Shown here: positions 1 to 64,000 of the stretch, in pieces
Layout of the letters: each line of letters opens with the position of its first letter
Numbering within the stretch: the stretch's first letter is position 1
NCBI GenBank assembly: GCA_041665345.1
Contig: JBAYJA010000001.1
Coordinates: forward strand, 329,206 to 393,205
Direction of reading: 5' to 3'
DNA: 64,000 bases
Source of the DNA: Patescibacteria group bacterium
Lineage (GTDB): Bacteria > Patescibacteriota > Patescibacteriia > PEXW01
Program-made: the position numbers and the translations under genes
Notes under the pieces: generated by a model
What the model was told of the DNA's origin: nothing
Database searches by the model: none
The model's input: the letters and a program-made list of their open reading frames with translations, nothing else

Positions 1-1
1 A

Positions 2-367
2 AACACCACCTTACGCAGCGGCGAGAAAATCATAGAAATCAGTTGGCCGGGCACCGAAGGCCCGACGCCACCTGCAGGCATTCGCGAGGTTGAAGATGCG
101 TTTCGCCAGATGGCAGGCTATGTTGTTGAACATCCGGAGATAAAAGCCGTGATCGCCGTGTCCTGGATGATGTCTCGTGGTATTGCGAAGCGGTTGGGTT
201 TTCAAGTGCATCCTGAGGTGTCCATTCAGCCAGACCAGCAGAAAAGTGTCGTTGATTGGGCGACGAAAGCACGCCAAGATAAACCATACGTGAAAGGGGT
301 TGAACCAAAAGACGTGCAGCTTGGGGTCATTGCGCGGGAGGAATTTTTGCAACGGTACAACGTGTAA
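2..367 (+). CDS. GNAT-like N-acetyltransferase, C-terminal part (5' end outside window)
   Basis: Frame is open from the window edge to stop at 367; C-terminal ...AVIAVSWMMSRGIAKRLGF... resembles the acetyl-CoA binding/C-terminal region of GNAT enzymes. Confidence 0.35.
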   Translation, partial: NTTLRSGEKIIEISWPGTEGPTPPAGIREVEDAFRQMAGYVVEHPEIKAVIAVSWMMSRGIAKRLGFQVHPEVSIQPDQQKSVVDWATKARQDKPYVKGVEPKDVQLGVIAREEFLQRYNV

Positions 368-460
368 CGAGACGCACTCTCAATGCATATGAGGGCAACC
401 TAGCAGCACGGTTCCCACTTCTCAGAGAACGAGCTATACTTCTCCTAACTCGTACTAAGA

Positions 461-1000
461 ATGAGAAGTATGCACAGAATCCTAAAAAACACAGCCATTT
501 GTGTGCTTGGCCTGGTTTTTGTCGTTGGTTTGGCTGGGTGCAAATCAGCGGCGGATAACGCGGTTGAGAAGGCAATTGAGCAAACCACGGGCACGGACGC
601 TGAGGTAGATGCTAGTCAAAACAAGGTGGCAATTAACGTCAATGGAACCAGTTGGGTAACGGGTGATGCAGTGAGTTTACCCACGAATTTTCCGGAGGAT
701 ATTTACGTTGCGGAAGGAACCATCAAAGTTGCAATTGCTAGTAATGAAACCCAGGGATTTACCGTCTCACTGGAGAGCACGCAGAGTGTGGCTGATTTGA
801 AGGCTGCGTACCTTAAAGAATTGGTGGCAGATGGTTGGACAATCACCGGTTCCTACGATATCCAAGGGGCGTCTTCTGTCATGGCCACGAAAGCCAAGCG
901 GTCTACGACTATCACGCTGGGTGCAAACGAAGATAAGTCCAAAACCGTGGTGGGCATTAATACGTACACAGACACGAGCCCCGCAGCGCCGAGTAATTAG
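461..1000 (+). CDS. putative lipoprotein (signal peptide with lipobox LAGC)
   Basis: N-terminal hydrophobic segment followed by L-A-G-C lipobox; no recognisable catalytic motif. Confidence 0.55.
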   Translation: MRSMHRILKNTAICVLGLVFVVGLAGCKSAADNAVEKAIEQTTGTDAEVDASQNKVAINVNGTSWVTGDAVSLPTNFPEDIYVAEGTIKVAIASNETQGFTVSLESTQSVADLKAAYLKELVADGWTITGSYDIQGASSVMATKAKRSTTITLGANEDKSKTVVGINTYTDTSPAAPSN

Positions 1001-1024
1001 CATTCTCCAAAATACAGTACATAT

Positions 1025-1702
1025 ATGCAGAAACGCATTACTATCCCAGTCGTCATCATATGTGCAATGTTCCTCACTACCGGCATTGCCCTAGCGGCTC
1101 CGCGAGACATTACCAGCAAAATTGGTGGTAAGGCGAATGAAGTCTTCAAGATTGTTGGTGGGCTCATTACCAAATCGTTGCAAGTTGATGGAAATATTCA
1201 GGTCAACGGAAATATTTACCGTGGCAAGCGAGCTGGAGCAGGGGACAAAAATCCACTAACAGTTGCTGATGATTTGAAAGTAACCGGGACTATCACCAGC
1301 GCTGGTTTAAACGTCCCCGCCACGAAGCGGTACGCTGGGACCATTGACATTGCTGCAGCTGGGGAGGTTGTGACGGAGTCATACACCACTGGTGACTGTG
1401 CGTTATTGCCCGTCACTTACCCAAAGGTGCAGCGTTTTCACTGGAAGAAAATTGCTGTCCCTGAAGCAAAAGTTGCAGCGTATCCTGACATTCGCATGTA
1501 CGTAAAAGCAAGCATTACGGCACCAGTTGCTCCGTCGGTCAATCCATTCACCGGAGTTGCGGATCTCTGGATGCCCGCAGGCAGTATCTACATGAGCCCA
1601 GGGTATGTGTACTACTTCTTCAAAGCTGTACAAGAAGCCTGCAACGGCACGCTGACGCCAAGTTATTTCACTTCGGGCGAGTATCAGATCGTGGTGCAGT
1701 AA
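1025..1702 (+). CDS. secreted hypothetical protein (signal peptide ...ALA|AP)
   Basis: ORF with N-terminal signal peptide; Gly/Thr-rich, no recognised domain. Confidence 0.5.
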   Translation: MQKRITIPVVIICAMFLTTGIALAAPRDITSKIGGKANEVFKIVGGLITKSLQVDGNIQVNGNIYRGKRAGAGDKNPLTVADDLKVTGTITSAGLNVPATKRYAGTIDIAAAGEVVTESYTTGDCALLPVTYPKVQRFHWKKIAVPEAKVAAYPDIRMYVKASITAPVAPSVNPFTGVADLWMPAGSIYMSPGYVYYFFKAVQEACNGTLTPSYFTSGEYQIVVQ

Positions 1703-1717
1703 ATAGGGGATGTAAAA

Positions 1718-1752
1718 AAAGACGCTTGGGTAGCAGCCCTGGCGCCTTTTTT
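1718..1752 (+). terminator. putative rho-independent terminator
   Basis: GC-rich imperfect hairpin followed by TTTTTT just after stop at 1702. Confidence 0.4.
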
Positions 1753-1846
1753 GGAATGACGTATTTCCGTACCTTGACGCCACGGGTAAGTTACGTAGAC
1801 TAAGAGTAAGCAAAAGAAAAATGAGTACTTCAACAAGGAGTTTCCT

Positions 1847-2524
1847 TTGAAAAAATGGATAGGTTTTATCGCCGTTGTCTGGTTCGTATGGCCCGTGATG
1901 CTTTTTGCAGATTTACGCATCGTCACGGTGGCAGACGATGAAACACAGGTCGACAGTACCATGGGCGTATTTGTTGCTCGAAAAATTCACCTTGAGAAGA
2001 CGCTTTGGCTAAACTTGGAGAAGCGCTGCGCACAAGTTGATACTAAACTTGGGAGTAAGGATGAGGGGTCAAGTCTCATTTTTGCAGATTCTCTGCTGGT
2101 GCAATACAGAAAATTTCAACAGTTTGAAGTCTACACTCGGACCGTCGAGCCACCATCTCAGCCCGCTCCCGAAGAGTTTTCAGGTGGTTTAGGTATACTT
2201 TCTGAGGTTACCTTTACTGTAGATACAACTGACTCGCAACAAATCATTTGCTCCTTTCTGTGTCAGCAAATCATTTCCACAAGAATTGAGGCTGAGGATA
2301 CGCTGACGCACACCGTATGGGTCACCGATGAGATTTGCCTACCTGCTTGGGTGAGCAATTTGCTTGATGTCGGACTGAAGCACCGTACGAAAGGCTTACC
2401 CCTGCGTACGATATACATTTCAAAACATCAGTACATTTTGCAAGAGGTAATCTCAGTGACGGAAGATGTGCCCCCACCCGATACATACGTCATCCCCGTA
2501 CACTACTCCGATTTTACGCAGTAA
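1847..2524 (+). CDS. hypothetical membrane-anchored protein (TTG start)
   Basis: ORF with N-terminal TM helix (WIGFIAVVWFVWPVMLF); no recognised domain. Confidence 0.45.
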   Translation: MKKWIGFIAVVWFVWPVMLFADLRIVTVADDETQVDSTMGVFVARKIHLEKTLWLNLEKRCAQVDTKLGSKDEGSSLIFADSLLVQYRKFQQFEVYTRTVEPPSQPAPEEFSGGLGILSEVTFTVDTTDSQQIICSFLCQQIISTRIEAEDTLTHTVWVTDEICLPAWVSNLLDVGLKHRTKGLPLRTIYISKHQYILQEVISVTEDVPPPDTYVIPVHYSDFTQ

Positions 2525-2530
2525 TTTTAT

Positions 2531-2559
2531 ACCCCGCACATTCTTGTGTGGGGTTTTTT
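2531..2559 (+). terminator. rho-independent terminator
   Basis: ccccgcaca-ttctt-gtgtgggg hairpin followed by TTTTTT. Confidence 0.75.
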
Positions 2560-2575
2560 AAACTTTACCTTTGGG

Positions 2576-2583
2576 TGTATAAT
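2576..2583 (+). promoter_or_regulatory. extended -10 (TGTATAAT) promoter element upstream of heliorhodopsin
   Basis: TG immediately 5' of TATAAT, about 33 nt upstream of the ATG at 2616. Confidence 0.45.
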
Positions 2584-2615
2584 TCTGTTATTCAAAAATT
2601 CTAACACCAACGTCC

Positions 2616-3407
2616 ATGAAAATGCCAAGCCTCACCACCCAAGCAACCAAACTCCATCGCCTTCGCCGGTTTAACGGCGTCATGGCCATTTTGCACTTGG
2701 CGCAGGGTTTCCTCATGCTCTTCCTCAGCAGCGACTTTAGCTTGCCCCTGACCACGGCGTACGTGGAGATGGACAGGACGACAAACCTGCTGACCCCAGT
2801 ACTGAAGACTATTGGAGAGTGGCGCATTGGGCCGCTTGTCGCAGGCTTCTTGTTTTTGTCAGCGATCGCGCACGCGCTCATTGCCTTTGTGCCAGGAATC
2901 AACAAGTGGTACAACGAGAATCTCGCAAAGGGCATTAATCCTGCCCGATGGATTGAGTATGCCTTTTCTAGTTCACTGATGATGGTTGTGGTGGTCATGC
3001 TCACAGGCATGTACGACGTGAGTAGTCTGTTGCTCATCTTCTTCCTGAACATGATGATGATCCTCTTCGGCTGGGTTATGGAACTACACAACCAGACCAC
3101 GAAGAAAACAGATTGGACCAGTTACATCTTTGGATGTCTCGCCGGTGCAATCCCGTGGATTGTCGTGGCGCTCTATTTATTCAACGCCGGCGGAGAAGCT
3201 GGACGTGCCCCAACCTTCGTGTACTGGATTTTCTTCTCCATCTTCCTGTTCTTCAATGTCTTTGCGGTGAACATGATTTTGCAGTACAAAAAAGTTGGGA
3301 AGTGGAAAGACTACCTCTACGGCGAGCGAGCCTACATCATCTTGAGTTTGGTCGCCAAGTCCCTGCTGGCCTGGCAGGTCTTTGCTGGTACCCTGCGACC
3401 AGTGTGA
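2616..3407 (+). CDS. heliorhodopsin (7-TM retinal protein, inverted topology family)
   Basis: 263 aa. Strong similarity to heliorhodopsin 48C12 along the whole length: FNGVMAILHLAQGFLM, WIEYAFSSSLMMVVV, MMMILFGWVMELH, FGCLAGAIPWIVV, and the C-terminal GERAYIILSLVAKSLLAWQVFAGTL containing the retinal Schiff-base lysine. Confidence 0.85.
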   Translation: MKMPSLTTQATKLHRLRRFNGVMAILHLAQGFLMLFLSSDFSLPLTTAYVEMDRTTNLLTPVLKTIGEWRIGPLVAGFLFLSAIAHALIAFVPGINKWYNENLAKGINPARWIEYAFSSSLMMVVVVMLTGMYDVSSLLLIFFLNMMMILFGWVMELHNQTTKKTDWTSYIFGCLAGAIPWIVVALYLFNAGGEAGRAPTFVYWIFFSIFLFFNVFAVNMILQYKKVGKWKDYLYGERAYIILSLVAKSLLAWQVFAGTLRPV

Positions 3408-3419
3408 TAATAGTTTTCT

Positions 3420-3788
3420 ATGGATGATCTTCAACCTGTCCAATCTTTACCAAAAAAGAGACATCTGCTCCGCTTACTATTCCTCAGTATTCTTGGAGTT
3501 GTTTGTATTGCCGCATTGCTGGGGGTAATGTATTGGAAGGATGTTTTTCCTTTCAACCTGCGCAATAGCATAGATGTAACAATTTTTGGTTTTGGGAATA
3601 ATCAAGAAATATCGACAACTTTGGGCTTAGGTGAAACAACGTGTAGTTTTTTACAAGGCGTTAGTCCCACATCACCAGTAACAACTTTTGATATTCAGGC
3701 ACAGTACGGCACAATTGGACCCAATGAATGCAGTGATAAGAACAAATTTTGCGTGCCAGGATGCGTGGCTTCGTTGGTTCAGCAGTAG
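3420..3788 (+). CDS. small membrane-anchored protein; possibly continues in another frame to 3934 (frameshift?)
   Basis: Starts 12 nt after heliorhodopsin stop; N-terminal TM (LLFLSILGVVCIAALLGV). A second frame is open 3737-3934 and its stop overlaps the start of the next gene (GTGA). Confidence 0.45.
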   Translation: MDDLQPVQSLPKKRHLLRLLFLSILGVVCIAALLGVMYWKDVFPFNLRNSIDVTIFGFGNNQEISTTLGLGETTCSFLQGVSPTSPVTTFDIQAQYGTIGPNECSDKNKFCVPGCVASLVQQ

Positions 3789-3930
3789 TAACACAAAATG
3801 AATTTGTCCATCCTTTCAAGTACACGGCACCTATGGAAATGCCGGCATCTGGTAGCGATACAGTACAAGTAGTGCTCCAAGATGAACGCGGCCATGAAGT
3901 ACGTCGGGAGTTAACTGTGCAGTTGCAGCA

Positions 3931-4569
3931 GTGAATTTTCCTACAAAACTCAGCCGGTACCCTGCGGCCGGGGTAACCACACTCCCGATACTCATCGGGG
4001 GTGCACCCTGCGCTGGGAAATCGACGCTGGCAAAAGCCCTTGCCACTGAACGTGGTTGTGAAGTTGGGCACGTCGATGATTTGAGCGACGCCTTCAAGAC
4101 GGCCAAGGAAAATGAACGCCATAAGTACCCGTGGATGTTTTCGACGTACAAAACTACGGCGGAAGAATTTTGGGAAAATCGAACACCACGTGATCTCATT
4201 GCGGTTGAAGTTGCTCAGGCGAAGGAGTACTGGCCAGAACTCAAAAGAGTTATGCAAACCGGGACGTTTGGAATTCTGGAAGGTGTCTCTATCTTGCCAG
4301 AACTTGTGTGGAAGGAGTTTGGAGCTGCTATCCGTATGGTTGTCCTTATTGATACGGATTTATTGAGAGTGCGGCAGACAATCTTTACCCGGGGGATTTG
4401 GGACGATGCCAACACCTACAGTGACTGGGTGAAAGAGAAAGAGTTAGAGTGGGTGGAATTGCACAACGCTTGGTTTCGGGAGCAAGCAAAAAAGTATCCT
4501 TACCCACTTTTTGAAGTAGGGGATCGGGGACAACTACTTGAGCAAGCAAAGACATACTTTGCTGGATGA
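3931..4569 (+). CDS. P-loop kinase/ATPase (2-phosphoglycerate-kinase-like / AAA_33-like)
   Basis: Walker A ILIGGAPCAGKST followed by ...HVDDL...; GTG start overlapping the upstream stop. Confidence 0.45.
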   Translation: MNFPTKLSRYPAAGVTTLPILIGGAPCAGKSTLAKALATERGCEVGHVDDLSDAFKTAKENERHKYPWMFSTYKTTAEEFWENRTPRDLIAVEVAQAKEYWPELKRVMQTGTFGILEGVSILPELVWKEFGAAIRMVVLIDTDLLRVRQTIFTRGIWDDANTYSDWVKEKELEWVELHNAWFREQAKKYPYPLFEVGDRGQLLEQAKTYFAG

Positions 4570-4636
4570 ATAATTGACACTGGGTAAAGCGTGAGCTAGG
4601 ATGGACGGAAAGACAAAAAAAGCGTAGGAGGAAAAC

Positions 4637-5122
4637 GTGAATAAATTACTGCTGACGTTTGATTTTTCGGAACGCTCGTACCAGCGCCTTGAAAAATTAG
4701 TTGAAATGAGCCAGAGTTCCAGTCTGTCATCAAGTTCGGAGAAGAAAGTTGCCGTTTTAGAAAAAGCGCTTTTCTGCTTGGATGAATTCCTGGATCGAAC
4801 ATTCGACGGGTGGGAGCTAATTGAAACGCAGAATGGCCAAGAGACGCAGATTGTGCTTAGCGATGAGAGCTTAGGGGAAACCTTCACTCTGGAAGAAGTT
4901 TTCCAGAACGGAGAGGGCCGACCCTGGCGCTGTACGCTGGGGCTTGCTCCAGAAGGCGCTCGTTTCCTTGCCGACCTCACCGTCGAGTCTAGTAGTGCGA
5001 ACCGAGCAGAGATGCTCATGAAAGCTTTGAACCTGCTTGACCATCTGCTGAATGGTCAGCTCGATGGCAAACGCTATGACTTCCGGCTGAATGATGAGCG
5101 TGCCAATTTCGAAAATCTGTAA
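4637..5122 (+). CDS. hypothetical protein
   Basis: GTG start 7 nt after an AGGAGG RBS; Ser-rich N-terminal region, no recognised domain. Confidence 0.45.
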   Translation: MNKLLLTFDFSERSYQRLEKLVEMSQSSSLSSSSEKKVAVLEKALFCLDEFLDRTFDGWELIETQNGQETQIVLSDESLGETFTLEEVFQNGEGRPWRCTLGLAPEGARFLADLTVESSSANRAEMLMKALNLLDHLLNGQLDGKRYDFRLNDERANFENL

Positions 5123-5270
5123 GTACTTTACTCAGTCACCATGAACCGTCCACCTAGGGCGGTTCTTTTATACACCAACGTGCGGACTTGACATACTACA
5201 TTGGCAGTGGTAGGTTTCTTCATTACAACAAGAAGTAGTCAAAAAGAAACTTAAAAACCTAGGAGGATGT

Positions 5271-5525
5271 ATGGCATTAACCCAAATCTTGATTGCCCAC
5301 GAAACAGAACAGGGAGAAAAGGTTGAAGTGCCAGGGCGCATTTCAATTGAAAATGGAGCGATCTTTATCAGAATCGATGTGCCTAAGGAGGATGCAACGT
5401 TCCCAGATCGTTCTAAGGCGATCGAGAAACTGGCCAAAGACTGTGAGGCAAATGGTATCGAGCATGAGCTCCTTTTCGTCGGCCGTCTTAAGCTCCCAGA
5501 TTGCATCAAGATTTTTTGCAAGTAG
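5271..5525 (+). CDS. hypothetical small protein
   Basis: AGGAGG RBS before ATG; followed by a perfect terminator. Confidence 0.5.
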   Translation: MALTQILIAHETEQGEKVEVPGRISIENGAIFIRIDVPKEDATFPDRSKAIEKLAKDCEANGIEHELLFVGRLKLPDCIKIFCK

Positions 5526-5538
5526 TTCGGGCCAACAT

Positions 5539-5569
5539 ACCGAGGAACGTACGTTCCTCGGCTTTTTTT
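5539..5569 (+). terminator. rho-independent terminator
   Basis: ccgaggaacgt/acgttcctcgg perfect 11-bp stem followed by TTTTTTT. Confidence 0.85.
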
Positions 5570-5602
5570 GTTTGCACGGGTCTGAAGTAGAGATGACTAC
5601 CC

Positions 5603-5631
5603 TTGACAAAAAGCCGGTTTTGCTGTAGTAT
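5603..5631 (+). promoter_or_regulatory. sigma70-like promoter TTGACA-N17-TAGTAT
   Basis: Consensus -35 and near-consensus -10 with 17-nt spacer; about 100-nt leader before the GGAG-ATG at 5737. Confidence 0.5.
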
Positions 5632-5736
5632 CTGGGGTTAGAGAAAAATAGGCGTCTGGGATTATCTGTCTTGCCCGGACCGCCGCCATGCGTCAAAAGA
5701 CAGCCAACACCAACAGCGCATGGCACGGAGTCTTTC

Positions 5737-6210
5737 ATGTTCCTTTCAAACCTATTTAATCGCCAACGCTTCGCAGCGTTGCCTGGTAGAGTCATATTAA
5801 CAATCAGGAATTGGGCAAAGCTCGTGTTGCTCAAGTCGTTAGGCGCTGAGCGTCTAAGTAAGCTCGGTTTCTGGTTTACAAAGCTGAGCGGCATATCTGA
5901 AGACCGGCCATTTGGCTGGGATTCGAATTTACGCATCACTGAGAGATTCTGGGCTTCCCCAACAGTAACTGACGGTCGGTTCTTTGAGGTGAGCGAGCCG
6001 GTGACAACATTGGCAATTCTTTCATTTTCAGCGCCCTCCACGCAGCTGGACAAGCAAACACCATTGGTGAAGGAACTCTTCAAAATCCAGGGAGTGAAGT
6101 CCATTACTATCACTCCTTATCAGATTTTAGTTCAGTGGTCAGCGGTTTTTGGGCTTAAGGAGATGTGTCCGAAAATCCATGCCGTACTTCATAAGCACCT
6201 TTCCGTCTAA
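5737..6210 (+). CDS. Nfu_N (NifU N-terminal-like scaffold) domain protein
   Basis: C-terminal ELFKIQGVKSITITPYQILVQ...W..VFGLKE matches Nfu_N motif LFxIxGVxSVFFGPDFITV; start chosen at the ATG with GGAG RBS (the ORF is open from 5671). Confidence 0.5.
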   Translation: MFLSNLFNRQRFAALPGRVILTIRNWAKLVLLKSLGAERLSKLGFWFTKLSGISEDRPFGWDSNLRITERFWASPTVTDGRFFEVSEPVTTLAILSFSAPSTQLDKQTPLVKELFKIQGVKSITITPYQILVQWSAVFGLKEMCPKIHAVLHKHLSV

Positions 6211-6222
6211 GTAGACAAGCAA

Positions 6223-6254
6223 ACCCGTGTAGCCTCCTGCTGCACGGGTTTTTT
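6223..6254 (+). terminator. rho-independent terminator
   Basis: cccgtg...cacggg hairpin followed by TTTTTT. Confidence 0.75.
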
Positions 6255-6322
6255 CGTACTGCAAATTTTTTTCACACCCCCTTCACAGTGAAGGCGTACG
6301 CTTAGGGTATTCGCAATTCATT

Positions 6323-7006
6323 TTGACACGCATGGCTGACATCATACAGGTGCACCAGGTTTCCAAAGTGTACCAGGACGGGGATCGACAGATTAAGGCG
6401 TTAGATAACATAAGCTTGAAGGTAGCAGAAGGGGAGAGTGTAGCGATTGTGGGTTCATCCGGCAGTGGGAAGTCCACCCTGCTGCAGCTGGTAGGTGGGT
6501 TGGATACGCCAACCAGCGGGGAGATTACCGTGGGTGGGCAGCAGTTAGCTGAACTCTCGGACGACAGTCTATCCACCTTCCGGAACAAGACCATTGGGTT
6601 TGTCTTCCAGTTTTTTCATTTACATGATTACCTGACTGCGCAGGAGAACGTGGCACTGCCGTTGCAACTGGGCGGGGTGCACAGCGGAGAAGCCATGCGG
6701 CAGGCCAAAGTGATGCTGCAGAAAGTGCACCTGGAAGACCGGGCCAACCACAAACCCAAGATGATGAGCGGGGGTGAAATGCAGCGGGTGGCGATTGCTC
6801 GCGCATTGGTGAACAATCCGCAGGTAATTTTGGCAGACGAGCCAACCGGGAATTTGGACAAGCAGAATGCACTCTCGGTTTTGGATGCCTTTGACGAAAT
6901 TGCGCGCTCCGGGGTGAGCGTGGTTATTATTACGCACGATGAATCTATCAAGCAGCGATTCAGCCGGGTGATCCGCTTGGACAAGGGAGCGCTGGTAAAA
7001 TTCTAA
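6323..7006 (+). CDS. ABC transporter ATP-binding protein (MacB/LolD/FtsE-type)
   Basis: Walker A GSSGSGKST, signature LSGGEMQRVAIARAL, Walker B ILADEPTGNLD. Confidence 0.9.
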   Translation: MTRMADIIQVHQVSKVYQDGDRQIKALDNISLKVAEGESVAIVGSSGSGKSTLLQLVGGLDTPTSGEITVGGQQLAELSDDSLSTFRNKTIGFVFQFFHLHDYLTAQENVALPLQLGGVHSGEAMRQAKVMLQKVHLEDRANHKPKMMSGGEMQRVAIARALVNNPQVILADEPTGNLDKQNALSVLDAFDEIARSGVSVVIITHDESIKQRFSRVIRLDKGALVKF

Positions 7007-7010
7007 ATCT

Positions 7011-8849
7011 ATGATCTGGTCAACCATTGTTTCCCTAAACTTCAAGAAACTTCGGACGTACAAAGGCAAAGCCTTGTTTCTCATCTTGCCTGTGGCAATG
7101 CTCATGGTCGTGGGCGTAACTGTCACCAGCCAAGCCACGAATTTGTTGCACGCGGCTGAACAGCGTATCCTGGGGACTGCAAAAGAAGCAGCGCGTCTCA
7201 TTCAGCTGAGCCCCGCAGTGCAGCAGAGAACCACGTCAGGCGCGGGGGGCGGGCAGGCACAGTTCATTGGTGGTTTTGGAGAAGAGTACACGGCGAGTGA
7301 CGTGGACAAAGTTTCGGCTATCCCAAATGTATCCGCAGCCGAACTTGCGGTGGATGTGCCTGCTGGCCAAGCAACGACCAGTGATTTGCAGAACGGAAAA
7401 ACCCTTACCCTGGGTCAGCTAAAAAGCGTGGGGACAGAGGTGGCGAAGCTCTACACCAATCAAGACTTTTCCTATACAGCGGGGCAACCCATTCCTATTG
7501 TCCTCACCACCAGCAGTCTCATCCACCAGTACACAGATTGGGGCGGGAAGACGGAGGTGACGTTGGAGCTGGGTCGGCCTGGGCAGGGTCGGGGGCCGGA
7601 GCAAGCCTTGGCTTCATCGCCAATCAAGTTTGAAGCCGTGGAGCTGACCAAGGACGAGCTCATGGGCAAGGAATTTACCGTCCAGTTTGGCACCTTGGAA
7701 ACCATTCAAGACTACACGCAAGAGTTCACTGATTCGGGTTTGAAGTTTACAAAGCTCACGGACGCTGAGTTGAAAACCAAAGAAGCAGACCGAAAATCCG
7801 CGCTGAGCACGTACTGGAACTACGATGCACTAGCAAAGCCCCTGACGTATACCTTCAAAGTTGTAGGGGTGGTAGAAGTGGAAGGCAGGGGCGCGTCGTA
7901 CGTGCCCACGAACTTCGTGAATGCGTTGATGCACGATCTTATCCAAAAGCAGCTGAGCGCTCGGACGAAAACCGCTCTCCCAACAGACAAGCTGAACTCT
8001 ACCTTCACGGGCATGACCTACGACGGAGTGGAACTCGGGGGTGGCCAAGGCGGGCTCATGGGCGGTGGCATCCGCGTGGCTTTTGGCCAGCTTCGGAATG
8101 GTGCGCAGGAAACCACAGCGAGTTACGCGGTGCCTGGTTTGGTCATAAGCACCGAACGTGAGACCGGAGACGCTGATGCTTTTGCTCGCAGGTTCAGCGG
8201 AAGCGGTGGGACGGTCAAAGGTGTGGTGACGGATGCGGACGTTTTCACCAAGGCCACAGTTGCTTCGGACACCATGCTGGTGCAAATTGCCAGTGCAGAA
8301 AAACGGGCTGAGGTGGTGAAGGCCTTGAACAACGCTGGGTATGCGTACACTGATGTGAACGACTTGGAAGTGTACACGTCACTCCAAAATACCCTGTCCC
8401 GAACCGTGACCTGCGTGCTCCTTGGTTTCATTCTCATTACCGCGCTAGTGATCATTTTCACCATGGGAAAGTTCGTGGCCGAGAGCCGGAAGGAGATTGG
8501 GGTGTTCCGCGCCCTGGGCGCAACCAAGGCTAGCATCAAACAGCTGTTCCTTTCCCAAGCCGTGCTCTACACTGGGTTGGCGTATGTCGCCGGGGCGTTG
8601 CTGGGTATTGGGGTGACGCTTGGGCTTGCCAAAGCCGTGCAACTCTGGTTTGATAGGTTCGTTGGTGAGACCGTGCAGCAGACGTTCACCGTGGTGCAGC
8701 AATCCAGTGCCAACTCCTTTGCCGCGGTTGATTGGGCACGGTTTGGCTTACTCACCGGGTTGCTGTTCGTCACCACGATTATCGTGGCAATCATCCCAGC
8801 TGTCCGTGCGTCCAATGTCTCGCCAGTGCAAGCCATGAAGAGCGAATAA
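7011..8849 (+). CDS. ABC transporter permease, FtsX/MacB-type with large extracytoplasmic domain
   Basis: N-terminal TM1, about 400-aa extracytoplasmic domain, C-terminal FtsX-like 3 TM (VLLGFILITALVIIFTMG...GVFRALGATK...). Confidence 0.8.
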   Translation: MIWSTIVSLNFKKLRTYKGKALFLILPVAMLMVVGVTVTSQATNLLHAAEQRILGTAKEAARLIQLSPAVQQRTTSGAGGGQAQFIGGFGEEYTASDVDKVSAIPNVSAAELAVDVPAGQATTSDLQNGKTLTLGQLKSVGTEVAKLYTNQDFSYTAGQPIPIVLTTSSLIHQYTDWGGKTEVTLELGRPGQGRGPEQALASSPIKFEAVELTKDELMGKEFTVQFGTLETIQDYTQEFTDSGLKFTKLTDAELKTKEADRKSALSTYWNYDALAKPLTYTFKVVGVVEVEGRGASYVPTNFVNALMHDLIQKQLSARTKTALPTDKLNSTFTGMTYDGVELGGGQGGLMGGGIRVAFGQLRNGAQETTASYAVPGLVISTERETGDADAFARRFSGSGGTVKGVVTDADVFTKATVASDTMLVQIASAEKRAEVVKALNNAGYAYTDVNDLEVYTSLQNTLSRTVTCVLLGFILITALVIIFTMGKFVAESRKEIGVFRALGATKASIKQLFLSQAVLYTGLAYVAGALLGIGVTLGLAKAVQLWFDRFVGETVQQTFTVVQQSSANSFAAVDWARFGLLTGLLFVTTIIVAIIPAVRASNVSPVQAMKSE

Positions 8850-8854
8850 CCCAC

Positions 8855-9526
8855 ATGAAAATTCTCCTGGTGGAAGATGAAGAGAGTATCCGCGAAGTGG
8901 TGAAACGCTACTTGGAGCGCGCGGGTTTTCAGGTGGACGAAGCCGGGAGCGGACCCGTGGCTCTACTGAAAGCCAAGCAGGGATTTGATCTCATTATTTT
9001 AGATTTGAACCTGCCGAATTTGGACGGCGTGGAAGTGTGCAAGAAGATCCGTGAGACATCCAACGTCCCAATCCTCATGGCCACGGCACGGGTGGAAGAA
9101 GGCCAGGAACTTACTGGCTTGTCCGTAGGTGCGGATGACTACATCAAGAAGCCGTACTCACCCAAAGTGTTGGTGGCGCACGTCCAAGCTTTGCTCCGTC
9201 GGGCTAGCCAGCCGGGCAGCCGCAGCCGCGGGCAGGGGAGCATTACCTGTGATGACGAGCAAATGGCTTTGCGCCGCGGCGACGAAACCATTGGGCTTAC
9301 GGCCACGCAGTACCGCATTGCGCGGGCTCTGTTTACAAGCCCGGGCCGGATTTTTTCCCGCACCGAGTTGTTGGAAGCCAGCCGGAATGGGGACAGCGTA
9401 GGGGAGACCGATGAGCGGGTGATTGACGCGCATATCAAAAGTTTGCGTCGCCGCATTGAGGCAGACCAAGAGCAGCCCAAGCACATTCTCACTGTCGTGG
9501 GCGTCGGTTACAAAGCAGCTGTATGA
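8855..9526 (+). CDS. OmpR-family response regulator
   Basis: MKILLVEDEESIRE...DLIILDLNLP receiver domain plus winged-helix C-terminus; ATG at 8855 preferred over the longer ORF from 8732. Confidence 0.85.
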   Translation: MKILLVEDEESIREVVKRYLERAGFQVDEAGSGPVALLKAKQGFDLIILDLNLPNLDGVEVCKKIRETSNVPILMATARVEEGQELTGLSVGADDYIKKPYSPKVLVAHVQALLRRASQPGSRSRGQGSITCDDEQMALRRGDETIGLTATQYRIARALFTSPGRIFSRTELLEASRNGDSVGETDERVIDAHIKSLRRRIEADQEQPKHILTVVGVGYKAAV

Positions 9527-10644
9527 CATTCCAAATCTTCATTCGATCCATAGCATTCCGCGTTGGGGTGAGCGTTGCCCTGCTCTTCATTGTGCTGTTT
9601 GGGAGTTTGTACTTCTTCGTGGAGCGGCGCGGTGAACGAGCGTTTACCGATGTGGTGACCACCTGGAATGGCCGCTTTGGCATCATCACCCCGTTTGATG
9701 ATCCGCAGATGCCGTGGTCAAACCGCATTGCCGAGCCGCGCCAGGAGTTCCGCGCACGTTTCCGCAATTCACTCCTGTTCATTGGCGGGCTTGGTGTTTT
9801 GGGATCAGTGGCTATTGGTGCACTGGTCGCTTCCATGATCACCCGGCCGTTGCGGAAAGTGGGGGAGGGCATGCAGAAGTTGCGAGCCAGTGACTACAAC
9901 CACAAGCTTGCACCAGCTCCTGCTGCGGAAGTGGATGCCTTGGTCACAGAGTTCAACGCATTGACCGATGAATTGCGCCGGACCGATGAATTACGAAAAA
10001 CCATGATCTCCGACGTGTCGCATGAATTGGCAACGCCCATCACCAGTCTCATGGCGCAGCTGGAAGCCATAAGTGACCAAGTGGTTCCTTTGGACGTTGT
10101 GCGCATAGGGAAGTTGCGCACGCAGCTAGACCGGCTGCACAGCATGGTGGATGGCTTGCAAGAGTACACGCGTTTGCGCAGCCGGGCAGTGTCTTTGCAG
10201 CGGCAGATGGTTGACCTCCGACAAGTGGTGGACGCCGTGCTCAATACGCACGAGCAGACGATACGCACTGCACGCATGGCAGTCCATGTGGACATTGCGG
10301 CCGGTGCCACCCTGCAGGCTGACCCCAAATTGCTGGAGCATGTGCTGAACAATTTGGTTGCGAATGCATTGCGGTATAGCCAGGGGAAAACCCTTGCCAT
10401 TCGGCATACTCCCAACCAATTGGTGGTTGAAGATGACGGTGTGGGGATTCCCGCTGAGCACCGGCAAAATATTTTTGAACGTTTCTTCCGCATGGAGAAA
10501 AGCCGCAGCCGGGAAACTGGTGGGCTTGGTTTGGGGCTGGCAATAGTGAAGGAAATTGTGGAAGCGCACGGTTGGCGCATTCGGGCTGAGCAAAGCCAGT
10601 ACTCAACTGGCGCGGCTTTTGTTATTACTACACATCTTGGGTAA
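9523..10644 (+). CDS. sensor histidine kinase (2 TM, HAMP, HisKA, HATPase)
   Basis: H-box MISDVSHELATPITSL, N/G boxes in the C-terminus; start overlaps response-regulator stop (ATGA). Confidence 0.85.
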   Translation: MTFQIFIRSIAFRVGVSVALLFIVLFGSLYFFVERRGERAFTDVVTTWNGRFGIITPFDDPQMPWSNRIAEPRQEFRARFRNSLLFIGGLGVLGSVAIGALVASMITRPLRKVGEGMQKLRASDYNHKLAPAPAAEVDALVTEFNALTDELRRTDELRKTMISDVSHELATPITSLMAQLEAISDQVVPLDVVRIGKLRTQLDRLHSMVDGLQEYTRLRSRAVSLQRQMVDLRQVVDAVLNTHEQTIRTARMAVHVDIAAGATLQADPKLLEHVLNNLVANALRYSQGKTLAIRHTPNQLVVEDDGVGIPAEHRQNIFERFFRMEKSRSRETGGLGLGLAIVKEIVEAHGWRIRAEQSQYSTGAAFVITTHLG

Positions 10645-10674
10645 GAAAAAGCAGCTCGGTATAGACGAGCTGCT
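10645..10674 (-). terminator. rho-independent terminator for the minus-strand gene
   Basis: agcagctcg-gtatagac-gagctgct hairpin; T-run on the minus strand. Confidence 0.7.
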
Positions 10675-10682
10675 GATGGAGG

Positions 10683-11333
10683 CTAGTACTGTTCGACACA
10701 GAACATGGCTCTGCAAAGGTGCAGTACATCCTGGGTAGGTTTCACCAGAATGTCTTGGGTTACATTGAGCAGTAAGGCTTCACTCACCACGGCTTGGGTC
10801 AAGTCTTTGGCATGGGCAATATCCGCTTCTCCATGCATTTGAGTGTAGGTGAAGTCTGTCAGTTGCAGTTTGCGTCCCGCATCCGCAAGCCAGGGCATGA
10901 ATGCTGCTGATGTGTGTTCCAAAAGTGCGAGCACAGAAACGCCGTAGAGCGCACTTTTTTCCGCATAGCTGAGGAGCACGCCAGCTCGCTGCTTTGCCTG
11001 CATTCGCCGGGAGTGGTCTATCCGCTCTTCCCATAGCGGAGTAACGAAGCGGTCAAGCATTGCCGGGTGGTCTTCACCCACTTCACACTCCAAGTTGCTG
11101 CGACACGCATGTATAGCTTCAGGGCTTTGCACGCGGAGCCAGGTGAGACTCAGCAGGGGAATGAACGTTGGTCGAATGGTGTCGGCGTAGGTGAGGACAA
11201 TGTCCGCCAATTGCTCAGGAGTAAGCGATGCAACGGATGGCAGCATTCTTCCCACAGTGTTGGCAACCATCCGAAGTTCATGCTGTGTTTTGCCAAGCAG
11301 CTGTCGTTCGTCCAAGACTTGTAGTTCTGACAT
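10683..11333 (-). CDS. heme-oxygenase-like fold protein (TenA/PqqC / iron-containing redox enzyme family-like)
   Basis: All-helical 216-aa protein with E...H-containing segments (GEDHPAML, HGEADIAHAKD) reminiscent of HO-like di-iron enzymes; assignment tentative. Confidence 0.35.
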   Translation of the reverse strand: MSELQVLDERQLLGKTQHELRMVANTVGRMLPSVASLTPEQLADIVLTYADTIRPTFIPLLSLTWLRVQSPEAIHACRSNLECEVGEDHPAMLDRFVTPLWEERIDHSRRMQAKQRAGVLLSYAEKSALYGVSVLALLEHTSAAFMPWLADAGRKLQLTDFTYTQMHGEADIAHAKDLTQAVVSEALLLNVTQDILVKPTQDVLHLCRAMFCVEQY

Positions 11334-11819
11334 TTGGAAAGGTCTCCTTTCTGGTTTTTGCGTTTCAGCTGAGCTTACTCTTGTACGTAGTACCCGTCAA
11401 GAAAAAAAAATGACGGCAGGGTTGGGAGACCATGCCGCCGTTGTGTCGGGCTTTTTTGGGACCGCAGAACCCATTGTTTGTCCTGCAGCTTTCAAAGAGC
11501 TAGCCGATGACACTACCCGACGTAATGCAGGCAGAAGAAGGGTACAGGGAGCAGGGGAAAAGCGTCAAGAAAAAGACGGTAGTTTCTGGGAACTACCGTC
11601 CGTAGATGATTGAGTGTTAGCCGAAACGTGGTCTATTACTGCATCGGCTTTCAAAGAGCGAGCTCAGCGCCTACTCAATCAAGACGCAAGCAAGGGGAGT
11701 GTAGAATGGGATGCGAAGTGGGTCAATAAACAGTGGGGGTTGACTTCTTGGGAAAAACGTGTACGCTGACTTCTTCGGAAATGGAATTGTACATTATACA
11801 TGGTCAATATGGAGGTTCG

Positions 11820-12422
11820 ATGCTCAAGAAGGAGTTTCTCTCACAGCAGGAAATGGAATTCATTTATGAGAATATCCGCATTGCGTGGGAGCTGAAGGAA
11901 AAAGGACTTTTCGTCCCGATCAACCAAAAGCGAATGCATGAGCTGGTAGGGCGGGGTATTGCAGTGCCCGTATGCCCAGATGGTGACCACAGTCATGACA
12001 TGTTTAACCATCTCACTTCGTTCACTCGTCGGGTGCATGCTCCCGCATTGAACGGGGGAGCGGTTATGATGTCACCTCACCATCCGAAGTATCAGATTGA
12101 GGGGCAAGCGCTTTTCAACAGCCTTGACGGTGCACGTCAGGCCGGCAAACGCTATGGGAATGAGTATGGACTGTTTGGTTTTGAAACGCATCTTGTGTGC
12201 AAAGCAATGCTTGAGGAAATGCGAGGTATTGCTTCTTGTACGCAGTGCATTCTTGAAGGGAAAGATGACTTTATTACGCGGACGGGAATTTCTCCCAAAG
12301 CAACAATGGTTTTCATTCGAATCGACTGGACTCCCTTTGAGCAAAGGGAGGAGAAGAAGAAACGCCGTACCTATATAGTCAAGGGTAGTCGACGTGAGCT
12401 TCTGCGGCCGTATTTGCAGTAG
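11820..12422 (+). CDS. hypothetical protein
   Basis: ATG preceded by GGAGG (ORF open from 11733); no recognised domain. Confidence 0.45.
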   Translation: MLKKEFLSQQEMEFIYENIRIAWELKEKGLFVPINQKRMHELVGRGIAVPVCPDGDHSHDMFNHLTSFTRRVHAPALNGGAVMMSPHHPKYQIEGQALFNSLDGARQAGKRYGNEYGLFGFETHLVCKAMLEEMRGIASCTQCILEGKDDFITRTGISPKATMVFIRIDWTPFEQREEKKKRRTYIVKGSRRELLRPYLQ

Positions 12423-12436
12423 TTGATCTTTTGTTT

Positions 12437-12464
12437 GGACTGGTCATTGTGCCAGTCCTTTTCT
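12437..12464 (+). terminator. rho-independent terminator
   Basis: ggactgg-tcattgtg-ccagtcc hairpin followed by TTTTCT. Confidence 0.7.
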
Positions 12465-12475
12465 ACATTTCAATA

Positions 12476-12504
12476 TTGACAGGTAGCTGTGTGTTCCCTA
12501 CACT
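12476..12504 (+). promoter_or_regulatory. sigma70-like promoter TTGACA-N17-TACACT upstream of the Ehr-like operon
   Basis: Consensus -35, 17-nt spacer. Confidence 0.45.
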
Positions 12505-12610
12505 TGATGCGTCCCGGGCATCATTTCGGCCATCGTAACTACGTTTATCAGTTTTGCTATCCGCTTGCATTTTTTTGCAGGCATCATTCAATCTGGGTTG
12601 ATGTACGTCT

Positions 12611-13150
12611 ATGTTCACACTTTTTTTGAAGATATTTAGCACGCCGAAGACTGTCATCCCCGTCCAGGATTTTGACCGTGAGCAGGCGGCCATTCTGGCG
12701 GTCGGTGAGCGGTTACAGGAGCAGGTGAAACGCCTCTTCCGTGGTTCTTTGGCTATTCGGCAGGTGGACGCTGGTTCAGACAATGCGTGCGAGCAAGAAC
12801 TCGTCGCCCTTGGGAATGCTTTCTACGATGTAGAGCGTTTCGGTATCCACTTTGTGGCGTCGCCGAAGCATGCGGATATGCTTTTGGTGACTGGCCCCGT
12901 AACCCGGAACATGGCTGAAGCATTGCGGCGAGCGTACGCAGCCACGCCAGAGCCAAAAATTGTGGTGGCCGTTGGCGATGATGCAATCAACGGTGGGATT
13001 TTCAAAGGGTCATATGCGACGCATGATGGCGTTGGGAATGTCATCCCCGTGCACTACCAGATTCCGGGTGATCCACCTACGCCAAAGGTTATTATTTACC
13101 ACCTTCTCAAAATTTTGGAAGGACTCGAAAGAAAACCCACACGCACCTGA
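12611..13150 (+). CDS. NuoB / [NiFe]-hydrogenase small-subunit homolog lacking all Fe-S cysteine ligands
   Basis: Clear NuoB-type alignment (FYDVERFGIHFVASPKHADMLLVTGPVTRNMAEALRRAYAATPEPKIVVAVGDDAINGGIF...PGDPPTP). The conserved CC, SMGxCA and PGCPP positions read ...DNACEQ..., AVGDDA and PGDPP. Confidence 0.8.
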   Translation: MFTLFLKIFSTPKTVIPVQDFDREQAAILAVGERLQEQVKRLFRGSLAIRQVDAGSDNACEQELVALGNAFYDVERFGIHFVASPKHADMLLVTGPVTRNMAEALRRAYAATPEPKIVVAVGDDAINGGIFKGSYATHDGVGNVIPVHYQIPGDPPTPKVIIYHLLKILEGLERKPTRT

Positions 13151-13155
13151 GCACT

Positions 13156-15204
13156 ATGCTAGCTAACATTGCTACACCACTGGGTTTCGTCGCGCTCCTC
13201 CTCCTCTTCACCGTTGGGGCTATCGGTGCTTTGCTCCTTCATCGGCATGACCACCGAGCGAATGTGTGGGGTAGTCTTTTCGCAATCGCTGGTTCGGTGT
13301 GGGGCGTGCTTTTCGCCATTGCGGTACTCGTGGGCGGAAATGACATTGCTGCGGCAGTGCAGCTTTCTCCTTTCCCTTTGTTCACCTTCTCCGTGCACAT
13401 CGACAAGCTTTCCGCTTTCTTCCTTGCGGTCATTTCGCTCATCGCGCTGTTCTCCTCTACCTATGGCATAGGCTACGTGAAGCACTACTACAAGCAGTAC
13501 AGCATTGGCGCCCTAGGTTTTTTCTACAACCTGTTCATCGCAGGCATGCTCCTGGTCGTTTCCGCGTCAAACGGGATTTTTTTTCTCGTCGCCTGGGAAC
13601 TCATGTCCCTTGCTTCGTACTTCTTGGTGGTGTACGACCGTAAGGATGCACAGAACGTGAAAGCCGGGTTCCTCTACCTGGTCATGACGCATGTGGGGAC
13701 GGCCTTCATTATCATCGCATTCCTCTTGCTCTATACCCACACTGGGTCGTTTGACTTTGCGGCTATAAAGGCTGGCGCCGTGCTCATCCCGGCATCTATG
13801 AAGAATGCTATTTTCATTCTGGCAATGGTAGGCTTTGGCACGAAGGCTGGCATCATTCCATTCCACATTTGGCTGCCGAGCGCTCACCCCGCGGCACCTT
13901 CACACGTCTCCGCCTTGATGTCTGGCGTGATGATAAAGACCGGCATCTTCATGATGATCAGGCTTTTCCTGGACATTCTCCAGCCTGTCCCGGCATGGTG
14001 GGGGCTGACCGTCGTGGTGATCGGACTTGTTTCGACATTGCTGGGCGTGCTCTACGCATTGACCGAGCACGATATTAAACGTTTGTTGGCGTACTCTAGT
14101 ATCGAGAATATTGGCATCATCCTCCTGGGCGTGGGGAGCGCCCTCACATTCACCGCTCTGGGCATGCAGCCCCTGGCGCTCATCGGCCTGGTTGCGGCGC
14201 TCTTCCATACGCTCAATCATGCAACATTCAAGTCCTTACTCTTCCTCAGCGCTGGATCAGTCATCAACCAGACACATACGCGCAATATGGAAGAGTATGG
14301 TGGGCTGATGAAATATATGCCACAGACAGCGTTGTTCTTTTTGGTTGGCGCAATGGCTATTTCCGCTTTGCCGCCCTTCAATGGTTTCTTCAGCGAATGG
14401 CTGACCTTCCAAGCACTTTTTCAGGGGATTGCGGCGTTAGATTTTTACGCAAAGTGGATTTTCATTCTTGCCGCTGGTTCTCTGGCATTCACCGGTGGGT
14501 TAGCATTAGCATGTTTTGTAAAAGCCTTTGGTGCAACCTTCCTGGCCCGGCCGAGGAGTATTGCAGTGACGCACACGAAAGAATCTTCCCTCTCCCTGCG
14601 TGTCGGTATGGCTGCCCTCGCAGTATTCGCCCTGGTGTTCGGCGTATTCTCCGGACGTCTAACTTCATTCCTCAATGGTGTTGGTCGTGACCTGCAGGTG
14701 TTTCATTCCTCGACCTCCTTCATTTCCATAAATACTCACCAAAATTTGTCGGCTGGGCATTTTGCCTTCGTGTCTCCACTTGCGCTCTTCGTCTACCTCC
14801 TCATTGCACTGGTCATCGTCGTGCTCGGGGTAAAGTACCTGGTGAACCGCAAGCAGAAAGTGCACCTTGGCGCCACGTGGGATTGCGGGACAGATTTGAG
14901 CCCGCGCATGGAGGTTACTGCTACCGGTTTTTCGCATTCTATTGTTACCATCTTTCAGCGAGTGCTCCGGCCCAGCATCCAGCACGACATTGAGTACCGT
15001 GATGACCAGAGTCGCTACTTGCCGAAATCCAGAACGGTGACGCTTGGGGTGAGCGATCTCTACCATACGTACATCTACAACCCAATTCACACATTAGTGA
15101 CTACTCTTTCCGAACGGACGAAGCATGTCCAAGGTGGGAATATCAACGTCTACCTCCTGTACATCTTCATTGCGCTGCTCGCCGCTCTCGTCGTGATTCG
15201 ATAA
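13156..15204 (+). CDS. NuoL/MrpA/HyfB-like antiporter-type membrane subunit
   Basis: 682 aa, about 16 TM, complex I subunit L/M/N family motifs (…GFGTKAGIIPFHIWLPSAH…). Confidence 0.8.
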   Translation: MLANIATPLGFVALLLLFTVGAIGALLLHRHDHRANVWGSLFAIAGSVWGVLFAIAVLVGGNDIAAAVQLSPFPLFTFSVHIDKLSAFFLAVISLIALFSSTYGIGYVKHYYKQYSIGALGFFYNLFIAGMLLVVSASNGIFFLVAWELMSLASYFLVVYDRKDAQNVKAGFLYLVMTHVGTAFIIIAFLLLYTHTGSFDFAAIKAGAVLIPASMKNAIFILAMVGFGTKAGIIPFHIWLPSAHPAAPSHVSALMSGVMIKTGIFMMIRLFLDILQPVPAWWGLTVVVIGLVSTLLGVLYALTEHDIKRLLAYSSIENIGIILLGVGSALTFTALGMQPLALIGLVAALFHTLNHATFKSLLFLSAGSVINQTHTRNMEEYGGLMKYMPQTALFFLVGAMAISALPPFNGFFSEWLTFQALFQGIAALDFYAKWIFILAAGSLAFTGGLALACFVKAFGATFLARPRSIAVTHTKESSLSLRVGMAALAVFALVFGVFSGRLTSFLNGVGRDLQVFHSSTSFISINTHQNLSAGHFAFVSPLALFVYLLIALVIVVLGVKYLVNRKQKVHLGATWDCGTDLSPRMEVTATGFSHSIVTIFQRVLRPSIQHDIEYRDDQSRYLPKSRTVTLGVSDLYHTYIYNPIHTLVTTLSERTKHVQGGNINVYLLYIFIALLAALVVIR

Positions 15205-15206
15205 CC

Positions 15207-16133
15207 GTGACCATTTTTTTCTCCATACTCCAGGCCATCCTCATTCCTGCACTCTCGCCGTTGGGTGTTGGCTTGGTGAGGAAGCTGAAAGCAAGGTTGC
15301 AGAACCGTCAAGGGGCAAGTGTCCTGCAGCCGTATCGGGATTTGTGGAAGCTTTTTCACAAAGATGAAATTATCAGCACTGACGCGTCGTGGATTTTTCG
15401 TTACGCGCCGTTCATCCTCTTCGCGGTTACCCTGGTGGTGAGCGCGAGCATCCCATTCCTCACGGCCATTCCCGGCAGCACATTGACGAGCGACGTACTG
15501 GTTGTCATCTACACCCTAGCCATTGGGACATTTTTCTTGGCCTTGGCGGGGATGGATACCGGTGGGCCGTTCGGCGGTTTTGGCGCCAGCCGCGAAATGA
15601 CCGTATCCGCGTTGGCCGAAGGTGGGCTTATTTTTTCGCTCCTCACCATAGCTTTGCGGAGCGGTACCACCGACCTTTTTGCCATGTCGAGCGCCTCACT
15701 CATCTCCACTACCAGCTCGTACGTGCCTGTGGCCATGGCATTTGTCGGCTTCTTCATTGTGCTGCTGGCGGAAACTGCCCGGTTTCCATTTGACAATCCA
15801 GCCACACACCTGGAACTCACCATGATTCACGAAGCCATGATTCTGGAACACTCTGGAAAGCGGCTGGCGCTCATGGAGTGGGCCTCAGCAAACAAGCTTC
15901 TCATCTTCCTCTCGCTGGGCGCAAACATATTCTTTCCTTGGGGCATCGCACATAGCTTTGGGTTCGCCGAAATGCTTGTGAGTATTTTGGTTTTTGCGGT
16001 CAAGATGCTCATACTCTACACAGCAATTGCAGTACTGGAGTCGAGCATTGCGAAATTTCGTTTCTTCCGCCTCCCTGATCTACTCATGGTTTCTTTCATT
16101 TTGAACAGTGTGGCTATCGCTTTTCTAAAATAG
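15207..16133 (+). CDS. NuoH/HyfC/HycD-like membrane subunit (GTG start)
   Basis: 308-aa polytopic protein with the complex I subunit 1 pattern; adjacent to antiporter-like subunits. Confidence 0.7.
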   Translation: MTIFFSILQAILIPALSPLGVGLVRKLKARLQNRQGASVLQPYRDLWKLFHKDEIISTDASWIFRYAPFILFAVTLVVSASIPFLTAIPGSTLTSDVLVVIYTLAIGTFFLALAGMDTGGPFGGFGASREMTVSALAEGGLIFSLLTIALRSGTTDLFAMSSASLISTTSSYVPVAMAFVGFFIVLLAETARFPFDNPATHLELTMIHEAMILEHSGKRLALMEWASANKLLIFLSLGANIFFPWGIAHSFGFAEMLVSILVFAVKMLILYTAIAVLESSIAKFRFFRLPDLLMVSFILNSVAIAFLK

Positions 16134-16134
16134 T

Positions 16135-16782
16135 ATGGACACTACCCCTGAGCAAATCCTCCTGACGATATTCTTCCTCACGATTGTGATGCTGCACATC
16201 GTGAAGAAAAACTCTGGCACAGCCATCCTCTACGGCCTACAATCTCTCACTGTCGTTCTGCTGCTCGTGCATACGTTTGCGGCTACCAGGGATATTTCCA
16301 TTCTCATTATTGCCGCCCTTCTACTTATTGTGAAAGTCATTCTTGCACCAAGTTTCTTCCTGCGTCTCATTCGGAAGCACGAGCTAAAATTTTCAGTCAG
16401 CACGTACGTGAACCTACCGTTGACACTTGTCATGGTAACCGTTCTGACAGCCATTGCGCATTCCCAGGTTTTTGGCCCACTCATCAACCACATCCCTGCC
16501 AATCAGCAGTACTTGTCCTTGTCCCTGGCTGCGCTGTTCATCTCTCTCTTCCTCATTGTGAATCGGAAGGGTGCGCTTTCACAAATTGTTGGCATCCTCT
16601 CGCTGGAGAACTGCATCGTTGCCTTTGCACTTTTTGCCGGTTTGGAGCAGTCACCCGCATTGCAAATTGGCGTCCTCTTCGACATTTCAGTGTGGATTAT
16701 TATTGCCAGCGTGTTCATCACCATGATTCACAGGCATTTTGGCACGTTGGACGTGACGGAAATGCGGCACTTAAAAGAGTAA
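16135..16782 (+). CDS. HyfE/NuoK-like membrane subunit
   Basis: 215 aa, 6-7 TM; size and position typical for hydrogenase-4 component E. Confidence 0.6.
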   Translation: MDTTPEQILLTIFFLTIVMLHIVKKNSGTAILYGLQSLTVVLLLVHTFAATRDISILIIAALLLIVKVILAPSFFLRLIRKHELKFSVSTYVNLPLTLVMVTVLTAIAHSQVFGPLINHIPANQQYLSLSLAALFISLFLIVNRKGALSQIVGILSLENCIVAFALFAGLEQSPALQIGVLFDISVWIIIASVFITMIHRHFGTLDVTEMRHLKE

Positions 16783-16786
16783 CCGT

Positions 16787-18229
16787 ATGGAATTGGCACT
16801 CATATTTATCCCACTTCTGCTTGCAACCGCAATTGGCCTGCTCATAAAACGCCAGCGGGTCATTGAGTGGGTTTCGGTTGTCGCAACCGTGGTCGCGTTC
16901 ACCGCAAGTCTCTTGGTCGCCCGCCAGGTGGCTGTGCGTGGTGTGTACGCGGTTGGACAATTTTTTTCGGTGGATGCCCTTGGCGCAATTGTCATGCTCA
17001 TCATTGCGTTCGTTGGTCTGGCGGTAACTGCATACGCGGTATTCTACCTTCGCACGGAAATGACACATGGGATCATCGGTTTTCGTCGGGTGCGCCAGTT
17101 GTACGTGTTGCTCAGTCTTTTCTTAGTGGCAATGTTTTTGGCAGCCACCTCCAGCAGCCCCATTTTTACCTGGCTATCTATTGAGGCCACCACGCTGGCT
17201 ACTGCGTTCCTCATTAGTTTCTACAACAAGCCCACCGCAATGGAGGCGGCCTGGAAGTACCTGATCATTAATTCCGTTGGTCTGCTACTGGCATTTTTTG
17301 GCACGCTGCTGTACCTCACGGTGCTGGAAGGTTCAGGTGGGGCAGATTTTCCAACCTGGAGCAGCCTCCTTGCGAATGCTGCACACCTTGACCCGTTGAT
17401 TGCGAAAATCGCTTTCGTCTTCGCGCTCATTGGCTACGGGACGAAGATGGGTTTAGCCCCAATGCACACCTGGTTGCCAGATGCGCATAGCAAAGCCCCG
17501 GTGCCGATTAGCGCGCTCCTCTCGGGTGTGTTGCTCAACGTTGCGTTCTTCGCAGTCATCAAGTGCAAAGGGGTTACTGACCTCGCCGTGGGTCCAGATT
17601 TTTCTCAGAAGCTCCTCATCGCGTTTGGGGTGCTGACGATTGGGATTGCCGCGCTCATAGTCGTCATCCAAAAAAATTACAAGCGTTTGCTGGCATACTC
17701 AAGCATGGAGAATATGGGGATTCTGGCGCTTGGGTTTGGCTTCGGTGGGCTTGGCATTTTTGCGGCACTGCTCCACACCTTGTACCATGCTCTCCTGAAA
17801 TCCGCCTTCTTCCTGACCGTGGGGAACGTTTTCCTGAAGTACGGCACCACGAAAATTCACCAAGTGCAAGGTGCCCTTCGGATCCTTCCGGTAACGAGTG
17901 TGCTCTTGCTCATTGGTTTCTTGGCCATTACCGGCGCGCCACCGTTTGGGATATTCTTTACGAAAATATACATTCTGTCCGCTGGTATGCAGCAGCACCC
18001 TTTCGTCAGCATCATCGTGTTGCTTTTCATGGCCGTGCTCTTCTACGGCTTCTTCAAGCACATTACCAGTATGGTGTTTGGTACGGCCCCAGCAGACATG
18101 CAACCAGGTCAGCAAAGCGCATGGCTCACAATTCCACCCCTTGTCCTCGTCGTCATTGCGCTCTACCTGAGCCTCCACCTGCCAGCATTCCTCAACACCC
18201 TCGTCCATGCAGCGGCGGCAAAATACTAG
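16787..18229 (+). CDS. NuoN/NuoM/HyfF-like antiporter-type membrane subunit
   Basis: 480 aa, proton-conducting membrane transporter family motifs (…GYGTKMGLAPMHTWLPDAH…). Confidence 0.8.
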   Translation: MELALIFIPLLLATAIGLLIKRQRVIEWVSVVATVVAFTASLLVARQVAVRGVYAVGQFFSVDALGAIVMLIIAFVGLAVTAYAVFYLRTEMTHGIIGFRRVRQLYVLLSLFLVAMFLAATSSSPIFTWLSIEATTLATAFLISFYNKPTAMEAAWKYLIINSVGLLLAFFGTLLYLTVLEGSGGADFPTWSSLLANAAHLDPLIAKIAFVFALIGYGTKMGLAPMHTWLPDAHSKAPVPISALLSGVLLNVAFFAVIKCKGVTDLAVGPDFSQKLLIAFGVLTIGIAALIVVIQKNYKRLLAYSSMENMGILALGFGFGGLGIFAALLHTLYHALLKSAFFLTVGNVFLKYGTTKIHQVQGALRILPVTSVLLLIGFLAITGAPPFGIFFTKIYILSAGMQQHPFVSIIVLLFMAVLFYGFFKHITSMVFGTAPADMQPGQQSAWLTIPPLVLVVIALYLSLHLPAFLNTLVHAAAAKY

Positions 18230-18230
18230 T

Positions 18231-19808
18231 ATGCACGAACTCTTACCAGCCATGGAAAAGTATATCCCAAACGGTACTCGAGCAACGCAATATGGGAACG
18301 CATCGGCATTTGCGGTTCCCGTCGGGGACATTGTTCGCGTTGCTACAGACTTGCAGAAACGGCATGGGTTGACCTTCAAGTGCATTACCGCGACTGACGA
18401 CCGAAACGAAGGTGGGGGATTTACCTTGTGGTACATTTTTAGTGCACGGAACGAGCAAGCATTCGTCATCCCATACATTACCCTGAAGGATACCGATGTA
18501 TTTCCTTCATTGGCGAAGGTCATGCAAAGTGCATGGAACTTTGAAAAGCGAATTCGAAGCTTCTTTGGCCTGCAACTGAGTGGTCATCCAGATGGTCGCC
18601 AAACTGTACTCCATGAGAATTGGCCCACGAATCTTTTCCCGTTACGAAAAGATTTTCAGTGGCAGACCCGTCCTGCAACTGCGCAGGGTGCGTACCCCTT
18701 CCAAGTAGTGGAAGGTGAAGGGATCTACGAAATTCCCGTTGGTCCTATTCATGCTGGGATTATTGAGCCGGGACACTTCCGCTTTAGCGTGGCCGGGGAA
18801 GAGATCGTGCTCCTGGAGCCACGGCTTGGGTTTGTCCATAAGGGCAGTGAAAAGCTTTTTGAGCAAGTCTCACTGGCGGACAAAGTCCGGCTTGCAGAAA
18901 AAATTTCTGGCGATAGTTCATTCAGTCACTCGCTAGCCTTCTGCCTAGCAGTGGAACAACTAGGGAATATCATCGTACCAGAACGAGCAAGTTACCTACG
19001 CGTGATCTTTGCTGAACTGGAGCGGCTGGCCAACCACTTTGGGGATATTGGCGCGATGATGCTGGATACGGGTTTTAACTTTGGTGGGAGTAACGGTGCT
19101 CGCCTGCGAGAAATGGTCATGCAGCTCAACGAGCGCTTAACCGGCAGTCGATTCTTACGTGGTACCAACGTGGTCGGCGGGGTCACCAAGGATATTGCTC
19201 ACGATGCGCAGCAGCAACTCGCGAGTGACTTGCAGGCCATGAAGGAGGATTTTGAGGAAGTTATTGCCATTGCGGAGGGCAGCGTTTCGCTCACCAACCG
19301 TTTGAAAGGTACGGGTGTTTTGACGAACGCCGTTGCTGCAGAGCACGGGATTGTGGGCGTGTCAGCTCGCGCAGCGGGGATTGCCATAGATACGCGCATT
19401 GACTTCCCATACGCGGCGTACGCGAAACTTACTCTTGGTGACATCCCAGTGGAGCAGGCTGGTGATGCTCACGCCCGATTCCAAGTTCGGATAGCGGAAG
19501 CGCGGTCCGCAATGGAGATCATCCAGCAAGCACTTCGGGCTCTGCCCGTCGGCCCCATCGTTACTTCAGTTAACCATGTGGTATTGCAAAAAAGTACCAT
19601 AGCCGTTAGCGCCGTTGAGGGCTGGCGCGGCGAAATTGTATACTTCCTCCAGACTGATACCCAGGGGAATATCAGCCGCGTTGCACCACGGGATCCGTCA
19701 ATCCTCAATTGGGTCGCATTGAGCCATGCTGGGGTAGGCAATGTGGTGCCAGACTTCCCGCTCATCAACAAGAGTTTTAACCTCTCGTACGCCGGGTATG
19801 ACTTGTAA
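18231..19808 (+). CDS. fused NuoC-NuoD / HycE-like large subunit lacking NiFe-binding cysteines
   Basis: N-terminal NuoC-like part (GGGFTLWYIF), then the large-subunit core (PVGPIHAGIIEPGHFRFSV...LGFVHKGSEKL). The L1 motif position reads ISGDSSFSHSLA instead of RxCGxCxxxH; the C-terminus (…KSFNLSYAGYDL) has no DPCxxC. Confidence 0.8.
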   Translation: MHELLPAMEKYIPNGTRATQYGNASAFAVPVGDIVRVATDLQKRHGLTFKCITATDDRNEGGGFTLWYIFSARNEQAFVIPYITLKDTDVFPSLAKVMQSAWNFEKRIRSFFGLQLSGHPDGRQTVLHENWPTNLFPLRKDFQWQTRPATAQGAYPFQVVEGEGIYEIPVGPIHAGIIEPGHFRFSVAGEEIVLLEPRLGFVHKGSEKLFEQVSLADKVRLAEKISGDSSFSHSLAFCLAVEQLGNIIVPERASYLRVIFAELERLANHFGDIGAMMLDTGFNFGGSNGARLREMVMQLNERLTGSRFLRGTNVVGGVTKDIAHDAQQQLASDLQAMKEDFEEVIAIAEGSVSLTNRLKGTGVLTNAVAAEHGIVGVSARAAGIAIDTRIDFPYAAYAKLTLGDIPVEQAGDAHARFQVRIAEARSAMEIIQQALRALPVGPIVTSVNHVVLQKSTIAVSAVEGWRGEIVYFLQTDTQGNISRVAPRDPSILNWVALSHAGVGNVVPDFPLINKSFNLSYAGYDL

Positions 19809-20018
19809 GTATTTTCCAGTTCGCCTTTTCAGGTTGTCCACAGGTCCTTGGTACGCCAGGCTGGCAGGGGTGCAATTGTCTGTCAAAACTTTGGCAAAAT
19901 GCTGATCAGATAGGCATGGAGTCCACTTCTGCTTTTCTGCGTCCGGTGGTAGAATACGGGCATGGAGCGCCAATTGTTCCAGCCAAAAAAGCTGAATTTC
20001 AGGAGGCCCTGTTAGTCG

Positions 20019-20044
20019 CGCCCGCGTTCACCCGCGGGTTTTTT
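20019..20044 (+). terminator. rho-independent terminator
   Basis: cccgcg-ttcacc-cgcggg hairpin followed by TTTTTT, about 210 nt after the large-subunit stop. Confidence 0.7.
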
Positions 20045-20060
20045 GTAAACACTAAGTTCG

Positions 20061-20588
20061 TTGACAATTCGTTCAGCCAGAAAGGAGGTTGCCTTCCAAG
20101 ACCTACAACACACCATATGTCCTCACTTCGACATATTCTTTTTTGAGCCGGTTGGCATTGAGATTAATGGGCAGCTTTTCTGTCAGTTACCGCACAGGGT
20201 GCAGAAGACGTACCGGCACAAACACTTTGAGCTTGCCGGCATGCTTTTTGAGACCGTAGAAGAGGTCCTCATGGCTCGTTTGCTCATTGCCATGCGGATT
20301 CGCTTCATGCATCACATTCGTTTTCCCATAGCTGACAGCGCCGTCTGTCCGGATTTCACCTTAGACAAGATGTTCAAGTGGGAAACGAACGTTGGTGACC
20401 CACACCACGGCAAGATTTTTTTGAATATTGAAGTGAAGCGAACAAATGCTGCCATCCAGCGACATAGTGGAAAGTACACAACGCTTGAAGAAGCGTACGG
20501 TGTGCCAACACTCCTTTTGTCTGCTGTCGAAATCACAAAGTACCTTCATACTGGTGCATTACCAATTGTTGCCCTGCAGGCTGCATAA
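20061..20588 (+). CDS. PD-(D/E)xK nuclease-fold protein (DUF559/Vsr-like), paralog 1; start uncertain
   Basis: ...FPIADSAVCPDF... then ...IFLNIEVKR... gives a D...E-x-K arrangement; paralogous to the next gene; true start may be internal (possible GTG about 20209). Confidence 0.5.
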   Translation: MTIRSARKEVAFQDLQHTICPHFDIFFFEPVGIEINGQLFCQLPHRVQKTYRHKHFELAGMLFETVEEVLMARLLIAMRIRFMHHIRFPIADSAVCPDFTLDKMFKWETNVGDPHHGKIFLNIEVKRTNAAIQRHSGKYTTLEEAYGVPTLLLSAVEITKYLHTGALPIVALQAA

Positions 20589-20685
20589 CCAAACAACCGA
20601 GAACTGGAGGTCCGTCTTCCTTACCAAAAAAGCAAAAAGAGAATTTGAAAATCAGAAAAACGTTGCACTTTGCCCAACGTTACCT

Positions 20686-21144
20686 ATGTCGCGGAGTGGC
20701 TTTGAATTCCGCGGTGTGGTGTACACCCCACGCTGTAACCCAGAAAACCATCTTGGGAAACCATGTACCTGTGGTTTTCTAGAAACAGAAGAGGAGTTCC
20801 TCATTCAGGAGCTGCTCATTAGTATGGGTATTGAATCCATTCATCACATCCATTTCCCCATGGGAGATGACTGGGGAGTTAGCCCCGATTTCGTCTTCGA
20901 CACGCTCTTTGTGTGGGATGGAGGACGGGGCGATCCGTACAATGGTCAAATCCTTCTGGGTATTGAAGCAAAGTGCTCAGAAGGTGGCCGATCCACGAGT
21001 TACAAACGCTACCGCTTGCTAGCCATGAAACTCCGAGTTCCCATTCTCATTCTCACCCGAAGTGAAATTGAGAAATGGTTCAGCTATGGTCGTTTGCCAT
21101 TAAAGCGTGCAACCAGAGAGCAGTACGAAAAGTTGGTTGCGTAA
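20686..21144 (+). CDS. PD-(D/E)xK nuclease-fold protein (DUF559/Vsr-like), paralog 2
   Basis: ...FPMGDDWGVSPDF... and ...ILLGIEAKC...; ATG at 20686 (ORF open from 20446 but overlapping the previous gene). Confidence 0.55.
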   Translation: MSRSGFEFRGVVYTPRCNPENHLGKPCTCGFLETEEEFLIQELLISMGIESIHHIHFPMGDDWGVSPDFVFDTLFVWDGGRGDPYNGQILLGIEAKCSEGGRSTSYKRYRLLAMKLRVPILILTRSEIEKWFSYGRLPLKRATREQYEKLVA

Positions 21145-21151
21145 TTCTTTT

Positions 21152-21187
21152 GGCCTGTCACATCTCGTGACAGGCCTTCTTTTTTTG
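21152..21187 (+). terminator. rho-independent terminator
   Basis: ggcctgtcac-atctc-gtgacaggcc perfect hairpin followed by a T-run. Confidence 0.85.
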
Positions 21188-21199
21188 CTATACTCTCCA

Positions 21200-21330
21200 T
21201 GCAGGCATTTACGGAACTGAAGTGCCAAGGATGGGTTAGCCTGTTGGGCGTATGGGGATGTGAACAAACTCCTTGGAAAAGGAGAGCTAAGAACCTTGAG
21301 CAGGGCAACCCATCGCCCTGCTTTTTTTCA
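21200..21330 (+). ncRNA. candidate small structured RNA or cis-regulatory leader ending in an intrinsic terminator
   Basis: Non-coding stretch with internal stem (ccaagga...tccttgg) and terminal cagggc-aacccatc-gccctg hairpin plus T7; a promoter-like TTGACG-N17-TAGGGT follows for the next gene. Confidence 0.3.
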
Positions 21331-21394
21331 GCTTGACGAAGCTTTGGATTCTGCATAGGGTGGAGAGAGAAAAACTGAAAACCAAGGAGGCAAT

Positions 21395-21757
21395 GTGCCA
21401 GGTGTGTACTACGAATATGTACGACGATTGAAGATTGAAATGTTAAAAGCTGGAAAACTGAATATCTTTTACGTGAAGGTGTACTACTGCGTTGGGTTCA
21501 ATGGTGACGAAGAAACGTGCGATGCGTGGTACCAACCTTGCGCGCACTGTGGTCTGCAGAAGAAAAAGCAGCGGACGTACCGGCCGTACGTGGAGATGGT
21601 GAAAGTTGAAGTAGAAGCTACTCCAGAAAAAATCATCAAAGACCATTCAGCCATTTGGCAATTAGCAACGGTCGCGTTCTTCCAGGAGCCGGACATTAAA
21701 GATCGTCCAGCATACTGCAAGGATTGTCCAAAGACACCCGCAAAATCCAAGACCTGA
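21395..21757 (+). CDS. Cys-rich (zinc-ribbon-like) small protein
   Basis: AGGAGG RBS; CDAWYQPCAHCG ... CKDCP cysteine pairs. Confidence 0.45.
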   Translation: MPGVYYEYVRRLKIEMLKAGKLNIFYVKVYYCVGFNGDEETCDAWYQPCAHCGLQKKKQRTYRPYVEMVKVEVEATPEKIIKDHSAIWQLATVAFFQEPDIKDRPAYCKDCPKTPAKSKT

Positions 21758-21769
21758 AAATGTGTAGTT

Positions 21770-21800
21770 GGCGACCCCCCCAAAGGTCGCCATTTTTTTT
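21770..21800 (+). terminator. rho-independent terminator
   Basis: ggcgaccccccc-aaa-ggtcgcc hairpin followed by T8. Confidence 0.75.
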
Positions 21801-21866
21801 GACAGCCGCAGGGTTATCGCCTAGGCTGGAGGCAAAGCATGTACTCATTCCCGTGAAGGAGGGAAT

Positions 21867-22136
21867 ATGAAAAGATCCTTTGCTTGCTCAGACCAACATG
21901 ATGTTATCGCCATTGATCGTGATGACCCGGATCTGCTGCAAATCGGCCACCTCGTTGGGGTGCATGAAGTGTGCGGTGGTACCGTCTTCTGCCGAGCGAG
22001 CTCACAGACGCATCATGCAATGTGCTGCAACACCTGTGGTTTACGGGTAGTGGTACCAAACACCATTGACACCTTTGGAGAGCTGCTCGAGCACTTTCAA
22101 ATTCTGGGTTTCCCAAAGCTCCGTCCATTTGAGTAG
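21867..22136 (+). CDS. Cys-rich small protein
   Basis: AAGGAGGG RBS; CGGTVFC...CCNTCG cysteine pairs. Confidence 0.45.
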   Translation: MKRSFACSDQHDVIAIDRDDPDLLQIGHLVGVHEVCGGTVFCRASSQTHHAMCCNTCGLRVVVPNTIDTFGELLEHFQILGFPKLRPFE

Positions 22137-22144
22137 CACCATCA

Positions 22145-22174
22145 CAGGACTCCATCTGGGGTCCTGTTTCTTTT
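22145..22174 (+). terminator. rho-independent terminator
   Basis: caggac-tccatctggg-gtcctg hairpin followed by TTTCTTTT. Confidence 0.7.
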
Positions 22175-22241
22175 GTCTTGACAACGCGTCAGGCTGGTTG
22201 TAGGGTGATGAGAAATAAAAACCATCAAACATGGAGGGTTC

Positions 22242-22568
22242 ATGGCACATTTGCACTATGATAACGAGTTAGTGGTTGACGTGGAGGGGGTTGACTACCG
22301 GGTGCTCTACACAACCTCAATGGAGCCGGTGGATGATTACTGCGCTGACTGTCGGCAGTATACGGATCCAAAAAATACGGTTTTCCAAGGAAGGGTAATA
22401 ATCGTACACATTGAGGACACCAGTGCGGGAAATGAGCCGGTAGAACTCACGAGCGATCAGGGGAAAGCGGTACGCGAGGCCTTTTTGGAGGAGGATGAAA
22501 TTATCCAAAAACGGCAGATCCGGTGTCAGGAATGCTTAGAGGAAATGGGAAGGTCGGCCAGCAGTTGA
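22242..22568 (+). CDS. hypothetical small protein with CxxC pairs
   Basis: GGAGGG RBS; YCADC ... RCQEC. Confidence 0.45.
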   Translation: MAHLHYDNELVVDVEGVDYRVLYTTSMEPVDDYCADCRQYTDPKNTVFQGRVIIVHIEDTSAGNEPVELTSDQGKAVREAFLEEDEIIQKRQIRCQECLEEMGRSASS

Positions 22569-22577
22569 TCATTTTTT

Positions 22578-22609
22578 CCCCCACCTGGTGTCAGGTGGGG
22601 TTTTGTTTT
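22578..22609 (+). terminator. rho-independent terminator
   Basis: cccccacctgg-tgtc-aggtgggg hairpin followed by a T-run. Confidence 0.75.
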
Positions 22610-22687
22610 GTCTTGACCTTTTTGCTGATTGTGTTAGGCTCCAGGGAAACCGAAAATTGCACTTCACAATTATACCAAGGAGGGAAA

Positions 22688-23425
22688 ATGCAGAAGTGTT
22701 TCATTTCTCTGCTCGTGGTGATGTTTGCCATGATCCAACCCGCGGCCGCACAACGGAAAGCCCCAGTAACCGATGCTAAGATGTTTGAAGTCTCGTTTGC
22801 CTGGGGTCGTTCGCAGACATTTGCGTTTCAAACATTCCCCGGCAGTGCGCGAACCGCAAATGGCGCCTTGCTTACGGACACGACGCTTATCCTGCGTCGG
22901 CAACCCAGCTTTACGGCCATGGCCTCGTACCAGCCATTCAAGGTCATGCACGTTGGTGTCCAACTCACCAGTACGCCGGATGCACGGGCAATAGAAAGCC
23001 AGTACCCCGGCCACGCCGCCGCGGACGATTCCTGGTACAGCATTACGGCCACCGAAGTCCAGTGGGGGATTGTTGGGTTCATTACCACCCCCTGGAGCAA
23101 CCCGTCCAGCCGCGCCAGCTGGCTCATGTACCGCGCAAAGATTGGTGGAACGTTTGACTTGAGTGGTTATAGCATTGATGCCCTGGTGAGCCAGAGCAAC
23201 GGTTCGGTTGTGGAACAGCAGCTTGGCCGGATGCACGAGCATCGGTTCTTCGTCTCCCTGGAGACGGGTTTCAAAAATCCTTTTGGTCGGGCTGGCGCCG
23301 TCTTTGGTCACATTGGCTACGCCTACTCGTTGTACCAATTTGCGCACGAGGACGCTCCGGGTTTACGTTTTGCACCAAACACCCGCCACCGCCTCACTCT
23401 CGGCGTGGGTATCTCCATCTCCTGA
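22688..23425 (+). CDS. secreted hypothetical protein
   Basis: AAGGAGGG RBS then ATG; signal peptide ...QPAAA|QRKAP; beta-rich composition. Confidence 0.5.
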   Translation: MQKCFISLLVVMFAMIQPAAAQRKAPVTDAKMFEVSFAWGRSQTFAFQTFPGSARTANGALLTDTTLILRRQPSFTAMASYQPFKVMHVGVQLTSTPDARAIESQYPGHAAADDSWYSITATEVQWGIVGFITTPWSNPSSRASWLMYRAKIGGTFDLSGYSIDALVSQSNGSVVEQQLGRMHEHRFFVSLETGFKNPFGRAGAVFGHIGYAYSLYQFAHEDAPGLRFAPNTRHRLTLGVGISIS

Positions 23426-23440
23426 TCCTTCGTTTTTTAA

Positions 23441-23466
23441 CCCCAGCAGACGTGCTGGGGTTTTTG
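23441..23466 (+). terminator. rho-independent terminator
   Basis: ccccagcag-acgt-gctgggg followed by TTTTT. Confidence 0.8.
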
Positions 23467-23547
23467 ACATTCGCATTGGCTTTGGGTAGGCTTGGGGCTC
23501 GATGGAAAAAAGAAAAATAACAATAGACATAGACAACAGGAGGTTGC

Positions 23548-24282
23548 ATGCAGAAATACGAGGTTTTGGTGTTTTGCGCCCACCCGGATGATGCCGAACG
23601 GCACATGGGTGGTACCCTTGCCCACTTGGCGCGTAGCGGCAGGCAAGTGCTGATGATCTCCCTGACCTCGGGTGAAATGGGGACGCATGGTGATTCGGTA
23701 ACGCGGAAGCAAGAATTTCAGGCTTCTGCCAAGGTATTGGGCGTTGACGGATTGTTGATGCACTTCATGGATACCGGTGTTGAGAATACTCGTACCGGCC
23801 AGCTAGAGATTGCCAGGTTGATGAGAGCGCATCAGCCAAGCGTGGTATTTGCCCCGTTCCCGGTGTGCGGTTCAATATTGCACGGCGTCTCCGCGCACAC
23901 GGACCACTACACGACCGGCGAACTTGTTACGCAGTCCATTCTCCTGGCGAAACTTGCAAAGGTGGATGCTACTCCTCCTCACCGTGTGGAGCACTTGCTC
24001 TACTACATGCTGCCGCCGGATGTTGCGCCAAATGTGCTCATTGGCATTTCGGATGAGGATCTGCGTGTCGGTATGCAAGCCATTGCGTGCCACGAATCGC
24101 AGCTGGCAAGTTACACCGGTGATGTACCACTGGCGGAGTACCTCACCTCAGTGCGGCGGGTGCAGTGCCGGCAGTACGGTGTTCGTTTGCCAAATGGGTG
24201 CCACGTGGCTGAAGGTTTTCTCCACCTTGGTCCGCTGGTGCTCCGCGGCAATTCTCTAAACGTCCTTTTTGGAAAGGTATAA
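23548..24282 (+). CDS. PIG-L/LmbE-family N-acetylglucosaminyl deacetylase
   Basis: VLVFCAHPDDAE zinc-binding motif near the N-terminus, about 244 aa. Confidence 0.7.
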   Translation: MQKYEVLVFCAHPDDAERHMGGTLAHLARSGRQVLMISLTSGEMGTHGDSVTRKQEFQASAKVLGVDGLLMHFMDTGVENTRTGQLEIARLMRAHQPSVVFAPFPVCGSILHGVSAHTDHYTTGELVTQSILLAKLAKVDATPPHRVEHLLYYMLPPDVAPNVLIGISDEDLRVGMQAIACHESQLASYTGDVPLAEYLTSVRRVQCRQYGVRLPNGCHVAEGFLHLGPLVLRGNSLNVLFGKV

Positions 24283-24290
24283 ATGTAAAA

Positions 24291-24322
24291 ACCCCAGGGC
24301 GAATGTTCTGGGGTTTGACTTT
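24291..24322 (+). terminator. rho-independent terminator
   Basis: ccccag-ggcgaatgtt-ctgggg hairpin followed by TTTGACTTT. Confidence 0.6.
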
Positions 24323-24405
24323 GCGTACAAACTGCAGTACACTGCATTTCGACGATTGACAAACGTCCTCATCTGAGGGGGAGTTTGTGCCATTTCCTTT
24401 TCTCT

Positions 24406-26199
24406 ATGTCGCAACATACATCCGCAACATTACGTATATACTGGCAGCACGTGAAACGGTATCCCTGGGTTACCGGCATTGCGTTGGCTGCAATCATTCT
24501 CGCTACAAGTGAGGGTGTGGTTTTACCGTTGCTGTTCAAGAAGTTTTTCGACACATTGGCGAATGCTGGTTTTGATCGGAACAGCGTTGCACAGCAGTTA
24601 CTTCACGCGCTGCTCGCCATTGGTGCCTTGGAATTGTTTGGCTGGGCTATGTACCGGGTTGCCACCTTTGCATCGATCATTGTGCAAGGCAAAGTAATGT
24701 TCGACGTGAGTACCATGTCCTTTGCCACACTGCACCGGCACGCCGTGAGTTTTTTCGCCAATAACTTTGTGGGCTCACTGGTGAAAAAGGTGAAGTGGTT
24801 TTCTCGTGCGTTTGAAAAAGTGTCTGACGACATTTTCTGGCGCATTATTCCCATGATTGTCAGCTTGGTGGCAATTACCGCCGTGCTCTTTCAGCGTAAC
24901 GCTACGTTGGGACTCGTCATTTTCATTTGGCTCGTCATCTTCCTTGGCGCGCAGGTGTTCTTCATTCGGTACAAACTCAAGTACGATCTGGCGCGTTCCG
25001 CAGCGGAGACCAAGTCCACCGCAATTCTGGCGGATTCCATAACCAACTACAGTACGATTACGCTCTTTGGTGGCTTCCTGCGAGAAGTGCGGCGGTTCAG
25101 CCGAGCGATGGATAACCAACGACGGCTGTACATGCTGAGCTGGAATATCAGCGGCATTTTTGACTCGGTCCAAGGCTTCCTGATGATTTGCCTGGAGATA
25201 GGTGGTTTCATTTTGGTCATCCACCTGTGGAAGCAGGGGACACTCACGCTGGGAGACTTCGTACTCTTCCAGTCGTACGTGTTGGTGCTCTTCAACCGGC
25301 TATGGGATTTTGGCCGTGTGGCTCGGGACGTGTATGAAAGTTTGGCAGACGCCGATGAAATGACCGTGGTGCTGCAAACACCCCTAGAAGTAACGGACGT
25401 CGCCACAGCCAAACCCTTGGTTGTTTCGAGCGGTGCCGTACGCTTTTCTACTGTCGACTTCAATTACCGGCGAACCCGGCGCGTGCTCCATGGCTTCAGT
25501 CTGGACATTGCACCAGGAGAGCACGTGGCACTGGTTGGCCCATCCGGGGCGGGGAAATCAACGGTCGTCAAAATTTTGCTTCGGTTGCATGACGTTTCGG
25601 GTGGCACCATTACCATTGATGGTCAGGATGTTTCCAAAGTCACGCAGGAGAGTTTGCGTCAGAACATTAGTTTGGTGCCGCAAGATCCGGTACTGTTCCA
25701 CCGTTCGCTCATGGAGAACATTCGGTACGGCAAGCCGGAGGCTACGGATCAGGAAGTTATTGCGGCAGCCACCGCGGCTCACTGTCATGAGTTCATTCAG
25801 ACTTTCCCTGAGCAGTACAACACTTTTGTGGGTGAGCGCGGGGTGAAACTCTCCGGGGGCGAGCGCCAGCGCGTGGCCATTGCCCGGGCAATGCTCGCGA
25901 ATACACCCATTCTCGTCTTGGATGAAGCGACATCCAGTTTGGATTCCGAATCTGAACAGCTGGTGCAGGCCGCCTTGGCGAAGCTTATGGCCGGGAAGAC
26001 AGTCTTAGCAATTGCCCACCGTCTTTCAACGATCCGCGCGATGGACCGCATTGTGGTCATGGACAATGGTCGCATTACGGAAACCGGTACGCACGATCAG
26101 CTGCTGGCTATGGAGCTGAGCCTGTACGGCAAACTTTGGAACCTCCAAGTTGCGGGTACGGGGGTGTTACCGCAGGTTGCAGAAGAAGACGAAGCATAG
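24406..26199 (+). CDS. ABC exporter, fused permease-ATPase (MsbA/type I exporter family)
   Basis: 6-TM N-terminal half, then Walker A GPSGAGKST, signature LSGGERQRVAIARA, Walker B LVLDEATSSLD; start may be TTG at 24385. Confidence 0.85.
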   Translation: MSQHTSATLRIYWQHVKRYPWVTGIALAAIILATSEGVVLPLLFKKFFDTLANAGFDRNSVAQQLLHALLAIGALELFGWAMYRVATFASIIVQGKVMFDVSTMSFATLHRHAVSFFANNFVGSLVKKVKWFSRAFEKVSDDIFWRIIPMIVSLVAITAVLFQRNATLGLVIFIWLVIFLGAQVFFIRYKLKYDLARSAAETKSTAILADSITNYSTITLFGGFLREVRRFSRAMDNQRRLYMLSWNISGIFDSVQGFLMICLEIGGFILVIHLWKQGTLTLGDFVLFQSYVLVLFNRLWDFGRVARDVYESLADADEMTVVLQTPLEVTDVATAKPLVVSSGAVRFSTVDFNYRRTRRVLHGFSLDIAPGEHVALVGPSGAGKSTVVKILLRLHDVSGGTITIDGQDVSKVTQESLRQNISLVPQDPVLFHRSLMENIRYGKPEATDQEVIAAATAAHCHEFIQTFPEQYNTFVGERGVKLSGGERQRVAIARAMLANTPILVLDEATSSLDSESEQLVQAALAKLMAGKTVLAIAHRLSTIRAMDRIVVMDNGRITETGTHDQLLAMELSLYGKLWNLQVAGTGVLPQVAEEDEA

Positions 26200-26228
26200 T
26201 GCAAGCAAGGTGCACTTGTAGTTCAGAA

Positions 26229-26257
26229 ACCCCAGCACGCACATGCTGGGGTTTTTC
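26229..26257 (+). terminator. rho-independent terminator
   Basis: ccccagcacgc-acat-gctgggg followed by TTTTT. Confidence 0.8.
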
Positions 26258-26280
26258 CTGAGAATCTAACTTTTTGTAGA

Positions 26281-26306
26281 CAAAAGGGCGCTTGGAAAAG
26301 CGCCCT
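26281..26306 (-). terminator. terminator for the minus-strand small gene
   Basis: agggcgctt-ggaa-aagcgccct hairpin with T4 on the minus strand. Confidence 0.5.
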
Positions 26307-26337
26307 AAAAAAATGTGATAAAAACGAAATGGGAATG

Positions 26338-26541
26338 TTACTGTTTTTTGATAGTTTCTTCCGCTCGTTGCACTCCATACACAAAAATGGCAATGAGCGA
26401 AACGAACTCGATCAATACAAGTCCCGGAAACAAAACTTTATGAACGAGTGGCGTGTCTATTTGTGTTCTTATGCACAAACTAACAATCCCAACAATAGCC
26501 CATGCGGCTACAAAAAGCATAATCTTCATTTTCTTTTTCAC
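26338..26541 (-). CDS. small 2-TM membrane protein
   Basis: GGAGG RBS and GTG start on the minus strand; 67 aa, two hydrophobic helices. Confidence 0.5.
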   Translation of the reverse strand: MKKKMKIMLFVAAWAIVGIVSLCIRTQIDTPLVHKVLFPGLVLIEFVSLIAIFVYGVQRAEETIKKQ

Positions 26542-26836
26542 TAGAACCTCCGAGTATCATTTGTAATGTACTTTTCCAATTTGTATACCTAGTATAACAA
26601 AAAGAGCGTCAACGTAAACATTTGCGGTTTTGATTGCATCTTGGAAAAGCTAGGTACACTGGGTGACTACTCTGTAGTTACCTTTTTGACCCCCCCTTAC
26701 TCCCTGGAGTGTCTTGTAGGTCCCGTTTCCCTAACGGCGCTTTATCCCCCCACATAGCCAAAGCGCTATACTTATTCTATAAACACGTACTATAATAGAG
26801 GAGTTCAGTCCGTCTTTCCCCCTTTTGACCAACCGT

Positions 26837-27322
26837 ATGGAAACCTACGACCCCAAGAAAGAGTGCTGCCCCAAGTTTGACCCCACACCCTGGGACGGCA
26901 AGAAATTTGCGTGGCAGAACAAGAAATTTATCAAGGGCAAAGTGTTCACTATTTTCCATATGCCCCTAAATTTTGGCAGCACCATGAAGCAGTTAACGAC
27001 GAGGGTGGAAAAGGCCGGGGCGCAGATGCCAGACATGCTGACACTTTCCGATCACACGTCCAAGTGGAACATGGATTTGTACTTAGCCGTGGACAAGGAA
27101 ATTGTGGGTGCGAACAATGTGACCCTTAGTGGGACGTTCCTGAGTAAGGTCTACGAAGGAAAATTTCAGGATACTCGGAAGTGGTGCCAAGACTTCACCA
27201 CCTATGCAAAACAGCAGGGGTATGCTGAAATAGAGAAGCAGTATATGTGGTACACCACCTGTCCCAAGTGCGCCAAGAAGTACGGGAAAAACTACGTGGT
27301 CATTATCGCTCAAGTAACCTAA
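26837..27322 (+). CDS. hypothetical protein (CC...CPKC cysteine pairs)
   Basis: ATG at 26837 (ORF open from TTG 26825); TATAAT box about 35 nt upstream; no recognised domain. Confidence 0.45.
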   Translation: METYDPKKECCPKFDPTPWDGKKFAWQNKKFIKGKVFTIFHMPLNFGSTMKQLTTRVEKAGAQMPDMLTLSDHTSKWNMDLYLAVDKEIVGANNVTLSGTFLSKVYEGKFQDTRKWCQDFTTYAKQQGYAEIEKQYMWYTTCPKCAKKYGKNYVVIIAQVT

Positions 27323-27328
27323 AAGCCT

Positions 27329-27514
27329 ATGTTTGACCTCCACGTCAGCAAACGCACCAGTGAAGCCTTCTACGGTTTGGGTTTCGTGGGCGCGGTCATC
27401 TACTTCATCTCCACGGCCACGGGCTTCTGGGACGGCGTGCTGGGTGTGCTCCAAGCGATTGTCTGGCCTGTGTTCTTTGTCTACGAAGCGTTGCAATTTT
27501 TTTACAGTCGATAG
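27329..27514 (+). CDS. small 2-TM membrane protein
   Basis: Starts 7 nt after the previous stop; 61 aa, hydrophobic. Confidence 0.4.
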   Translation: MFDLHVSKRTSEAFYGLGFVGAVIYFISTATGFWDGVLGVLQAIVWPVFFVYEALQFFYSR

Positions 27515-27529
27515 TTTTTGTCTTCCTAC

Positions 27530-27943
27530 ATGCAGGATATCAATTCAAACGTTGTTAAGAAAAGCAGTATTGTAAAGCGGGTTGGTATTGTATTTGCAAT
27601 ATTCATAATTCTTGTTGGCGTCGTAGCTTTTGTTATTATCCCATTTGTACAGACTGATAGTAAAGAAGGTGTAGGTATTTGGGGCGATGCGCCAGTCATT
27701 GGATGGGCAGTGCAAATTGCTTATAAAATAAAATGCGAACGCGATGGTGGAGAAGTTTTTGAAATAGCTGAAAAGAATTATTGCGGAATTGGCAAAACGC
27801 AGGATGCTTATAAAAAGTGTTCTTCATCAACTGAATGTGAAATATTTTGCGGGTTTGAAGGCGGTTTTATAACCCATGATGCAGCGTTCTGTGTGCCGTA
27901 CCAAAAAGGTTGGGTTGGTGTGAAATATGAAGATTATTTGTAG
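27530..27943 (+). CDS. membrane-anchored Cys-rich hypothetical protein in an AT-rich segment
   Basis: N-terminal TM, 8 Cys in the ectodomain; local GC clearly lower than surroundings. Confidence 0.45.
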   Translation: MQDINSNVVKKSSIVKRVGIVFAIFIILVGVVAFVIIPFVQTDSKEGVGIWGDAPVIGWAVQIAYKIKCERDGGEVFEIAEKNYCGIGKTQDAYKKCSSSTECEIFCGFEGGFITHDAAFCVPYQKGWVGVKYEDYL

Positions 27944-28006
27944 CGTCATTAACAGTATCCGTTCGATTTAAGTATCTTTCTTCAGTTTTTTTAACCCCGT
28001 ATACCT

Positions 28007-28627
28007 ATGGAAACGAAAATGATAACCACCGGCGCGGCCTTCCGCTACGGCTGGGAAACGCTCAAGAAGGATTTCTGGTACTTCATTGGGATCTCCGTGT
28101 TGTACGGAGTCATCACCAATATTCCAAATTCTAAAGGGACCAGAAGTGGTTTTAGCATCCTCGGCATTTTCATCAGCGCTTGGCTTATGGGCGGCCTGTA
28201 CCGCCTGTTGCTTGACTACAAAGACGGCAAGAAGCAAGAGTTTAGCGTTCTGTTCACTCAGTTGAAGCACTACTGGCGGATTTTGGGCGGTTCAATTTTG
28301 GTGGGGCTCATTGTCATTGGTGGGCTCATCCTCCTGATTGTGCCCGGCATCATCTGGGGTTTGCGCTACATGTTCACCATCATGCTCATCGTGGACAAAA
28401 ACATGGATGTTGGAACGGCCATGCACGCCAGTGCGGAAATGACCCGGGGGATTAAAGGCAAACTCTTCGTCTTCGCTTTGGCCTGCCTTGGCACCATGGT
28501 CCTGGGTGTCATCTGCTTGGGTGTGGGTGTGTTTGTGGCCATGCCCGTGGTGTGGTTGGCTTTCGTCTACCTGTACCGCAGTCTGCCAAACACCAACGCG
28601 GTGCAAGTCCAAGAGCCAACAGTTTAA
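28007..28627 (+). CDS. polytopic membrane protein (DUF975-like)
   Basis: 206 aa, about 5 TM, pattern similar to DUF975 integral membrane proteins. Confidence 0.45.
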   Translation: METKMITTGAAFRYGWETLKKDFWYFIGISVLYGVITNIPNSKGTRSGFSILGIFISAWLMGGLYRLLLDYKDGKKQEFSVLFTQLKHYWRILGGSILVGLIVIGGLILLIVPGIIWGLRYMFTIMLIVDKNMDVGTAMHASAEMTRGIKGKLFVFALACLGTMVLGVICLGVGVFVAMPVVWLAFVYLYRSLPNTNAVQVQEPTV

Positions 28628-28645
28628 ATTTTTAACGATTCGCAA

Positions 28646-28669
28646 AACCCGCAGCAGTGCGGGTTTTTG
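28646..28669 (+). terminator. rho-independent terminator
   Basis: cccgca-gcag-tgcggg followed by TTTTT. Confidence 0.75.
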
Positions 28670-28702
28670 CTTTGTAGCGAGTAGAAGCCGTGGTGCCACT
28701 AT

Positions 28703-28730
28703 TGACACATTCTCGATTGTGTGTAGAATT
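28703..28730 (+). promoter_or_regulatory. sigma70-like promoter TTGACA-N16-TAGAAT
   Basis: Consensus hexamers about 30 nt upstream of the ATG at 28762. Confidence 0.55.
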
Positions 28731-28761
28731 GGTATCAACAAAACATTTGGAGGAAAAAAGA

Positions 28762-28974
28762 ATGTTAAATCGGATCATTTTCATCATCATTGTTACAGCT
28801 CTTGCGCTCATTCCCACCTGGTTCTTTCTCCTCTTGCGGAGCATCGCCAATCCTACAGGATTCTGGCAGAACATCGTCACGTTTGGAGTAGGCATCTGGT
28901 TACTTGGAGGATTGCAGCTCATCTTCCTTGTTGTAGGGGTATTTGTCCTCTTCGCTGGGCTGTCCAAAAACTAA
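28762..28974 (+). CDS. small 2-TM membrane protein
   Basis: GGAGG RBS; 70 aa hydrophobic. Confidence 0.5.
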   Translation: MLNRIIFIIIVTALALIPTWFFLLLRSIANPTGFWQNIVTFGVGIWLLGGLQLIFLVVGVFVLFAGLSKN

Positions 28975-28984
28975 TCTCAACGTA

Positions 28985-29017
28985 GACCGGCAGAAATGTC
29001 GGTCTTTTCTTATTTTT
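28985..29017 (+). terminator. rho-independent terminator
   Basis: gaccggcag-aaa-tgtcggtc hairpin followed by a T-rich run. Confidence 0.7.
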
Positions 29018-29048
29018 GCATTTTCACCAGGGAGCGTACACTGGCTGC

Positions 29049-29714
29049 ATGACCCAGCGCAGAATACATCAAGACGAGTGCCCGTACTTCGTCACCTTCA
29101 ACACGCGGGGAGGGGAGCCGGTGTTTGAAGATGTGCGATTTGCAAAGTTACTCCAGGAGGAAATGTTTACCTCGGCCAGGTTGAAGGGTTTTGATATCTT
29201 GGCATACCAAATAATACCAAACCACGTTCACCTTTTAACCGGCACGCGCACGTTGGAGGAGGATGGTAAAAATATTGTTGGTGGTGATGCACCCACCTCC
29301 GAGGTTGATCCCGTCCCCGTCGAGCGCACGCTTGAGAGCATGCGCTCGGGGGAATTTAAAAGGATTGATAATAATAATTTCCCCGAACCCACTCCGATTC
29401 ACGAACGCGCCTCCCTTGAACGCGCCTCCCCCGAGCGTACCTTCTCTAAGGTGCGCTCGTCCCCGGCGCGTACACCCAAGCCATTCACCATCTCCGACCT
29501 TATACAATCCATCAAAGGGAATTTCTCATACAAGCACAAACTTGGAGCAATTTGGCAACGCCGGTTCTACACTAAAATCGTTAATACCCCGGAGTATTTG
29601 GAAACCGTGGTGGAGTACATCCGCTACAATCCCACCAAAGACGGTTTACCCAAACGTTTCACCCAACCGCCGTACCAATATTTTGATTGGGGGAAGATTC
29701 GGAAGTTGTTTTAA
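29049..29714 (+). CDS. IS200/IS605-like HUH tyrosine transposase (REP-associated tyrosine transposase-like) with an internal low-complexity insertion
   Basis: YFVTFNTRGG..., HUH motif NHVHLL, catalytic-Tyr region AIWQRRFY; about 60-aa insert (ERASLERASPERTFSKVRSSP...) between the motifs, encoded by a tandem repeat plus a palindrome. Confidence 0.65.
   Translation: MTQRRIHQDECPYFVTFNTRGGEPVFEDVRFAKLLQEEMFTSARLKGFDILAYQIIPNHVHLLTGTRTLEEDGKNIVGGDAPTSEVDPVPVERTLESMRSGEFKRIDNNNFPEPTPIHERASLERASPERTFSKVRSSPARTPKPFTISDLIQSIKGNFSYKHKLGAIWQRRFYTKIVNTPEYLETVVEYIRYNPTKDGLPKRFTQPPYQYFDWGKIRKLF
29403..29430 (+). repeat. tandem direct repeat (2 x gaacgcgcctccc) inside the transposase ORF
   Basis: 13-nt unit at 29403-29415 and 29418-29430. 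Confidence 0.8.
29432..29458 (+). repeat. REP-like imperfect palindrome, copy 1 (inside the transposase ORF)
   Basis: cgagcgtacctt-ctct-aaggtgcgctc; 27 nt identical to 29779-29805. Confidence 0.8.
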
Positions 29715-29778
29715 GTCCATTTAATGCATAACAAGCGCAAGTTTGGTCATAACAGTGTAAACGGTGAAAATAATTCCT

Positions 29779-29805
29779 CGAGCGTACCTTCTCTAAGGTG
29801 CGCTC
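29779..29805 (+). repeat. REP-like imperfect palindrome, copy 2 (downstream of the transposase)
   Basis: Exact 27-nt match to 29432-29458. Confidence 0.8.
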
Positions 29806-29837
29806 ACCCAAGTTTATATTATTCATTGTTAATGAAA

Positions 29838-29870
29838 AATGCTCTCCCCGAAGAGAGAGCATTACTTTTT
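29838..29870 (+). terminator. bidirectional hairpin terminator
   Basis: aatgctctc-cccgaa-gagagcatt 9-bp stem followed by ACTTTTT; on the minus strand followed by TTTCATT. Confidence 0.6.
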
Positions 29871-30285
29871 AGAGCATTTTCATTACCGCTTGAATTGCGT
29901 ACTCAATGAATTCTGGTTTTGGGTTACCACTGGTATAGATTGCTGCAGAACGGTCACACTGGCTGCCGTCGATATTATCCCAATCTTGTGACCACGGCAT
30001 GAGGACAAGAACCGTGCGTTTCCAGAACAAGATGCCGGTTTCAAACCAAAAGGTTGCAAACCAGTAGTAACCGTCACTTGTGGTTAGTCCAAGGGGAATA
30101 TCCATGATCGTACTCGCAGTTCCCCTGTAATGTGGGAGCCGCTTGCAGCGGATACGGAGGTCATCCTGGTTTAGTAGTGCGCGATTTGGGTCAGCCAGTT
30201 TCTCGTTAAACTTTTCAATGATCGGCGGGAAAAATGGACCATCGAATTTTTGCAGTTTTGCTTTAGCGTGCCTTCTTTTACTCAT
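29869..30285 (-). CDS. hypothetical protein
   Basis: AAAGGAG RBS before the internal ATG (ORF open to 30318); no recognised domain. Confidence 0.45.
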   Translation of the reverse strand: MSKRRHAKAKLQKFDGPFFPPIIEKFNEKLADPNRALLNQDDLRIRCKRLPHYRGTASTIMDIPLGLTTSDGYYWFATFWFETGILFWKRTVLVLMPWSQDWDNIDGSQCDRSAAIYTSGNPKPEFIEYAIQAVMKML

Positions 30286-30402
30286 ATTTACTCCTTTGTG
30301 TGTATTTTTAATAGCCAATCGTAAATCAGAACTTGCTTTTTGTCAAGCCGCGCGCCAGATCAATAGTTTGGCCACCATGCAGTAGCCCTTTGCAACAAAG
30401 TA

Positions 30403-30430
30403 AACCCCGAGCATCTTGCCCGGGGTTTTT
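30403..30430 (+). terminator. orphan plus-strand terminator (possible small-RNA 3' end)
   Basis: ccccgagca-tctt-gcccgggg hairpin plus TTTTT with no plus-strand CDS upstream. Confidence 0.4.
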
Positions 30431-30450
30431 GTATGCATCGGAAGCAATTT

Positions 30451-30480
30451 AGAAATAAAAAAGCGCTGGTAACAGCGCTT
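30451..30480 (-). terminator. terminator for the minus-strand gene 30497-30829
   Basis: aagcgctg-gtaa-cagcgctt hairpin with a T-run on the minus strand. Confidence 0.7.
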
Positions 30481-30496
30481 TAGGTTTTGTCGTACT

Positions 30497-30829
30497 TCAT
30501 TTGCTTGTAGATCGAAGCATGGTAACGAACATGAGTCGTTCATCTGCCACCCCGCCGTAGTGTTCCGCGACGAGCGCCCTGAGCTTTTCTCGTTGGTAAG
30601 TTGTGGGCAGATGCTGCACGGCAATGGACCGCAGGTGACAGCTCAAGCAAACGTGGATGTACACATTACCGCACGTCTGTAGCTCTTCGGGCAGCTCCTC
30701 TTTGAGGAATGCGCGGGTGGAGTCGCTGCTCCCTTTGTGGTTGCAAAACGGGCAACCGGATGTGTTGAGGGTCTTCCCAGTGACGATTTTTGTACTTCCG
30801 GGGGCGAAACGTATGTTATGAATATCCAT
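30497..30829 (-). CDS. zinc-finger / HNH-like small protein
   Basis: CPFCNH ... CGNVYIHVCLSCH cysteine/histidine clusters; tentative. Confidence 0.35.
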   Translation of the reverse strand: MDIHNIRFAPGSTKIVTGKTLNTSGCPFCNHKGSSDSTRAFLKEELPEELQTCGNVYIHVCLSCHLRSIAVQHLPTTYQREKLRALVAEHYGGVADERLMFVTMLRSTSK

Positions 30830-30924
30830 CGTACCTCCAAACTGGTATGTTTTGTGTTTACGCCATCTTAGTCTGCCGGCACTCTACTGTCAAACCTAAG
30901 CTCAAGCCAGCAAGTGAAAGGGGA

Positions 30925-30953
30925 TTGACAGTTTTTCTTTTTTTTCGTAAGGT
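30925..30953 (+). promoter_or_regulatory. sigma70-like promoter TTGACA-N17-TAAGGT
   Basis: Upstream of the GYD gene. Confidence 0.45.
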
Positions 30954-30988
30954 AGACACACAAAAAAATACAAAGAGAAGGAGGAAAA

Positions 30989-31276
30989 ATGGCAACGTAC
31001 ATTTTGCTTACAAATTTAGGCATTGAGGCGTGTGGATCAAACGAGCAAATGAAAAGCACTTTGCATTTGGTAGAGAAACGTCTGAAGGAAGAATGCCGAG
31101 GTGTCACTTTTGTTGAAGGCTATGGTTGCATGGGGACATATGACCTCGTCTATATTCTTGAGAGTGAGGAACCTCAAACGATTGAAAAAGTAGTTCCGAT
31201 TTTACGGGAATTAGGCCACTCCACAATTCAGACCATGTTAGCTACGCCATTCGAGCAATTTATCAAGGCGTTATAG
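30989..31276 (+). CDS. GYD-domain protein
   Basis: 95 aa; TNLGIEACGS ... EGYGCMGTYDLVYILE matches the GYD family pattern; AAGGAGG RBS. Confidence 0.65.
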   Translation: MATYILLTNLGIEACGSNEQMKSTLHLVEKRLKEECRGVTFVEGYGCMGTYDLVYILESEEPQTIEKVVPILRELGHSTIQTMLATPFEQFIKAL

Positions 31277-31288
31277 GTCCTTTATAAA

Positions 31289-31321
31289 AATCCACCTCCA
31301 TATCGGACGGTGGATTTTCTT
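31289..31321 (+). terminator. rho-independent terminator
   Basis: atccacc...ggtggat hairpin followed by TTTCTT. Confidence 0.6.
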
Positions 31322-31393
31322 ATACCCCATACACTTTTTTTACCTACCAGACTGGGTAAAAGTCTTTTTTAGCTGCGCTAAAGAATTTTGATT

Positions 31394-31423
31394 TACAAAA
31401 AGAGCCACCAATGTTGGTAGCTC
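31394..31423 (-). terminator. terminator for the minus-strand gene 31441-31662
   Basis: gagccaccaa-tg-ttggtagctc hairpin with T-run on the minus strand. Confidence 0.55.
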
Positions 31424-31440
31424 GAGAAATTTTTGGTTGT

Positions 31441-31662
31441 TTAGAGTACCTGTAGTGCATGTAAGCCGGCGAGGATGAGGAGGATAAGTGATATGGCGAC
31501 TATAGCGCCTGATACCGCCATACACACTTCAATGAACCGCATCTCCTTACGTGTGCCTCCTAGCATGACCAAGAAACCAGGAAACATAATTGCAAAGAAA
31601 CTCAGAACACCAATGATTAGTGTGAGTATCCACACCCACCAATGCGCAACAATAAATTCCAT
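31441..31662 (-). CDS. small 2-TM membrane protein
   Basis: GGAGGG RBS; 73 aa hydrophobic. Confidence 0.5.
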   Translation of the reverse strand: MEFIVAHWWVWILTLIIGVLSFFAIMFPGFLVMLGGTRKEMRFIEVCMAVSGAIVAISLILLILAGLHALQVL

Positions 31663-31769
31663 TTTCCCTCCAAATTTCTTAGGATCAATTTTGGCTTCAC
31701 CTTAGGCAGGGCAGGAGAGATTGTCAATGGCTGGTGCCCTACATTTTTCCAGGTTGCTAGAATACCCCC

Positions 31770-31797
31770 ATGCCCCTCCTGGAAACCCTGAACCAAC
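31770..31797 (+). repeat. remnant copy A of the helicase gene 5' end (atgcccct...aaccctgaacc)
   Basis: Shares atgcccct and aaccctgaacc with the helicase start at 33407 and the upstream aataccccc context with copy B. Confidence 0.6.
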
Positions 31798-31872
31798 CAA
31801 GGTTTAGGATTTAGATGAAAAGTTAACCCCACACAAGTACTGTGCGGGGTTAAGGTACTGACAGGAATGCAT

Positions 31873-32163
31873 TTACTTTGTTCCGAAGTACACACTGTTG
31901 TAGTTCGGGGACAAGTCGGCGTTCAGGCCTGGAACGAATTTTTCCCCTCCATTCAGGCCGGTATGGAAGAAGCGGAAGCCGTTTGCTTCATCGGTAACGG
32001 TGAGTTCGCCTGCCACCGGGGAGATAATGGCGGTTTTGCCCGTGGAAAATCTTCCTCTACTGTCACGCTTCTGCGTGAAGTGGTGTTTTCCAAGTTCCAC
32101 GAGTTCACAATGAAGTGGGCACTGTTGCGCGATTTTGGACCAGGACATGAAATTACAATCCAT
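31873..32163 (-). CDS. hypothetical protein inside the inserted segment
   Basis: GGAGG RBS on the minus strand; 96 aa (ORF open to 32214). Confidence 0.4.
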   Translation of the reverse strand: MDCNFMSWSKIAQQCPLHCELVELGKHHFTQKRDSRGRFSTGKTAIISPVAGELTVTDEANGFRFFHTGLNGGEKFVPGLNADLSPNYNSVYFGTK

Positions 32164-32269
32164 TTTAAACCTCCAGTTTGTTTTACCTTTTTGCAATGGC
32201 TTAATGTAGCACATTTCTGTTTCTTGTCAAGTCTTGGCTCTTGTATGCGGAACCTCCTACAATACCCCC

Positions 32270-32352
32270 ATGCCCCTTCTGCCAACTCTCAACCCTGCCC
32301 AAAAGCAAGCGATAACCCACACGGCTGGGCCGCATTTGATTGTGGCTGGCGC
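32270..32352 (+). repeat. duplicated copy B of the helicase gene 5' end (about 83 nt)
   Basis: atgccccttctgccaactctcaaccctgcccaaaagcaagcgataacccacacggctgggccgcatttgattgtggctggcgcggg is near-identical to 33407-33489. Confidence 0.85.
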
Positions 32353-32460
32353 GGGGTGCTCAGTTGGTAATGAGGAGGTTTACCTGGTTTGCATTTGACA
32401 TTATTTTGTAGGTGTGGCAAAGTCTTAGGTCTTCATGTATACTCAAGTACATATTAAGAA

Positions 32461-32667
32461 ATGAGCAAAAATATGGAAAAGGGAACGGAGAAACAATTAT
32501 TTACGGCTATTAAAATAGCCCGTAAGCAACTTTCTGAACTTAGTGTACATCAACGATCAACTCTAGAAAAAACTTGGGATATTGAGCATGCATATTATTC
32601 AAGCACGCTTGAAGGAAGTAAGCTGGATCGATCAGAGTTCAATCGGCTTGGTGAAGAGGTTCAATGA
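32461..32667 (+). CDS. FicA/VbhA-like antitoxin carrying the Fic inhibitory motif
   Basis: 68 aa containing SSTLEG, which fits the (S/T)xxxE(G/N) inhibitory-helix motif; stop overlaps the Fic start (ATGA). Confidence 0.55.
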   Translation: MSKNMEKGTEKQLFTAIKIARKQLSELSVHQRSTLEKTWDIEHAYYSSTLEGSKLDRSEFNRLGEEVQ

Positions 32668-33344
32668 TGGTAAGTTCTGATTTTCGTCGTCCACTAGACG
32701 AGGAAGAACTTCAAAAACGATCAGCGCTTGGAGTAATCCGAGCGTCACGTTTTATTAGAAAATTTGCTCACCAGCATCAACCGATAAACGTTGATGTATT
32801 TTGTGAAATACACAAGAAAATTTTTTTTGATGTGTGGCCTGAAATAGCGGGAACATACAGGCGTGAAAATTTAGAAATCACAGATTCTAAGCTTGTGCTA
32901 CCCCATTATTCAGAAGTTCCTCAATTAATGCACAAAATGAACGAAGACCTAAAGGACAAATTATCCTCCTTAGGCCAGGTTGAAGGAATTATAAATACCT
33001 CTAAAACACATACTGAAGATGAGGAAAAAATAATTGAAGCAACCGAACATGTTATTGGAGTTGCAGCTTGGGCGCATCATCGTATTACCTATATTCACCC
33101 TTTCCGAGAGGGGAATGGTAGAACAGGAAGGTTAGCCGCAAATTTGATTCTAGAAAGGTATGGGCTGGTTGGTATTTCGGTAAAGGTTGAAAAGGAAAAC
33201 AAAAATCGATATCGGAAAGCTTTAGCACAGATTGATGCGGAAAGTGATTATGAACCTTTGATAAGTATTATTTATGAAGGCTTGATTGACCGATATCAAG
33301 GGGTGAGTATTAAGTACTATGAGTATAAGGGAAAGACTCGGTAA
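32664..33344 (+). CDS. Fic-family protein (class I FicT-like AMPylator/toxin)
   Basis: Canonical Fic motif HPFREGNGRTGR; 226 aa without an inhibitory helix of its own. Confidence 0.8.
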   Translation: MMVSSDFRRPLDEEELQKRSALGVIRASRFIRKFAHQHQPINVDVFCEIHKKIFFDVWPEIAGTYRRENLEITDSKLVLPHYSEVPQLMHKMNEDLKDKLSSLGQVEGIINTSKTHTEDEEKIIEATEHVIGVAAWAHHRITYIHPFREGNGRTGRLAANLILERYGLVGISVKVEKENKNRYRKALAQIDAESDYEPLISIIYEGLIDRYQGVSIKYYEYKGKTR

Positions 33345-33406
33345 ACGGATTTTTTAAGACAGAAATAGAATTAGTACATCTGTGAGCAGATTGGTAGACT
33401 AGCATT

Positions 33407-36400
33407 ATGCCCCTGTTGCCAACCCTGAACCCTGCCCAAAAGCAAGCGATAACCCACACGGCTGGGCCGCTTTTGATTGTGGCAGGCGCGGGCACGGGCA
33501 AGACGACGGTGGTGACCCAGCGCATTGCCTGGCTCATTACCGAGCAGAAGGTCAAGCCGGACCACATTCTGGCCCTCACCTTCACGGACAAGGCGGCTGG
33601 GGAAATGGAGGAGCGGGTGGACAAGCTGCTGCCCATGGGCTACGTGGATTTGTGGGTGAGCACGTTCCACAGCTATTGCGAGCGGGTGCTGCGGGACCAC
33701 GCCTTGGATATTGGTCTGAGCCCGGACTTCACTTTGCTGGATGAAACTGACCAAGCGATTCTGATGCGGGAGAATTTGGAGAAGTTTGAACTCAACTACT
33801 ACCGACCGCTGGGCAATCCCACCAAATTTGTGACGAGTTTGATTTCCCATTTTTCACGGTGCAAGGATGAAGCTATTCGACCTGAGGAATACTTGAAGTT
33901 TGCGGAGAAGGTGAAACTTGATTTGGATCAGGTGCATGGCCGCAAAAAGAAATCAGAGGATGATGCCGCGCAGATAGTAGAAGCGGAGAGGATAAACGAA
34001 GTAGCAAATGCGTATCATACATATCAACAGTTATTGTTTGAAAAAAGCTGCTTGGATTTTGGTGACCTTATCACACAGACGCTGTATCTGTTCCAGCAGC
34101 GGCCAAAGATTTTGCAGCGGTACCAGGAGCAGTTCCAGTACGTGCTGGTGGATGAATTCCAAGACACCAACTGGGCGCAGTACGAGCTGGTGAAGATGCT
34201 GGCCGCGCCCAAGAACAATTTGACCGTGGTGGGGGATGATGACCAGAGCATTTACAAATTCCGTGGCGCCAGCGTGGCCAACATTCTGGCGTTCAAGAAA
34301 GACTACCCCAAGGCAAAGGAAGTGGTGCTGACTGAAAATTACCGCAGCACGCAGAACATTCTGGATTTGGCGTATAAATTTATCCAGCACAATAATCCGA
34401 ATCGATTGGAAGTACAGATGCAGAGCCGTAAAGCCGTAAGCCGTAGAGCTGTAAGTTCTGAGGGGAAGAAGGGACAGGGGATAAGTAAAAAACTCGTCGC
34501 ACAGTCAGAAGACACTGGCGAAATTGGGGTGTGGCAAATGCCGACGTTGGAGCAGGAGGCGAGTGCGGTGGTGGAAAAAATAATCGAACTTAAGAAAAAA
34601 AATGCTGAGAGCTCGTACAATGATTTTGCCGTGCTGGTGCGCGCCAATGACCATGCCACGCCGTTTCTGCAGCGGCTAAAGGCGGCAAATGTGCCGTTCC
34701 AGTTTTTGGCCTCGGCTGGGCTGTACCGCCAACCAATTATTTTGGACATTCTGAATTACCTGAAGCTCTTGGACAACTACCACGAGACTGCGAGCTTGTA
34801 CCGGATTCTCACCTTGCCCTTGCTAGCCATTCCTTTGCCAGATGTGATGCACATGCTGGCAGTGGCCAAGCGGGAAACCAAGTCCTTGTTCGACATTACT
34901 AAGCAAGCGCGGGCGCTCACCAGTTTGCAGCCGGCCACCATTGCATCGGTGGAAATTTTGCACGGGTGGTTGGAAGCGCACAGCCAGCTGGCGCGCACGC
35001 AGCCAGTGGGGGAAGTCACCCTGAAGTTCTTGGAAGACTCCGGCATGCTGCAGCAAATTACCGGCACCACGGATGCGGAGCATTTGGAGCAGGTGGGTTT
35101 TGTGAACCAGCTCTTCCAAGTGTTCCACAGTTTCCAGAGCCGGCACGCAGACCCTACGGTGGCTAATTTTTTGCGGGAGCTGGCTTTTGCCCAGGATGCT
35201 GGCGATGCTGGAACACTCAAGCCCCCGGAATGGGAGCAGGGGCCAGAGGCCGTGAAAGTCATGACTGTGCACGGGGCTAAGGGCTTGGAATTTCCGTACG
35301 TGTTCATTGTGAATTTAGTGGACAAGCGTTTCCCAACCGTGGAGCGGCGCGAACCCATTGCCATACCAGATCCGCTGGTGCGAGAAAAAGTACCGGAGGG
35401 GGACTGGCATGTGCAGGAAGAGCGCCGGTTGTTTTACGTGGGTATCACCCGGGCCAAGCGCGGCGTCTTCTTCCTGATGGCGGAGGACTACGGCGGCAGT
35501 CGAAAGAAAAAGCCTTCGCGTTTCATTCCAGAACTCGGAGTGCAGATTGTGTCGAAGCAGGTCCAAGGCAAACTCACCGAAGCACCCACGCAAGCACCGG
35601 GCCGCGTGGATGATGATCACGCCTTGCTGCGCCAGGCCATTCCGGCGGCATTCAGCTTCACACAAATTAAAGCGTTTGAAAATTGCCCTAAGCAGTACAA
35701 GTACGCGCACCTGCTGAAAATCCCGGTGCCGGGCCACGCGTCTTTAAGCTTTGGCCAAACCATCCACAACACTTTGCTCAACTTCTTCAAACTGGCGCGG
35801 GAGCGGAGCATCACTGGCCAAGCAGATTTGTTTGGGACCAAGCCAACGGTCGCGTCAGACAAGCCAGCTGTGAGTTGGGCTGAGCTGCAAGAGTTGTACA
35901 AAGCCGCGTGGATTGACCAGTGGTATGCGAATGTGAAGCAGAAGCAGGAGTACAAGCAGCGCGGCGTGCAGTTTCTCAAAAACTTCTACGACAGTTTGCC
36001 CACGCCCTGGCCGCAGCCTGTGGAACTGGAAAAAGGTTTTACCATTGCCATTGGCGGGCACAAACTACGCGGAAAAATTGACCGCATTGACCCAGCCAGT
36101 GGGGGCATTGCCATTCTGGATTACAAGACCAGCGAGAAACCGCCAACGGATCCAAGCAAAGCAGACCTGGAGCAGCTTCACCTGTACGCCATTGCCGCGC
36201 GGGAAGCCCTGGGCAAAAATCCGGTGAGCTTATCGTACATCTACCTAGCCACGGACAAACCCTACACCTACCCAATTGATGAGGCAGCCATTGCGAAAAC
36301 TAAGGCCAAGGTGGAGGGGACCATTGCCGCAATCCTGGCTAGTAACTTCAAAGCCACCCCAGCCAAGCACATTTGCGACCACTGTGATTTCCGGAATATT

Positions 36401-36424
36401 TGCGAGGATCGGTGGCGGGGATGA
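33407..36424 (+). CDS. UvrD/PcrA-type helicase fused to a C-terminal PD-(D/E)xK Cas4/AddB-like nuclease (AddA/RecB-like)
   Basis: N-terminal LNPAQKQAITHTAGPLLIVAGAGTGKTT (helicase motif I), further UvrD motifs, C-terminal ILDYKTSEKP...HLYAIAA...CDHCDFRNIC (nuclease with Cys cluster). Confidence 0.85.
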   Translation: MPLLPTLNPAQKQAITHTAGPLLIVAGAGTGKTTVVTQRIAWLITEQKVKPDHILALTFTDKAAGEMEERVDKLLPMGYVDLWVSTFHSYCERVLRDHALDIGLSPDFTLLDETDQAILMRENLEKFELNYYRPLGNPTKFVTSLISHFSRCKDEAIRPEEYLKFAEKVKLDLDQVHGRKKKSEDDAAQIVEAERINEVANAYHTYQQLLFEKSCLDFGDLITQTLYLFQQRPKILQRYQEQFQYVLVDEFQDTNWAQYELVKMLAAPKNNLTVVGDDDQSIYKFRGASVANILAFKKDYPKAKEVVLTENYRSTQNILDLAYKFIQHNNPNRLEVQMQSRKAVSRRAVSSEGKKGQGISKKLVAQSEDTGEIGVWQMPTLEQEASAVVEKIIELKKKNAESSYNDFAVLVRANDHATPFLQRLKAANVPFQFLASAGLYRQPIILDILNYLKLLDNYHETASLYRILTLPLLAIPLPDVMHMLAVAKRETKSLFDITKQARALTSLQPATIASVEILHGWLEAHSQLARTQPVGEVTLKFLEDSGMLQQITGTTDAEHLEQVGFVNQLFQVFHSFQSRHADPTVANFLRELAFAQDAGDAGTLKPPEWEQGPEAVKVMTVHGAKGLEFPYVFIVNLVDKRFPTVERREPIAIPDPLVREKVPEGDWHVQEERRLFYVGITRAKRGVFFLMAEDYGGSRKKKPSRFIPELGVQIVSKQVQGKLTEAPTQAPGRVDDDHALLRQAIPAAFSFTQIKAFENCPKQYKYAHLLKIPVPGHASLSFGQTIHNTLLNFFKLARERSITGQADLFGTKPTVASDKPAVSWAELQELYKAAWIDQWYANVKQKQEYKQRGVQFLKNFYDSLPTPWPQPVELEKGFTIAIGGHKLRGKIDRIDPASGGIAILDYKTSEKPPTDPSKADLEQLHLYAIAAREALGKNPVSLSYIYLATDKPYTYPIDEAAIAKTKAKVEGTIAAILASNFKATPAKHICDHCDFRNICEDRWRG

Positions 36425-36565
36425 AGCGGCAATCGGAATAGGTGGTCGCAGCCCGTATCGGTTCACGTTTTCGTAGGACGATATACGATACCTGCCTGCG
36501 CGAAGCCGCTTCGGCGAAGGCGGGCGGGTGGCGAAACCGTTCACCGTATGCCGAATTAGTATCAG

Positions 36566-36653
36566 TAGGGGAGGTGCAGGGTTTGGGTGTGGCGGCGTGT
36601 GGGGTTTGAGAGTGTAGATTGAAGTATGGATGGAGGGTTTGGAGGGAGGGTAG
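36566..36653 (+). repeat. G+T-rich, C-poor low-complexity tract (about 90 nt)
   Basis: gtaggggaggtgcagggtttgggtgtgg...ggagggtttggagggagggtag; strong strand compositional skew. Confidence 0.6.
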
Positions 36654-36675
36654 TCAAAGAATAATTATGACAAAG

Positions 36676-36705
36676 TGGGTAGCCCGGGTCCCTTGACCCG
36701 GGCAG
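36676..36705 (+). repeat. 30-nt palindromic repeat, copy 1
   Basis: gtgggtagcccgggtc-cctt-gacccgggca with a perfect 9-bp stem; second copy at 51388. Confidence 0.8.
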
Positions 36706-36802
36706 ATATCAGACGAAGGAGCTCTTGTTTGAACCCTACAATAGAGCTACCGTTATATTGGTAATTGACAGCACTGTGCGTTCTTACGCTTAACTGAAAA
36801 GT

Positions 36803-37639
36803 ATGGAAAACGAGCGATTTATTCCAGGAGAAGCAAAACCCAGAGATAAAGAGCTACGTGTGCCACTGGAAGACGAGGCTGCACAGTTGCAGGCGGTTGC
36901 CGAACGCGTGGGCATGTTACGGAAGTTCCGAGAGAGTAAGTGGGTGAAGCGGCTTATCCTCATTGCCGGCTTGCTTGCAGGTGGCGAAGGTGCACTGGCC
37001 AGTAGCACAACTGAGCGTGGGGCTGCCCCGGATACGGCAAAGGTAGAGCAACTGCAGAGTCAGGTGAAGGAATCCATTGCTGAAGCAAAGGAGTCAGTTG
37101 CAGTTATTGACCAGTACGTTCGTGCGCATCCAGATCAGAAATTTCAAGCAGAGTATTTAGGTAAAGCATCAGCGGAATTTCGTAAGCAAATTGGAAATGT
37201 GGAAGTGACTGTTAACGACTTCTTCACCATGGCGGTAATGGTGGATACCAGTGCTACGGGTGAGATCAAGACGAAGTACGCCTTTGACAAAGGGAGTGAT
37301 GGCTCACTGGAAAGTGTGGTCATGGTACCCGGGGAGTTATCCAAGGATGATCGTGCGATGGCGGTGTTAGATATCGATGCAGATCCGAATTCCCTAGAGA
37401 CCAAGGTTGGTATGGCTGATTTGATGTTCGAAGATGAACGGGGTACGCCTTTCAACAATCGTGGCATCTTTGTGGTCAACCCAAATGCTTCTGAAGGGCG
37501 ACGAGTCTTCGTTGGTTCATACAGGGATGGCAACTCTGGGTACATGGATGATGCCACAGAACTGAAACTGCAGCATTTGTGGGAGGGCATGACACATGCT
37601 ATTCGTGCGGATATTGAAACAGCTCAGCCTGGAAAATAA
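36803..37639 (+). CDS. hypothetical protein with N-terminal coiled-coil and one TM
   Basis: 278-aa ORF, no recognised domain. Confidence 0.45.
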   Translation: MENERFIPGEAKPRDKELRVPLEDEAAQLQAVAERVGMLRKFRESKWVKRLILIAGLLAGGEGALASSTTERGAAPDTAKVEQLQSQVKESIAEAKESVAVIDQYVRAHPDQKFQAEYLGKASAEFRKQIGNVEVTVNDFFTMAVMVDTSATGEIKTKYAFDKGSDGSLESVVMVPGELSKDDRAMAVLDIDADPNSLETKVGMADLMFEDERGTPFNNRGIFVVNPNASEGRRVFVGSYRDGNSGYMDDATELKLQHLWEGMTHAIRADIETAQPGK

Positions 37640-37718
37640 CCAGAATATATAGCCTGTCATTAAGGAGCAAGTTTATATTTACAACAGTTGTTAGTTTCAA
37701 TCTTTAACCAACAAGCAT

Positions 37719-38066
37719 ATGGGTGGAGAAGGCGAAACAGGGTACGTGCCAGAAAACGAAGACGTAAAAGCAGGTGGGTACATGACGGCGAAACGAGCGG
37801 TAGAGCAAATCGTCAACGCGGATCAGAGTATAAATATGAAGCCGTTTCAGTACGACGCAGAGAACGTGCAAGCGCGGTTGATTGAAATGGTGAACCATGA
37901 CCTTGCAGATAAAGGCCGGGGTGAGCTTGATCAAGACTCGCAGGATGCCATGGGGAATGCAGTCTCTGCTGCACTGGAGGACGGCAAGCTGAATGTGGAA
38001 ACCTTGCAGGCAAAAGTCGCAGAAGTGGTGAGCGCACACCTGGAAAAAGCTGGGGGAGCGGAGTAA
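37719..38066 (+). CDS. hypothetical acidic protein
   Basis: 115-aa ORF followed by a terminator. Confidence 0.4.
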   Translation: MGGEGETGYVPENEDVKAGGYMTAKRAVEQIVNADQSINMKPFQYDAENVQARLIEMVNHDLADKGRGELDQDSQDAMGNAVSAALEDGKLNVETLQAKVAEVVSAHLEKAGGAE

Positions 38067-38090
38067 GGACAATTTTGTATATATCAACAA

Positions 38091-38119
38091 AACCCACCTT
38101 TCCAAAGGCGGGTTTTTGG
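38091..38119 (+). terminator. rho-independent terminator
   Basis: cccacc-tttccaaa-ggcggg hairpin followed by TTTTT. Confidence 0.65.
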
Positions 38120-38168
38120 AACTCCTACCGTATCTGTGCTACTGTAGGGATGAAAGGAGGCGGGGCAT

Positions 38169-38468
38169 ATGTCTGGTTTTACCCCAATAAAATACACGTT
38201 GAATCGCAATATCCAGTCTTCCGGGATGCAAGATCAAGTGGACGCCGCCAGGAGCCTGGAGGTCTTTTCTGAGGTGTTAAAAGACATCATGGGTGAGGAT
38301 TTTGTGGATAAGGGGAAGGCGCTGTATTTGAAGAACCGGACCCTGACCATCTCCGTTACGTCGGCCGTGTACGGCCAGGAAATTAAACTCCAGGAGAAGA
38401 AAATTGTGGACGCCATGAATGCAAAATTGCAGGGTACCTTGGTGGAACGGCTGCGCTTTTTGGCCTAG
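38169..38468 (+). CDS. DUF721 (DciA-like) protein
   Basis: About 100 aa; pattern resembles DUF721 proteins, which are often found near gyrB/dnaN. Confidence 0.45.
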   Translation: MSGFTPIKYTLNRNIQSSGMQDQVDAARSLEVFSEVLKDIMGEDFVDKGKALYLKNRTLTISVTSAVYGQEIKLQEKKIVDAMNAKLQGTLVERLRFLA

Positions 38469-38525
38469 GAAAAACTGCCAGAATGTGGTATATTTTTAGG
38501 GACGAACGTCCCATTTTTTGTATCT

Positions 38526-38921
38526 ATGAGTCTTCAGAAATACTTGCTTTTTTTCTGCTTGGCCACCCTGTTTTCCTGGCTGGCCTGGCTCATCGTCCTC
38601 ACGCAGCTTAACCCGGATGTAAACCGGAGCATCACGGTCATGGCATTTAGCCTGTCCTTGGGTTTTGCCGTGGCTGGAACCGTGACGCTCTTTGGCTTTG
38701 GGGTGCGCGCGTGGTTTGGGAAAAACGTGGTGCTCTTCCGCGCTTTGCAAACCTCGGTGCGGCAGGGTGTCATTGTTGCGGTTTTCGTGGAAGCCCTGCT
38801 GGTACTGCAAGCCATGCGCTGGTTTGCCTGGTGGAATGCGGTTCCACTCACCCTGTTTTTCATTCTGCTAGAAGCGTTCTTCCTGGCGCAGGAAAATGCT
38901 GGTGAACGGCAAACCCGATGA
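38526..38921 (+). CDS. 4-TM membrane protein
   Basis: 131 aa hydrophobic; stop overlaps the pheS start. Confidence 0.5.
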   Translation: MSLQKYLLFFCLATLFSWLAWLIVLTQLNPDVNRSITVMAFSLSLGFAVAGTVTLFGFGVRAWFGKNVVLFRALQTSVRQGVIVAVFVEALLVLQAMRWFAWWNAVPLTLFFILLEAFFLAQENAGERQTR

Positions 38922-39940
38922 AAGACCAACTAGAAAAACTGCAAGCAGACATGCTGCAAGCCTTGAGCAAGGCTGCGGACGCAAAAACCGTGGATGCCTT
39001 GGAAGTGCAGGCTTTGGGCCGGAAAGGCGCCTTGGCGCAGCTGCTGGCCAAGATTCCTGACCTGCAACCAGAGGAGCGTGCGGGGGTTGGAACCCTCGCT
39101 AGTAAGGTGCGCGCTGCACTCACCCAGGCCATCATTGCTGCACGGTCTCGGCTTGCAGCAGTGCAACCCGCGCAAACGCAGTTTGACCCAACCTGGCCCG
39201 GGGTCATGCCCAGCATTGGCCATGCGCACCCGGTTGCCGCCTTTGTGGACACCGCGGTGGAGTTTTTCACGCGTCTGGGCTACGACGTGGCCGACGGCCC
39301 GGAAGTGGAAACTGCTGCGTACAATTTTGACAAGCTCAACATTCCCGCAGACCACCCCAGCCGGGATTTGTGGGACACGTACTACGTGCAGTCCAAAGGC
39401 GCAAACCCGCTTCTGCTCCGCACGCACACGTCGCCGGTGCAGCTGCGGTACCTGGAAAGCCATAAACCTCCTGTGTACGTCATGTGCCCAGGCCGGGTCT
39501 ACCGCCACGAAGCCACTGACGCCGGGCACGAGACCACCTTCACCCAAATTGAAGGTTTGGCCATTGACCGCAACCTGCACGTGACAGACTTGATTGGTAC
39601 GCTCACGGCTTTTCTGCGGCACACCTTTGGCAAAGTCAAAACTCGCGTGCGGCCACACTACTACCCCTTCGTGGAACCAGGGATGGACGTGGACATGTCC
39701 TGCCTGCTCTGCGGCGGCAAAGGCTGCGCCGTGTGCAAGCAATCTGGCTGGTTGGAAATGCTGGGTGCGGGTATGGTGCATCCTACAGTCCTGCGTATCA
39801 TGCATGTGGATCCCAAGAAATTCTCCGGCTTCGCCTTTGGCATGGGCGTGGAACGCTTGGTCATGCTCAAGCATGGCATTTCCGATGTCCGCCAGTTCCT
39901 CAGCGGTGACCTACGCTTTCTCCAGCAGTTTCACTCTTAA
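38918..39940 (+). CDS. pheS: phenylalanine--tRNA ligase alpha subunit
   Basis: Class II aaRS motifs: ...LRTHTSPVQ..., ...RPHYYPFVEPGMDVD..., GAGMVHPTVL, FAFGMGVERL. Confidence 0.92.
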   Translation: MKDQLEKLQADMLQALSKAADAKTVDALEVQALGRKGALAQLLAKIPDLQPEERAGVGTLASKVRAALTQAIIAARSRLAAVQPAQTQFDPTWPGVMPSIGHAHPVAAFVDTAVEFFTRLGYDVADGPEVETAAYNFDKLNIPADHPSRDLWDTYYVQSKGANPLLLRTHTSPVQLRYLESHKPPVYVMCPGRVYRHEATDAGHETTFTQIEGLAIDRNLHVTDLIGTLTAFLRHTFGKVKTRVRPHYYPFVEPGMDVDMSCLLCGGKGCAVCKQSGWLEMLGAGMVHPTVLRIMHVDPKKFSGFAFGMGVERLVMLKHGISDVRQFLSGDLRFLQQFHS

Positions 39941-39951
39941 GCACGCACTGT

Positions 39952-40374
39952 ATGCACGATCCAAAAGAATTCACCGCAGAGGAATCCTTGAGCCACGTTG
40001 AAGCTATTGAAGAAGCAGAAGAAGAATTACCCCCAGATGAGAAAGATTTGGAGCTTGAAAAGGAAATGGAGCTCACGGGCAAAGAGCAGGAGTGGGAGGA
40101 GCATCTCTTGCATGATTTAAAAGACTGGAAAGCTGCACGGTCTTCTCAACCTGTTGAGGCACAAGATGCAATTTTGCACATGAAAGCAAAGTTTGACCGG
40201 GATGATATTGTGCTCTACCACGCCTGGCAACAAGTGAAGAAGTCGCCCAGCCCGTACTTCCGGCAGAAATTTGGCAAACTCTTGCGGCATCGTTTGGAAA
40301 AATTTGACGATAAGCGAGATTCGAATGAGTACCGCTTGGCAAAGACGCTCCGGGCTATGCAGCCTGAAGAATAA
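39952..40374 (+). CDS. highly acidic hypothetical protein between pheS and pheT
   Basis: 140 aa, E/D-rich N-terminal half. Confidence 0.4.
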   Translation: MHDPKEFTAEESLSHVEAIEEAEEELPPDEKDLELEKEMELTGKEQEWEEHLLHDLKDWKAARSSQPVEAQDAILHMKAKFDRDDIVLYHAWQQVKKSPSPYFRQKFGKLLRHRLEKFDDKRDSNEYRLAKTLRAMQPEE

Positions 40375-40380
40375 TTTTTC

Positions 40381-42699
40381 ATGAAGCTCCCACTTTCCTG
40401 GCTCAAAGATTTCGTCTCGGTCCGGCTCTCGGTTGAGAAGCTGGCCGAAGCTTTGACGTTGTCTGGCTCGGAGGTGGAGAAAATTGAGCGCGGGCCAAAG
40501 TTGGACGGTGTGGTGGTTGGCCATGTGCTGAAAGTGGAGAAGCACCCAAATGCGGACCGGCTCCGCGTGTGTCAGGTGCAGGTGGACAGCAACGCACCCA
40601 AAACTATTGTCTGCGGTGCGCCCAACATTGCTGTGGGGCAGAAGGTACCCGTGGCGCAGCCAGGCACAACCTTGCCCAATGGACTGACTTTGGAAAAAGC
40701 CACCATCCGTGGGGTTGCTTCGGAGGGGATGGTATGCGCGGCGGACGAACTAGGTCTGGGTGAAGACCACACTGGTATACTCGTCCTCAACCCAGCGGCG
40801 AAGGTTGGTGCCCCAGCTGGCCAGTGGCTGGGGAGTGGGGATACGGTGCTGGATTTGGACATTACTCCCAACCGGGGTGACTGCTTGTCCATTCGCGGTC
40901 TGGCACGGGAAGTGGCTGCGCTCACTGGGCAGAAGGTGCACACTCCCGCGGTCACGTTCAAGGAAGGGAAAGGAAAAGCTGACGTGAAAGTGAAAATTGC
41001 TGACACCCGTGCCTGCCCAGAGTACATTGTTCGGGTTATTGATGGTGTACAAGTAGGGGAGTCACCAATGAAAATCCAAGACCGTTTACGCGCAGCTGGG
41101 CTCCGGCCAGTGAACGCAGTGGTGGATGCTACCAACTACGTGATGTTAGAACTTGGCCAGCCCTTGCACGCTTTTGATGGAAAGCATATCCAATCCATTG
41201 CTGTCCGCCGCGCCCAATCCAATGAATCCCTCACCACGCTGGATGGTATTCGGCGTTCGCTGGTGCAAAATGACATAGTCATCACTGATGGGAAAAAGCC
41301 CATTGCGCTGGCTGGGGTCATGGGCGCCGCGGAAACCAGCGTGAGTGATACTACTACAAGAATTATTTTGGAATCCGCGCGGTTTGACGCAATCAGCGTC
41401 CGGAAAACTGCACAGCGTTTAAGTTTGCGGTCTGATGCGTCCACCCGGTTTGAAAAAGGGATTGACCCCGCTCTGGCCGCGGAAGCCGTGGACCGCGCCG
41501 CTGCGTACATTGCAGAATGGTGCGGGGGTACTGTGCTGCGTGGCCGGGTACGCGCTGGGAAAACCAGCCTGGCTCCAAAACGCATTAGCGTTTCACTGGA
41601 TGCCATAAAAAAACTTTTGGGCGTAACAGTCTCTGCCAGTCAAGCCAAGAAATTGCTGGTCAGCCTCGGCTGCAAAGTTGCGGGCACCACCAAGCTGCTG
41701 CAAGTCACGCCGCCAACGTGGCGTTTGGATCTAGTCATCCCTGAGGATGTGATTGAAGAAATTGGTCGGTTGCTTGATTACAATACGTTTACCCCATCTT
41801 TACCCGTGATGCAGCAGCGCACGCCCACCTTCCCGCCTGAGTACCAGCTGGTGCGCGCAACCCGGCGGCGATTGGTTGCGGCCGGTTGCACCGAAGTTTC
41901 CACCTACAGTTTCTACGGCCAGCACTTGGCCCAAGCCTTTGCCTTGGCTGATGAGCCGCACATGGCCGTGGCCAACCCACTGAATCCAGACCAAGCCTTA
42001 CTCCGCCGTTCGCTCATGCCTTTGCTGCTCAGCGTTGCTGGGAAGCAGAGTGCAGACCGCGGCCAGCTCAGCATCTTTGACGTTGGCCGGGTGTTCTGGC
42101 CAACCTCCAGCAACCGGCCGCCAGAAGAGCGGCGCATGCTGGGCATGGTCGTTGTCGATCAAAAAGCCGACGCGTTCTTGCGGGTCAAAGGTTTAGTTGC
42201 GGATTTGTGCCACGCCATTGGTTTGCCAGATGTTCGCATCCACGCTTCCACCAATCGCTCCGCACGTATCCTGGCCGGGGCAGAACCCATTGGCATCATT
42301 GGCTGGGTGGGGGAGAAGTACGCCGCGGCAGCCAAACTGAAGCGACCCGCAGCGTTCTGCGAAATTGACCTGAGTTTGGTTGCAACCTTGCCCACGAATG
42401 GCCTGAAGGTGAAACCTGTCCCGCTGTACCCATCGGTCGAGCGGGACATTGCCTTGGTCTTGCCGGCAGGCAAGCTGGTCTCGCACGTTGACCTGGCCAG
42501 AACCATCCGCGCCGTGGACCCGCTCATCCTCTCGGTCAAGGGTTTTGACCGCTTCACCTTGCCGGATCAGCGCCTGAGCGTCGCCCTCCATATCACCTTC
42601 CAATCACCCGGAAAAAGCTTGACCGGACATGAAGTGCAGGCTATTCTGGACACAGTAACCCGCGCCGTTCGGGACGCATTTGGTGCTGAACTTCGGTAG
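40381..42699 (+). CDS. pheT: phenylalanine--tRNA ligase beta subunit
   Basis: MKLPLSWLKDFV start, tRNA-binding and B3/4 domains, 772 aa. Confidence 0.92.
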   Translation: MKLPLSWLKDFVSVRLSVEKLAEALTLSGSEVEKIERGPKLDGVVVGHVLKVEKHPNADRLRVCQVQVDSNAPKTIVCGAPNIAVGQKVPVAQPGTTLPNGLTLEKATIRGVASEGMVCAADELGLGEDHTGILVLNPAAKVGAPAGQWLGSGDTVLDLDITPNRGDCLSIRGLAREVAALTGQKVHTPAVTFKEGKGKADVKVKIADTRACPEYIVRVIDGVQVGESPMKIQDRLRAAGLRPVNAVVDATNYVMLELGQPLHAFDGKHIQSIAVRRAQSNESLTTLDGIRRSLVQNDIVITDGKKPIALAGVMGAAETSVSDTTTRIILESARFDAISVRKTAQRLSLRSDASTRFEKGIDPALAAEAVDRAAAYIAEWCGGTVLRGRVRAGKTSLAPKRISVSLDAIKKLLGVTVSASQAKKLLVSLGCKVAGTTKLLQVTPPTWRLDLVIPEDVIEEIGRLLDYNTFTPSLPVMQQRTPTFPPEYQLVRATRRRLVAAGCTEVSTYSFYGQHLAQAFALADEPHMAVANPLNPDQALLRRSLMPLLLSVAGKQSADRGQLSIFDVGRVFWPTSSNRPPEERRMLGMVVVDQKADAFLRVKGLVADLCHAIGLPDVRIHASTNRSARILAGAEPIGIIGWVGEKYAAAAKLKRPAAFCEIDLSLVATLPTNGLKVKPVPLYPSVERDIALVLPAGKLVSHVDLARTIRAVDPLILSVKGFDRFTLPDQRLSVALHITFQSPGKSLTGHEVQAILDTVTRAVRDAFGAELR

Positions 42700-42795
42700 T
42701 TACGAATTACGAAAATGGATACGAATGTACGAATTACGAATACCGTTGCGCCCCTCTCCCGCAAGGGGGAGAGGAGGCAATAAGCTTATAAATAT

Positions 42796-43152
42796 ATGAA
42801 GAAATGCCCATACTGTAAGGAAGACATTCAAGATGATGCCATCAAGTGTAAGCATTGCGGTAGCATGTTTAAAATTGATGCAGAGAAAGCTTCTATTTCT
42901 ACCAAAGAAGTTCCAAATTGTGGTCTATGTGGTAGTGTGATGAAGAAGTCCAAAGAGGCAAAATCTGGTGGTATGGGCTGTCTTCTGCTTATTATTGGTG
43001 TGCTACTTTGTCTGACGTTATACGGTGCCATTATTGGTATCCCACTAATTATCTATGCCCTCCATCTTGGAAGTAAGCGACGTGGTTTGTGGGTCTGCAC
43101 AAAATGCGGGCACCAGGTTGAACGTAAGATTAAATGGAACGAGTGGGGGTAG
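42796..43152 (+). CDS. double zinc-ribbon membrane protein (AT-rich gene)
   Basis: CPYC...CKHCG and CGLCG...CTKCG pairs flanking a TM helix; low GC. Confidence 0.5.
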   Translation: MKKCPYCKEDIQDDAIKCKHCGSMFKIDAEKASISTKEVPNCGLCGSVMKKSKEAKSGGMGCLLLIIGVLLCLTLYGAIIGIPLIIYALHLGSKRRGLWVCTKCGHQVERKIKWNEWG

Positions 43153-43170
43153 AGTAGTGTCATTTTATAA

Positions 43171-45222
<2,052 letters not shown>

Positions 45223-45294
45223 TTACGTTCTGAGCTTGTGTGAGAGATGAGATATTAAGTTCTGTACAAGTTAGTATTTTTGTTAGTTAGATAT

Positions 45295-45322
45295 TGACAT
45301 CTTGAAATGGAATCTATACTAT
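45295..45322 (+). promoter_or_regulatory. sigma70-like promoter TTGACA-N16-TACTAT
   Basis: Upstream of the hicB-like gene in an AT-rich islet. Confidence 0.45.
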
Positions 45323-45370
45323 GAGATACTCTCCATAAGGAATGAGAATAGTCGAAAGAAGGATAATTTT

Positions 45371-45730
45371 ATGAATATTTTTAGCTTATTCAAGCCTAAA
45401 AAACTCGATCAAGAAGCTTTTGAGGCCTATTGGCATAGGCTTCCAAATAATCTTGCGATTCAGTGGTTTCGAGATGGTAAATATATTGTTGGCAACATTC
45501 AAGCCGAAGGAGAGGTATTTATGACCCAGGGACGTACTGCTGATGAATTCATTGATATGGTCAATGAAACTGTTTACGCTGTTTACAATATTCCCAAAGA
45601 ATATTTTAGTCTTTTGAAACTTTCTAAAGAGTTTAAACCAGTACCGGAGGAGTATGCAAAATTACATAATGCTAGCATTCATGAATCTTCACTTTCTTTG
45701 AAGAAATCGATCAAACCCCAACTAGCATGA
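45371..45730 (+). CDS. HicB-like antitoxin (UPF0150 / RNase H-like fold)
   Basis: KYIVGNIQAEGEVFMTQGRTADEFIDMVNETV matches the HicB N-domain pattern (...G.V..PELPG..TQG.T.EEA...). Confidence 0.45.
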   Translation: MNIFSLFKPKKLDQEAFEAYWHRLPNNLAIQWFRDGKYIVGNIQAEGEVFMTQGRTADEFIDMVNETVYAVYNIPKEYFSLLKLSKEFKPVPEEYAKLHNASIHESSLSLKKSIKPQLA

Positions 45731-45736
45731 TAAGGT

Positions 45737-45988
45737 ATGGGGACGTATGCAAATGTGAAATATAGGAAGCTTGCAGGTGGACTACTTCGGTGGCTTGCAA
45801 GTAAAGAAAATGTAGAAGTGCTCACTGGCGGGAAACATGTTATTGTAGTTCGGCATGCATTTGCGGAACGGCCTTTCCCTATACCGAAGCTAGGTAATGA
45901 AGTAAATAAGCACATTATTGCAAGTTTCCAAAAGTGGTTAGAAAAACTTGGAGTCTGTTCGAAAGAAGAGTTTGACGAAAGATTGTGA
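45737..45988 (+). CDS. HicA/YcfA-like toxin
   Basis: GGKHVIVVRH...IPKLGNEVNKHIIASFQKWLEKLGV resembles the YcfA/HicA pattern GSHHI...P.H..dl..gtl..ilkqaGl. Confidence 0.45.
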   Translation: MGTYANVKYRKLAGGLLRWLASKENVEVLTGGKHVIVVRHAFAERPFPIPKLGNEVNKHIIASFQKWLEKLGVCSKEEFDERL

Positions 45989-46074
45989 ATAAAAAAACAC
46001 CACTTGAAGACAGTACATCAAGAGGTATTTTTCGTCGTGATTCACTAAGAGTATACACCATAAAACAGTTATAG

Positions 46075-46869
46075 ATGACTTATTCCACTGTACTGGATAT
46101 ACGCGCTCTCCGGACGCCCGCCCCTCGTTCCCACAAGTGGCAGAACGGGGCGGTCTTGGTGATTGGTGGGTCTCACCGGTACCACGGTGCGCTCATGCTG
46201 GCGGCGCAGACGGCTAGTGCGTTTGTGGACATGGTGCACGTTGCTTCACCAGAGGACTATGGTTACTTGCTGCCCAAACTCCGCAAGCAGAGTATGACCT
46301 TCATTCCGGTGTTCCGGAAAGAGCTGGGGACGTACATTGGGCATGTGGACGTAGTACTCATGGGTCCGGGCTTGGAAGTGAACCCAGTAAATCGTACATT
46401 GGTTAACCAACTCCTGCGGAAGTATCCTGAGAAACGCTTTGTGCTGGATGCTGGAGCATTCCGCATGGCAAATCTCAAGTACATTGGACCGCACTGCATA
46501 TGCACACCCAACGCGCGGGAGTTCATAGATGTGTTTGACCTACAGCCAACCGCTACCAATGTGCGCCGGGTTGCAAAAACCTACCAGACCAATATCCTGG
46601 CCAAGAGTGCAGTGAGCTTTATTTCTACACCCACAAAGTTTGCCGAGAATCACGCAGGTCATCCAGGTCTGACCAAAGGCGGGACAGGGGATATTCTGGC
46701 TGCCCTGGTCACCTCGTTCTACACCAAGAATGATGCCTTCCTAAGCATGAAAGCCGCTTCTTTCCTTCTGGGCACAACAGCTGAGCAGCTAGCCAAAAAG
46801 CGTTCGTATGCGTACTCGGCTGAGGATTTACTGAAAGCCGTACCCGAAGTGTTTGGACAGCTCCGGTAG
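46075..46869 (+). CDS. nnrD: ADP-dependent NAD(P)H-hydrate dehydratase (YjeF C-terminal domain)
   Basis: HKWQNGAVLVIGGSHRYHGALMLA, GPGLEV, LTKGGTGDILAALV motifs. Confidence 0.8.
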   Translation: MTYSTVLDIRALRTPAPRSHKWQNGAVLVIGGSHRYHGALMLAAQTASAFVDMVHVASPEDYGYLLPKLRKQSMTFIPVFRKELGTYIGHVDVVLMGPGLEVNPVNRTLVNQLLRKYPEKRFVLDAGAFRMANLKYIGPHCICTPNAREFIDVFDLQPTATNVRRVAKTYQTNILAKSAVSFISTPTKFAENHAGHPGLTKGGTGDILAALVTSFYTKNDAFLSMKAASFLLGTTAEQLAKKRSYAYSAEDLLKAVPEVFGQLR

Positions 46870-46879
46870 AATCCTGGAT

Positions 46880-46908
46880 TTGACAGGGTAGTTTGAAGGT
46901 TGTATAGT
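46880..46908 (+). promoter_or_regulatory. sigma70-like promoter TTGACA-N17-TATAGT upstream of secE-nusG-rplKA
   Basis: Consensus -35 and good -10. Confidence 0.55.
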
Positions 46909-46993
46909 CACCCCATCACGTCCCGCCCGGGCCGATTTTAGAAATCGAGAATGCTGGGTGTGTGGACGACATCGCATTTTTCCTAAGGATTCT

Positions 46994-47179
46994 ATGGCAT
47001 TTTTGCCAAAATACTTCCGTGAGAGCTACGAGGAACTGAAGAAGGTTTCTTGGCCTTCACGTAAGCAAACCATCAACGACACCCTCTTGGTCATCGCCGT
47101 TTCTGTGGGCGTTGCAGCTTTCCTGGGCGCTCTGGATATTGGTCTTACCTCCGCTCTCAACAAGCTCGTTATCCGATAA
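46994..47179 (+). CDS. secE: preprotein translocase subunit SecE
   Basis: 61 aa, single C-terminal TM, conserved position before nusG. Confidence 0.8.
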   Translation: MAFLPKYFRESYEELKKVSWPSRKQTINDTLLVIAVSVGVAAFLGALDIGLTSALNKLVIR

Positions 47180-47183
47180 GTGT

Positions 47184-47729
47184 ATGCCAAAACAAACCGT
47201 CCAACATGGTCGCAAGTGGTACGTGCTGCACACCTACTCTGGGTACGAAGAGAACGTGGCGCGGAACCTACGCCAGCGTATTGAATCCATGGACATGCAG
47301 GACAAAATTTTCAGTGTCCTGATTCCCACGGAGAACAAGATTAAAATCCGGAATGGCAAGCGCCGTGTGGTTACGGAGAAGATTTTTCCGGGGTACGTGC
47401 TGGTGGAAATGATTGTCACCGACGACTCCTGGTACGTCATCCGCAATACGCCGAACGTTACCGGGTTTGTGGGTTCGGGAACTACGCCAACGCCAATTTC
47501 CGAAGAAGAGGTGAAGGAAATTCAGAAGCGCATGGGTGTGGCTGAGCCGAAGTTCAAGATTGATATCATGGTGAACACACCCGTGAAGATTACTGACGGG
47601 CCGTTCAAAGACTACGAAGGCAAAGTGTCTGAAGTTGATGAAGCGCGCGGTAAGGTCAAAGTGCTGGTTTCCATGTTCGGCCGGGAAACGCCGGTTGAAC
47701 TCGACTTCCTCCAGGTTAAGAAGATATAG
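47184..47729 (+). CDS. nusG: transcription termination/antitermination factor NusG
   Basis: NGN domain (KWYVLHTYSGYE) and C-terminal KOW motif (GPFKDYEGKV). Confidence 0.92.
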   Translation: MPKQTVQHGRKWYVLHTYSGYEENVARNLRQRIESMDMQDKIFSVLIPTENKIKIRNGKRRVVTEKIFPGYVLVEMIVTDDSWYVIRNTPNVTGFVGSGTTPTPISEEEVKEIQKRMGVAEPKFKIDIMVNTPVKITDGPFKDYEGKVSEVDEARGKVKVLVSMFGRETPVELDFLQVKKI

Positions 47730-47735
47730 AATTTT

Positions 47736-48161
47736 ATGGCGAAGAAGATTAAGACAGTTGTCAAACTCCAAATTGTGGGTGGCCAGGCAAACCCGGCCCC
47801 TCCAGTGGGTACAGCCCTTGGGCCCCACGGCTTGAACCTTGCAGAATTCTGCAAGCGGTTCAACGATGCCACCAAAGATCGCATGGGTGAAGTTACCCCA
47901 GCAGAAATTACCATCTACGAAGACCGAACCTACGAGTTCATTCTGAAGACCGCACCCGCGGCTGACCTGTTGAAGAAGGCGGCGAAGATTGAGAAGGGTT
48001 CAGCCAAGCCATTGCAGGATAAGGTTGGCAAAGTGACCAAGGCACAGATCAAGGAAATTGCGGAAAAGAAAATGCCTGACCTGAACGCCAAGGATTTGGA
48101 AGGCGCCATGCGGATTATTGAAGGCACGGCCCGCAACATGGGTTTGACTGTTGTAGACTAA
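47736..48161 (+). CDS. rplK: 50S ribosomal protein L11
   Basis: [32 protein letters not shown]... Confidence 0.95.
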
Positions 48162-48165
48162 TTCC

Positions 48166-49023
48166 ATGTCTGACCAGAGTTCCAGCATTCGGCACCTGTA
48201 CTTCTACCTCGTCGCGTTCATCGCGCTGGGTTTTGTGGTGGGTGCTTCGGTGTACATTCTCAACTTCGTGGGAAAGGTGAGTGTCTTCCCAGAAGCAGAA
48301 GTTTCGTTCCGTGGAACACCGCCTGGACTCTTCTTCAACCCAAGTAAAGATGGAGCAGCCCCCATTCTCACGGTTACCTGTACTGATACCTGCTCGCTGA
48401 CGGAAGCTGACCGCACGAGTATTCGTGACTGGCAAGCAAACTACACGTCGTGGCAAGACCAACCTTCACGTTCTACCAACCGCAATCGAGGGTTGGTGAA
48501 TGCATTGTCATTCCTCATTGTTGCCTTGCCGATTTTCTGGTTCCACTTCCGCACCGCACAACGTGATTTCAAAGCAGAGGCGCAGCAACCACAGCCGGAT
48601 CCCAAACGAGCAGGCCGGACTATCCGAACATTTTACTTCTACTTGGTTGCCTTTGCGGCCATTGTCATGTTCATCATTTCCGCAGGGGTGACCATCAACA
48701 CAAGTCTGCGTACCTGGCTACTTGCTGAGGGGTCAACGACGAATGAAATTGCAAAGCCATTTGCTAGTAGTGGAACGTCGGACACGGAAGGCGTAACCTC
48801 GCTGGCTGCATGTGCGGAGAAGTGTAAGCTGGATACAACGCTTGTTACACAGCTTGCAGACTGGCAAGTAGACTACGATCAAGCAAAAGCGGAGATGGAA
48901 CAGCAGCGCACAAAAGATTGGCAGCGGACCCTCGCCATGTCCATTCCTTTCCTGCTCGCGAGCATCCCGCTTTTCTGGTTGCATTGGCTGGTGATTCAGC
49001 GCGAGCGCAAACAACTTACCTAA
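48166..49023 (+). CDS. internally duplicated membrane protein inserted between rplK and rplA
   Basis: Two homologous halves (IRHLYFYLVAFIALGF...PIFWFHF and IRTFYFYLVAFAAIVMF...PLFWLHW) each with a Cys-pair ectodomain. Confidence 0.55.
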   Translation: MSDQSSSIRHLYFYLVAFIALGFVVGASVYILNFVGKVSVFPEAEVSFRGTPPGLFFNPSKDGAAPILTVTCTDTCSLTEADRTSIRDWQANYTSWQDQPSRSTNRNRGLVNALSFLIVALPIFWFHFRTAQRDFKAEAQQPQPDPKRAGRTIRTFYFYLVAFAAIVMFIISAGVTINTSLRTWLLAEGSTTNEIAKPFASSGTSDTEGVTSLAACAEKCKLDTTLVTQLADWQVDYDQAKAEMEQQRTKDWQRTLAMSIPFLLASIPLFWLHWLVIQRERKQLT

Positions 49024-49085
49024 CTATTTCTATGTGGGAGTCCTCCTCGTCGGCGGACGTTAACACCACGTAACACTTCATCCGT

Positions 49086-49769
49086 ATGGCACAGCACAGT
49101 AAGCGCTACCGCGAGGTAGCCAAGAAAATCGACTCGACCAAGACGTACCCGCTCGCCGAGGCCGTAGCTTTGGCACAGGAAACCGCAACCACCAAGTTTA
49201 CGGGCAGCGTGGAACTGCACATTCGTCTGGGGATTGACCCCAAGAAAGCAGATCAGCTTGTCCGCGGATCCGTGGTTTTGCCGCATGGGACAGGCAAGAG
49301 CAAGCGCGTGGCTGTCTTTGCCACAGGCCCAGCCGCAGAAGCCGCGAAGAAAGCCGGTGCGGCCGTGGTGGGTGGGGAGGAGCTCATTGCTCAGGTGAAG
49401 CAGAAGAATGGCATTGATGCGGACGTCGTGGTCGCTACGCCAGACATGATGAAACTGTTGAGCGGGGTGGCAAAAATTTTGGGCCCCCGCGGTCTCATGC
49501 CAAACCCCAAGAACGAGACCGTGACCCCAGACGTGGCCAAGGCTGTGAAAGAACTTGCCGGTGGCAAAGCAACCTTCCGCAATGATGAATCTGGGAATCT
49601 GCACCAAGCAGTTGGGAAAACGAATTTTACCGCCGAGCAAATTGCGGCAAATGCTCAAGCCTTCTTGGATGCGGTTCGGCGCGTGAAACCCGCTGCGGTG
49701 AAGGGAACCTACCTTCGCACGGTCACCCTGACCACCAGCATGGGGCCAGGGGTGAGAGTGCAGGTGTAG
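49086..49769 (+). CDS. rplA: 50S ribosomal protein L1
   Basis: Canonical L1 sequence (…GSVELHIRLGIDPKKADQ…). Confidence 0.95.
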   Translation: MAQHSKRYREVAKKIDSTKTYPLAEAVALAQETATTKFTGSVELHIRLGIDPKKADQLVRGSVVLPHGTGKSKRVAVFATGPAAEAAKKAGAAVVGGEELIAQVKQKNGIDADVVVATPDMMKLLSGVAKILGPRGLMPNPKNETVTPDVAKAVKELAGGKATFRNDESGNLHQAVGKTNFTAEQIAANAQAFLDAVRRVKPAAVKGTYLRTVTLTTSMGPGVRVQV

Positions 49770-49884
49770 TTTTTCGGTTTTGGTGGGGCAGCGAGTATGG
49801 TGAATGGTTGTTGTTGAAGTCAGCCCAAACCCAAACCTCCAACCATACGAGCGTCCACACCCAAACCATGTAACCCACCAAACT

Positions 49885-50358
49885 ATGCCCAAGCGCGAAA
49901 ACTACCTTTCCTGGGATGAGTGCTTCATGCAAATGGCGCACCTCATTGCCGAACGTTCCAAAGACCCCAGCACCCAAGCTGGAGCAGTGATTGTGAATGA
50001 CAACAAGATTGTGGTGGGTTTGGGCTACAATGGCTTTCCCCGTGGCATTAAAGACGATGAACTGCCATGGGAACGGGAAGGCGCCATGCTGGACACGAAG
50101 TACGCCTACGTGGTGCACGCTGAGGAAAATGCCGTGTACAACGCCAATGCCAGCACCAAAGGCTGCACGCTCTACACCACGCTTTTCCCCTGTAACGAAT
50201 GTGCAAAAACCATTATCCAGAATGGAATTACCGAAGTGGTGTACACCTCTGACAAGTACAGCGACACGGATATTTGGAAAGCGTCCCGGAAGTTACTCTC
50301 CCTAGCAGGGGTAACCTGCCGATTATTCAACCCACAATTCAAACTCAAATTAGTATAG
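49885..50358 (+). CDS. deoxycytidylate (dCMP) deaminase
   Basis: HAEENAV and PCNECAK zinc-binding motifs; ATG at 49885 preferred (ORF open from 49804). Confidence 0.85.
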   Translation: MPKRENYLSWDECFMQMAHLIAERSKDPSTQAGAVIVNDNKIVVGLGYNGFPRGIKDDELPWEREGAMLDTKYAYVVHAEENAVYNANASTKGCTLYTTLFPCNECAKTIIQNGITEVVYTSDKYSDTDIWKASRKLLSLAGVTCRLFNPQFKLKLV

Positions 50359-50359
50359 T

Positions 50360-50917
50360 ATGGTCATTGGCATTACTGGTTTACCCGGCGCAGGGAAGGG
50401 GACGGCTGCAGCGTACCTGGTGGAAAAGTACGGCGGCGTGTCCAAGCAGTTTTCTGGGCCCTTGCGGGACATTGTGAAGCGCTTGCACCAGTCTGTGACG
50501 CGGGAGCACTTGCAGGAGCTTGCCAAAGCTTTGCGCGGGATTTTTGGGAATAATGTGCTGGCCGAGACGCTGCTCGGGGATCTGAAAGCCGATACCACGC
50601 CGCTGGTGGTTATGGAGGGTTTTCGGTACCACGATGAGTACAAAATATTGCGGCAACACCCAGACTTCCAATTTGTGGCAATTGAAGCTTCGTTTGAAAC
50701 CCGGCTGGGGCGTATCCAGCAACGCACGGAAAATGTGGGTGATGGGCAAATCACAGCCGAGTCTTTTGCCAAGCAGCATGAGCACGAAACCGAGAAAGCC
50801 ATTCCAGAGCTCATTGCTTTGGCTGACCATCACATTGATAACAGTGGCAATGTTACCCAGCTTTACGCACAGCTTGATGCGCTGATGACCAAACTCGGCC
50901 ATGCACCTAAGAGTTAA
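50360..50917 (+). CDS. P-loop nucleoside/nucleotide kinase-like protein (paralog A of three)
   Basis: GITGLPGAGKGT Walker A; shares ...DGFR..DE....R..PDF..V.I.A....RL.RI..R... with the genes at 55322 and 55892. Confidence 0.55.
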   Translation: MVIGITGLPGAGKGTAAAYLVEKYGGVSKQFSGPLRDIVKRLHQSVTREHLQELAKALRGIFGNNVLAETLLGDLKADTTPLVVMEGFRYHDEYKILRQHPDFQFVAIEASFETRLGRIQQRTENVGDGQITAESFAKQHEHETEKAIPELIALADHHIDNSGNVTQLYAQLDALMTKLGHAPKS

Positions 50918-51323
50918 ACTTCTGCACCCAGACGCAACCCTGCCCAAGTACGCCCACGACGGCGATGCGGGGTTTGATGTGTTTGCGAAAGAGGATGTCA
51001 CCATCCCAGTTGGTGAGCGTCGGGCGATCTACCTTGGCTTTTCCGCGGAAATCCCCGACGGAACAGTCGCGCTAGTTTGGGACAAAGGGGGGATTGCCGC
51101 TAAGCAAGGTATAACCTCACTGGCCGGTGTTATTGATGCCGGGTACCGGGGGGAGTGGTTGGTGGTGTTGCATAACCTTGGTTCTGAGCCGTTCACTTTT
51201 GCCAAAGGCATGAAGGTTGCACAAGTACTCATTCAGCAGGTGGAGCGCCCAACCATTGAAGTTGCTCAGGAACTTTCCGAAACCGCCCGCGGGGCAGGGA
51301 AGTTCGGCAGTACAGGCCAATAA
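50901..51323 (+). CDS. dut: dUTP diphosphatase
   Basis: GFDVFA, AGVIDAGYRGE, C-terminal RGAGKFGSTG motifs. Confidence 0.9.
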   Translation: MHLRVKLLHPDATLPKYAHDGDAGFDVFAKEDVTIPVGERRAIYLGFSAEIPDGTVALVWDKGGIAAKQGITSLAGVIDAGYRGEWLVVLHNLGSEPFTFAKGMKVAQVLIQQVERPTIEVAQELSETARGAGKFGSTGQ

Positions 51324-51387
51324 GATGATCGAAACGTGGGTAGCCAAAGCCCTCGCTTTGGCAGTATTGGCGTACGTTTTTTACCAA

Positions 51388-51417
51388 GTGGGTAGCCCGG
51401 GTCCTTTGACCCGGGCA
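51388..51417 (+). repeat. 30-nt palindromic repeat, copy 2
   Basis: gtgggtagcccgggtc-cttt-gacccgggca; differs from copy 1 only in the loop. Confidence 0.8.
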
Positions 51418-51483
51418 TTTGGCCTCCCGCCTTGACTAGCTTCAGACATAGCGTTAGGGTCAAAGCAAACTGAAGGAGGTTTT

Positions 51484-51771
51484 GTGGTAAAAGCAGTTCT
51501 TTGCAAGCTCGTTTCCTCGAATGATACCGGGGAGCACGAATGTCCTGATGGCTCAATGGTTGGCGATCTCATTCGGCAAGCCAAAATACCTTTTGACCTT
51601 GATTCCGAAAAGGTGATTCGGGTGCACCTCCCGGAAGATGGGCGAGCTGCATGGGTTGAAACCGTAGGAATGAGTGATGAAGTTGACTATGGTGACTTTG
51701 TGGGCTACATCATTGTGCCAAAGACCTTTATTCTCTACGAACATTTGAGTAAGCCCATAAACGAGACCTAG
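51484..51771 (+). CDS. hypothetical small protein
   Basis: GAAGGAGG RBS plus GTG; 95 aa; followed by a terminator. Confidence 0.45.
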   Translation: MVKAVLCKLVSSNDTGEHECPDGSMVGDLIRQAKIPFDLDSEKVIRVHLPEDGRAAWVETVGMSDEVDYGDFVGYIIVPKTFILYEHLSKPINET

Positions 51772-51787
51772 TTGCTATCCTGGCATG

Positions 51788-51816
51788 AGCCGACATTCTT
51801 CTAGTGTCGGCTTTTG
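51788..51816 (+). terminator. rho-independent terminator
   Basis: gccgaca-ttcttctag-tgtcggc followed by TTTTG. Confidence 0.7.
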
Positions 51817-51819
51817 ATC

Positions 51820-51847
51820 TTGCCAAATTCTTCAAACATGCTAAGGT
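51820..51847 (+). promoter_or_regulatory. promoter TTGCCA-N16-TAAGGT (copy 1 of a duplicated promoter module)
   Basis: attgccaaattcttcaaacatgctaaggta; near-identical module at 52821. Confidence 0.5.
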
Positions 51848-51953
51848 ACATCCTTCTTTGAAAACTAAAGAAATCCACGCGCATTTTTGTGTAATTGTTG
51901 TAACCCGGCCAGCCCAGCATGGGCCAGCCACAACCACGAAAGGTAGGCCAGTC

Positions 51954-52757
51954 ATGAAAAATGACAAGCCAACTTTGACTTCAGGGATTCCACGCGGAGT
52001 GGAAACGCAAACCCTTTTGGCGCTACAAAAGCAAGGAGTCTCAATTGCTGACTATGCTGCCATAGGTACAAATTTTGCCCTGCGTGTCGAAATCGTTGCG
52101 ACGCTCATGAAACACCGATTGTTCGCCACGCCAGAAGAGCAAATGACTAGTCTGCTTCGTATTAACGAACAGGTCTGGAAAGACCCGACTATCACTATGG
52201 CGGCAATGAAAGCCATTGGCGATCCTCCGCCGTGTCCAATGCTAGATGAAATACACCTGTATTGCGTCGTCCTGCTATCGGAAACCGGGGATCCAATCCG
52301 GACCTTTGCACGTAATTGGGCAGCCTGCGAGTTCGTCCATAGTGGCAACACGTGGAAGTACGATGGTCTGGTCTTCACCCCTCAGATTGTGCGTGTTCGG
52401 GAGAAAGCCATCCCTCGTCCCGTTGGCCTCCGTTGGGCGATTGCCGAACTGGGTCGCACGTATCTATACGACGACAAAATACCAGATGTGTTAGCAGAAC
52501 TCGATCGAACCCAAACCATGGTTATGGGTCAGGAATTACCACTCATTGCAGCATTGCATCCAAAATGGGTAACGCAAATGAACACGACAGATATTCCTCC
52601 CGTATTTGCGCCTGACCTTGAGGTTTCACTCATCGGGGAGAGTCATTACGACCATCGGCCGTTACTCTTTTTCAGGAACCGTGGTGATGGAGTGGGGCTT
52701 ATTCCGGACCTCATTGGCCGTACAAACGACGGCTATAGCTTTGGCTTCTTCCGCTAG
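51954..52757 (+). CDS. hypothetical protein
   Basis: 267 aa from the internal ATG (ORF open from 51804); no recognised domain. Confidence 0.45.
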   Translation: MKNDKPTLTSGIPRGVETQTLLALQKQGVSIADYAAIGTNFALRVEIVATLMKHRLFATPEEQMTSLLRINEQVWKDPTITMAAMKAIGDPPPCPMLDEIHLYCVVLLSETGDPIRTFARNWAACEFVHSGNTWKYDGLVFTPQIVRVREKAIPRPVGLRWAIAELGRTYLYDDKIPDVLAELDRTQTMVMGQELPLIAALHPKWVTQMNTTDIPPVFAPDLEVSLIGESHYDHRPLLFFRNRGDGVGLIPDLIGRTNDGYSFGFFR

Positions 52758-52820
52758 TTTGAAATGTATTCCGCCGATCCTTTTCGAGGCAGCACATACC
52801 CGTGTTGCCTCTTTTTCATA

Positions 52821-52848
52821 TTGCCAAATTTCTAAAACGTGCTAAGGT
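52821..52848 (+). promoter_or_regulatory. promoter TTGCCA-N16-TAAGGT (copy 2)
   Basis: attgccaaatttctaaaacgtgctaaggta immediately upstream of the ThyX-like gene. Confidence 0.5.
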
Positions 52849-52857
52849 AGTTCCGCC

Positions 52858-54441
52858 ATGCCAAAGGAAATCCTGTCCAACGAGCGCGACATCTTTGCCA
52901 TTACCGGCCTGCCCCCGGAGGTCTTGGCTGTGGGTATGGCCAAGTACTCCCGGTCTGCCGCCTCCATTAAAGACACCATTGCCGAGCTGACCGAGGAGAA
53001 ATCTGCCGAATTCCACGAGAAGTGGGTTATTGGCTATGGGGACGCGTCTGTGGCGGATATGGCTGTCATTGCCCTGGCCTGTGAAAACGTCTCTATATTG
53101 GCAAGTAAAGCCATTGAGGACCACCGTTTGGCCAGCTACCAGGAGAAGTCCACCCGGTATATCAGCTTTGAGCGGCAGGTCCAGCCAGATGGCTCTGCCT
53201 TGCCCCGGCGCTACTACCGGCCCACACCCATTGCAGAGTCTGCGCATGCTGGTTTGTACGAACGAACCTGCGAGCAGATGTTTGACGCGTACAGCGATTT
53301 GACGCAAACCATGGTGGAGTACTACCGACGGGAATACCCCATGCCGGCGGATGGCAAGGAAAAACTGTACACGGCGAAGTTGAAAGCGCGAGCCTTGGAC
53401 ATTGCACGGTACGTCCTGCCTGCAGCTACCCTGACGAATTTGGGCTGGATTACGTCGGCCCGTAGTTTGCGGCGGGCGATTTTCAAAATGGGTCAGTCAG
53501 ATTTGGATGAAGTGCGAAAAATTGCCAGTGAGGTGCAGCACGCAGCCACGAGCCCAGCGCACAACCCACAAGCGCAGAAAGTGGAACCCTTACTCTGGAA
53601 AGCGGAAGAGCAAACCGACCCTATTGTCCAAGAGCTTGTCCAGAATTTGCGCGCCAATCTCAACCTCACAGTGAAAGGTGCACCTACCCTTATCAAGCAC
53701 ACAGAGCCCACACCCTTTGCAGCCGCGCGCCGCCGGCGTATTCGGGCTATGGCCGCCACACTCCTGGGTGACCTGCATGTACTGGACAATGAACCCCGTG
53801 TTACCTTCCACCCACATGTCCATCCCGAAGTGGAATTGGCTACGTCCCTCCTCTACGAAGAGACGCAGTTTAGCTACGGGCAAATTCAAGAGGTGGTCAT
53901 GGGTCTCAGTGCTGCGGAACGGGCTGAAGTCATTGCGGCAGGAACCGCAGACCGTGGATCGCATGATTTGATTGGCCGGCCATTTGAAGTGGGAAACTTG
54001 GTCTTTGACACGCTCATGGACTATGGTGCCTTCCGGGATTTACAACGGCATCGCATGTGCACGCAAATCAACCAGCCACTGACGGCAGAGCATGGGTTTG
54101 AAAAACCGCCCGCACCCATGGGTATGGAAGCCGCAGGTGCCTTGGACATTTTTGAAACCGTTTTCCAAGAAGTCCAAAGTGCGTACCGCATTCTGGCAGC
54201 TGACTTCCCGCACGAAGCAGCGTACGTCTTGCCTTTGGCTACCCGCAAGCGCACGCTCTTTAGCATGAATGCGCGGGAGCTGACCCATTTGGTAGAATTA
54301 CGTTCGCGCTCCGGTGGCCATGTCTCCTACCGGTGGATTGTGCGGGACATGTTGGAGCAAGCCAAAGCGCACTACCCAGAGTTGGTTCGGCATATTCGCA
54401 TTGCGGACATTGACTTCGTAGCGGATTTTCACAAACGGTAA
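52858..54441 (+). CDS. thyX: tandem-duplicated flavin-dependent thymidylate synthase (ThyX-ThyX fusion)
   Basis: Domain 1 has EDHRLASYQEKSTRY (ThyX RHR-x7-S motif with DHR but Ser retained); domain 2 has DLQRHRMCTQINQP (RHR retained, Ser position is Pro). Confidence 0.65.
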   Translation: MPKEILSNERDIFAITGLPPEVLAVGMAKYSRSAASIKDTIAELTEEKSAEFHEKWVIGYGDASVADMAVIALACENVSILASKAIEDHRLASYQEKSTRYISFERQVQPDGSALPRRYYRPTPIAESAHAGLYERTCEQMFDAYSDLTQTMVEYYRREYPMPADGKEKLYTAKLKARALDIARYVLPAATLTNLGWITSARSLRRAIFKMGQSDLDEVRKIASEVQHAATSPAHNPQAQKVEPLLWKAEEQTDPIVQELVQNLRANLNLTVKGAPTLIKHTEPTPFAAARRRRIRAMAATLLGDLHVLDNEPRVTFHPHVHPEVELATSLLYEETQFSYGQIQEVVMGLSAAERAEVIAAGTADRGSHDLIGRPFEVGNLVFDTLMDYGAFRDLQRHRMCTQINQPLTAEHGFEKPPAPMGMEAAGALDIFETVFQEVQSAYRILAADFPHEAAYVLPLATRKRTLFSMNARELTHLVELRSRSGGHVSYRWIVRDMLEQAKAHYPELVRHIRIADIDFVADFHKR

Positions 54442-54476
54442 AGCAGACTGGGAGAAGCAGCTAGCGCCAATTTTTC

Positions 54477-55232
54477 CTATTCAAATTTACCAATCAACGC
54501 GCTCCATACCACTTTCAGGATGTGGCGGTTTTGACGTTTGTAGTATCGGTGGAGGTAGACGTAGCCAATAATGAGCCCAATGGCTACGGGGATACTAAAG
54601 GGCCAGTACTGCAGGAAGAACGGTTTTAGTTCCAGGGGGTAGTACCCAATGCCAAACCACAGGAAAGACCAGATGATCTCTCCAAACAGTGCGAGCCAGA
54701 AGAAACTCCAGAACGGCATTTTTAGCATGCCTGCGGCGTAGTTCACAAAACCTAAGATGCCGGCGAACAGAAATCGAGTAACAAAAACCAAGCGCTTGCC
54801 GCCGTGCTGAATGTAGTGGTAGGCCTTTTGGTAGTCTGGGTCATCTTCGGAAACCCCAAGCCACGCCAAGAAGGTATGGCGGAATCGGCGAGCCAGCGCG
54901 TAGGCAATAACATCACCGAGGATGGAAGCAATGGTGATAATCGCAATGGAAATGGCAGGCTGAAATTCCCCGCGTGATGCCGCTAAGCCAATGCCAATAG
55001 GAAGGAAGCTTGATGGCAGGCCAGCCAGAATATTCGCCGCCACAATCCACAGGAAAATAATGGGGTAGCCGTAGCGTTGAGTCCAGGCCAGCACGTGGAC
55101 TTGCACCACGTCACTGAAAATGAAGCTCAGCACCCAGATAACAAAAAAGACCGTGAGGATCTTTATGGTAATTTTCCACCATTTTTTGGAGCGGATTTTT
55201 TTCGCCTGCATGTGGTCATTCAGCGAGTGCAT
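54477..55232 (-). CDS. DedA/TVP38 family membrane protein
   Basis: Polytopic; ...GGKRLVFVTRFLFAGILGFVNYAAGM... DedA signature. Confidence 0.7.
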   Translation of the reverse strand: MHSLNDHMQAKKIRSKKWWKITIKILTVFFVIWVLSFIFSDVVQVHVLAWTQRYGYPIIFLWIVAANILAGLPSSFLPIGIGLAASRGEFQPAISIAIITIASILGDVIAYALARRFRHTFLAWLGVSEDDPDYQKAYHYIQHGGKRLVFVTRFLFAGILGFVNYAAGMLKMPFWSFFWLALFGEIIWSFLWFGIGYYPLELKPFFLQYWPFSIPVAIGLIIGYVYLHRYYKRQNRHILKVVWSALIGKFE

Positions 55233-55321
55233 ACCTCCATATAGTACTGTTTTCCTCAGGCTTTGCCTAGGTAAAAGAAAACTGCCCTTTTGGAAAAGAG
55301 CAGTTTGAAAAGTTCGGGGCG

Positions 55322-55876
55322 CTAGGCTACGCGATGTCGTTTGAGAATGTGTCGGAGAACTGACTGTACTTCTTCGGTAAACTCAGCTACGGTGCCGTTA
55401 TTCACAATAATGTCGCTTGCGCTGGAGAGCAGAAAGGGAATGTCTCTTTCTGTGGGCTGTTTATCTTGCTGTCGCAAGTCATCCACGCCCAGGTTGCTTT
55501 CAGAAGCATCGCGGTTTCTACTCCGTATGCGTTCTAGGCGCATGGCAAGGTGGGTTTGCAAACCAACGAGCACAAAGTCTGGTCGCTGAGCCAGCCAGGT
55601 GAGTTCCTCTGCATATCGCACTGCATCAATGACGGTGAGCTGGCTCTCCCGAGCCTTCCGGAGAAGGCTGCAGATTATGGATGTTGGCCCCTCGGTGTCG
55701 TGGATTTTTGCTCCCAGGGCTTGGAGGGTTCCGCGGCTGATCGGCTCACCACGTTCCTCTAAGATTTTTCTCAGTAGCGTTGAGGCAGAAAGAATTTGAG
55801 CATCGAATTGTTCCGCGGCAATTTTGCAGAACATGCTTTTCCCGCAGGCAGAATGCCCTGTTAGTCCAATAATCAC
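55322..55876 (-). CDS. P-loop kinase-like protein (paralog B)
   Basis: MIIGLTGHSACGKS...; aligns with paralogs A and C across the full length. Confidence 0.55.
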   Translation of the reverse strand: MIIGLTGHSACGKSMFCKIAAEQFDAQILSASTLLRKILEERGEPISRGTLQALGAKIHDTEGPTSIICSLLRKARESQLTVIDAVRYAEELTWLAQRPDFVLVGLQTHLAMRLERIRSRNRDASESNLGVDDLRQQDKQPTERDIPFLLSSASDIIVNNGTVAEFTEEVQSVLRHILKRHRVA

Positions 55877-55891
55877 ATTTCCTCCTTTGGG

Positions 55892-56440
55892 TTAGGTTTT
55901 TTGCTGAAACGTCTTCAGGTAGTGGCTGACCAAATTTTCCAGGTGTTGCCGTGTGTCATTGTTCAAAATCGTGTACGCACATTTGGACAGGAGTGTTGGC
56001 ACCTCGCTTTCATTGGGGTGCATATCCTGTTGGTGCAGGGTTTTCGGTGTCAGCCTGCCTTCCATGGGGTCTCGGCGCCGGCGCCGAAGTCGTTCTAGCC
56101 GCATGGTGAAAGGTGCTTGCACTCCAACGAGATGGAAATCTGGTCGGCTCCGTATTGGCGCAATATCTGCAAGGCGCCGAATGCCGTCAATGACGAGTAG
56201 GGGTTTGGCTGTTGCCACATGGAGGCGTAGTGCCTCAGCCAGAAAGTACTCACCACCATTTTGCTTTATGGACAAGCTGAGCGCCGCAACGTGTTCGCGG
56301 GTTGGTTCAAGCTGCAGCGCCTTGAGGATTTTCCAGAGTGGGTCTGACATGAGGTAGACTTCTGCGTCAAATTTTTTTCGCAAAATCTCCGCTATTGTCC
56401 CCTTGCCTGTGCCGGGTAGGCCAATGAGACCAAGAATCAT
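55892..56440 (-). CDS. P-loop kinase-like protein (paralog C)
   Basis: MILGLIGLPGTGKGT...LVIDGIRRL...PDFHLVGVQAPFTMRLERLRRR... Confidence 0.55.
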   Translation of the reverse strand: MILGLIGLPGTGKGTIAEILRKKFDAEVYLMSDPLWKILKALQLEPTREHVAALSLSIKQNGGEYFLAEALRLHVATAKPLLVIDGIRRLADIAPIRSRPDFHLVGVQAPFTMRLERLRRRRRDPMEGRLTPKTLHQQDMHPNESEVPTLLSKCAYTILNNDTRQHLENLVSHYLKTFQQKT

Positions 56441-56549
56441 GCGCTCTCCTTTGGGTTGTTCAGGTACTTGTTTTCTGGCCGTACCTTAGCATTTTTGTAT
56501 ATCAGGTCAAGGTTGTTTCCAGGCCCAGGAGACTGCTACACTACAGCAT

Positions 56550-57281
56550 ATGACCAAAGTCAAACGGGGCGCATTTATTATGGTGGATGGCATTGACGGC
56601 TCTGGCAAAGGTACGGTGGTGGATGCCTACGGTGCCTGGGCAAAGCAGAAGCAATTGACGGTATTTGACGTGCGCGCGTACGCCAAGGGGTCTGGGAAAT
56701 TGCCCCAGCCAGCTGATTGGCAGGATGCGGATTTGCTCCTTTCTGCTGAACCAACCCATGCCGGGGTGGGCCGGGTGATCCGGGAAGAGATTGTGCACGA
56801 CAATGGTCGAGACTACTCGGGGTACGTTACCGCTGAAGCTTTTAGTCTGGACAGACTCATTCTCTACAAGTCTGTCATTCTCCCTGCACTTGCAGCCGGG
56901 AAAACAGTCGTGCAAGAACGGGGCGTTTCCTCATCCATTGCTTACCAGCCAGCCCAAGGCAAGGTGACATTGCAACAATTACTGAAGTTGGAAGGGAATG
57001 CGTTTGCCCTTAAGTTTCGGCCTGACTTACTGTTAATCACGGTCTGCCCGCCCGACGTCTGCATGCGCCGCTTGCAAGCACGAACGAAGAAGCAGGACAA
57101 GGCAATTTTTGAAAAGCGCGCGTTCCTGGCCAAGCTCGATAAGCGTTACCGCAGCCCGTGGTTCATTAATCTCTTTCAGAAGCGGGGGAGTGTGGTGGGA
57201 TTTTTGGACACCAATGATACTTTCCAGGAGACGCAGCAGGAGAGCGTGGGATACATTAACGACTTCTTGACCAAAGTATGA
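56550..57281 (+). CDS. thymidylate-kinase-family protein (dTMP kinase-like)
   Basis: VDGIDGSGKGT P-loop in Tmk-like context, about 243 aa; substrate specificity not certain. Confidence 0.55.
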   Translation: MTKVKRGAFIMVDGIDGSGKGTVVDAYGAWAKQKQLTVFDVRAYAKGSGKLPQPADWQDADLLLSAEPTHAGVGRVIREEIVHDNGRDYSGYVTAEAFSLDRLILYKSVILPALAAGKTVVQERGVSSSIAYQPAQGKVTLQQLLKLEGNAFALKFRPDLLLITVCPPDVCMRRLQARTKKQDKAIFEKRAFLAKLDKRYRSPWFINLFQKRGSVVGFLDTNDTFQETQQESVGYINDFLTKV

Positions 57282-58819
57282 AGTTAGAAACCATCATTGG
57301 TTTGGAAATGCACATTCAGCTGAAGACGGAGAGTAAAATGTTTTGCCGGTGTGCAAATGTGGATACGAATGTCCCAGCGAACAGTGCAGTCTGCCCCATC
57401 TGCCTGGGCCACCCTGGTACCTTACCTGTCCCAAACGCGCAGGCTTTGGCGTTTGCTGTGCGGTTTGCCCAAGCGCTGGATTTCAAAATCCCCATGATCA
57501 CCAAGTTTGACCGGAAGCACTACGCGTATCCAGACTTGCCCAAGGGGTACCAAATTTCGCAGTTCGACGAACCCATTGGTCAGCAGGGTCACTTACTCCT
57601 GGATGTGCAAGGGGAAGAGCGCCGTGTGCAATTTGAGCGGGTACACCTGGAAGAAGATGCAGCAAAAAATCTCCACACCCCAGAAGGTGAGGTGCTGGTA
57701 GATTTCAACCGAGCAGGTACGCCATTGCTTGAAATTGTCACCACGCCGTGCCTGACGACGCCGCAAGAAGCAAAACTTCTGCTACAGGAAATGCAACGCA
57801 TTGCTCGCGCCTTGGGTATTTCTGATGCAGATATGGAGCTGGGGCATTTGCGGTGCGATGCAAACATTTCCCTACGGCCGGTGCCAGAAGAACTGGACAA
57901 GGCGCCTTTTCCTCCCAGTGCCCATGGCTACTACCCCAAGACGGAAGTGAAGAACCTGAATTCCTTCCGCCACGTGGAGCGCGCCTTGGCGTACGAGATT
58001 ACCCGGCAAACGGAGCTGTGGGAAAAAGGCGAACCACCCAAGTTGGATTCCACTCGTGGTTGGGATGAGCGGCGGGGGAGCACGACCTTGCAGCGAGAAA
58101 AAGAAGCGAGCCATGACTACCGGTACTTCCCAGAACCAGACATTCCGGCAATTGAACTGACTGATGCATTTTTGACAACAACCCTGAAGGATGTTGTGGA
58201 ATTACCCCGAGCAAAGCGGCAGCGCTTCCAAGAACAGTACGCCCTGACGCCAATGGACGCCGCCCTGCTGACGGAGAATTTGGACGTTGCCGATTGGTTT
58301 GAGAGCGTGGTCTCCGAATTGCAGAAGTGGTTTTCCACGCGGGAAGGAACTGCAGAAATGAGTGAGGAAGACTGGACGATAGCAAATCACAAAGTCATTC
58401 GCCAGGCAGCGAATTGGGTGACCACCCGCTTGTTCGCGACGCTGTCGGAGAAGAACCAAGAATTTAGCCAGTTACACATTTCACCTGAAGACTACGCAGA
58501 GTTTATTGTCATGCTCGTGGAGCGCCGGATGAACACGACCACCGCGCAGACAGTGCTTGCAACTATGGCGAATACGGGTGAAGACCCGCACCACATTTTG
58601 GAAGCTGGTGGCTTGCACCAGGTGAGCGATCCCAAAGACCTGGTTGTCCTGGTTGACCAAGTGCTGCGCGAGCAAACTGAGATTGTAGCTGATATCAAAG
58701 CCGGCAAAATTGCCAAAGCCCAGTTCCTCATTGGCCAGGTGATGAAGCTCAGCAAAGGCAAGGCTGACCCAGCTATTCTCCGTGAGCTTATTGCGGGGAA
58801 GTTGGGGATTACCCTGTAA
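57278..58819 (+). CDS. gatB: aspartyl/glutamyl-tRNA(Asn/Gln) amidotransferase subunit B
   Basis: IGLEMHIQL...SKMFCRC N-terminus and C-terminal GatB/YqeY domain; start overlaps upstream stop. Confidence 0.92.
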   Translation: MKLETIIGLEMHIQLKTESKMFCRCANVDTNVPANSAVCPICLGHPGTLPVPNAQALAFAVRFAQALDFKIPMITKFDRKHYAYPDLPKGYQISQFDEPIGQQGHLLLDVQGEERRVQFERVHLEEDAAKNLHTPEGEVLVDFNRAGTPLLEIVTTPCLTTPQEAKLLLQEMQRIARALGISDADMELGHLRCDANISLRPVPEELDKAPFPPSAHGYYPKTEVKNLNSFRHVERALAYEITRQTELWEKGEPPKLDSTRGWDERRGSTTLQREKEASHDYRYFPEPDIPAIELTDAFLTTTLKDVVELPRAKRQRFQEQYALTPMDAALLTENLDVADWFESVVSELQKWFSTREGTAEMSEEDWTIANHKVIRQAANWVTTRLFATLSEKNQEFSQLHISPEDYAEFIVMLVERRMNTTTAQTVLATMANTGEDPHHILEAGGLHQVSDPKDLVVLVDQVLREQTEIVADIKAGKIAKAQFLIGQVMKLSKGKADPAILRELIAGKLGITL

Positions 58820-58930
58820 CTTCTTGGCGACTTTAGTCGCGTTCCGCCATAGTCATGTGAAGATAGGGATGCTTGCTTGAAGCAATCAAACCGGACTAAA
58901 GTCCGTGAGAAGAAGGGGGGAGCCTTGGTC

Positions 58931-58958
58931 TTGACATAGACAAAGGTTTACGTTAAGT
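58931..58958 (+). promoter_or_regulatory. sigma70-like promoter TTGACA-N16-TTAAGT
   Basis: Upstream of the gene at 59034. Confidence 0.4.
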
Positions 58959-59033
58959 TTTGTTGCTAAAAGAAAAGTCAATGTGAAAAAGAAATATTGA
59001 AAAACGCAGCAAAATGGCTGCAAAGGAGGAAGT

Positions 59034-59909
59034 GTGCATAAACAGAAAGCTGAACAGCTTGACCAGCTCTGGGCGGAATTATTGAAGCGGGTTGCGACAG
59101 AGCGGCCACATTCGCTGTATCCCATTGTGCAAGTCATGGCTGGAGTACCTGCTTTGCGTCAGAGAGCTTGGAATTATTATGTTCAAGCAATCCAGGCAGC
59201 GCTTGGGCAAAATGCAGGTAACGCGAAGTCGCGTTATACTTGGTATCAAGCCATGTCCGTTGTTATGGCAAATGTACCAAGTTTATTCACTGCGGCGTGG
59301 AAATTGCTCCAGCCGAAGTGCACAAGAAGAAATCTCGTTCAGTTACTCATCAGGTTTGATAGCAAACTTGCTTTTCGGCAGGAAGTTTGGGATCGACTCA
59401 CAGGAAATCATCAGCTATCCAATCTTGAATGGTGGTTGATTATCCGCGGGTGTTCGCCAATGCGAGCTGAGGTGTGGAAGCATATCCCACCCAATTTCCC
59501 TAAGCGGAGACTCGTTAACCTTGTCAATGACGAACCTAGTCTGCGCAAAGTAGGTATGTCAGTGTTGTGGGAATATCATTTAAACAGCTATGAAGTTGCG
59601 CAGCTGCTTATCTACGATGCTAAAGGGAAATTACCGGGTGGTTGGCGACGACTGCGAGAGCTTCAGCCAAGTAAGAGCTTGCTATGGGATGTCATTCAGT
59701 GTGCACCGGGGTACAAAAAAAGTGCCGCGGCCCACCTGTTACGGAATTACAAGCTTACCCCAGACGAATTGCGTAATTTGCAATTGTTAGTTCCGGATCT
59801 GCGTAAAAAAATTTCATCGCGACTTCCAAAAGCAAAAACTCCAACAAAGCCGAAGCGTACTTCCATGAGTATCGCTACGGAGATAATCAAGATTAGTAAC
59901 AGTGCGTAG
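59034..59909 (+). CDS. hypothetical helical protein
   Basis: AAGGAGGAAG RBS plus GTG; 291 aa, basic C-terminus. Confidence 0.45.
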   Translation: MHKQKAEQLDQLWAELLKRVATERPHSLYPIVQVMAGVPALRQRAWNYYVQAIQAALGQNAGNAKSRYTWYQAMSVVMANVPSLFTAAWKLLQPKCTRRNLVQLLIRFDSKLAFRQEVWDRLTGNHQLSNLEWWLIIRGCSPMRAEVWKHIPPNFPKRRLVNLVNDEPSLRKVGMSVLWEYHLNSYEVAQLLIYDAKGKLPGGWRRLRELQPSKSLLWDVIQCAPGYKKSAAAHLLRNYKLTPDELRNLQLLVPDLRKKISSRLPKAKTPTKPKRTSMSIATEIIKISNSA

Positions 59910-59935
59910 GAAATGATTCAAAAAATTGTTTCCTG

Positions 59936-59967
59936 CAACAGGGTGTCATTTGATACCCTGTTTTTTC
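59936..59967 (+). terminator. rho-independent terminator (overlaps the 3' end of miaA on the other strand)
   Basis: cagggt-gtcatttgat-accctg followed by TTTTTT. Confidence 0.7.
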
Positions 59968-60848
59968 ATCCACACTTTTACCAACCGCAAAGCCTGGACG
60001 GGGGAGTGGATCCAGTGGATCTCCTGGTTCCGCTTGAACCAGGTTCGCTGGCGTTTGGCATAATGCTGAATTTCATGCTCCAATTTTTTCACCATCTCAT
60101 GCTTCGTCAGATTGCCTTGGAGGAAGAGGGTAATGTAGCGGTACTCCAAGCCTAAATCGAGTAAACGTTTTTTAGGTACGCCAGCTTTGAGCAGTTTTTT
60201 CACTTCCGCCACCATCCCTTGCTTGAAGCGTGCGTGTAAGCGCCGGTGAATATTCTTGTGGAGCTTTCCTTTGCCAGGATCAATTCCCAACCACAGTACA
60301 TTGTATACTCGAGTTTGCTTTTGCTGAGGCACTGGCTTACCCGTTTGCATGACAATCTCCAGGGCGCGGATCAACCGTACGCGATTTTTTGTATCAATAT
60401 TTTTTGCACGTTCAGGATCGAGCTTCTGTAACGTGCGCACCAGCGCTTGCGTGGTCCATTTCGCTAACTTTTTTCTAAGAACAGGATTTGGTGGAACCGA
60501 TGGTAGGGTTTGTCCGTTGAGTAGCGAGTCAATCCAAAAGCCTGTCCCGCCAACAACCACGGGAATGTTACCCCGTTGGTAGATTTCTTTGAGCTTTCGA
60601 TTTCCATTACGAACAAAATCAGCCACCGTGAATACCTGCTTTGGATTTGCAACATCCAGCAGGTGGTGGGGGACAAGTCGCTGTTCAGCCTTTGTTACCT
60701 TCCCAGTGCCAATATCCATTCCACGGTACACCTGCCTTGAATCAGCAGACACAATCTCACCACGGAGTTTTGTGGCTAGGCGAATAGCCAGGCTGGATTT
60801 TCCTGAGGCGGTGGGGCCAACAACTGCGATGATGGGTGGGTAGGGCAT
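59946..60848 (-). CDS. miaA: tRNA dimethylallyltransferase
   Basis: IIAVVGPTASGKSSLAI P-loop, ...SADSRQVYRGMDIGT... Confidence 0.9.
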   Translation of the reverse strand: MPYPPIIAVVGPTASGKSSLAIRLATKLRGEIVSADSRQVYRGMDIGTGKVTKAEQRLVPHHLLDVANPKQVFTVADFVRNGNRKLKEIYQRGNIPVVVGGTGFWIDSLLNGQTLPSVPPNPVLRKKLAKWTTQALVRTLQKLDPERAKNIDTKNRVRLIRALEIVMQTGKPVPQQKQTRVYNVLWLGIDPGKGKLHKNIHRRLHARFKQGMVAEVKKLLKAGVPKKRLLDLGLEYRYITLFLQGNLTKHEMVKKLEHEIQHYAKRQRTWFKRNQEIHWIHSPVQALRLVKVWMKKQGIK

Positions 60849-61051
60849 AGAGTGATTGGAGTATGATTTGCTTTTTTTGTCAAACTATGGTACAATATCC
60901 TTAGAATATCAAAAAAAGCGGAGAAATCATGCAGAATCACTTGAAGGGTACCATGCAACCACTTCAGTATCGTTTCCGGATCTAAGAACTCCGACGCTGT
61001 GCCGTCGGCTTTTTTCATTTTTTCCTTCACCATTTCCTAACCCCCAGGCAT

Positions 61052-64000
61052 ATGCCAGAACCAGTCAATCCAGCGCCGCAGAAGCGCGCAACCGCCGTTC
61101 GCACGCAGACCCCAACGAACACGGTTGTTCGGTCGTCGCTCCTCCTCATGACTGTGGCCGCCACGGTGAGTGCTGGCGTTTTGCTGGCCGCTTTGGTCAT
61201 TCAGTCTTTGCCTAAGCGAGTGTTTGAAGTCAAGAAAGTTGCGGCGGTGACGTCGCCTGCGGGGTATGAAGGGAATATTCTCTTGGTGAAATTTGCAGAT
61301 GCAAAATTAACAGACAAGCAACGGCTATCGGCTGTGAATGCCGCCCTGAAAAAGCCTGTGCAATGCACGCGAACGGAGACAGTGCGCGTGCGCCAAGGGT
61401 GGCGAAGAGTGAATAAGCAGGTGGACGTCAGTTACAACTGCACCGTGAAAGTGCAGCGCATGACGCCCGTAGTTCCAGCCAAGGAAGCAAGCACCGTATT
61501 GGCAGCGAACCGAGCAAGCAAAGTTGAGACAGCCGCTGCGAAGACTGCATATGCAACGCTACAACAGTACAGCATTATTACTCTCACCGGGACGCGGGTG
61601 AACGTTCCTTCAGCCATTGCGGTGTTGAAAGCAGCAGGTATTACCGCAGACGCAAATGGTGCCATGGGTATTGCAGCCTTGGCCAGCGATCCACGGGTTA
61701 CCTCAGCCTTGCAGACGTTGGGAGTAAGTGATGCGCAGACAAACGCCTATGGGGTGCAAGGCGATGCAAATGGCGATGGTGGCCTGACCTGGGCTGACCC
61801 AGAAGTGATGGTGCAGTACATCTTCAATGGTGGTGCCGCACCAACGAATCGCACTGGGGCAGATATGAATGCAGACGGTTTGCTGAATATCAGCGACGTT
61901 GTGCAGATGGTGCAGTCCTTGGTTGCCACTATGTCCGCGCCAAATGATTTGACTAGCGATGCGAAAGTGAACATGGATGACGTGCACTTCCTGCAGCGGT
62001 ACATCTTCAGCAATGGTGCGGCGCCAGTTCCCTTGGCAAGCGCAGACTACTCTGCTGATGGACAGGTGAACGTTTCCGATCTCGTGGGGTACGGGGTGTA
62101 CGTGCAAACCCATCCCGCGGCTCCTGTTGCTGCTTGCACCCGGGGTGACGCAAACGCAGATGGAAAAGTTGACCTCGCAGACGTCACAGCAATTTCTGAT
62201 TACATCTTCCAAGGTGCAACGCTGGCTGGTCTGCCTTGCGCTGACGTCAATAGTGATGGCAAGGTGAATATTAGCGACGCGGTTGCATTGGTTGCCTTAC
62301 TCCAAAATCCAGTTGCGACAACGCAAACCAATGGACGTTCTGCAGTACTTGGCGACACAATTCCTGCAACCGACACGCCCACAGATGGTGATCCTGGGTA
62401 CCTCCTGGGTGATGTTGATGCATCGAACCGAGTGAACAGCCAGGATGTCACCGCTCTTCTCAATTACATATTCCAAGGCGCGGCAGCGCCCAGCCCCTTG
62501 GCCCGCGCGGATTTGAATAGTGATGGACTGGTGAACATTTCCGACGGTGTAACACTAACCAATCTGATTTCTGCGAGCCAGAAAAACCGCTGCCAGGTTG
62601 CAGACCTGAACAATGATGGCCAGGTTGACGCGAAAGATCCATCCGTTATTGTTGACTACATTTTCAGTGGCGGGGCTGCTCCTGACACCACGAAAGCGGA
62701 TATTGATAACGATGGCCGCATTACCATAAGTGATGCTGTGGCGCTGACGAACTGCATTCAGCTAGCCGCAGCACCCCTTGCTGATTACAATAAAGTAAAC
62801 ACCAATGGTGCAGGGACGGAATTTTTGTTAGGTGATGCAAACAACAATGGTGCACGGAATTTGGATGATGCACAGTACATCATTGATTACATTTTCAACA
62901 ATGGCTCCGCGCCGGTGCCTATGGAAGCTGGTGACATTGATGGCAACGGGATAGTCAATATTAGCGACGTTGTTGCCTTGGTCAACCTTCTAGATATTCT
63001 GGCCAATAATCCAGCTGACCTGCCCGTGCTCTACGGTGATGCCAACAAAGATGGCGCGGTGGACAGCAAGGATATTGAAGCGCTTACTGCAGCGTTGATT
63101 GCCAAGCAGACAGACGCACAATTGGATGTGAATCGAGATGGGAAAGCCAATATTGTAGACGCCTACTACTTGCCCCAGCTTCTGAATGTTGACGGCGCAT
63201 CAAAGCCATTGCCTGACGTGAATGGTGACGGCAAGGTGAATTTTGGTGATGTGGATTACCTTTTGGCATACATTTTTGCTGGTGGTCCTGCGCCTGCCAA
63301 TATGAGTACGGCTGACGTGAACGGTGATGGTAAGGTGAACATTAGTGATGTTGTCGCAATCACCAATGCGCTGACGCAACAAGGCGTTCTGCAGTACATG
63401 ACCGGTGATGCAAACCGAGACGGACAAGTGACAATGGCTGACGCGCAGTACCTCATTGCCTACATTTTTGCCGGCGGCCCTGCACCAGACCCACTGCTCC
63501 GCGGTGACGTCAGCGGCGATGGCGCGGTGAATATTACGGACGTGGTGATCCTGGTGCAGCGTTTCAACCAAGTTCTCGCACCCGTGGGAACCCCAGAAGC
63601 CTCGGTTGCCGTGCTGGATACGGGCGTGAAAACCAGTGGCACGGTGCTGAAAGCAGCTGCTGTGACCACAAAGGATATCCCCGGTAATAAGAAGGACGAC
63701 GATAAGAACGGGTACGTTGATGATGCGTACGGTTGGAATACCTTGGTGGCTGGTGGCTCCACGATGGATACCAATGGGCACGGTACCACGGTCGCTACGG
63801 CGATTCTCCAAGTCGCACCAAAAGCACAAATTCTGCCGGTCGCAGTATTAGATCGGTCGGGTATGGGTACCTGCTTGTCGGTCGCGCGCGGGCTCATCTA
63901 CGCCACGCAGCAAGGTGCTGACGTCGCCAACATCAGCGCCAGCGGCAAGGGAACCTGCACGCTTCTGAGCGATGTTGCGGTGTACGCGCAAGCGCGAGGC
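61052..64000 (+). CDS. secreted subtilisin-like (S8) serine protease with about nine tandem dockerin-type modules (3' end outside window)
   Basis: N-terminal signal/anchor; repeated modules GDANxDGxVxxxD...YIFxGGAAP...ADxNxDGxVNISDVVAL (paired Ca-binding loops typical of type I dockerins) about 9 times; then S8 catalytic Asp (VAVLDTGV) and His (DTNGHGTTVA) regions; ORF runs off the window. Confidence 0.75.
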   Translation, partial: MPEPVNPAPQKRATAVRTQTPTNTVVRSSLLLMTVAATVSAGVLLAALVIQSLPKRVFEVKKVAAVTSPAGYEGNILLVKFADAKLTDKQRLSAVNAALKKPVQCTRTETVRVRQGWRRVNKQVDVSYNCTVKVQRMTPVVPAKEASTVLAANRASKVETAAAKTAYATLQQYSIITLTGTRVNVPSAIAVLKAAGITADANGAMGIAALASDPRVTSALQTLGVSDAQTNAYGVQGDANGDGGLTWADPEVMVQYIFNGGAAPTNRTGADMNADGLLNISDVVQMVQSLVATMSAPNDLTSDAKVNMDDVHFLQRYIFSNGAAPVPLASADYSADGQVNVSDLVGYGVYVQTHPAAPVAACTRGDANADGKVDLADVTAISDYIFQGATLAGLPCADVNSDGKVNISDAVALVALLQNPVATTQTNGRSAVLGDTIPATDTPTDGDPGYLLGDVDASNRVNSQDVTALLNYIFQGAAAPSPLARADLNSDGLVNISDGVTLTNLISASQKNRCQVADLNNDGQVDAKDPSVIVDYIFSGGAAPDTTKADIDNDGRITISDAVALTNCIQLAAAPLADYNKVNTNGAGTEFLLGDANNNGARNLDDAQYIIDYIFNNGSAPVPMEAGDIDGNGIVNISDVVALVNLLDILANNPADLPVLYGDANKDGAVDSKDIEALTAALIAKQTDAQLDVNRDGKANIVDAYYLPQLLNVDGASKPLPDVNGDGKVNFGDVDYLLAYIFAGGPAPANMSTADVNGDGKVNISDVVAITNALTQQGVLQYMTGDANRDGQVTMADAQYLIAYIFAGGPAPDPLLRGDVSGDGAVNITDVVILVQRFNQVLAPVGTPEASVAVLDTGVKTSGTVLKAAAVTTKDIPGNKKDDDKNGYVDDAYGWNTLVAGGSTMDTNGHGTTVATAILQVAPKAQILPVAVLDRSGMGTCLSVARGLIYATQQGADVANISASGKGTCTLLSDVAVYAQARG

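Follow-up and report, generated by a model that had tools for sequence, protein, structure and literature searches.

Our analysis suggests that the start of a helicase-nuclease gene is a recurrent integration point, at which small cassettes probably integrate by means of a gene-start segment that they themselves carry. Toxin genes seem to move at this site without carrying an integrase or a transposase. What was observed directly is the arrangement of the repeats, the reappearance of this arrangement in relatives that have other cargo, copies that diverge as alleles would, and inserts that have no recombinase gene.

Copies of the helicase gene start

The window (the whole stretch of DNA that was analysed, 64 kb) comes from an uncultured member of the Kerfeldbacteria (CPR). 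Its target gene is conserved across CPR bacteria, with homologues in many lineages, and its product matched the Pfam families UvrD-helicase (6e-87), UvrD_C and PDDEXK_1 (5e-34). Along the locus, copy A of the gene start is followed by a gene for a 96-aa protein, copy B, the Fic toxin and antitoxin genes, copy C and the remainder of the helicase gene. The features are as follows.

29016..29714, plus strand: RAYT-like Y1 (IS200-like) transposase homologue with an internal REP-like palindrome; conserved, bounding the variable region on its left
29715..31749, no strand assigned: older portion of the variable region, with ORFs of 149 aa (minus), 110 aa (minus), a GYD-domain protein (plus) and 73 aa (minus)
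31750..31794, plus strand: copy A, displaced helicase gene start; -10 box TAGAAT at 31758-31763, ATG at 31770, first 25 coding nt
31823..31853, minus strand: terminator-like hairpin of the older cargo gene, a 14-bp stem followed by a T tract
31873..32163, minus strand: older cargo, 96-aa protein; gene in the source record, GGAGG ribosome-binding site upstream
32203..32230, minus strand: promoter-like site of the older cargo gene, TTGACA-16-TACATT with TG; 10/12 matches
32250..32356, plus strand: copy B, displaced helicase gene start, -20 to +87; -10 box TACAAT, ATG at 32270
32414..32443, plus strand: promoter-like site in the cargo upstream of the antitoxin gene, GTGGCA-18-TATACT
32461..32667, plus strand: antitoxin-like small protein with SSTLEG; 68 aa from 32461, 64 aa from 32473
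32664..33344, plus strand: Fic-domain protein of 226 aa with HPFREGNGRTGR, translationally coupled to the antitoxin gene
33387..33493, plus strand: copy C, functional helicase gene start, -20 to +87; extended -10 TGgTAGACT, ATG at 33407
33407..36424, plus strand: target gene, 1005-aa fusion of a UvrD/PcrA-type helicase and a PD-(D/E)XK nuclease

Self-comparison of the window revealed an 86-nt direct repeat of 93% identity between copies B and C (32270-32355 and 33407-33492). Identity amounts to 80/87 nt over +1..+87 and 88/107 nt over -20..+87, and the longest exact stretch is 43 nt (32291-32333 = 33428-33470), with none expected from window shuffles. The original prediction had recognised this repetition of 33407-33489 at 32270-32352, and its limits are now slightly wider. 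The shorter remnant proposed near 31770-31797 was recovered as copy A. It is 76% identical to both B and C, and its match to B spans 45 nt; local-alignment scores of 23-26 compare with a chance maximum of 15 over the window on both strands. The exact 16-mer ATACCCCCATGCCCCT is common to A and B (0.03 matches expected by chance), and the upstream context that A and B had been said to share, to the exclusion of C, is indeed present as AATACCCCC, with ACTAGCATT at C. In each copy a -10-like hexamer precedes the ATG by 6 nt (TAGAAT in A, TACAAT in B, TAGACT in C), and copy B runs into a 42-aa ORF with its stop at 32398. No further gene-start copies were found in the 64 kb window. The two cargo segments are immediately flanked by direct repeats longer than 30 bp, which cover -20..+87 for B and C and -20..+25 for A.

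Seven codons differ between B and C, six of them synonymously (P = 0.019 even under neutral drift of the remnant). This fits a joining of two functional alleles, rather than duplication of one in place.

The Fic cargo and the older cargo

The insert between B and C is 1,030 nt long (1.03 kb) and, as originally described, AT-rich: its GC content is 37.9%, while the window as a whole has 51% and the helicase gene 54%, a composition that appears foreign. The ORFs and motifs described for this segment were also found. The Fic protein matched Pfam Fic (6.7e-18), PADLOC PDC-S04 (3.4e-23) and SoFic (3.8e-17), and its HPFREGNGRTGR conforms to the active-site motif HxFx(D/E)GNGRxxR. The start of its gene is overlapped by the small upstream ORF (ATGA), whose more likely start is 32473 (64 aa) rather than 32461 (68 aa). 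This small protein carries the inhibitory (S/T)xxxE(G/N) motif as SSTLEG, separately from the adjacent toxin. Searches of Pfam, NCBIfam and PDB returned no match for it; in its family of 26 sequences S47, S48, L50, E51 and G52 are invariant (SSxLEG), and in other genomes the ORF is always located upstream of a Fic gene. The family aligns to the N-terminal inhibitory-helix region of single-chain Fic proteins (hhalign, E 7.6e-5, probability 62%), so that the pair looks like a split single-chain Fic protein.

The segment had been interpreted as a FicT/FicA module. The Fic domain, the small ORF with SSTLEG and the ATGA coupling bear this out, but the sequence of the toxin does not make it an orthologue of FicT/VbhT, nor does the pair belong to the VbhT/VbhA family: the NCBIfam VbhT model gave 23 bits against a cut-off of 800, and the nearest solved structure in PDB is FICD (3e-12), with VbhT at only 5e-4. 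The predicted pair is therefore a class I toxin-antitoxin by architecture only. It resembles VbhT/VbhA and FicT/FicA in the Fic core motif and in having the inhibitory motif on a small, coupled protein encoded upstream, and differs from them in that the toxin is nearer by sequence to the single-chain FICD and SoFic.

Between A and B lies an insert of 455 nt, with the single minus-strand gene that had been predicted for the older segment, now with its own promoter-like site and terminator-like hairpin. The 96-aa product had no match in Pfam, NCBIfam, PHROG or PADLOC; its homologues are weak and 80-103 aa long, and repeat matches were found within two large proteins. Promoter capture is not a general feature, since this gene is read from the other strand. 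The Fic cargo had been considered the youngest, which its position and 38% GC support; repeat identity is no clean measure of age, because the copies look like different alleles.

In both inserts of the window, Fic was the sole match in Pfam and NCBIfam, and neither a transposase nor an integrase was found. The earlier statement that a transposase is missing holds for 31760-33500 and for the inserts, but not for the wider neighbourhood, as the RAYT-like Y1 transposase gene lies 2 kb upstream.

The locus in relatives and in other CPR lineages

The nearest relative is represented by L179, L180 and L181 from three samples, and its helicase is 75% identical in amino acids to that of the window. 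Both have the same flanks, namely the RAYT-like gene and helicase-DciA-PheS-PheT-GyrB; between the RAYT-like gene and the helicase gene, tblastx revealed no match between the window and L179. At this same place the relative has as many as four copies of the gene start, and its toxin-antitoxin cargo is another one, consisting of a 91-aa ORF and a HicA toxin (Pfam 4.2e-9), with no sequence in common with the cargo of the window. One of its remnants (R3 of L179; 93% over 74 nt) ends at the same alignment column as copy B, +87, which coincides with the most GC-rich run, GGCGCGGGG. These copies, with their different cargo and the one shared end, strengthen the original view of serial insertion with a regenerated gene start. 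Across the events, the remnants end at +14, +25, +38, +65 and +87.

The L179 remnant carries CCATCTCTGAATGACGCTC, the functional allele of the sister genome L002, and the working start of L179 differs. The remnant thus looks like the resident sequence and the working start like the incoming one, and L002 and L179 provide a partial before-and-after comparison. No conspecific genome with an empty site (a single repeat and no insert) was found, the closest relatives being 75% identical in the amino acids of the helicase.

Gene-start duplication at the helicase start was also found in two more distant CPR lineages (L123 and L138), and duplicated gene starts flank Fic genes at two genes other than the helicase gene (L023 and L092). 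These independent cases are the following.

L123, helicase start: repeat of 77 nt at 77%; cargo RhuM-Fic and an IS110-family gene
L138, helicase start: repeat of 47 nt at 83%
L023, start of another gene: cargo Fic and a Y1 transposase homologue
L092, start of a TatD gene: cargo Fic

Among the helicase-centred loci, a strong direct repeat spans 4/6 assessable Fic/Doc genes, compared with 7.3% of random positions (P = 4e-4). Around most homologues of the Fic pair in other genomes, flanking duplication is absent: a strong flanking repeat (E 1e-6 or better) was found only in the window and in L164 among the eight contexts, and L167 has only a weak repeat of 32 nt.

Proposed mechanism and alternatives

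We propose that the incoming DNA would consist of cargo and its own helicase gene start, with the -10 promoter box and at most the first 29 codons. Such a cassette would integrate by Campbell-type recombination of the carried segment with the gene start already in place. The resident copy of the promoter and start would stay upstream as a truncated remnant reading into the cargo, and the incoming copy would become the working 5' end, so that the helicase gene survives. Repeated rounds would stack cassettes, the newest adjoining the gene. The intermediate may be circular or linear, and the crossover could be performed by host homologous recombination or by a site-specific recombinase acting in trans, with a core near +80..+87. 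The variable end points of the remnants imply that one fixed site-specific core cannot explain all events; for exchange that depends on RecA, the identical stretches of 43 nt here and 12-22 nt at other loci are short. A penalty on its loss is probably what keeps the toxin-antitoxin cargo in place. No circular or excised form was observed. There is a 1,154-nt Logan contig with the repeats at its ends, but in our reading a k=31 assembly graph would yield this anyway.

More speculatively, and with rather less confidence, these inserts may represent a family of CPR micro-cassettes, with no recombinase gene, whose sole mobility module would be a portable promoter and 5' portion taken from a conserved gene of the host. 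Toxin-antitoxin or defence genes (Fic, HicA) would thereby reach the start of that gene through a defined crossover by the Walker-A codons, in trans or by host recombination, and circles could be excised through the flanking repeats.

A true target-site duplication is an unlikely explanation, though one that deserves careful consideration. Here, a staggered break, or one-sided homology followed by an illegitimate join at GC-rich microhomology, would have copied the 30-110 nt between the nicks, and the copies would have come to differ afterwards, through mutation or through recombination of the working copy with other alleles. The locus agrees with the published operational definition (repeats >30 bp, insert <20 kb, no mobility gene; PMC2853133), the end points vary between events, and the GC-rich run at the shared +87 end may be of a kind that illegitimate joins favour. 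Yet the six synonymous changes among the seven codon differences do not suit duplication in place, and the L179 remnant agrees with the allele at work in L002, not with the working start of L179. Moreover, one end point was found in two genomes with unrelated cargo, for which the probability by chance is roughly estimated at about 3%.

It is decidedly improbable that the inserts are decayed remnants of larger integrase-bearing elements that replaced the helicase 5' end, in the style of SXT/R391 at prfC, and of which only addictive toxin-antitoxin genes and attachment-site repeats survived. The regenerated gene start, the tandem stacking and the shared end point are what such elements would leave behind, and toxin-antitoxin pairs are retained as cargo in both the window and L179. 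However, no tyrosine or serine recombinase was found in about eight inserts, all of 0.1-3 kb, and independent decay to the same minimal state every time is unlikely; furthermore, Pfam searches revealed no integrase or resolvase at window positions of about 3-64 kb, and neither the helicase-start core nor the Fic protein had matches in viral contigs.

An artefact of assembly or binning, in which helicase starts of two strains were fused in one contig and which the original prediction had named as a possible refutation, can be dismissed as extremely improbable, although the sequence is metagenome-assembled and copies 93% alike resemble strain variants: a MEGAHIT contig of 1.08 Mb, a JGI contig (1 mismatch in 8,839 nt) and a Logan contig spanning from B-specific to C-specific sequence have the same join, three assemblies that may derive from one sample, while the identical core of 43 nt is shorter than a read and has unique flanks on both sides, the genes of the unique cargo are intact and accompanied by a promoter and a terminator, and the relative has the same architecture in three other samples.

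Comparison with known systems

For our preferred reading, integration through a carried gene start, the closest described kind of event is the insertion with long target duplication (ILTD) of restriction-modification gene complexes (Nobusato et al. 2000, Gene 259:99; Furuta, Abe & Kobayashi 2010, PMC2853133; review PMC3874152). In both, an addictive or selfish gene pair of atypical GC content lies between long direct target repeats of variable length (tens to hundreds of bp), and the insert has no transposase or integrase. In all published ILTD cases the cargo is restriction-modification genes, and comparison with an empty-site genome is the defining one; in our case the cargo comprises Fic and HicA toxin-antitoxin pairs and orphan ORFs, and L179 has both flanks but other content. 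The locus also differs in that the target is the promoter and 5' codons of one conserved gene, hit repeatedly, that the events are stacked with two copies allele-like, and that the hosts are CPR bacteria.

Little is understood of how defence and toxin-antitoxin genes spread when no plasmid, phage or transposon carries them; ILTD is the one described recombinase-free route and has been without a mechanism in the literature since 2000. The helicase locus offers a target that is hit recurrently and retains traces of donor and recipient at the level of alleles, events stacked at one site, and two different toxin cargos in two genomes with an identical end nucleotide, and it adds a CPR case where mobile elements are barely charted. 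It also illustrates how an important gene can withstand one insertion after another at its 5' end, since a spare promoter and first codons arrive with every insert. If the micro-cassette reading is true, ILTD would be extended from restriction-modification to toxin-antitoxin genes, and this long-unexplained process would gain a tractable, recurrent target.

SXT/R391 integrative conjugative elements enter the 5' end of prfC, supply a new promoter and 5' coding sequence and form tandem arrays; they are about 100 kb in size and encode their own tyrosine integrase. The helicase locus resembles them in that a conserved gene is entered at its 5' end, a new start is supplied and insertions are stacked in tandem, but its inserts are of 0.1-3 kb and have no recombinase of their own. 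As to a shared crossover point, only copy B and R3 of L179 end alike. Cis-mobilisable elements of Streptococcus thermophilus are integrase-less and bounded by attachment sites; they descend from conjugative elements that are known, as is the integrase of these. The minimal mobile elements of Neisseria have no duplicated gene start. In both, a small cargo is set between attachment-site repeats or conserved flanks, to which the present cassettes may be comparable, and is mobilised in trans or through transformation and homologous recombination.

The inserts are not integron gene cassettes, which are marked by an IntI integrase, an attI site and a terminal attC hairpin, as there is no integrase, no inverted repeat at the cassette ends and no Rfam match. 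Mobilisation of the IS200/IS605 or REP-RAYT type, where subterminal hairpins delimit the element and the target is not duplicated, is likewise not supported, given the long target duplications and the lack of a palindrome at the cassette junctions; REP-like palindromes are confined to 29433 and 29780. The RAYT-like protein matched Pfam Y1_Tnp (2.7e-6) and NCBIfam REP_Tyr_transpos (2.5e-21, slightly below the cut-off), and its gene is orthologous to L179:3238-3819 (59-70% aa). The older portion of the variable region, to its right, has a GC content of 46% and carries genes in both orientations, whereas plus-strand genes predominate in the genome.

Copies of the helicase start and soundness of the assembly

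According to our analysis, the region upstream of the UvrD/PcrA-type helicase-nuclease gene contains two displaced remnants of the start of that gene (copies A and B) in addition to the working start (copy C).

Features of the variable region and its flanks
29016–29714, plus strand: RAYT-like gene (Y1 transposase homologue), conserved left flank
31750–31794: copy A, a third, shorter copy, 76% identical to B and to C
A–B segment, 455 nt, 46.6% GC: 96-aa gene on the minus strand
32270–32356: copy B
B–C segment, 1,030 nt, 37.9% GC (54% for the helicase gene): promoter-like site, 64/68-aa ORF, 226-aa Fic protein
33407–36424, plus strand: helicase-nuclease gene, beginning with copy C

The original prediction placed the duplicated start at 32270–32352 and 33407–33489. 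A repeat scan bore this out with slightly wider limits: the first 86–87 nt of the gene (from 33407) recur at copy B with 80/87 identities, and the likeness reaches about 20 nt upstream of both ATGs (88/107 over −20 to +87, counted from the ATG). A 43-nt stretch is identical in B and C and absent elsewhere in the window (0 matches expected from shuffles). The older, shorter remnant predicted near 31770–31797 was recovered as copy A, which has an exact 16-mer in common with B (chance expectation 0.03) and local-alignment scores of 23–26, against a best chance score of 15 in 64 kb on either strand. No gene-start repeats other than A, B and C were found in the 64-kb window.

The possibility of an assembly artefact, raised in the original prediction, was rejected. 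The window belongs to a 1.08-Mb contig of a Candidatus Kerfeldbacteria/Patescibacteria genome, and the same arrangement occurs in a Logan contig and in a JGI contig with a single mismatch over 8,839 nt; the three agreeing assemblies may have reads in common, as another contig pair connects ERZ27249449 with SRR6484324. Since the identical core of 43 nt is shorter than a read, mis-assembly of the locus is very unlikely. A Logan contig of 1,154 nt with the repeats at its ends was considered as a circular form and rejected: it ends at repeat offsets 34 and 50, where a k = 31 graph would be expected to break, and it is therefore uninformative on a circle. The sole mismatch of the JGI contig, equivalent to window position ~35078, appears to coincide with the calling of its helicase as two ORFs (557 and 446 aa) and is due either to a nonsense variant at the strain level or to an error in sequencing.

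Promoter and cargo

Every helicase start in the clade lacks a Shine-Dalgarno sequence and carries a −10-like hexamer 6 nt ahead of the ATG (TAGAAT in copy A, TACAAT in copy B, TGgTAGACT in copy C, TAAACT and TAAAAT in the related loci L002 and L001). Because of this arrangement the helicase mRNA is probably leaderless, and the repeat unit would then correspond to a promoter together with the first codons. The 96-aa gene of the A–B segment has a good match to a promoter (TTGACA-16-TACATT) as well as a GGAGG site, and its terminator hairpin has a stem of 14 bp; the few homologues of its product are weak, and the product could be assigned to no family. Copy B continues into a 42-aa ORF composed of 29 helicase residues and 13 others. 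In the B–C segment, the Fic gene overlaps the small ORF through ATGA.

The Fic pair

The catalytic motif is present in the Fic protein, which matches Pfam Fic solidly. The protein is closest to the PADLOC candidate defence family PDC-S04 and to SoFic and, among solved structures, to FICD; it scores far under the VbhT, SoFic and NmFic equivalog cut-offs. More than 280 homologues were found (identity up to 65%), apparently all from CPR-type metagenome bins, and a 64–81-aa ORF lies upstream of the Fic gene in every context retrieved. In the family of these small proteins (26 sequences), S47, S48, L50, E51 and G52 are invariant, which corresponds to the (S/T)xxxE(G/N) inhibitory motif. In a profile–profile comparison, single-chain Fic proteins from related loci aligned with the family over their N-terminal inhibitory-helix region (E = 7.6e-5, probability 62%); no signal was seen when the small protein was compared with a single-chain Fic by BLASTP. 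By architecture, the pair is a putative class I toxin module in which the inhibitor is a protein of its own; in its ancestry, it resembles a single-chain Fic that has been split. The FicT/FicA module of the original prediction thus stands as to class I architecture and the SSTLEG motif on a separate protein; by sequence, the Fic protein lies outside the VbhT/FicT families.

The same slot in the nearest relative

The nearest relative (helicase P0154, 75% amino acid identity) is represented by loci from three samples (L179, L180 and L181). The flanks of L179 are orthologous to those of the window, with the RAYT-like gene on the left and the genes for the helicase, DciA, PheS, PheT and GyrB on the right. 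The interval that separates the RAYT-like gene from the helicase gene is a hypervariable slot (3.7 kb in the window, 5.2 kb in L179) in which no homology was found between the two. The cargo directly upstream of the L179 helicase is a 91-aa ORF and a HicA toxin (Pfam 4.2e-9), and a helicase-start remnant lies upstream of this pair (8318–8391, 93% over 74 nt). This remnant and window copy B diverge from their working counterparts at one and the same alignment column, which follows GGCGCGGGG (+87) and immediately precedes the Walker-A codons. A search for arm sites common to the Fic and HicA cargo gave nothing above shuffles. Most of the predicted history, namely serial insertion with a regenerated gene start, stands in the light of this shared slot and end point, and what the comparison adds is recurrence with a different toxin.

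L179 has two more short remnants, ending at +14, with hairpin-rich non-coding segments; in its sister genome L002, the order is the first of these +14 remnants, a 107-aa ORF and the working start. GC-rich hairpin elements (CCCGCCTGCCTTCGCC...GGCGGGCAGGCG; L179 8040–8089 and 8219–8268, L002 40–130) directly follow the remnants ending at +14; they make up a tandemly duplicated unit of ~180 nt, and one remnant is split in two by such an element. One scan each of genome and metagenome contigs, together with a look-up of clusters and a search for homologues, yielded no empty site and nothing closer than 75% amino acid identity; the other close relatives (P0155–P0160) fall at 71–75%.

Recurrence across CPR loci

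Among about 160 CPR helicase loci (2.4 Mb), upstream copies of the gene's own start were clear in two more distant lineages (background maximum score 21). Self-comparison of the same loci also revealed gene-start duplications with Fic cargo at non-helicase genes, so that in other CPR genomes, too, Fic genes repeatedly lie between duplicated gene starts.

Duplicated gene starts in other CPR loci
L123: helicase; repeat 77 nt at 77%, score 41; cargo RhuM-Fic/Doc protein and broken IS110-family gene
L138: helicase; repeat 47 nt at 83%, score 29; cargo 111-aa orphan ORF
L023: gene for a 683-aa secreted-type protein; repeat 55 nt at 82%; cargo Fic-HTH and Y1 transposase homologue
L092: TatD gene; repeat 83 nt at 84%; cargo Fic and two other genes

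Repeats (E < 1e-6) spanned 4 of the 6 assessable Fic/Doc genes, compared with 22 of 300 random positions (P = 4e-4). The helicase start may be a preferred target (3/157 loci vs ~3/2,250 other genes), a comparison that is biased by the way the loci were collected and gives P = 0.04 with the window excluded. At eight contexts of this Fic pair, flanking repeats were strong in the window and in L164 and weak in L167. Since most homologues of the pair have no flanking duplication, the signature is either short-lived or not universal.

In L123, the IS110-family DEDD transposase gene (1564–2661, minus strand, two ORFs) lies inside the bracket, with the RhuM-Fic gene on one side and the helicase start on the other. 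In L164, the homologous Fic pair lies within nested direct repeats of 72 nt at 75% (2414–2583 / 6565–6738, including a long hairpin element) and 115 nt at 89% (3889–4001 / 8690–8804); the surrounding island is of defence type and also contains DpnI, AbiEii and another Fic gene. A Phd/Doc-like pair between the RarA and cytidine deaminase genes of L068 is bracketed by a 32–53-nt repeat (5912–5963 / 6649–6701; 32 nt near-identical) that covers the 3′ end of the RarA gene and the start of the deaminase gene, with significance at background level; L077 has the same gene order. Direct repeats near the helicase starts of L139, L104, L152, L065, L088 and L005 were rejected as gene-start copies, being intergenic terminator-type or low-complexity sequence, as were background-level protein matches upstream of the helicase in L021 and L027. 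Some CPR homologues of the helicase (P0181, P0193, P0196 and P0197; 1343–1385 aa) carry Hint/intein-splicing domains, so the helicase gene is also an intein target.

Origin of the copies and proposed mechanism of insertion

At this locus and in its relatives, cargo is flanked by long direct repeats, cassettes are stacked, unrelated cargo recurs within the same architecture, and the copies diverge like alleles. Six of the seven codon differences between B and C are synonymous; duplication in place followed by drift of B predicts ~40% synonymous changes (P for at least 6 of 7 = 0.019). Many differences between the copies of L092 and L123 are synonymous or conservative as well. Furthermore, the L179 remnant has CCATCTCTGAATGACGCTC, the working allele of L002; the L179 working start has TCATCTTTGAATAGTGCTC. 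On the simplest reading of these sequences, the resident start would survive as the remnant, and the cassette would have brought the working 5′ end, a pattern predicted by Campbell-type or site-specific integration of gene-start-bearing DNA.

We infer that the incoming DNA carried a helicase-start segment that recombined with the resident start, the crossover being made by host homologous recombination or by a site-specific enzyme acting in trans. A fixed crossover or cleavage site is favored by the +87 end point common to two genomes; a single specificity is opposed by the remaining end points (+14, +25, +38, +65) and by the fact that the target genes differ. Excision through the repeats would leave an empty-site junction of B left arm, core and C right arm (ATGCCCCTTCTGCCAACTCTCAACC...GGGCCGCTTTTGATTGTGGCAGGCGCGGGCACGGGC), and the junction of the excised circle would be C left arm, core and B right arm, followed by GTGCTCAGTTGG. 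Alternatively, illegitimate joins could be biased by GC-rich microhomology at GGCGCGGGG. The RAYT-like Y1 transposase was rejected as the agent, as it is a conserved flank, its palindrome is absent from the junctions and its enzyme family makes no long duplications.

The predicted lack of an integrase holds: no integrase or transposase was found in the A–B and B–C segments or in the other inserts, save the broken IS110-family gene (L123) and the Y1 homologue (L023), and no integrase was found in the annotated part of the window, where the RAYT-like gene flanks the variable region. No tRNA or known RNA target was found, and viral contigs gave no matches to the attachment site or the Fic gene. 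The toxin-rich cargo is most simply explained by retention, since loss of an addictive pair is penalized; a mechanistic link is also possible.

The SXT/R391 elements at prfC likewise regenerate a gene 5′ end and accrete in tandem; they encode their own integrase, which is absent from the window inserts. Insertion with long target duplication (ILTD; Nobusato et al., 2000, as cited in Furuta et al., 2010) is defined by repeats >30 bp, an insert <20 kb and no mobility genes (Furuta et al., 2010; PMC2853133). The window locus agrees with it in repeats, insert size and mobility genes; no empty-site genome was found. ILTD was described for every type of restriction-modification system, with most of the species being transformable and the mechanism left open (Furuta et al., 2010), and a 2013 review lists it for restriction-modification systems only (PMC3874152). 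Our literature search found nothing specific on ILTD of toxin-antitoxin modules, ILTD in CPR bacteria or Fic in CPR bacteria.

Other features of the window

The RAYT-like gene is ~110 nt longer than its L179 orthologue between two conserved blocks (29262–29459). The extra stretch holds a 26-nt imperfect palindrome (GAGCGTACCTTCTCTAAGGTGCGCTC, 29433–29458), which recurs exactly at 29780–29805, 66 nt past the stop codon; it has the look of a REP-type hairpin that has entered, in frame, the gene for its own putative transposase. A 40-nt intergenic repeat (36665–36704 and 51378–51417, 90% identity) includes a GC-rich hairpin (GGGTAGCCCGGGTCC..TTGACCCGGGCA) and probably represents a shared element of terminator or REP-like type. 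Two features are unusual for a CPR genome: a complex-I-like/group-4 hydrogenase-like subunit cluster at 12611–19808 (Oxidored_q6, two Proton_antipo_M, NADHdh, Oxidored_q2 and Complex1_30kDa/49kDa domains), and a heliorhodopsin gene in the first ~3.4 kb, ending near 3407. Finally, a 1,088-aa Peptidase_S8 protein includes seven diverged 51-nt repeats (61861–63555) that encode dockerin/EF-hand-like calcium-binding modules.

What the first reader, a model, noticed from the sequence alone, without database searches (positions are those of the whole stretch)
49885..57281. dNTP-salvage cluster containing three paralogous P-loop kinases of unassigned specificity
Within about 7.5 kb lie dCMP deaminase, kinase paralog A, dUTPase, a fused ThyX, kinase paralogs B and C (tandem, opposite strand) and a Tmk-family kinase. 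The three paralogs (about 185 aa) share G[IL]xGxxGxGK[GS]T, DG[FI]R, PDFxxVG[IV]Q and RLER[IL]RxRxRD but are not typical Cmk/Adk/Gmk. Given the context they could be dedicated dNMP kinases with different base preferences, a plausible adaptation in a salvage-dependent organism.
Basis: partly seen in the sequence, partly recalled or inferred. Interest (0 to 1): 0.55.

Follow-up and report, generated by a model that had tools for sequence, protein, structure and literature searches.

The report
dCMP-deaminase-linked nucleotide kinases, three copies
A tiny uncultivated bacterium carries three copies of a small, uncharacterised nucleotide-kinase family usually mislabelled "dephospho-CoA kinase"; one copy is a widely conserved partner of dCMP deaminase in the pathway that makes the DNA base thymine, which gives this orphan family a testable job.

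Summary
Window 49885-57281 encodes dCMP deaminase, kinase A, dUTPase, a double-domain ThyX, kinases C and B (tandem, minus strand) and a bona fide Tmk.

A, B and C are true paralogs (27-36% identity, E 1e-23 to 1e-32). They have an NMP-kinase fold and belong to the UPF0200/PRK08356/arCOG01045 family. That family is routinely annotated as dephospho-CoA kinase, but its Thermococcus members lack that activity.

Kinase A is conserved and translationally coupled between dCMP deaminase and dUTPase across many Patescibacteria. In a sister clade, 41 of 80 metagenomic loci fuse the kinase to dCMP deaminase and 18 more have the deaminase directly downstream. In one DPANN archaeon the kinase sits between NrdR and a non-homologous dCTP deaminase.

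Best reading: A is a deoxycytidylate (dCMP/dCDP) kinase at the thymidylate branch point. The pathway link is well supported; the substrate is inferred.

B and C form a rare, divergent sister clade that is absent from close relatives, so they are accessory rather than a core dNMP-kinase set. This is a new member of a known but unassigned family, of moderate interest.

The parts
49885..50358 (+). dCMP deaminase (157 aa; HAE and PCxxC zinc motifs). Its stop lies 1 nt before the start of kinase A.
   Evidence: PF00383 88.2 bits; gene call in L001; found directly upstream of kinase A orthologs in 18 of 34 GTDB loci.
50360..50917 (+). Kinase A (185 aa). NMP-kinase fold, UPF0200/PRK08356/arCOG01045 family. 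The conserved member of the cluster; overlaps dUTPase by 17 nt.
   Evidence: PDB SSO1041 3e-11 alone and 9e-35 with the profile; model pLDDT 92.9, top Foldseek hits 3LW7/3H0K; phrog_139 4e-20; orthologs of 44-81% identity in syntenic loci.
50901..51323 (+). dUTPase (140 aa).
   Evidence: TIGR00576 130.5 bits, cut-off 102.55.
51484..51771 (+). orf95, unknown. No family hit. Absent from relatives' clusters; probably not part of the pathway.
   Evidence: No Pfam, NCBIfam or PHROG hit; no tblastn hit in related loci.
51954..52757 (+). Conserved hypothetical protein (267 aa form). Inserted between dUTPase and ThyX in this genome only.
   Evidence: 37 homologs of about 265 aa, none with a Pfam domain; contexts elsewhere are unrelated; confident model with no PDB or BFVD fold match.
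52858..54441 (+). Flavin-dependent thymidylate synthase ThyX, tandem double-domain form (527 aa).
   Evidence: PF02511 155.7 bits, two stretches; homologs of 522-526 aa in relatives.
54477..55232 (-). DedA/VTT-domain membrane protein. Part of the lineage-specific insertion that also carries kinases C and B.
   Evidence: PF09335 67.3 bits; absent between ThyX and Tmk in relatives L004 and L008-L010.
55322..55876 (-). Kinase C (184 aa, GTG start). Divergent paralog with P-loop GHSACGKS and DAVR in place of DGxR.
   Evidence: ribosome-binding site AAAGGAGG upstream of the GTG; distant relatives P0122 (48%) and P0123 (40%); terminator-like hairpin at 55306-55279 after its stop.
55892..56440 (-). 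Kinase B (182 aa). Divergent paralog, first gene of the B-C bicistron, divergently transcribed from Tmk.
   Evidence: no relative above 34% identity in either protein search; invariant family residues retained.
56550..57281 (+). Thymidylate kinase Tmk (243 aa). Overlaps gatB by 4 nt.
   Evidence: TIGR00041 101.1 bits, cut-off 83.25; PF02223 81.7 bits.

Best explanation
A, B and C are small single-domain phosphotransferases with the nucleoside-monophosphate-kinase fold. They belong to the UPF0200/PRK08356/arCOG01045 family, which has no assigned function and is commonly mislabelled dephospho-CoA kinase.

Kinase A is the housekeeping member. It is co-translated with dCMP deaminase and dUTPase, upstream of ThyX and Tmk. 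It most likely interconverts dCMP and dCDP (ATP + dCMP <-> ADP + dCDP) at the branch point where deoxycytidine nucleotides are either kept for dCTP or deaminated to dUMP for thymidylate synthesis. Run in the reverse direction, it would feed RNR-derived dCDP as dCMP to the deaminase. The same kinase-deaminase pairing exists elsewhere as a single fused polypeptide, and more distantly in the anti-phage dCTP deaminase AvcD/DcdV.

Kinases B and C are a separate, rare and fast-evolving sister clade. They were inserted as their own two-gene operon, with a DedA gene, between ThyX and Tmk in this lineage only. They keep every catalytic residue but have replaced residues in the presumed NMP-binding region. 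They are probably active (d)NMP kinases with altered or additional substrate range and are not essential to the pathway.

Shown: gene content, paralogy, fold, family membership, non-membership of CoaE/Adk/Cmk, conserved synteny and fusions.
Inferred: the phosphate-acceptor type, from motifs. The dCMP/dCDP identity of the substrate, from context. Everything about the specificity of B and C.
For: Family and fold:
- Profile A2 matches S. solfataricus SSO1041 (UPF0200; 3H0K, and 3LW7 solved with AMP) at 9e-35 over its full length.
- The model of A has pLDDT 92.9. Its top Foldseek hits are 3LW7/3H0K (TM 0.77-0.83), followed by AK5, AK1, UMP/CMP kinase and CoaE.
- The HMM alignment to yeast UMP kinase and human AK1 is full-length. 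It lines up S-D-x-L-R with (S)AGDLLR, DGxR with DGFPR, and RxxRxxxR with the LID arginines.
- G, GK, R89, R115, R118, R122 and N161 are invariant in 26 diverse members, including B and C.

Pathway link:
- The deaminase stop is 1 nt from the start of A, and A overlaps dUTPase by 17 nt.
- The deaminase-kinase-dUTPase(-ThyX-Tmk) order recurs in relatives at 44-81% kinase identity.
- dCMP deaminase lies directly upstream of the kinase in 18 of 34 GTDB loci across several Patescibacteria lineages. dUTPase follows the kinase in two further loci.
- In the sister clade, among 80 metagenomic loci, 41 encode a single kinase-dCMP deaminase ORF of about 333 aa, 18 have the deaminase directly downstream and 3 have it upstream. 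In 8 of the remaining 18 the contig ends too close to the kinase to tell. NrdR, RNR, Tmk, dUTPase or ThyX lie nearby in many of these loci. One fusion was confirmed by Pfam.
- A Woesearchaeota member lies in NrdR-kinase-dCTP deaminase (dUTPase-superfamily DCD) with RNR nearby. This is the same association with an analogous, non-homologous deaminase.

Labelled relatives:
- phrog_139 'deoxynucleoside monophosphate kinase': A 4e-20, B 3.5e-11, C 1.6e-8.
- Phage homologs sit in replication and nucleotide modules.
- The next-best NCBIfam hits include the kinase part of the anti-phage dCTP deaminase and the archaeal (d)CMP kinase TIGR02173.

B and C:
- Intact ORFs with matching ribosome-binding sites and all invariant residues.
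- They group with P0122, P0123 and P0141 as a sister clade.
- They are absent from relatives' clusters.
- R59, nearly invariant in the family, is K in B and H in C. DGxR is DAVR in C. R36 is W in B.
Against: - No enzymology exists for any member of this clade. The only tested relatives (TK1334, TK2192) were assayed only for dephospho-CoA kinase (PMC6650551).
- Context cannot separate a dCMP kinase from a deoxycytidine kinase, or from a nucleotide-sensing regulatory partner of the deaminase.
- In AvcD/DcdV the homologous domain is required, but no kinase activity has been demonstrated for it (10.1101/2021.03.31.437871).
- Scores against every curated equivalog are below cut-off: PRK08356 33-45 bits against 189; TIGR02173 at most 23 bits against 102.
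- R36, the NMP-phosphate ligand in adenylate kinase, is not invariant even within the A clade (W in P0012).
- The PHROG name is an annotation label, not a tested function.
- I could not inventory the rest of the 1.08-Mb genome. I do not know whether a canonical Cmk, Gmk, Adk or Ndk is present, which bears directly on what gap A, B and C would fill.
- The NJ tree has no support values, and B and C sit on long branches.
Confidence: 0.5

Rival explanations
1. Kinase A is a deoxynucleoside (deoxycytidine) kinase. It phosphorylates salvaged deoxycytidine to dCMP, the step immediately before dCMP deaminase. The cluster would then encode a linear salvage route dC -> dCMP -> dUMP -> dTMP -> dTDP. B and C would be further deoxynucleoside kinases.
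For: Fused enzymes usually catalyse consecutive steps, and making dCMP is the step before deamination (fusions). Patescibacteria are generally regarded as salvage-dependent (general knowledge). The family's C-terminal half resembles CoaE, a hydroxyl-phosphorylating kinase (2if2, 4e-13, in two partial stretches).
Against: The motif set is that of phosphate-acceptor NMP kinases: S-D-x-L-R aligned to GDLLR, and DGxR aligned to DGFPR. There is no counterpart of the CoaE Asp base or of the dNK Glu and ERS motif. There is no hit to Pfam dNK (PF01712) for A, B or C. NrdR and RNR neighbourhoods point to de novo dCDP flux as much as to salvage.
Confidence: 0.15
2. The kinase-like protein is not a metabolic kinase. 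It is a nucleotide-binding regulatory or scaffolding partner of the deaminase, as may be the case for the P-loop domain of the anti-phage dCTP deaminase AvcD/DcdV. The deaminase plus A, and perhaps B and C, would then be a split defence-type nucleotide-depletion module.
For: A, B and C hit the kinase segment of PADLOC dCTPase (1.2e-8, 3.4e-5, 1.1e-7) and of NF041025. The deaminase hits the same models (4.2e-31). B and C are variable and lineage-specific, as defence genes often are. The P-loop domain of DcdV is needed for deaminase function, without a demonstrated kinase activity (10.1101/2021.03.31.437871).
Against: All scores are far below the equivalog cut-off (at most 134 bits against 400, even for a true fusion). 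The deaminase-A-dUTPase unit sits in a fixed core position after SecE-NusG-L11-L1 and next to ThyX, Tmk and GatB in many lineages, which is housekeeping behaviour and not a defence island. Fused forms also neighbour Tmk, dUTPase, RNR and NrdR. All catalytic NMP-kinase arginines are invariant.
Confidence: 0.12
3. All three are broad-spectrum dNMP kinases of the phage type (like the T4 and T5 enzymes), acquired from viruses. Each phosphorylates several dNMPs, and together they replace missing canonical Gmk, Cmk or Adk.
For: phrog_139 'deoxynucleoside monophosphate kinase' is the best labelled match for A and C and second-best for B. Homologs of 25-31% identity occur in Moorella, Bacillus, Paenibacillus and Arthrobacter phages. 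A tandem double-kinase fusion lies next to a phage metallopeptidase gene. Faint PF21448 (T4 DNMK) hits occur at the P-loop.
Against: T4 gp1 (1DEK) matches only the P-loop (E 0.39) and is absent from the profile hits. The PHROG label is not experimental. A shows vertical, syntenic conservation across Patescibacteria rather than a mobile context. B and C are missing from relatives with the same lifestyle, so they cannot be the general replacement for core kinases.
Confidence: 0.15
4. They are dephospho-CoA kinases (CoaE), as JGI annotates them.
For: JGI names A, B and C 'dephospho-CoA kinase'. Weak CoaE hits exist (PF01121 about 19 bits, TIGR00152 14-26 bits). The profile hits Aquifex and Thermotoga CoaE at 4e-13 and 6e-10.
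Against: All scores are below the curated cut-offs (27 and 65.55). The CoaE matches are partial (P-loop and C-terminal helix), whereas UMP kinase and AK1 align over the full length. Recombinant archaeal family members TK1334 and TK2192 have no dephospho-CoA kinase activity (PMC6650551). Three copies in a genome of about 1 Mb, embedded in dTMP-synthesis genes and fused to dCMP deaminase elsewhere, make no sense for CoA synthesis.
Confidence: 0.03

Closest known systems
UPF0200 / PRK08356 / arCOG01045 P-loop proteins of archaea (S. solfataricus SSO1041, PDB 3H0K/3LW7; T. kodakarensis TK1334 and TK2192)
   Same: Same length (about 180 aa), same fold and same motif set: GxPGxGK[GS], S-D-x-[LV]-R, DG[IV]R, RYxRxxxR, ADxxIxNdG. 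The profile match is 9e-35 over the full length. They carry the same 'dephospho-CoA kinase' misannotation, and their function is unknown (PMC6650551).
   Different: The window proteins are bacterial (Patescibacteria) and only 25-30% identical. They score 33-45 bits against the PRK08356 equivalog cut-off of 189. Unlike the archaeal proteins described in the literature, the A clade has a fixed genomic partnership with dCMP deaminase.
Anti-phage dCTP/dCMP deaminase AvcD/DcdV (NF041025; PADLOC dCTPase): an N-terminal P-loop kinase domain fused to a dCMP-deaminase domain
   Same: Homologous kinase-like module paired with a homologous zinc deaminase. Family members hit the kinase segment of the model (A 23 bits, P0060 64.7 bits, a 331-aa fusion 133.7 bits).
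   Different: Here the two are separate genes, in the opposite order (deaminase first). They sit in a conserved housekeeping neighbourhood with dUTPase, ThyX and Tmk. There is no sign of the AvcI RNA antitoxin context, and scores are far below the 400-bit cut-off. AvcD is about 530 aa, whereas the widespread fusions found here are about 333 aa.
Short-LID NMP kinases (UMP/CMP kinase, adenylate kinase isoenzyme 1/5)
   Same: Full-length alignment, the same topology, an Adk-type P-loop in A and B (GLPGxGKGT), and equivalents of the GDLLR motif, the DGFPR arginine and the LID arginines.
   Different: Pfam ADK scores 15-17 bits against a 26.8 cut-off. DGxR lacks the proline. An acidic residue (E93 in A, D in B, E in C) replaces the base-reading Gln/Asn four residues after the arginine. 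The C-terminal 'ADxxIxNxG' segment is CoaE-like.
Phage deoxynucleoside monophosphate kinases (PHROG 139; by name related to the T4 gp1 / T5 dNMP kinase concept)
   Same: Best labelled profile match over the whole protein (A 4e-20). Phage members lie among dUTPase, SSB and replication genes.
   Different: Only 25-31% identity. The PHROG name is inherited annotation. The structurally characterised T4 enzyme (1DEK, PF21448) matches only at the P-loop.
Dephospho-CoA kinase CoaE
   Same: P-loop region and the C-terminal helix/strand 'RxxxR...Q...ADxxIDNxG' resemble CoaE.
   Different: There is no Asp-x-Asp acceptor-activating motif and no PLL(F)E motif. Scores are below cut-off. Tested relatives are inactive on dephospho-CoA (PMC6650551).

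Membership tests
UPF0200/PRK08356/arCOG01045 superfamily | Significant full-length sequence match to a structurally defined member (SSO1041) | tested here: met
   A alone 3.1e-11 over residues 2-169; family profile 8.9e-35 over 2-178.
UPF0200/PRK08356/arCOG01045 superfamily | Same three-dimensional fold as SSO1041 | tested here: met
   Model pLDDT 92.9; Foldseek top hits 3LW7/3H0K, TM 0.74-0.83, probability 1.00. Only A was modelled.
UPF0200/PRK08356/arCOG01045 superfamily | Motif set: P-loop, S-D-x-L/V-R, DGxR, RxxRxxxR, ADxxIxN | tested here: met
   Invariant G4, G7, G12, K13, R89, R115, R118, R122 and N161 in 26 members including A, B and C. The same motifs are visible in the SSO1041 alignment. 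C has DAVR and B has W at position 36.
NCBIfam NF006226 (PRK08356) equivalog | Score at or above the curated cut-off of 189 bits | tested here: not met
   A 41.2, B 33.3, C 45.1 bits. They are relatives, not equivalogs.
Dephospho-CoA kinase CoaE | Score at or above the curated cut-offs (PF01121 27 bits; TIGR00152 65.55 bits) | tested here: not met
   PF01121: 19.4 and 18.7 bits for A and C, none for B. TIGR00152: 21.9, 13.8 and 25.8 bits. N-terminal stretch only.
Dephospho-CoA kinase CoaE | Acceptor-activating acidic motif after strand 2 (D-x-D) and full-length collinearity | tested here: not met
   In the alignment to 2if2, the family's 'slsdvLR' faces 'DA-DKLIH', and the match breaks into two partial stretches. 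That the motif is defining for CoaE is from my own knowledge.
Dephospho-CoA kinase CoaE | Dephospho-CoA kinase activity | not testable with these tools
   Family members TK1334 and TK2192 were inactive in vitro (PMC6650551). The window proteins are untested.
Adenylate / UMP-CMP kinase (Pfam ADK) | Score at or above the 26.8-bit cut-off | tested here: not met
   17.0 bits (A) and 14.9 bits (B), P-loop only; no hit for C. The family profile nevertheless aligns full-length to 1uky and AK1 at about 1e-10.
Bacterial/archaeal (d)CMP kinase (TIGR00017, TIGR02173) | Score at or above the cut-offs (135.55 and 102.1 bits) | tested here: not met
   TIGR02173: A 23.1, C 16.7, P0060 30 bits. TIGR00017: C 14.3 bits.
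T4-type dNMP kinase (PF21448 DNMK) | Score at or above the 27.1-bit cut-off; match beyond the P-loop | tested here: not met
   16.6 bits (A) and 15.3 bits (B), covering residues 3-50 and 3-78. 1DEK E 0.39, residues 3-39 only.
PHROG 139 'deoxynucleoside monophosphate kinase' | Significant full-length profile match (PHROGs has no curated cut-off) | tested here: met
   A 4.1e-20 (residues 1-179), B 3.5e-11, C 1.6e-8. The functional name of the PHROG is not experimentally verified here.
Anti-phage dCTP deaminase AvcD/DcdV (NF041025) | Single polypeptide with an N-terminal P-loop domain and a C-terminal deaminase; score at or above 400 bits | tested here: not met
   Separate genes in reversed order. 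Kinases score 20-23 bits and the deaminase 85.6 bits.
Thymidylate kinase (for the fourth kinase, 56550-57281) | TIGR00041 at or above 83.25 bits | tested here: met
   101.1 bits.

The most novel reading that the evidence does not exclude
The whole UPF0200/PRK08356/arCOG01045 family includes the nearly universal archaeal proteins whose function has been open since they were shown not to be dephospho-CoA kinases. On this reading the family is a dedicated deoxycytidylate phosphotransferase. It couples ribonucleotide-reductase output (dCDP) or salvaged dCMP to the dC-to-dU deamination step of thymidylate synthesis, acting as a physical or fused partner of dCMP deaminase. The anti-phage enzyme AvcD/DcdV would be a weaponised descendant of this housekeeping pair. 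The extra clade represented by B and C would then be a neofunctionalised branch with a different (d)NMP substrate. The missing archaeal GMP kinase (PMC4177761) is one candidate activity worth testing in the family.
Probability: 0.3. Interest if true: 0.7.

Novelty: new member of a known kind. Interest (0 to 1): 0.45.

Why it matters
The family is large: about 3,000 clusters (50% identity) at E<=1e-10. It is spread over Patescibacteria, DPANN and other archaea, and phages. It is systematically misannotated as dephospho-CoA kinase or as a generic AAA ATPase. Its only published biochemical result in the literature I could search is negative (PMC6650551).

The gene-order and fusion evidence assembled here ties the family to one specific metabolic node, dC nucleotides entering thymidylate synthesis. 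That turns "unknown P-loop kinase" into a short list of assays.

It would also correct CoA-pathway calls in metabolic reconstructions of ultra-small symbionts. It would clarify how these organisms balance dCTP against dTTP. And it suggests a housekeeping origin for the kinase domain of the AvcD/DcdV nucleotide-depletion defence enzymes.

Tried and rejected
- Literature search for UPF0200, SSO1041 and AdkA-like returned nothing. Searches for an identified archaeal GMP kinase, for structural work on the AvcD kinase domain and for Patescibacteria nucleotide kinases gave nothing usable.
- A follow-up search for arCOG01045, TK1334 and TK2192 found no later characterisation.
- The first locus scan, with the 26-sequence alignment, failed for lack of a conserved stretch. 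It was redone with the A clade and the DPANN-type clade. Both scans are pattern-biased towards those clades.
- Context of the closest C relative (P0122) was a 2.6-kb contig with only a HAD hydrolase downstream, which is uninformative.
- I considered that B and C might be a recent in-genome duplication of A. I rejected this because they share derived motifs with P0122, P0123 and P0141 and branch outside the A clade.
- I considered horizontal acquisition flagged by composition. GC (0.52-0.53) and GC3 of B and C are only slightly below their neighbours, so this is inconclusive.
- The promoter/terminator scan found no more sites than chance. Only the hairpins at gene ends (after orf95, orf267 and kinase C) are worth noting.
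- I looked in the 64-kb window for canonical Adk, Gmk, Cmk, PyrH, Ndk or CoaE and found none. This says nothing about the other roughly 1 Mb of the genome.
- One look-up failed because the ORF start I chose was not the called start.

Full report
**1. What is there**

The window comes from a Patescibacteria (CPR) metagenome-assembled genome. Kinase A is 100% identical to a protein that NCBI calls 'AAA family ATPase [Patescibacteria group bacterium]' and JGI calls 'dephospho-CoA kinase'. That protein lies on a 1,075,605-bp contig.

The interval 49885-57281 lies directly after SecE-NusG-L11-DUF5671-L1. Its genes are:
- dCMP deaminase, 49885-50358 (+).
- Kinase A, 50360-50917 (+).
- dUTPase, 50901-51323 (+).
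- orf95, 51484-51771 (+).
- A conserved hypothetical, 51954-52757 (+).
- A 527-aa double-domain ThyX, 52858-54441 (+).
- A DedA/VTT membrane protein, 54477-55232 (-).
- Kinase C, 55322-55876 (-).
- Kinase B, 55892-56440 (-).
- Tmk, 56550-57281 (+), overlapping gatB.

The deaminase stop is 1 nt from the start of A, and A overlaps dUTPase by 17 nt, so these three are translationally coupled. B and C are 15 nt apart. Each is preceded by CCCAAAGGAG. They are followed by a 12-bp hairpin with a T-run, so they look like a separate bicistron, divergent from Tmk.

**2. Are the three kinases paralogs?**

Yes. A/B share 34% identity (E 1e-26), A/C 27% (8e-23) and B/C 36% (8e-32).

Several are specific to B and C, and C has a different P-loop. 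In 26 diverse homologs the invariant positions are the P-loop G/G/GK, R89 (in DGxR), R115, R118, R122 and N161. All are kept in A, B and C, which argues that all three are functional.

**3. Which family?**

Pfam gives only generic AAA_17/18/33 hits. CoaE, ADK, Cytidylate_kin and T4 DNMK are all below their gathering scores and mostly P-loop only. In NCBIfam the best hit for all three is NF006226/PRK08356 'hypothetical protein', at 33-45 bits against a cut-off of 189. The kinase part of the anti-phage dCTP deaminase NF041025 also matches all three, and archaeal (d)CMP kinase matches A and C. All of these are sub-threshold.

Against solved structures, A alone hits S. solfataricus SSO1041 at 3e-11. 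This is a UPF0200 protein, PDB 3H0K, and 3LW7 'adenylate kinase-related protein bound to AMP'. The family profile hits it at 9e-35 over the full length.

The AlphaFold model of A (pLDDT 92.9) is closest to 3LW7/3H0K (TM 0.77-0.83). After that come AK5/AK1, UMP/CMP kinase, CoaE and shikimate kinase.

The profile aligns full-length with yeast UMP kinase and human AK1. It puts S-D-x-L-R on (S)AGDLLR, DGxR on DGFPR and RxxRxxxR on the LID arginines. CoaE matches only in two partial stretches, the P-loop and the C-terminal 'ADxxIDNxG' region. This is therefore an NMP-kinase-like enzyme with a CoaE-like C-terminus.

**4. What is known about that family?**

Shimosaka et al. (PMC6650551) showed that the two T. 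kodakarensis proteins annotated as dephospho-CoA kinase, TK1334 and TK2192 (both arCOG01045), have no such activity. The real archaeal enzyme is unrelated. They state that the function of arCOG01045, present in nearly all archaea, remains unclear.

From the primers in that paper, TK1334 starts MIVIVTGM... and TK2192 ...MIIG..., which resemble the N-termini of this family. Equating them with UPF0200 and PRK08356 is my inference. I found no later characterisation.

The public 'dephospho-CoA kinase' label should be regarded as wrong.

**5. Context evidence for function**

(a) Close relatives with kinase A orthologs at 56-78% identity keep L1-deaminase-kinase-dUTPase, and where the contig extends far enough also ThyX and Tmk-GatB.

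(b) A scan of one genome per GTDB species found 34 loci. dCMP deaminase lies directly upstream of the kinase in 18 of them, down to 31-40% kinase identity. These include Parcubacteria, Moraniibacteriota, Lloydbacteria and Magasanikbacteria. dUTPase, ThyX or Tmk usually lie downstream. Two Uhrbacteria-type loci have L1-kinase-dUTPase without the deaminase.

(c) One Armatimonadetes locus encodes a single 331-aa protein with the kinase at 1-175 and the dCMP deaminase at 189-308.

(d) I scanned metagenomes with the sister 'MIIGLTG..AGKGTVAEYL' clade, which includes DPANN archaea, a Myxococcota MAG and others, and checked reading frames. Of 80 loci:
- 41 are such fusions (about 333 aa).
- 18 have a separate dCMP deaminase directly downstream.
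- 3 have it upstream.
- 8 end too close to the kinase to tell.
- 10 have none.

NrdR lies nearby in 10 (immediately upstream of the kinase in most), and Tmk, dUTPase, RNR or ThyX are nearby in several.

(e) In a Woesearchaeota population the kinase lies in NrdR-kinase-dCTP deaminase, with a ribonucleotide reductase 3 kb away. This deaminase is the dUTPase-superfamily DCD, unrelated in fold to dCMP deaminase.

So the kinase is associated with two analogous enzymes that perform the same dC-to-dU conversion. That is the strongest argument that its ligand is a deoxycytidine nucleotide.

(f) The homologous module is the N-terminal P-loop domain of the anti-phage AvcD/DcdV dCTP/dCMP deaminases.

(g) The best labelled profile is phage family phrog_139, 'deoxynucleoside monophosphate kinase' (A 4e-20). 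Phage homologs lie among dUTPase, SSB and replication genes.

**6. Mechanistic reading**

Shown: an NMP-kinase fold with a complete catalytic set, and an obligate-looking partnership with dC deaminases inside thymidylate-synthesis and RNR neighbourhoods.

Inferred:
- The acceptor is a nucleoside monophosphate. The DGxR arginine and the S-D-x-L-R motif correspond to the two arginines that hold the NMP phosphate in adenylate and UMP/CMP kinases.
- Given the partner, the acceptor is dCMP, with dCDP in the reverse direction. The enzyme would set the dCMP/dCDP balance. It would send salvaged dCMP towards dCTP, or return RNR-made dCDP to dCMP for irreversible deamination to dUMP, followed by ThyX and Tmk.
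- A family-wide acidic residue four positions after R89 (E93 in A, D in B, E in C) sits where adenylate kinase has Gln and UMP/CMP kinase has Asn. This is compatible with reading an exocyclic amino group. It is a weak argument.

I put about 0.95 on family membership, about 0.8 on a role in deoxypyrimidine metabolism for A, and about 0.4 on dCMP/dCDP specifically. The overall confidence given for the best explanation is 0.5.

The main rivals are a deoxycytidine kinase feeding the deaminase, a non-catalytic nucleotide-sensing partner as possibly in AvcD, and a broad phage-type dNMP kinase. CoaE is essentially excluded.

**7. Kinases B and C**

An exhaustive HMMER search of 1.84 billion cluster representatives found 8,123 family members at E<=1e-3. 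None is closer to B than 34% identity. Only P0122 (48%), P0123 (40%) and P0141 (35%) are close to C.

These sequences share RLERxRxRxRD, QQDxxPxE, and in the C group GH..GK and D[AC]xR. In an unsupported NJ tree they branch as sister to the deaminase-linked CPR clade.

In the closest relatives, the ThyX-Tmk interval lacks DedA, C and B; in L004 it holds a single unrelated 247-aa ORF instead. No second family member lies within 7 kb of the kinase in any of the 34 GTDB loci.

B and C have substitutions in the presumed NMP-binding region: R59 to K or H, R36 to W in B, and DGxR to DAVR in C. This is consistent with changed substrate preference.

Multiple copies of the family in one unit do recur elsewhere, as 380-395-aa tandem double-kinase proteins. 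One of these lies beside a phage metallopeptidase gene.

B and C are therefore real, probably active, accessory kinases of unknown specificity. The idea that the organism needs three dedicated dNMP kinases is not supported, because its relatives manage with one.

**8. Verdict**

The thing itself is a new member of a known, functionally unassigned family. What is useful is the strong, previously unremarked (in the literature I could search) link between this family and dC deaminases. That link makes the family's function directly testable.

**Limits**

- There is no enzymology.
- Locus scans were seeded with clade-specific peptide patterns.
- The tree has no support values.
- The rest of the genome could not be inventoried for canonical kinases.
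- Only A was modelled.

Noticed in passing
window 51954-52757 (+): A 267-aa conserved hypothetical protein lies between dUTPase and ThyX. It has about 37 homologs of roughly 265 aa, mostly from metagenomes and Patescibacteria, none with a Pfam or PHROG hit. Its AlphaFold model is confident (pLDDT 89, pTM 0.86), but Foldseek finds nothing in the PDB or BFVD at E<=0.001. Homologs sit in unrelated contexts, so it is probably not part of the nucleotide pathway. It may have an undescribed fold.
   Followed up: partly
window 52858-54441 (+): ThyX is a 527-aa tandem double-domain form with two Thy1 stretches, conserved at 522-526 aa in close relatives. More distant Patescibacteria loci show matches of single-domain length. 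From memory, a similar long ThyX exists in Chlamydia; I did not check this.
   Followed up: no
window 2622-3407 (+): A heliorhodopsin gene (PF18761) in this Patescibacteria genome.
   Followed up: no
window 12611-19808 (+): A seven-gene cluster resembling a membrane-bound Mbh/Mrp-type or complex-I-like module: Oxidored_q6, two Proton_antipo_M, NADHdh, Oxidored_q2, and a fused Complex1_30kDa/49kDa. This is unusual energy-metabolism content for a 1-Mb CPR genome.
   Followed up: no
window 3931-4569 (+): Another small P-loop protein (212 aa) with weak, sub-threshold AAA_28/AAA_18/AAA_33 hits at the P-loop only. It is a possible further nucleotide or nucleoside kinase, unrelated to A, B and C.
   Followed up: partly
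window 32667-33344 (+) and 33407-36424 (+): A Fic-domain protein lies immediately upstream of a 1005-aa UvrD-type helicase with a C-terminal PD-(D/E)XK nuclease domain (AddA-like).
   Followed up: no
L005:4244-5612 (relative GCA_964362715.1): In a close relative, a bAvd gene and a reverse transcriptase (RVT_1) are inserted between gyrB and secE. These are the hallmark of a diversity-generating retroelement. The insertion is absent from the window.
   Followed up: no
L037:7001-8262 (Parcubacteria MAG VMHB01000001.1): A more distant family member overlaps by 4 nt a downstream archaeal-type IMP cyclohydrolase-like gene (PF07826, 95.5 bits). This hints that some branches of the family are linked to purine rather than deoxypyrimidine metabolism.
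   Followed up: partly
L048:4501-6716 (Woesearchaeota): NrdR overlaps the kinase gene by 4 nt and is followed by a 374-aa long-form dCTP deaminase. An NrdR-controlled kinase-DCD operon in a DPANN archaeon is a good system for testing the family's function.
   Followed up: partly
window 55322-55876 (-): Two public annotations (JGI, and NCBI locus tag WC786_00120) call kinase C as a 170-aa protein starting after the P-loop. The GTG start with a strong ribosome-binding site gives the full 184-aa protein.
   Followed up: yes

Follow-up and report, generated by a model that had tools for sequence, protein, structure and literature searches.

A domain-duplicated ThyX from a Patescibacteria genome, with the active-site residues of flavin-dependent thymidylate synthase divided between its two halves

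Close known relatives of the protein considered here are the canonical homotetrameric flavin-dependent thymidylate synthases (ThyX or FDTS), such as those of Thermotoga maritima (TM0449; PDB 1O26) and Mycobacterium tuberculosis (Rv2754c; PDB 2AF6/3GWC). Their active sites are assembled from several subunits. In one site of the M. tuberculosis and Helicobacter pylori enzymes, the RHR motif and R199 are provided by subunit A, S71 and R190 by subunit B, and S105, R107 and Y108 by subunit C (PMC6514825). The Ser-x-Arg-Tyr loop is hence contributed to the same site by another subunit than RHR and R199 (R174 in T. maritima), and M. tuberculosis S71 reaches the FAD phosphate from a neighbouring subunit (PMC6514825). 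In addition, the AMP riboses of two adjacent FADs face one another, and the FAD site of M. tuberculosis ThyX can take NADP+ (PMC6514825). In PBCV-1 ThyX, one monomer contributes Ser88 and Gln89, and the other contributes Arg182 (PMC3498832). As for the individual residues, R174 activates dUMP (PMC8316439), and methylene transfer requires S88, R90 and Y91, with Ser88 and Tyr91 thought to help the carbinolamine hydroxyl to leave (PMC8316439, PMC11940539).

Valas and Bourne (2009) remarked that the domain-duplicated ThyX of Chloroflexi "has not been characterized", and did not describe a split of the motif (PMC3224940). Full-text searches gave only this remark as a published description of fused ThyX (PMC3224940), and the literature searched gave no biochemical or structural datum for any fused ThyX.

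The gene examined here lies in a 64-kb window (the whole stretch of DNA that was analysed) and encodes a 527-residue protein, the features of which are collected in Table 1. Its open reading frame begins with ATG, preceded by AAGG about 10 nt upstream (5'), and ends with a stop codon at 54439-54441. A Patescibacteria MAG supplies a 100% identical entry in NCBI/JGI/ENA, where the protein bears the name "FAD-dependent thymidylate synthase". A sequence-only reading of this DNA had recognised two ThyX-like domains and proposed aligning each half to Pfam Thy1. Both halves score well above the gathering cut-off for this family (PF02511; 24.8 bits): the N-terminal half (D1) alone gives 93 bits (aa 20-226, E 2.7e-26), the C-terminal half (D2) alone 68 bits (aa ~371-507, E 1.2e-18), and the entire protein 155.7 bits. 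The profile of D1 matches M. tuberculosis ThyX (5.2e-11, residues 53-212 aligned to 62-213); that of D2 matches the M. tuberculosis (6e-9) and H. pylori (1.3e-6) proteins, so that the second half is detectably ThyX-like by Pfam and profile search alike. The profiles of D1 and D2 also align with one another over 173 columns (hhalign; E 4e-6, probability 87%).

Table 1. Features of the fused thyX gene and its neighbours. Positions refer to the window.
Feature	Coordinates	Strand	Basis or remarks
Whole gene: tandem (domain-duplicated) ThyX, 527 aa	52858..54441	+	ORF list, AF2, database identity
Half 1 (D1), ThyX domain, aa ~10-231	52885..53550	+	Pfam Thy1 2.7e-26; profile vs M. tuberculosis ThyX
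Helical linker joining the halves, aa ~232-310	53551..53787	+	AF2 helices 237-250, 255-270, 287-302
Half 2 (D2), ThyX domain, aa ~311-527	53788..54438	+	Pfam Thy1 1.2e-18; profile matches
D1 'flap' HEKWVIGYGDASVADMAVI	53014..53070	+	Alignments to T. maritima and M. tuberculosis ThyX
D1 motif DHRLASYQEKSTRY, residues 88-101	53119..53160	+	Asp at R78 position; E96, S98, R100, Y101 retained
D1 R184 = T. maritima R147 / M. tuberculosis R172	53407..53409	+	Profile alignment to M. tuberculosis ThyX
D2 motif RHRMCTQINQPLTA, residues 397-410	54046..54087	+	RHR intact; S88/R90/Y91 positions = P/T/A
D2 LRSRSGGH	54298..54321	+	R482 = T. maritima R174 / M. tuberculosis R199, by alignment
dCMP deaminase (makes dUMP)	49804..50358	+	Pfam dCMP_cyt_deam_1 5.9e-25
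dUTPase (makes dUMP)	50901..51323	+	Pfam dUTPase 1.1e-25
Thymidylate kinase, Tmk (uses dTMP)	56550..57281	+	Pfam Thymidylate_kin 7e-23

Searched as a single sequence, the entire protein finds only marginal matches among PDB sequences (E 0.13-0.77), and half-by-half profiles are therefore needed. The NCBIfam thyX equivalog model TIGR02170, which was built for single-domain ThyX, gives 74 bits, below its cut-off of 87.9. The AF2 model of the full chain has a mean pLDDT of 92.6 and a pTM of 0.91; it shows fixed inter-domain packing and a parallel order of secondary-structure elements in D1 and D2. A Foldseek search with the model retrieves ThyX chains of both M. tuberculosis and T. maritima (probability 1.00, TM on target 0.60-0.65). 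Both halves are ThyX domains, each with the fold of the canonical enzyme (TM about 0.63 on the target), and the resemblance is far beyond chance.

The catalytic residues are distributed unequally over the two halves. Mapped by alignment to T. maritima and M. tuberculosis ThyX, E96, S98, R100 and Y101 in D1 correspond to T. maritima E86, S88, R90 and Y91, and S64 in the flap to T. maritima T55 and M. tuberculosis S71, with D62 occupying the position of His53. D1 thus retains residues of the dUMP loop and of the AMP side of FAD, R184 and S64 included, and has lost the first arginine of RHR and the equivalent of R174. Conversely, D2 retains RHR, R482 and H488 (the last probably the counterpart of T. 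maritima H178, judging from the alignment) and has lost the dUMP loop and the equivalent of R147, which is Tyr456. The complete pattern RHRxxxxxxxSxRY occurs inside neither domain (D1 has DHR....S.RY and D2 RHR....P.TA) and is complete only when D1 and D2 are combined; the equivalents of the dUMP-activating R174 (R482, D2) and the phosphate-binding R147 (R184, D1) are likewise both present, once per chain.

The motif readings DHR...S and RHR...P made earlier are found exactly so in the translated ORF, and the complementary loss that they suggested holds after profile alignment, where neither half has a full motif. It extends further, to R184 and S64 in D1 and to R482 and H488 in D2. One detail of that reading is in need of revision: it had called the serine catalytic, and Ser88 is now not considered the nucleophile (PMC11940539, PMC8316439). 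The division of residues between D1 and D2 matches exactly the division of roles between subunits in the published ThyX structures.

The split is not peculiar to this genome. At least 600 genomes at species level have a fused ThyX, as do many large viruses, and this form predominates among Chloroflexi, DPANN archaea and CPR bacteria. A census of 303 fused relatives (117 in a CPR-centred set, 114 in a Chloroflexi set and 72 viral), spanning CPR bacteria, DPANN archaea, Chloroflexi and large viruses, shows the same residue partition in 303/303. S64, E96, S98, R100 and Y101 of D1 are invariant throughout, and R184 is Arg in 302/303; the R78 position of D1 is never Arg, being D, S, N, W or others. 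In D2, RHR is invariant in all 303, R482 and H488 are present in every relative that has a residue at those columns, and the three loop positions vary freely. The window protein fits this pattern, with ExSxRY in D1 lacking the first RHR arginine, and RHR and LR...H in D2 lacking the Ser loop. The subfamily is marked by two Thy1 domains in a chain of about 400-560 aa, as in the window protein, and the relatives measure 405-567 aa; the D1 segment is either about 220 or 257-271 aa across loci, and the linker is about 40 residues shorter in subfamilies of 450-490 aa. Identity to the proteins of Kerfeld-, Uhr- and Magasanikbacteria and Woesearchaeota is 47-80%. The split motif is a signature of a large, already annotated family, and there is nothing unusual about the window gene beyond its membership.

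The duplicated ThyX of Chloroflexi (Anaerolineae, Chloroflexia and Thermoflexales; 465-495 aa) aligns over the full length with 32-38% identity and belongs to the same family with the same residue partition; it differs in having Ser instead of Asp at the R78 position of D1, His instead of Asp at that of His53, and a shorter linker. Among viral members, the 491-residue thymidylate synthase of Microcystis phage LMM01 has the same predicted two-domain fold (BFVD TMq 0.73), and gp50 of Tunturiibacter phage Tunturi_5, whose gene adjoins those for dUTPase and dCMP deaminase, is 32% identical over its full length. The viral proteins are more eroded, having mostly lost the R80 position in D1 and the T55, E58 and R165 positions in D2.

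Taken together, these data make it likely that the product is a functional flavin-dependent thymidylate synthase, which would make dTMP from dUMP with CH2-THF and NADPH, and that it acts as a dimeric pseudo-tetramer with two complete composite sites. An ancient internal duplication may have joined two ThyX subunits in one chain. Ordinary ThyX has four identical subunits and four sites, to each of which three subunits contribute: one in an 'a' role, supplying RHR (T. maritima R78-R80) and the dUMP-activating R174; one in a 'b' role, supplying the Ser/Thr and Arg by which the FAD phosphates are held (T55, R165); and one in a 'c' role, whose Glu-x-Ser-x-Arg-Tyr loop binds dUMP and covers the flavin. 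In the fused enzyme, D2 would fill the 'a' role only, through R397-H398-R399, R482 and H488; D1 would fill the 'c' role, through E96, S98, R100 and Y101 together with R184; and the 'b' role would most likely fall to D1 of the partner chain, through S64 and R202. A site built in this way needs three domains, and two chains must pair; we infer a dimer in which each chain has one FAD. The remaining two pseudo-sites, reciprocal to these with 'a' from D1 and 'c' from D2, should be unable to perform the canonical chemistry. The catalytic residues are those of canonical ThyX, and so would be the three-subunit logic of the sites; the fused chain differs in having two domains, and its four-domain assembly is predicted to have two sites rather than four. 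The possibility of one complete site per fused chain had been raised from the sequence, and the match of the residue split with the published subunit roles agrees with this predicted stoichiometry (PMC6514825). Subfunctionalisation, as further suggested, is a generous term, and the simplest reading is that two of the four symmetric sites were lost and that each half keeps what the surviving sites need.

A first alternative concerns the 'b' donor. The same enzyme with the same two composite sites could take this role from D2 of the partner chain, which would set the two live FAD sites next to each other on the true two-fold axis. In the 231 cellular members, R374, E377, N471, R473 and H477 of D2 are kept at the T55, E58, N163, R165 and N169 positions (the first four being invariant or nearly so), and the facing AMP riboses of neighbouring FADs would suit a D2/D2' pair (PMC6514825). 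However, since cellular members keep the 'b' positions in both halves, it is the viral sequences that bear on the assignment. In the 72 viral proteins the D2 'b' positions (374, 377 and 473) vary, with P (25), R (19), Q (7) and others at the R165 position and H, R, K, D, N or E at that of T55; the D1 equivalents are kept (S64 in 72/72, R202 in 60/72), which favours D1. Moreover, the D1 pattern GYG(H/D)xSVA(E/D)xA closely resembles the canonical VGHFSVLEHA of M. tuberculosis. D2 as the donor is regarded as a minority possibility.

A second alternative holds that the pseudo-sites are not dead and have gained another use: they might, for example, bind a regulatory nucleotide, or dock NAD(P)H or another flavin molecule. 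The replacements in the D1 pseudo-site are conserved by lineage: the R78 position is Asp (D88) in the CPR-centred set (116/117) and Ser in Chloroflexi (109/114), and the H79 position is Asn in most; this is not what free decay predicts. R90 (the R80 position) is invariant in the 231 cellular members, Tyr456 replaces R147 in D2 of nearly all of them, and in the M. tuberculosis enzyme NADP+ can take the place of FAD (PMC6514825). On the other hand, viral proteins have D, S, N, W, K or T at the R78 position and mostly P or Q at that of R80, the dUMP-loop positions of D2 are free to vary everywhere, and no covariation of D88 with R374 was found. Such re-use appears improbable. The same low likelihood attaches to an obligate half-of-the-sites enzyme in which D2 would be an 'RHR + Arg + His' module, D1 would serve two roles, and the pseudo-sites would be repurposed; if true, repurposing for allosteric nucleotide sensing or pyridine-nucleotide docking would explain the lineage-conserved replacements in cells. 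A separate idea, that a salt bridge between Asp88 and Arg374 fills the empty FAD-phosphate pocket, was rejected, as Chloroflexi with Ser at 88 still keep Arg374 invariant.

The genomic context bears on what the enzyme makes. Near the window gene lie two genes for dUMP-producing enzymes and one for an enzyme that uses dTMP (Table 1). In 20/81 other loci a relative of the dCMP deaminase lies within 6 kb of the fused thyX; dUTPase is near it in 18/81 and thymidylate kinase in 14/81. These neighbours support real thymidylate synthesis by fused ThyX. Neighbouring kinase-like and deaminase genes were also considered as an anti-phage dCTP deaminase system; this was rejected, as NF041025 matches only at the level of single domains, scoring 20-85 bits where the cut-off is 400.

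Some ThyX-like enzymes act on other substrates, an example being the polyoxin UMP C5-methylase PolB. With this precedent, the fused protein might be a ThyX-derived paralogue with another substrate or product (UMP, dCMP or a hydroxymethyl product) instead of a thymidylate synthase, and both the TIGR02170 score below the equivalog cut-off and the Asp in place of His at the His53 position would fit. Yet all known dUMP-binding and dUMP-activating residues are present once per chain, the dCMP deaminase, dUTPase and Tmk cluster recurs around the gene, and sources annotate the family as thymidylate synthase. In addition, tblastn with E. coli ThyA gave no match in the window or the 81 loci, a weak negative, as the search covered just 64 kb of this genome, which may carry a second thymidylate synthase elsewhere. 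A changed substrate is thus very improbable. Finally, an artefact, in which an error of assembly or a frameshift merged two adjacent thyX genes, or a pseudogene in decay, has next to no likelihood and is refuted by comparative sequence data: the ORF is single and unbroken in isolated phages as well as in hundreds of assemblies made independently, mean column identity is equal in both halves (47%), and the AF2 model is confident.

Three further systems invite comparison with the composite-site dimer proposed above. In 2004, Leduc et al. (PNAS 101:7252) reportedly mixed complementary inactive ThyX mutants in vitro and obtained active heterotetramers. The subunits of those heterotetramers each lacked a different residue and were separate chains; the fusion would be a natural, hard-wired version in one chain. 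The monomeric herpesvirus dUTPase also went through subunit duplication and fusion followed by complementary motif loss, with fewer composite sites as the outcome. Its fold is unrelated, and it has one site per monomer, compared with the two per dimer predicted for fused ThyX. The ThyX of Chlamydia trachomatis (CT632), about 529 aa long and so twice the usual size, is a candidate member of the tandem family; Griffin et al. (2005) reportedly showed it to be an active FDTS. Chlamydial ThyX was omitted from early phylogenies because of its low sequence identity (PMC6171736), and shows activity when assayed as an NADPH oxidase (PMC3498832).

ThyX is an antimicrobial target. In the homotetramer, any mutation affects four sites and three roles together, so the roles are hard to separate. 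Fused ThyX has these roles in halves that can be mutated separately and would be a ready-made tool for dissecting them, with a predicted stoichiometry of one FAD per 60-kDa chain. Since tests based on single-domain motifs and equivalogs fail on fused ThyX, a correct functional model also matters for the annotation of this family.

The thyX reading frame starts with ATG, about 10 nt downstream of an AAGG, and runs for 527 codons to a stop at 54439-54441. The product has DHRLASYQEKSTRY at residues 88-101 and RHRMCTQINQPLTA at residues 397-410, identical to the two motifs given by the sequence-only reading, and the observation of a 527-aa tandem ThyX with a split motif is confirmed. The whole protein matches Pfam Thy1 (PF02511) at 1.5e-45. 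Scanned alone, half 1 (D1, residues ~10-231) matches over residues 20-226 (2.7e-26) and half 2 (D2, residues ~311-527) over residues ~371-507 (1.2e-18). Alignments of each half (A2 and A3; the window and 52 related loci) were used as profiles; both match the solved ThyX of Mycobacterium tuberculosis (D1, 5.2e-11; D2, 6e-9), followed by the Helicobacter pylori and Thermotoga maritima structures. Both halves are thus ThyX-like, the second by Pfam and by profile alike. The two profiles also align to one another (173 columns; hhalign probability 87%, E 4e-6). In an AlphaFold2 model based on 117 family sequences (mean pLDDT 92.6, pTM 0.91), residues 20-231 and 315-505 have their helices and strands in identical order, and three helices join D1 to D2. 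Foldseek matches in the PDB are single-domain ThyX chains only (TM ~0.63 on the target, ~0.3 on the query); the copy searched contains no solved fused ThyX.

As the sequence-only reading had assumed, ThyX active sites are assembled from several subunits; in the M. tuberculosis and H. pylori structures, three subunits build each site (PMC6514825, section 3.1). Subunit A contributes the RHR motif, which binds the phosphates, ribityl and isoalloxazine of FAD and, through its first Arg, also dUMP; M. tuberculosis R199 (T. maritima R174) belongs to the same subunit (PMC6514825). Subunit B contacts the FAD phosphates through S71 and R190 (T. maritima T55 and R165). dUMP is bound, and the reacting atoms are covered, by S105, R107 and Y108 (T. 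maritima S88, R90 and Y91) and the Q103 backbone, all from subunit C (PMC6514825). In PBCV-1 ThyX, one monomer likewise supplies Ser88/Gln89 and the other Arg182, matching this split (PMC3498832). dUMP is activated by R174, and methylene transfer from the flavin carbinolamine requires S88, R90 and Y91 (PMC8316439, PMC11940539).

Corresponding residues in T. maritima ThyX and the two halves of the fusion (fusion numbering), from alignments to T. maritima ThyX (chain with a 12-residue tag) and M. tuberculosis ThyX
T. maritima	D1	D2
H53	D62	no counterpart assigned
T55	S64	R374
E58	D67	E377
R78	D88	R397
H79	H89	H398
R80	R90	R399
E86	E96	N405
S88	S98	P407
R90	R100	T409
Y91	Y101	A410
R147	R184	Y456
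N163	S200	N471
R165	R202	R473
R174	M211	R482
H178	none	probably H488 (2 residues farther from the Arg than canonical)

Judged by these residues, the fusion is cleanly partitioned: D2, with RHR and R482, is predicted to take the A role, and D1, with S98, R100 and Y101, the C role together with a canonical B role. All residues lost from either half would be those of the reciprocal site (A role from D1, C role from D2), here termed the pseudo-site. The earlier interpretation, a pseudo-dimer with the motif divided in complementary fashion between its halves, is supported in substance.

The same pattern recurs in full-length relatives, whose key columns were scored in 117 CPR/DPANN-centred, 114 Chloroflexi-centred and 72 viral sequences. 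D1 shows S64, E96, S98, R100 and Y101 without exception (303/303) and R184 in all but one sequence (302/303); Arg never occupies its R78 position (0/303; Asp, Ser, Asn, Trp and others), and its R174 position is nearly always Leu or Met, with a few Phe, Ala and others. In D2, RHR is invariant (303/303), R482 and H488 are kept in every sequence in which the column is filled, the S88, R90 and Y91 positions vary freely, and the R147 position is Tyr nearly throughout. None of the 303 fused relatives carries two complete motifs. At the His53 position, Asp (D62, nt 53041-53043) is shared by 89 of the 117 close relatives, while every Chloroflexi-type member (114/114) has His there, as do, with two exceptions, the 16 viral sequences inspected; the PDB contains mutants at this position (4GTF, H53A; 4KAR/4KAS, H53D).

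Since each site needs three domains, one chain alone cannot be complete. Two chains would pair as a dimer mimicking the ThyX tetramer, with two live sites (A role from D2, C role from D1) and one FAD per chain. As B donor, D1 of the partner chain is moderately favoured, because in the eroded viral members D1 S64 (72/72) and R202 (60/72) persist while D2 positions 374, 377 and 473 vary freely, and because the D1 segment GYG(H/D)xSVA(E/D)xA resembles VGHFSVLEHA of M. tuberculosis. D2 of the partner is a possible donor, as cellular members keep the B positions in both halves, but this viral variation argues against it. Lineage-by-lineage conservation of the replaced residues suggests a new use for the pseudo-sites; these residues are, however, lost in viruses, and Asp88 and Arg374 do not covary. 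Action on a changed substrate is unlikely, with the dUMP residues intact and the gene lying in a deoxypyrimidine cluster. The many independent occurrences of the fused gene rule out an assembly artefact.

Genes and ORFs around the fused thyX
Feature	Position	Strand
dCMP deaminase	49804-50358	+
P-loop kinase-like gene	50360-50917	+
dUTPase	50901-51323	+
95-aa ORF	51484-51771	+
317-aa ORF	51804-52757	+
fused thyX	52858-54441	+
two kinase paralogues	55322-55876 and 55892-56440	-
thymidylate kinase (Tmk)	56550-57281	+

This neighbourhood links the fusion to the dUMP to dTMP step. At other loci, relatives are encoded no more than 6 kb from fused thyX (deaminase 20/81, dUTPase 18/81, Tmk 14/81), and in phage Tunturi_5 the fused gene is directly 3' of a dCMP deaminase, with an oppositely oriented dUTPase gene ~2 kb upstream. 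The 64-kb window showed no ThyA, a weak test. The three kinase-like paralogues flanking thyX (~183 aa, 27-36% mutual identity; relatives within 6 kb in 12-20 of 81 loci) have weak, sub-threshold matches to PRK08356, (d)CMP/adenylate kinases and the kinase-like part of NF041025, and may act as dNMP kinases in a salvage cluster. The deaminase partially matches the deaminase part of NF041025, the 'anti-phage dCTP deaminase' (85 bits, cut-off 400). The domains are the same, but here they are separate genes in reversed order (deaminase, then kinase-like), and the pair most likely serves plain nucleotide metabolism. The putative 317-aa and 95-aa ORFs directly 5' of thyX have no Pfam or NCBIfam match and no relative in 81 related loci. 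The remaining window is ordinary chromosome (AddA-like helicase-nuclease, PheS/PheT, GyrB, NusG, GatB, MiaA); no tRNA or tmRNA genes were found in 1-64000. Long ORFs are nearly all on the forward strand and cumulative GC skew climbs steadily, which fits a single replichore of a small CPR chromosome.

The fusion belongs to a tandem-ThyX family that is widespread and has already been recognised and annotated. NCBI, JGI and ENA list an identical protein under the name 'FAD-dependent thymidylate synthase' (Patescibacteria MAG, 1.07-Mb contig). Among the candidates scored, 2,999 relatives were found at E <= 0.001, the best 120 nearly all of 450-567 aa; a one-genome-per-species scan confirmed at least 599, and a Chloroflexia query retrieved 7,130 proteins at E <= 1e-10. 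Sources among the matches listed are bacterial (CPR, Methylomirabilota, Entotheonella, Anaerolineae/Chloroflexia, Armatimonadota, Acidobacteriota, Myxococcota) and archaeal (DPANN: Woese-, Aenigmat-, Iain- and Nanoarchaeota). The data show that the domain-duplicated ThyX of Chloroflexi mentioned in 2009 (PMC3224940) is of the same family.

Fused ThyX also occurs on 79 viral contigs, mostly of 60-530 kb and including giant-virus bins. The Tunturi_5 relative is full-length (32% identity), and Microcystis phage LMM01 encodes a 491-aa 'thymidylate synthase' that matches structurally over the full length (TMq 0.73). Very large viral genomes often carry the fusion (IMG/VR loci L081-L160, phage PP885688.1, contigs up to 529 kb, GVMAG bins), and viral copies are more eroded, the D1 R80 and D2 T55/E58/R165 positions being mostly gone. 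Two full-length sequences from eukaryote data sets (P0056 and P0074; MMETSP transcript and EukProt gene model; ~49-50% identity) could be CPR/DPANN DNA contamination or genuine transfer. Several MAGs (L014, L016-L019, L021, L022, L030, L035, L036, L040, L042) contain CPR/DPANN-type copies (33-39% identity), some together with the same kinase, deaminase and Tmk neighbours; their taxonomic labels, 'uncultured Gammaproteobacteria' or 'Methanosarcinales', look doubtful.

No paper was found on the complementary split, predicted stoichiometry or structure of fused ThyX; Leduc 2004, Griffin 2005 and Mathews 2003 were outside the search. In the literature searched, the structural logic of the family appears not to have been set out explicitly or put to the test. 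The ThyX of Chlamydia trachomatis is ~529 aa long and enzymatically active. Early phylogenies omitted chlamydial ThyX for want of identity (PMC6171736), and it has been used in assays (PMC3498832). If it is a member of the tandem family, the activity of the fused architecture is already established.
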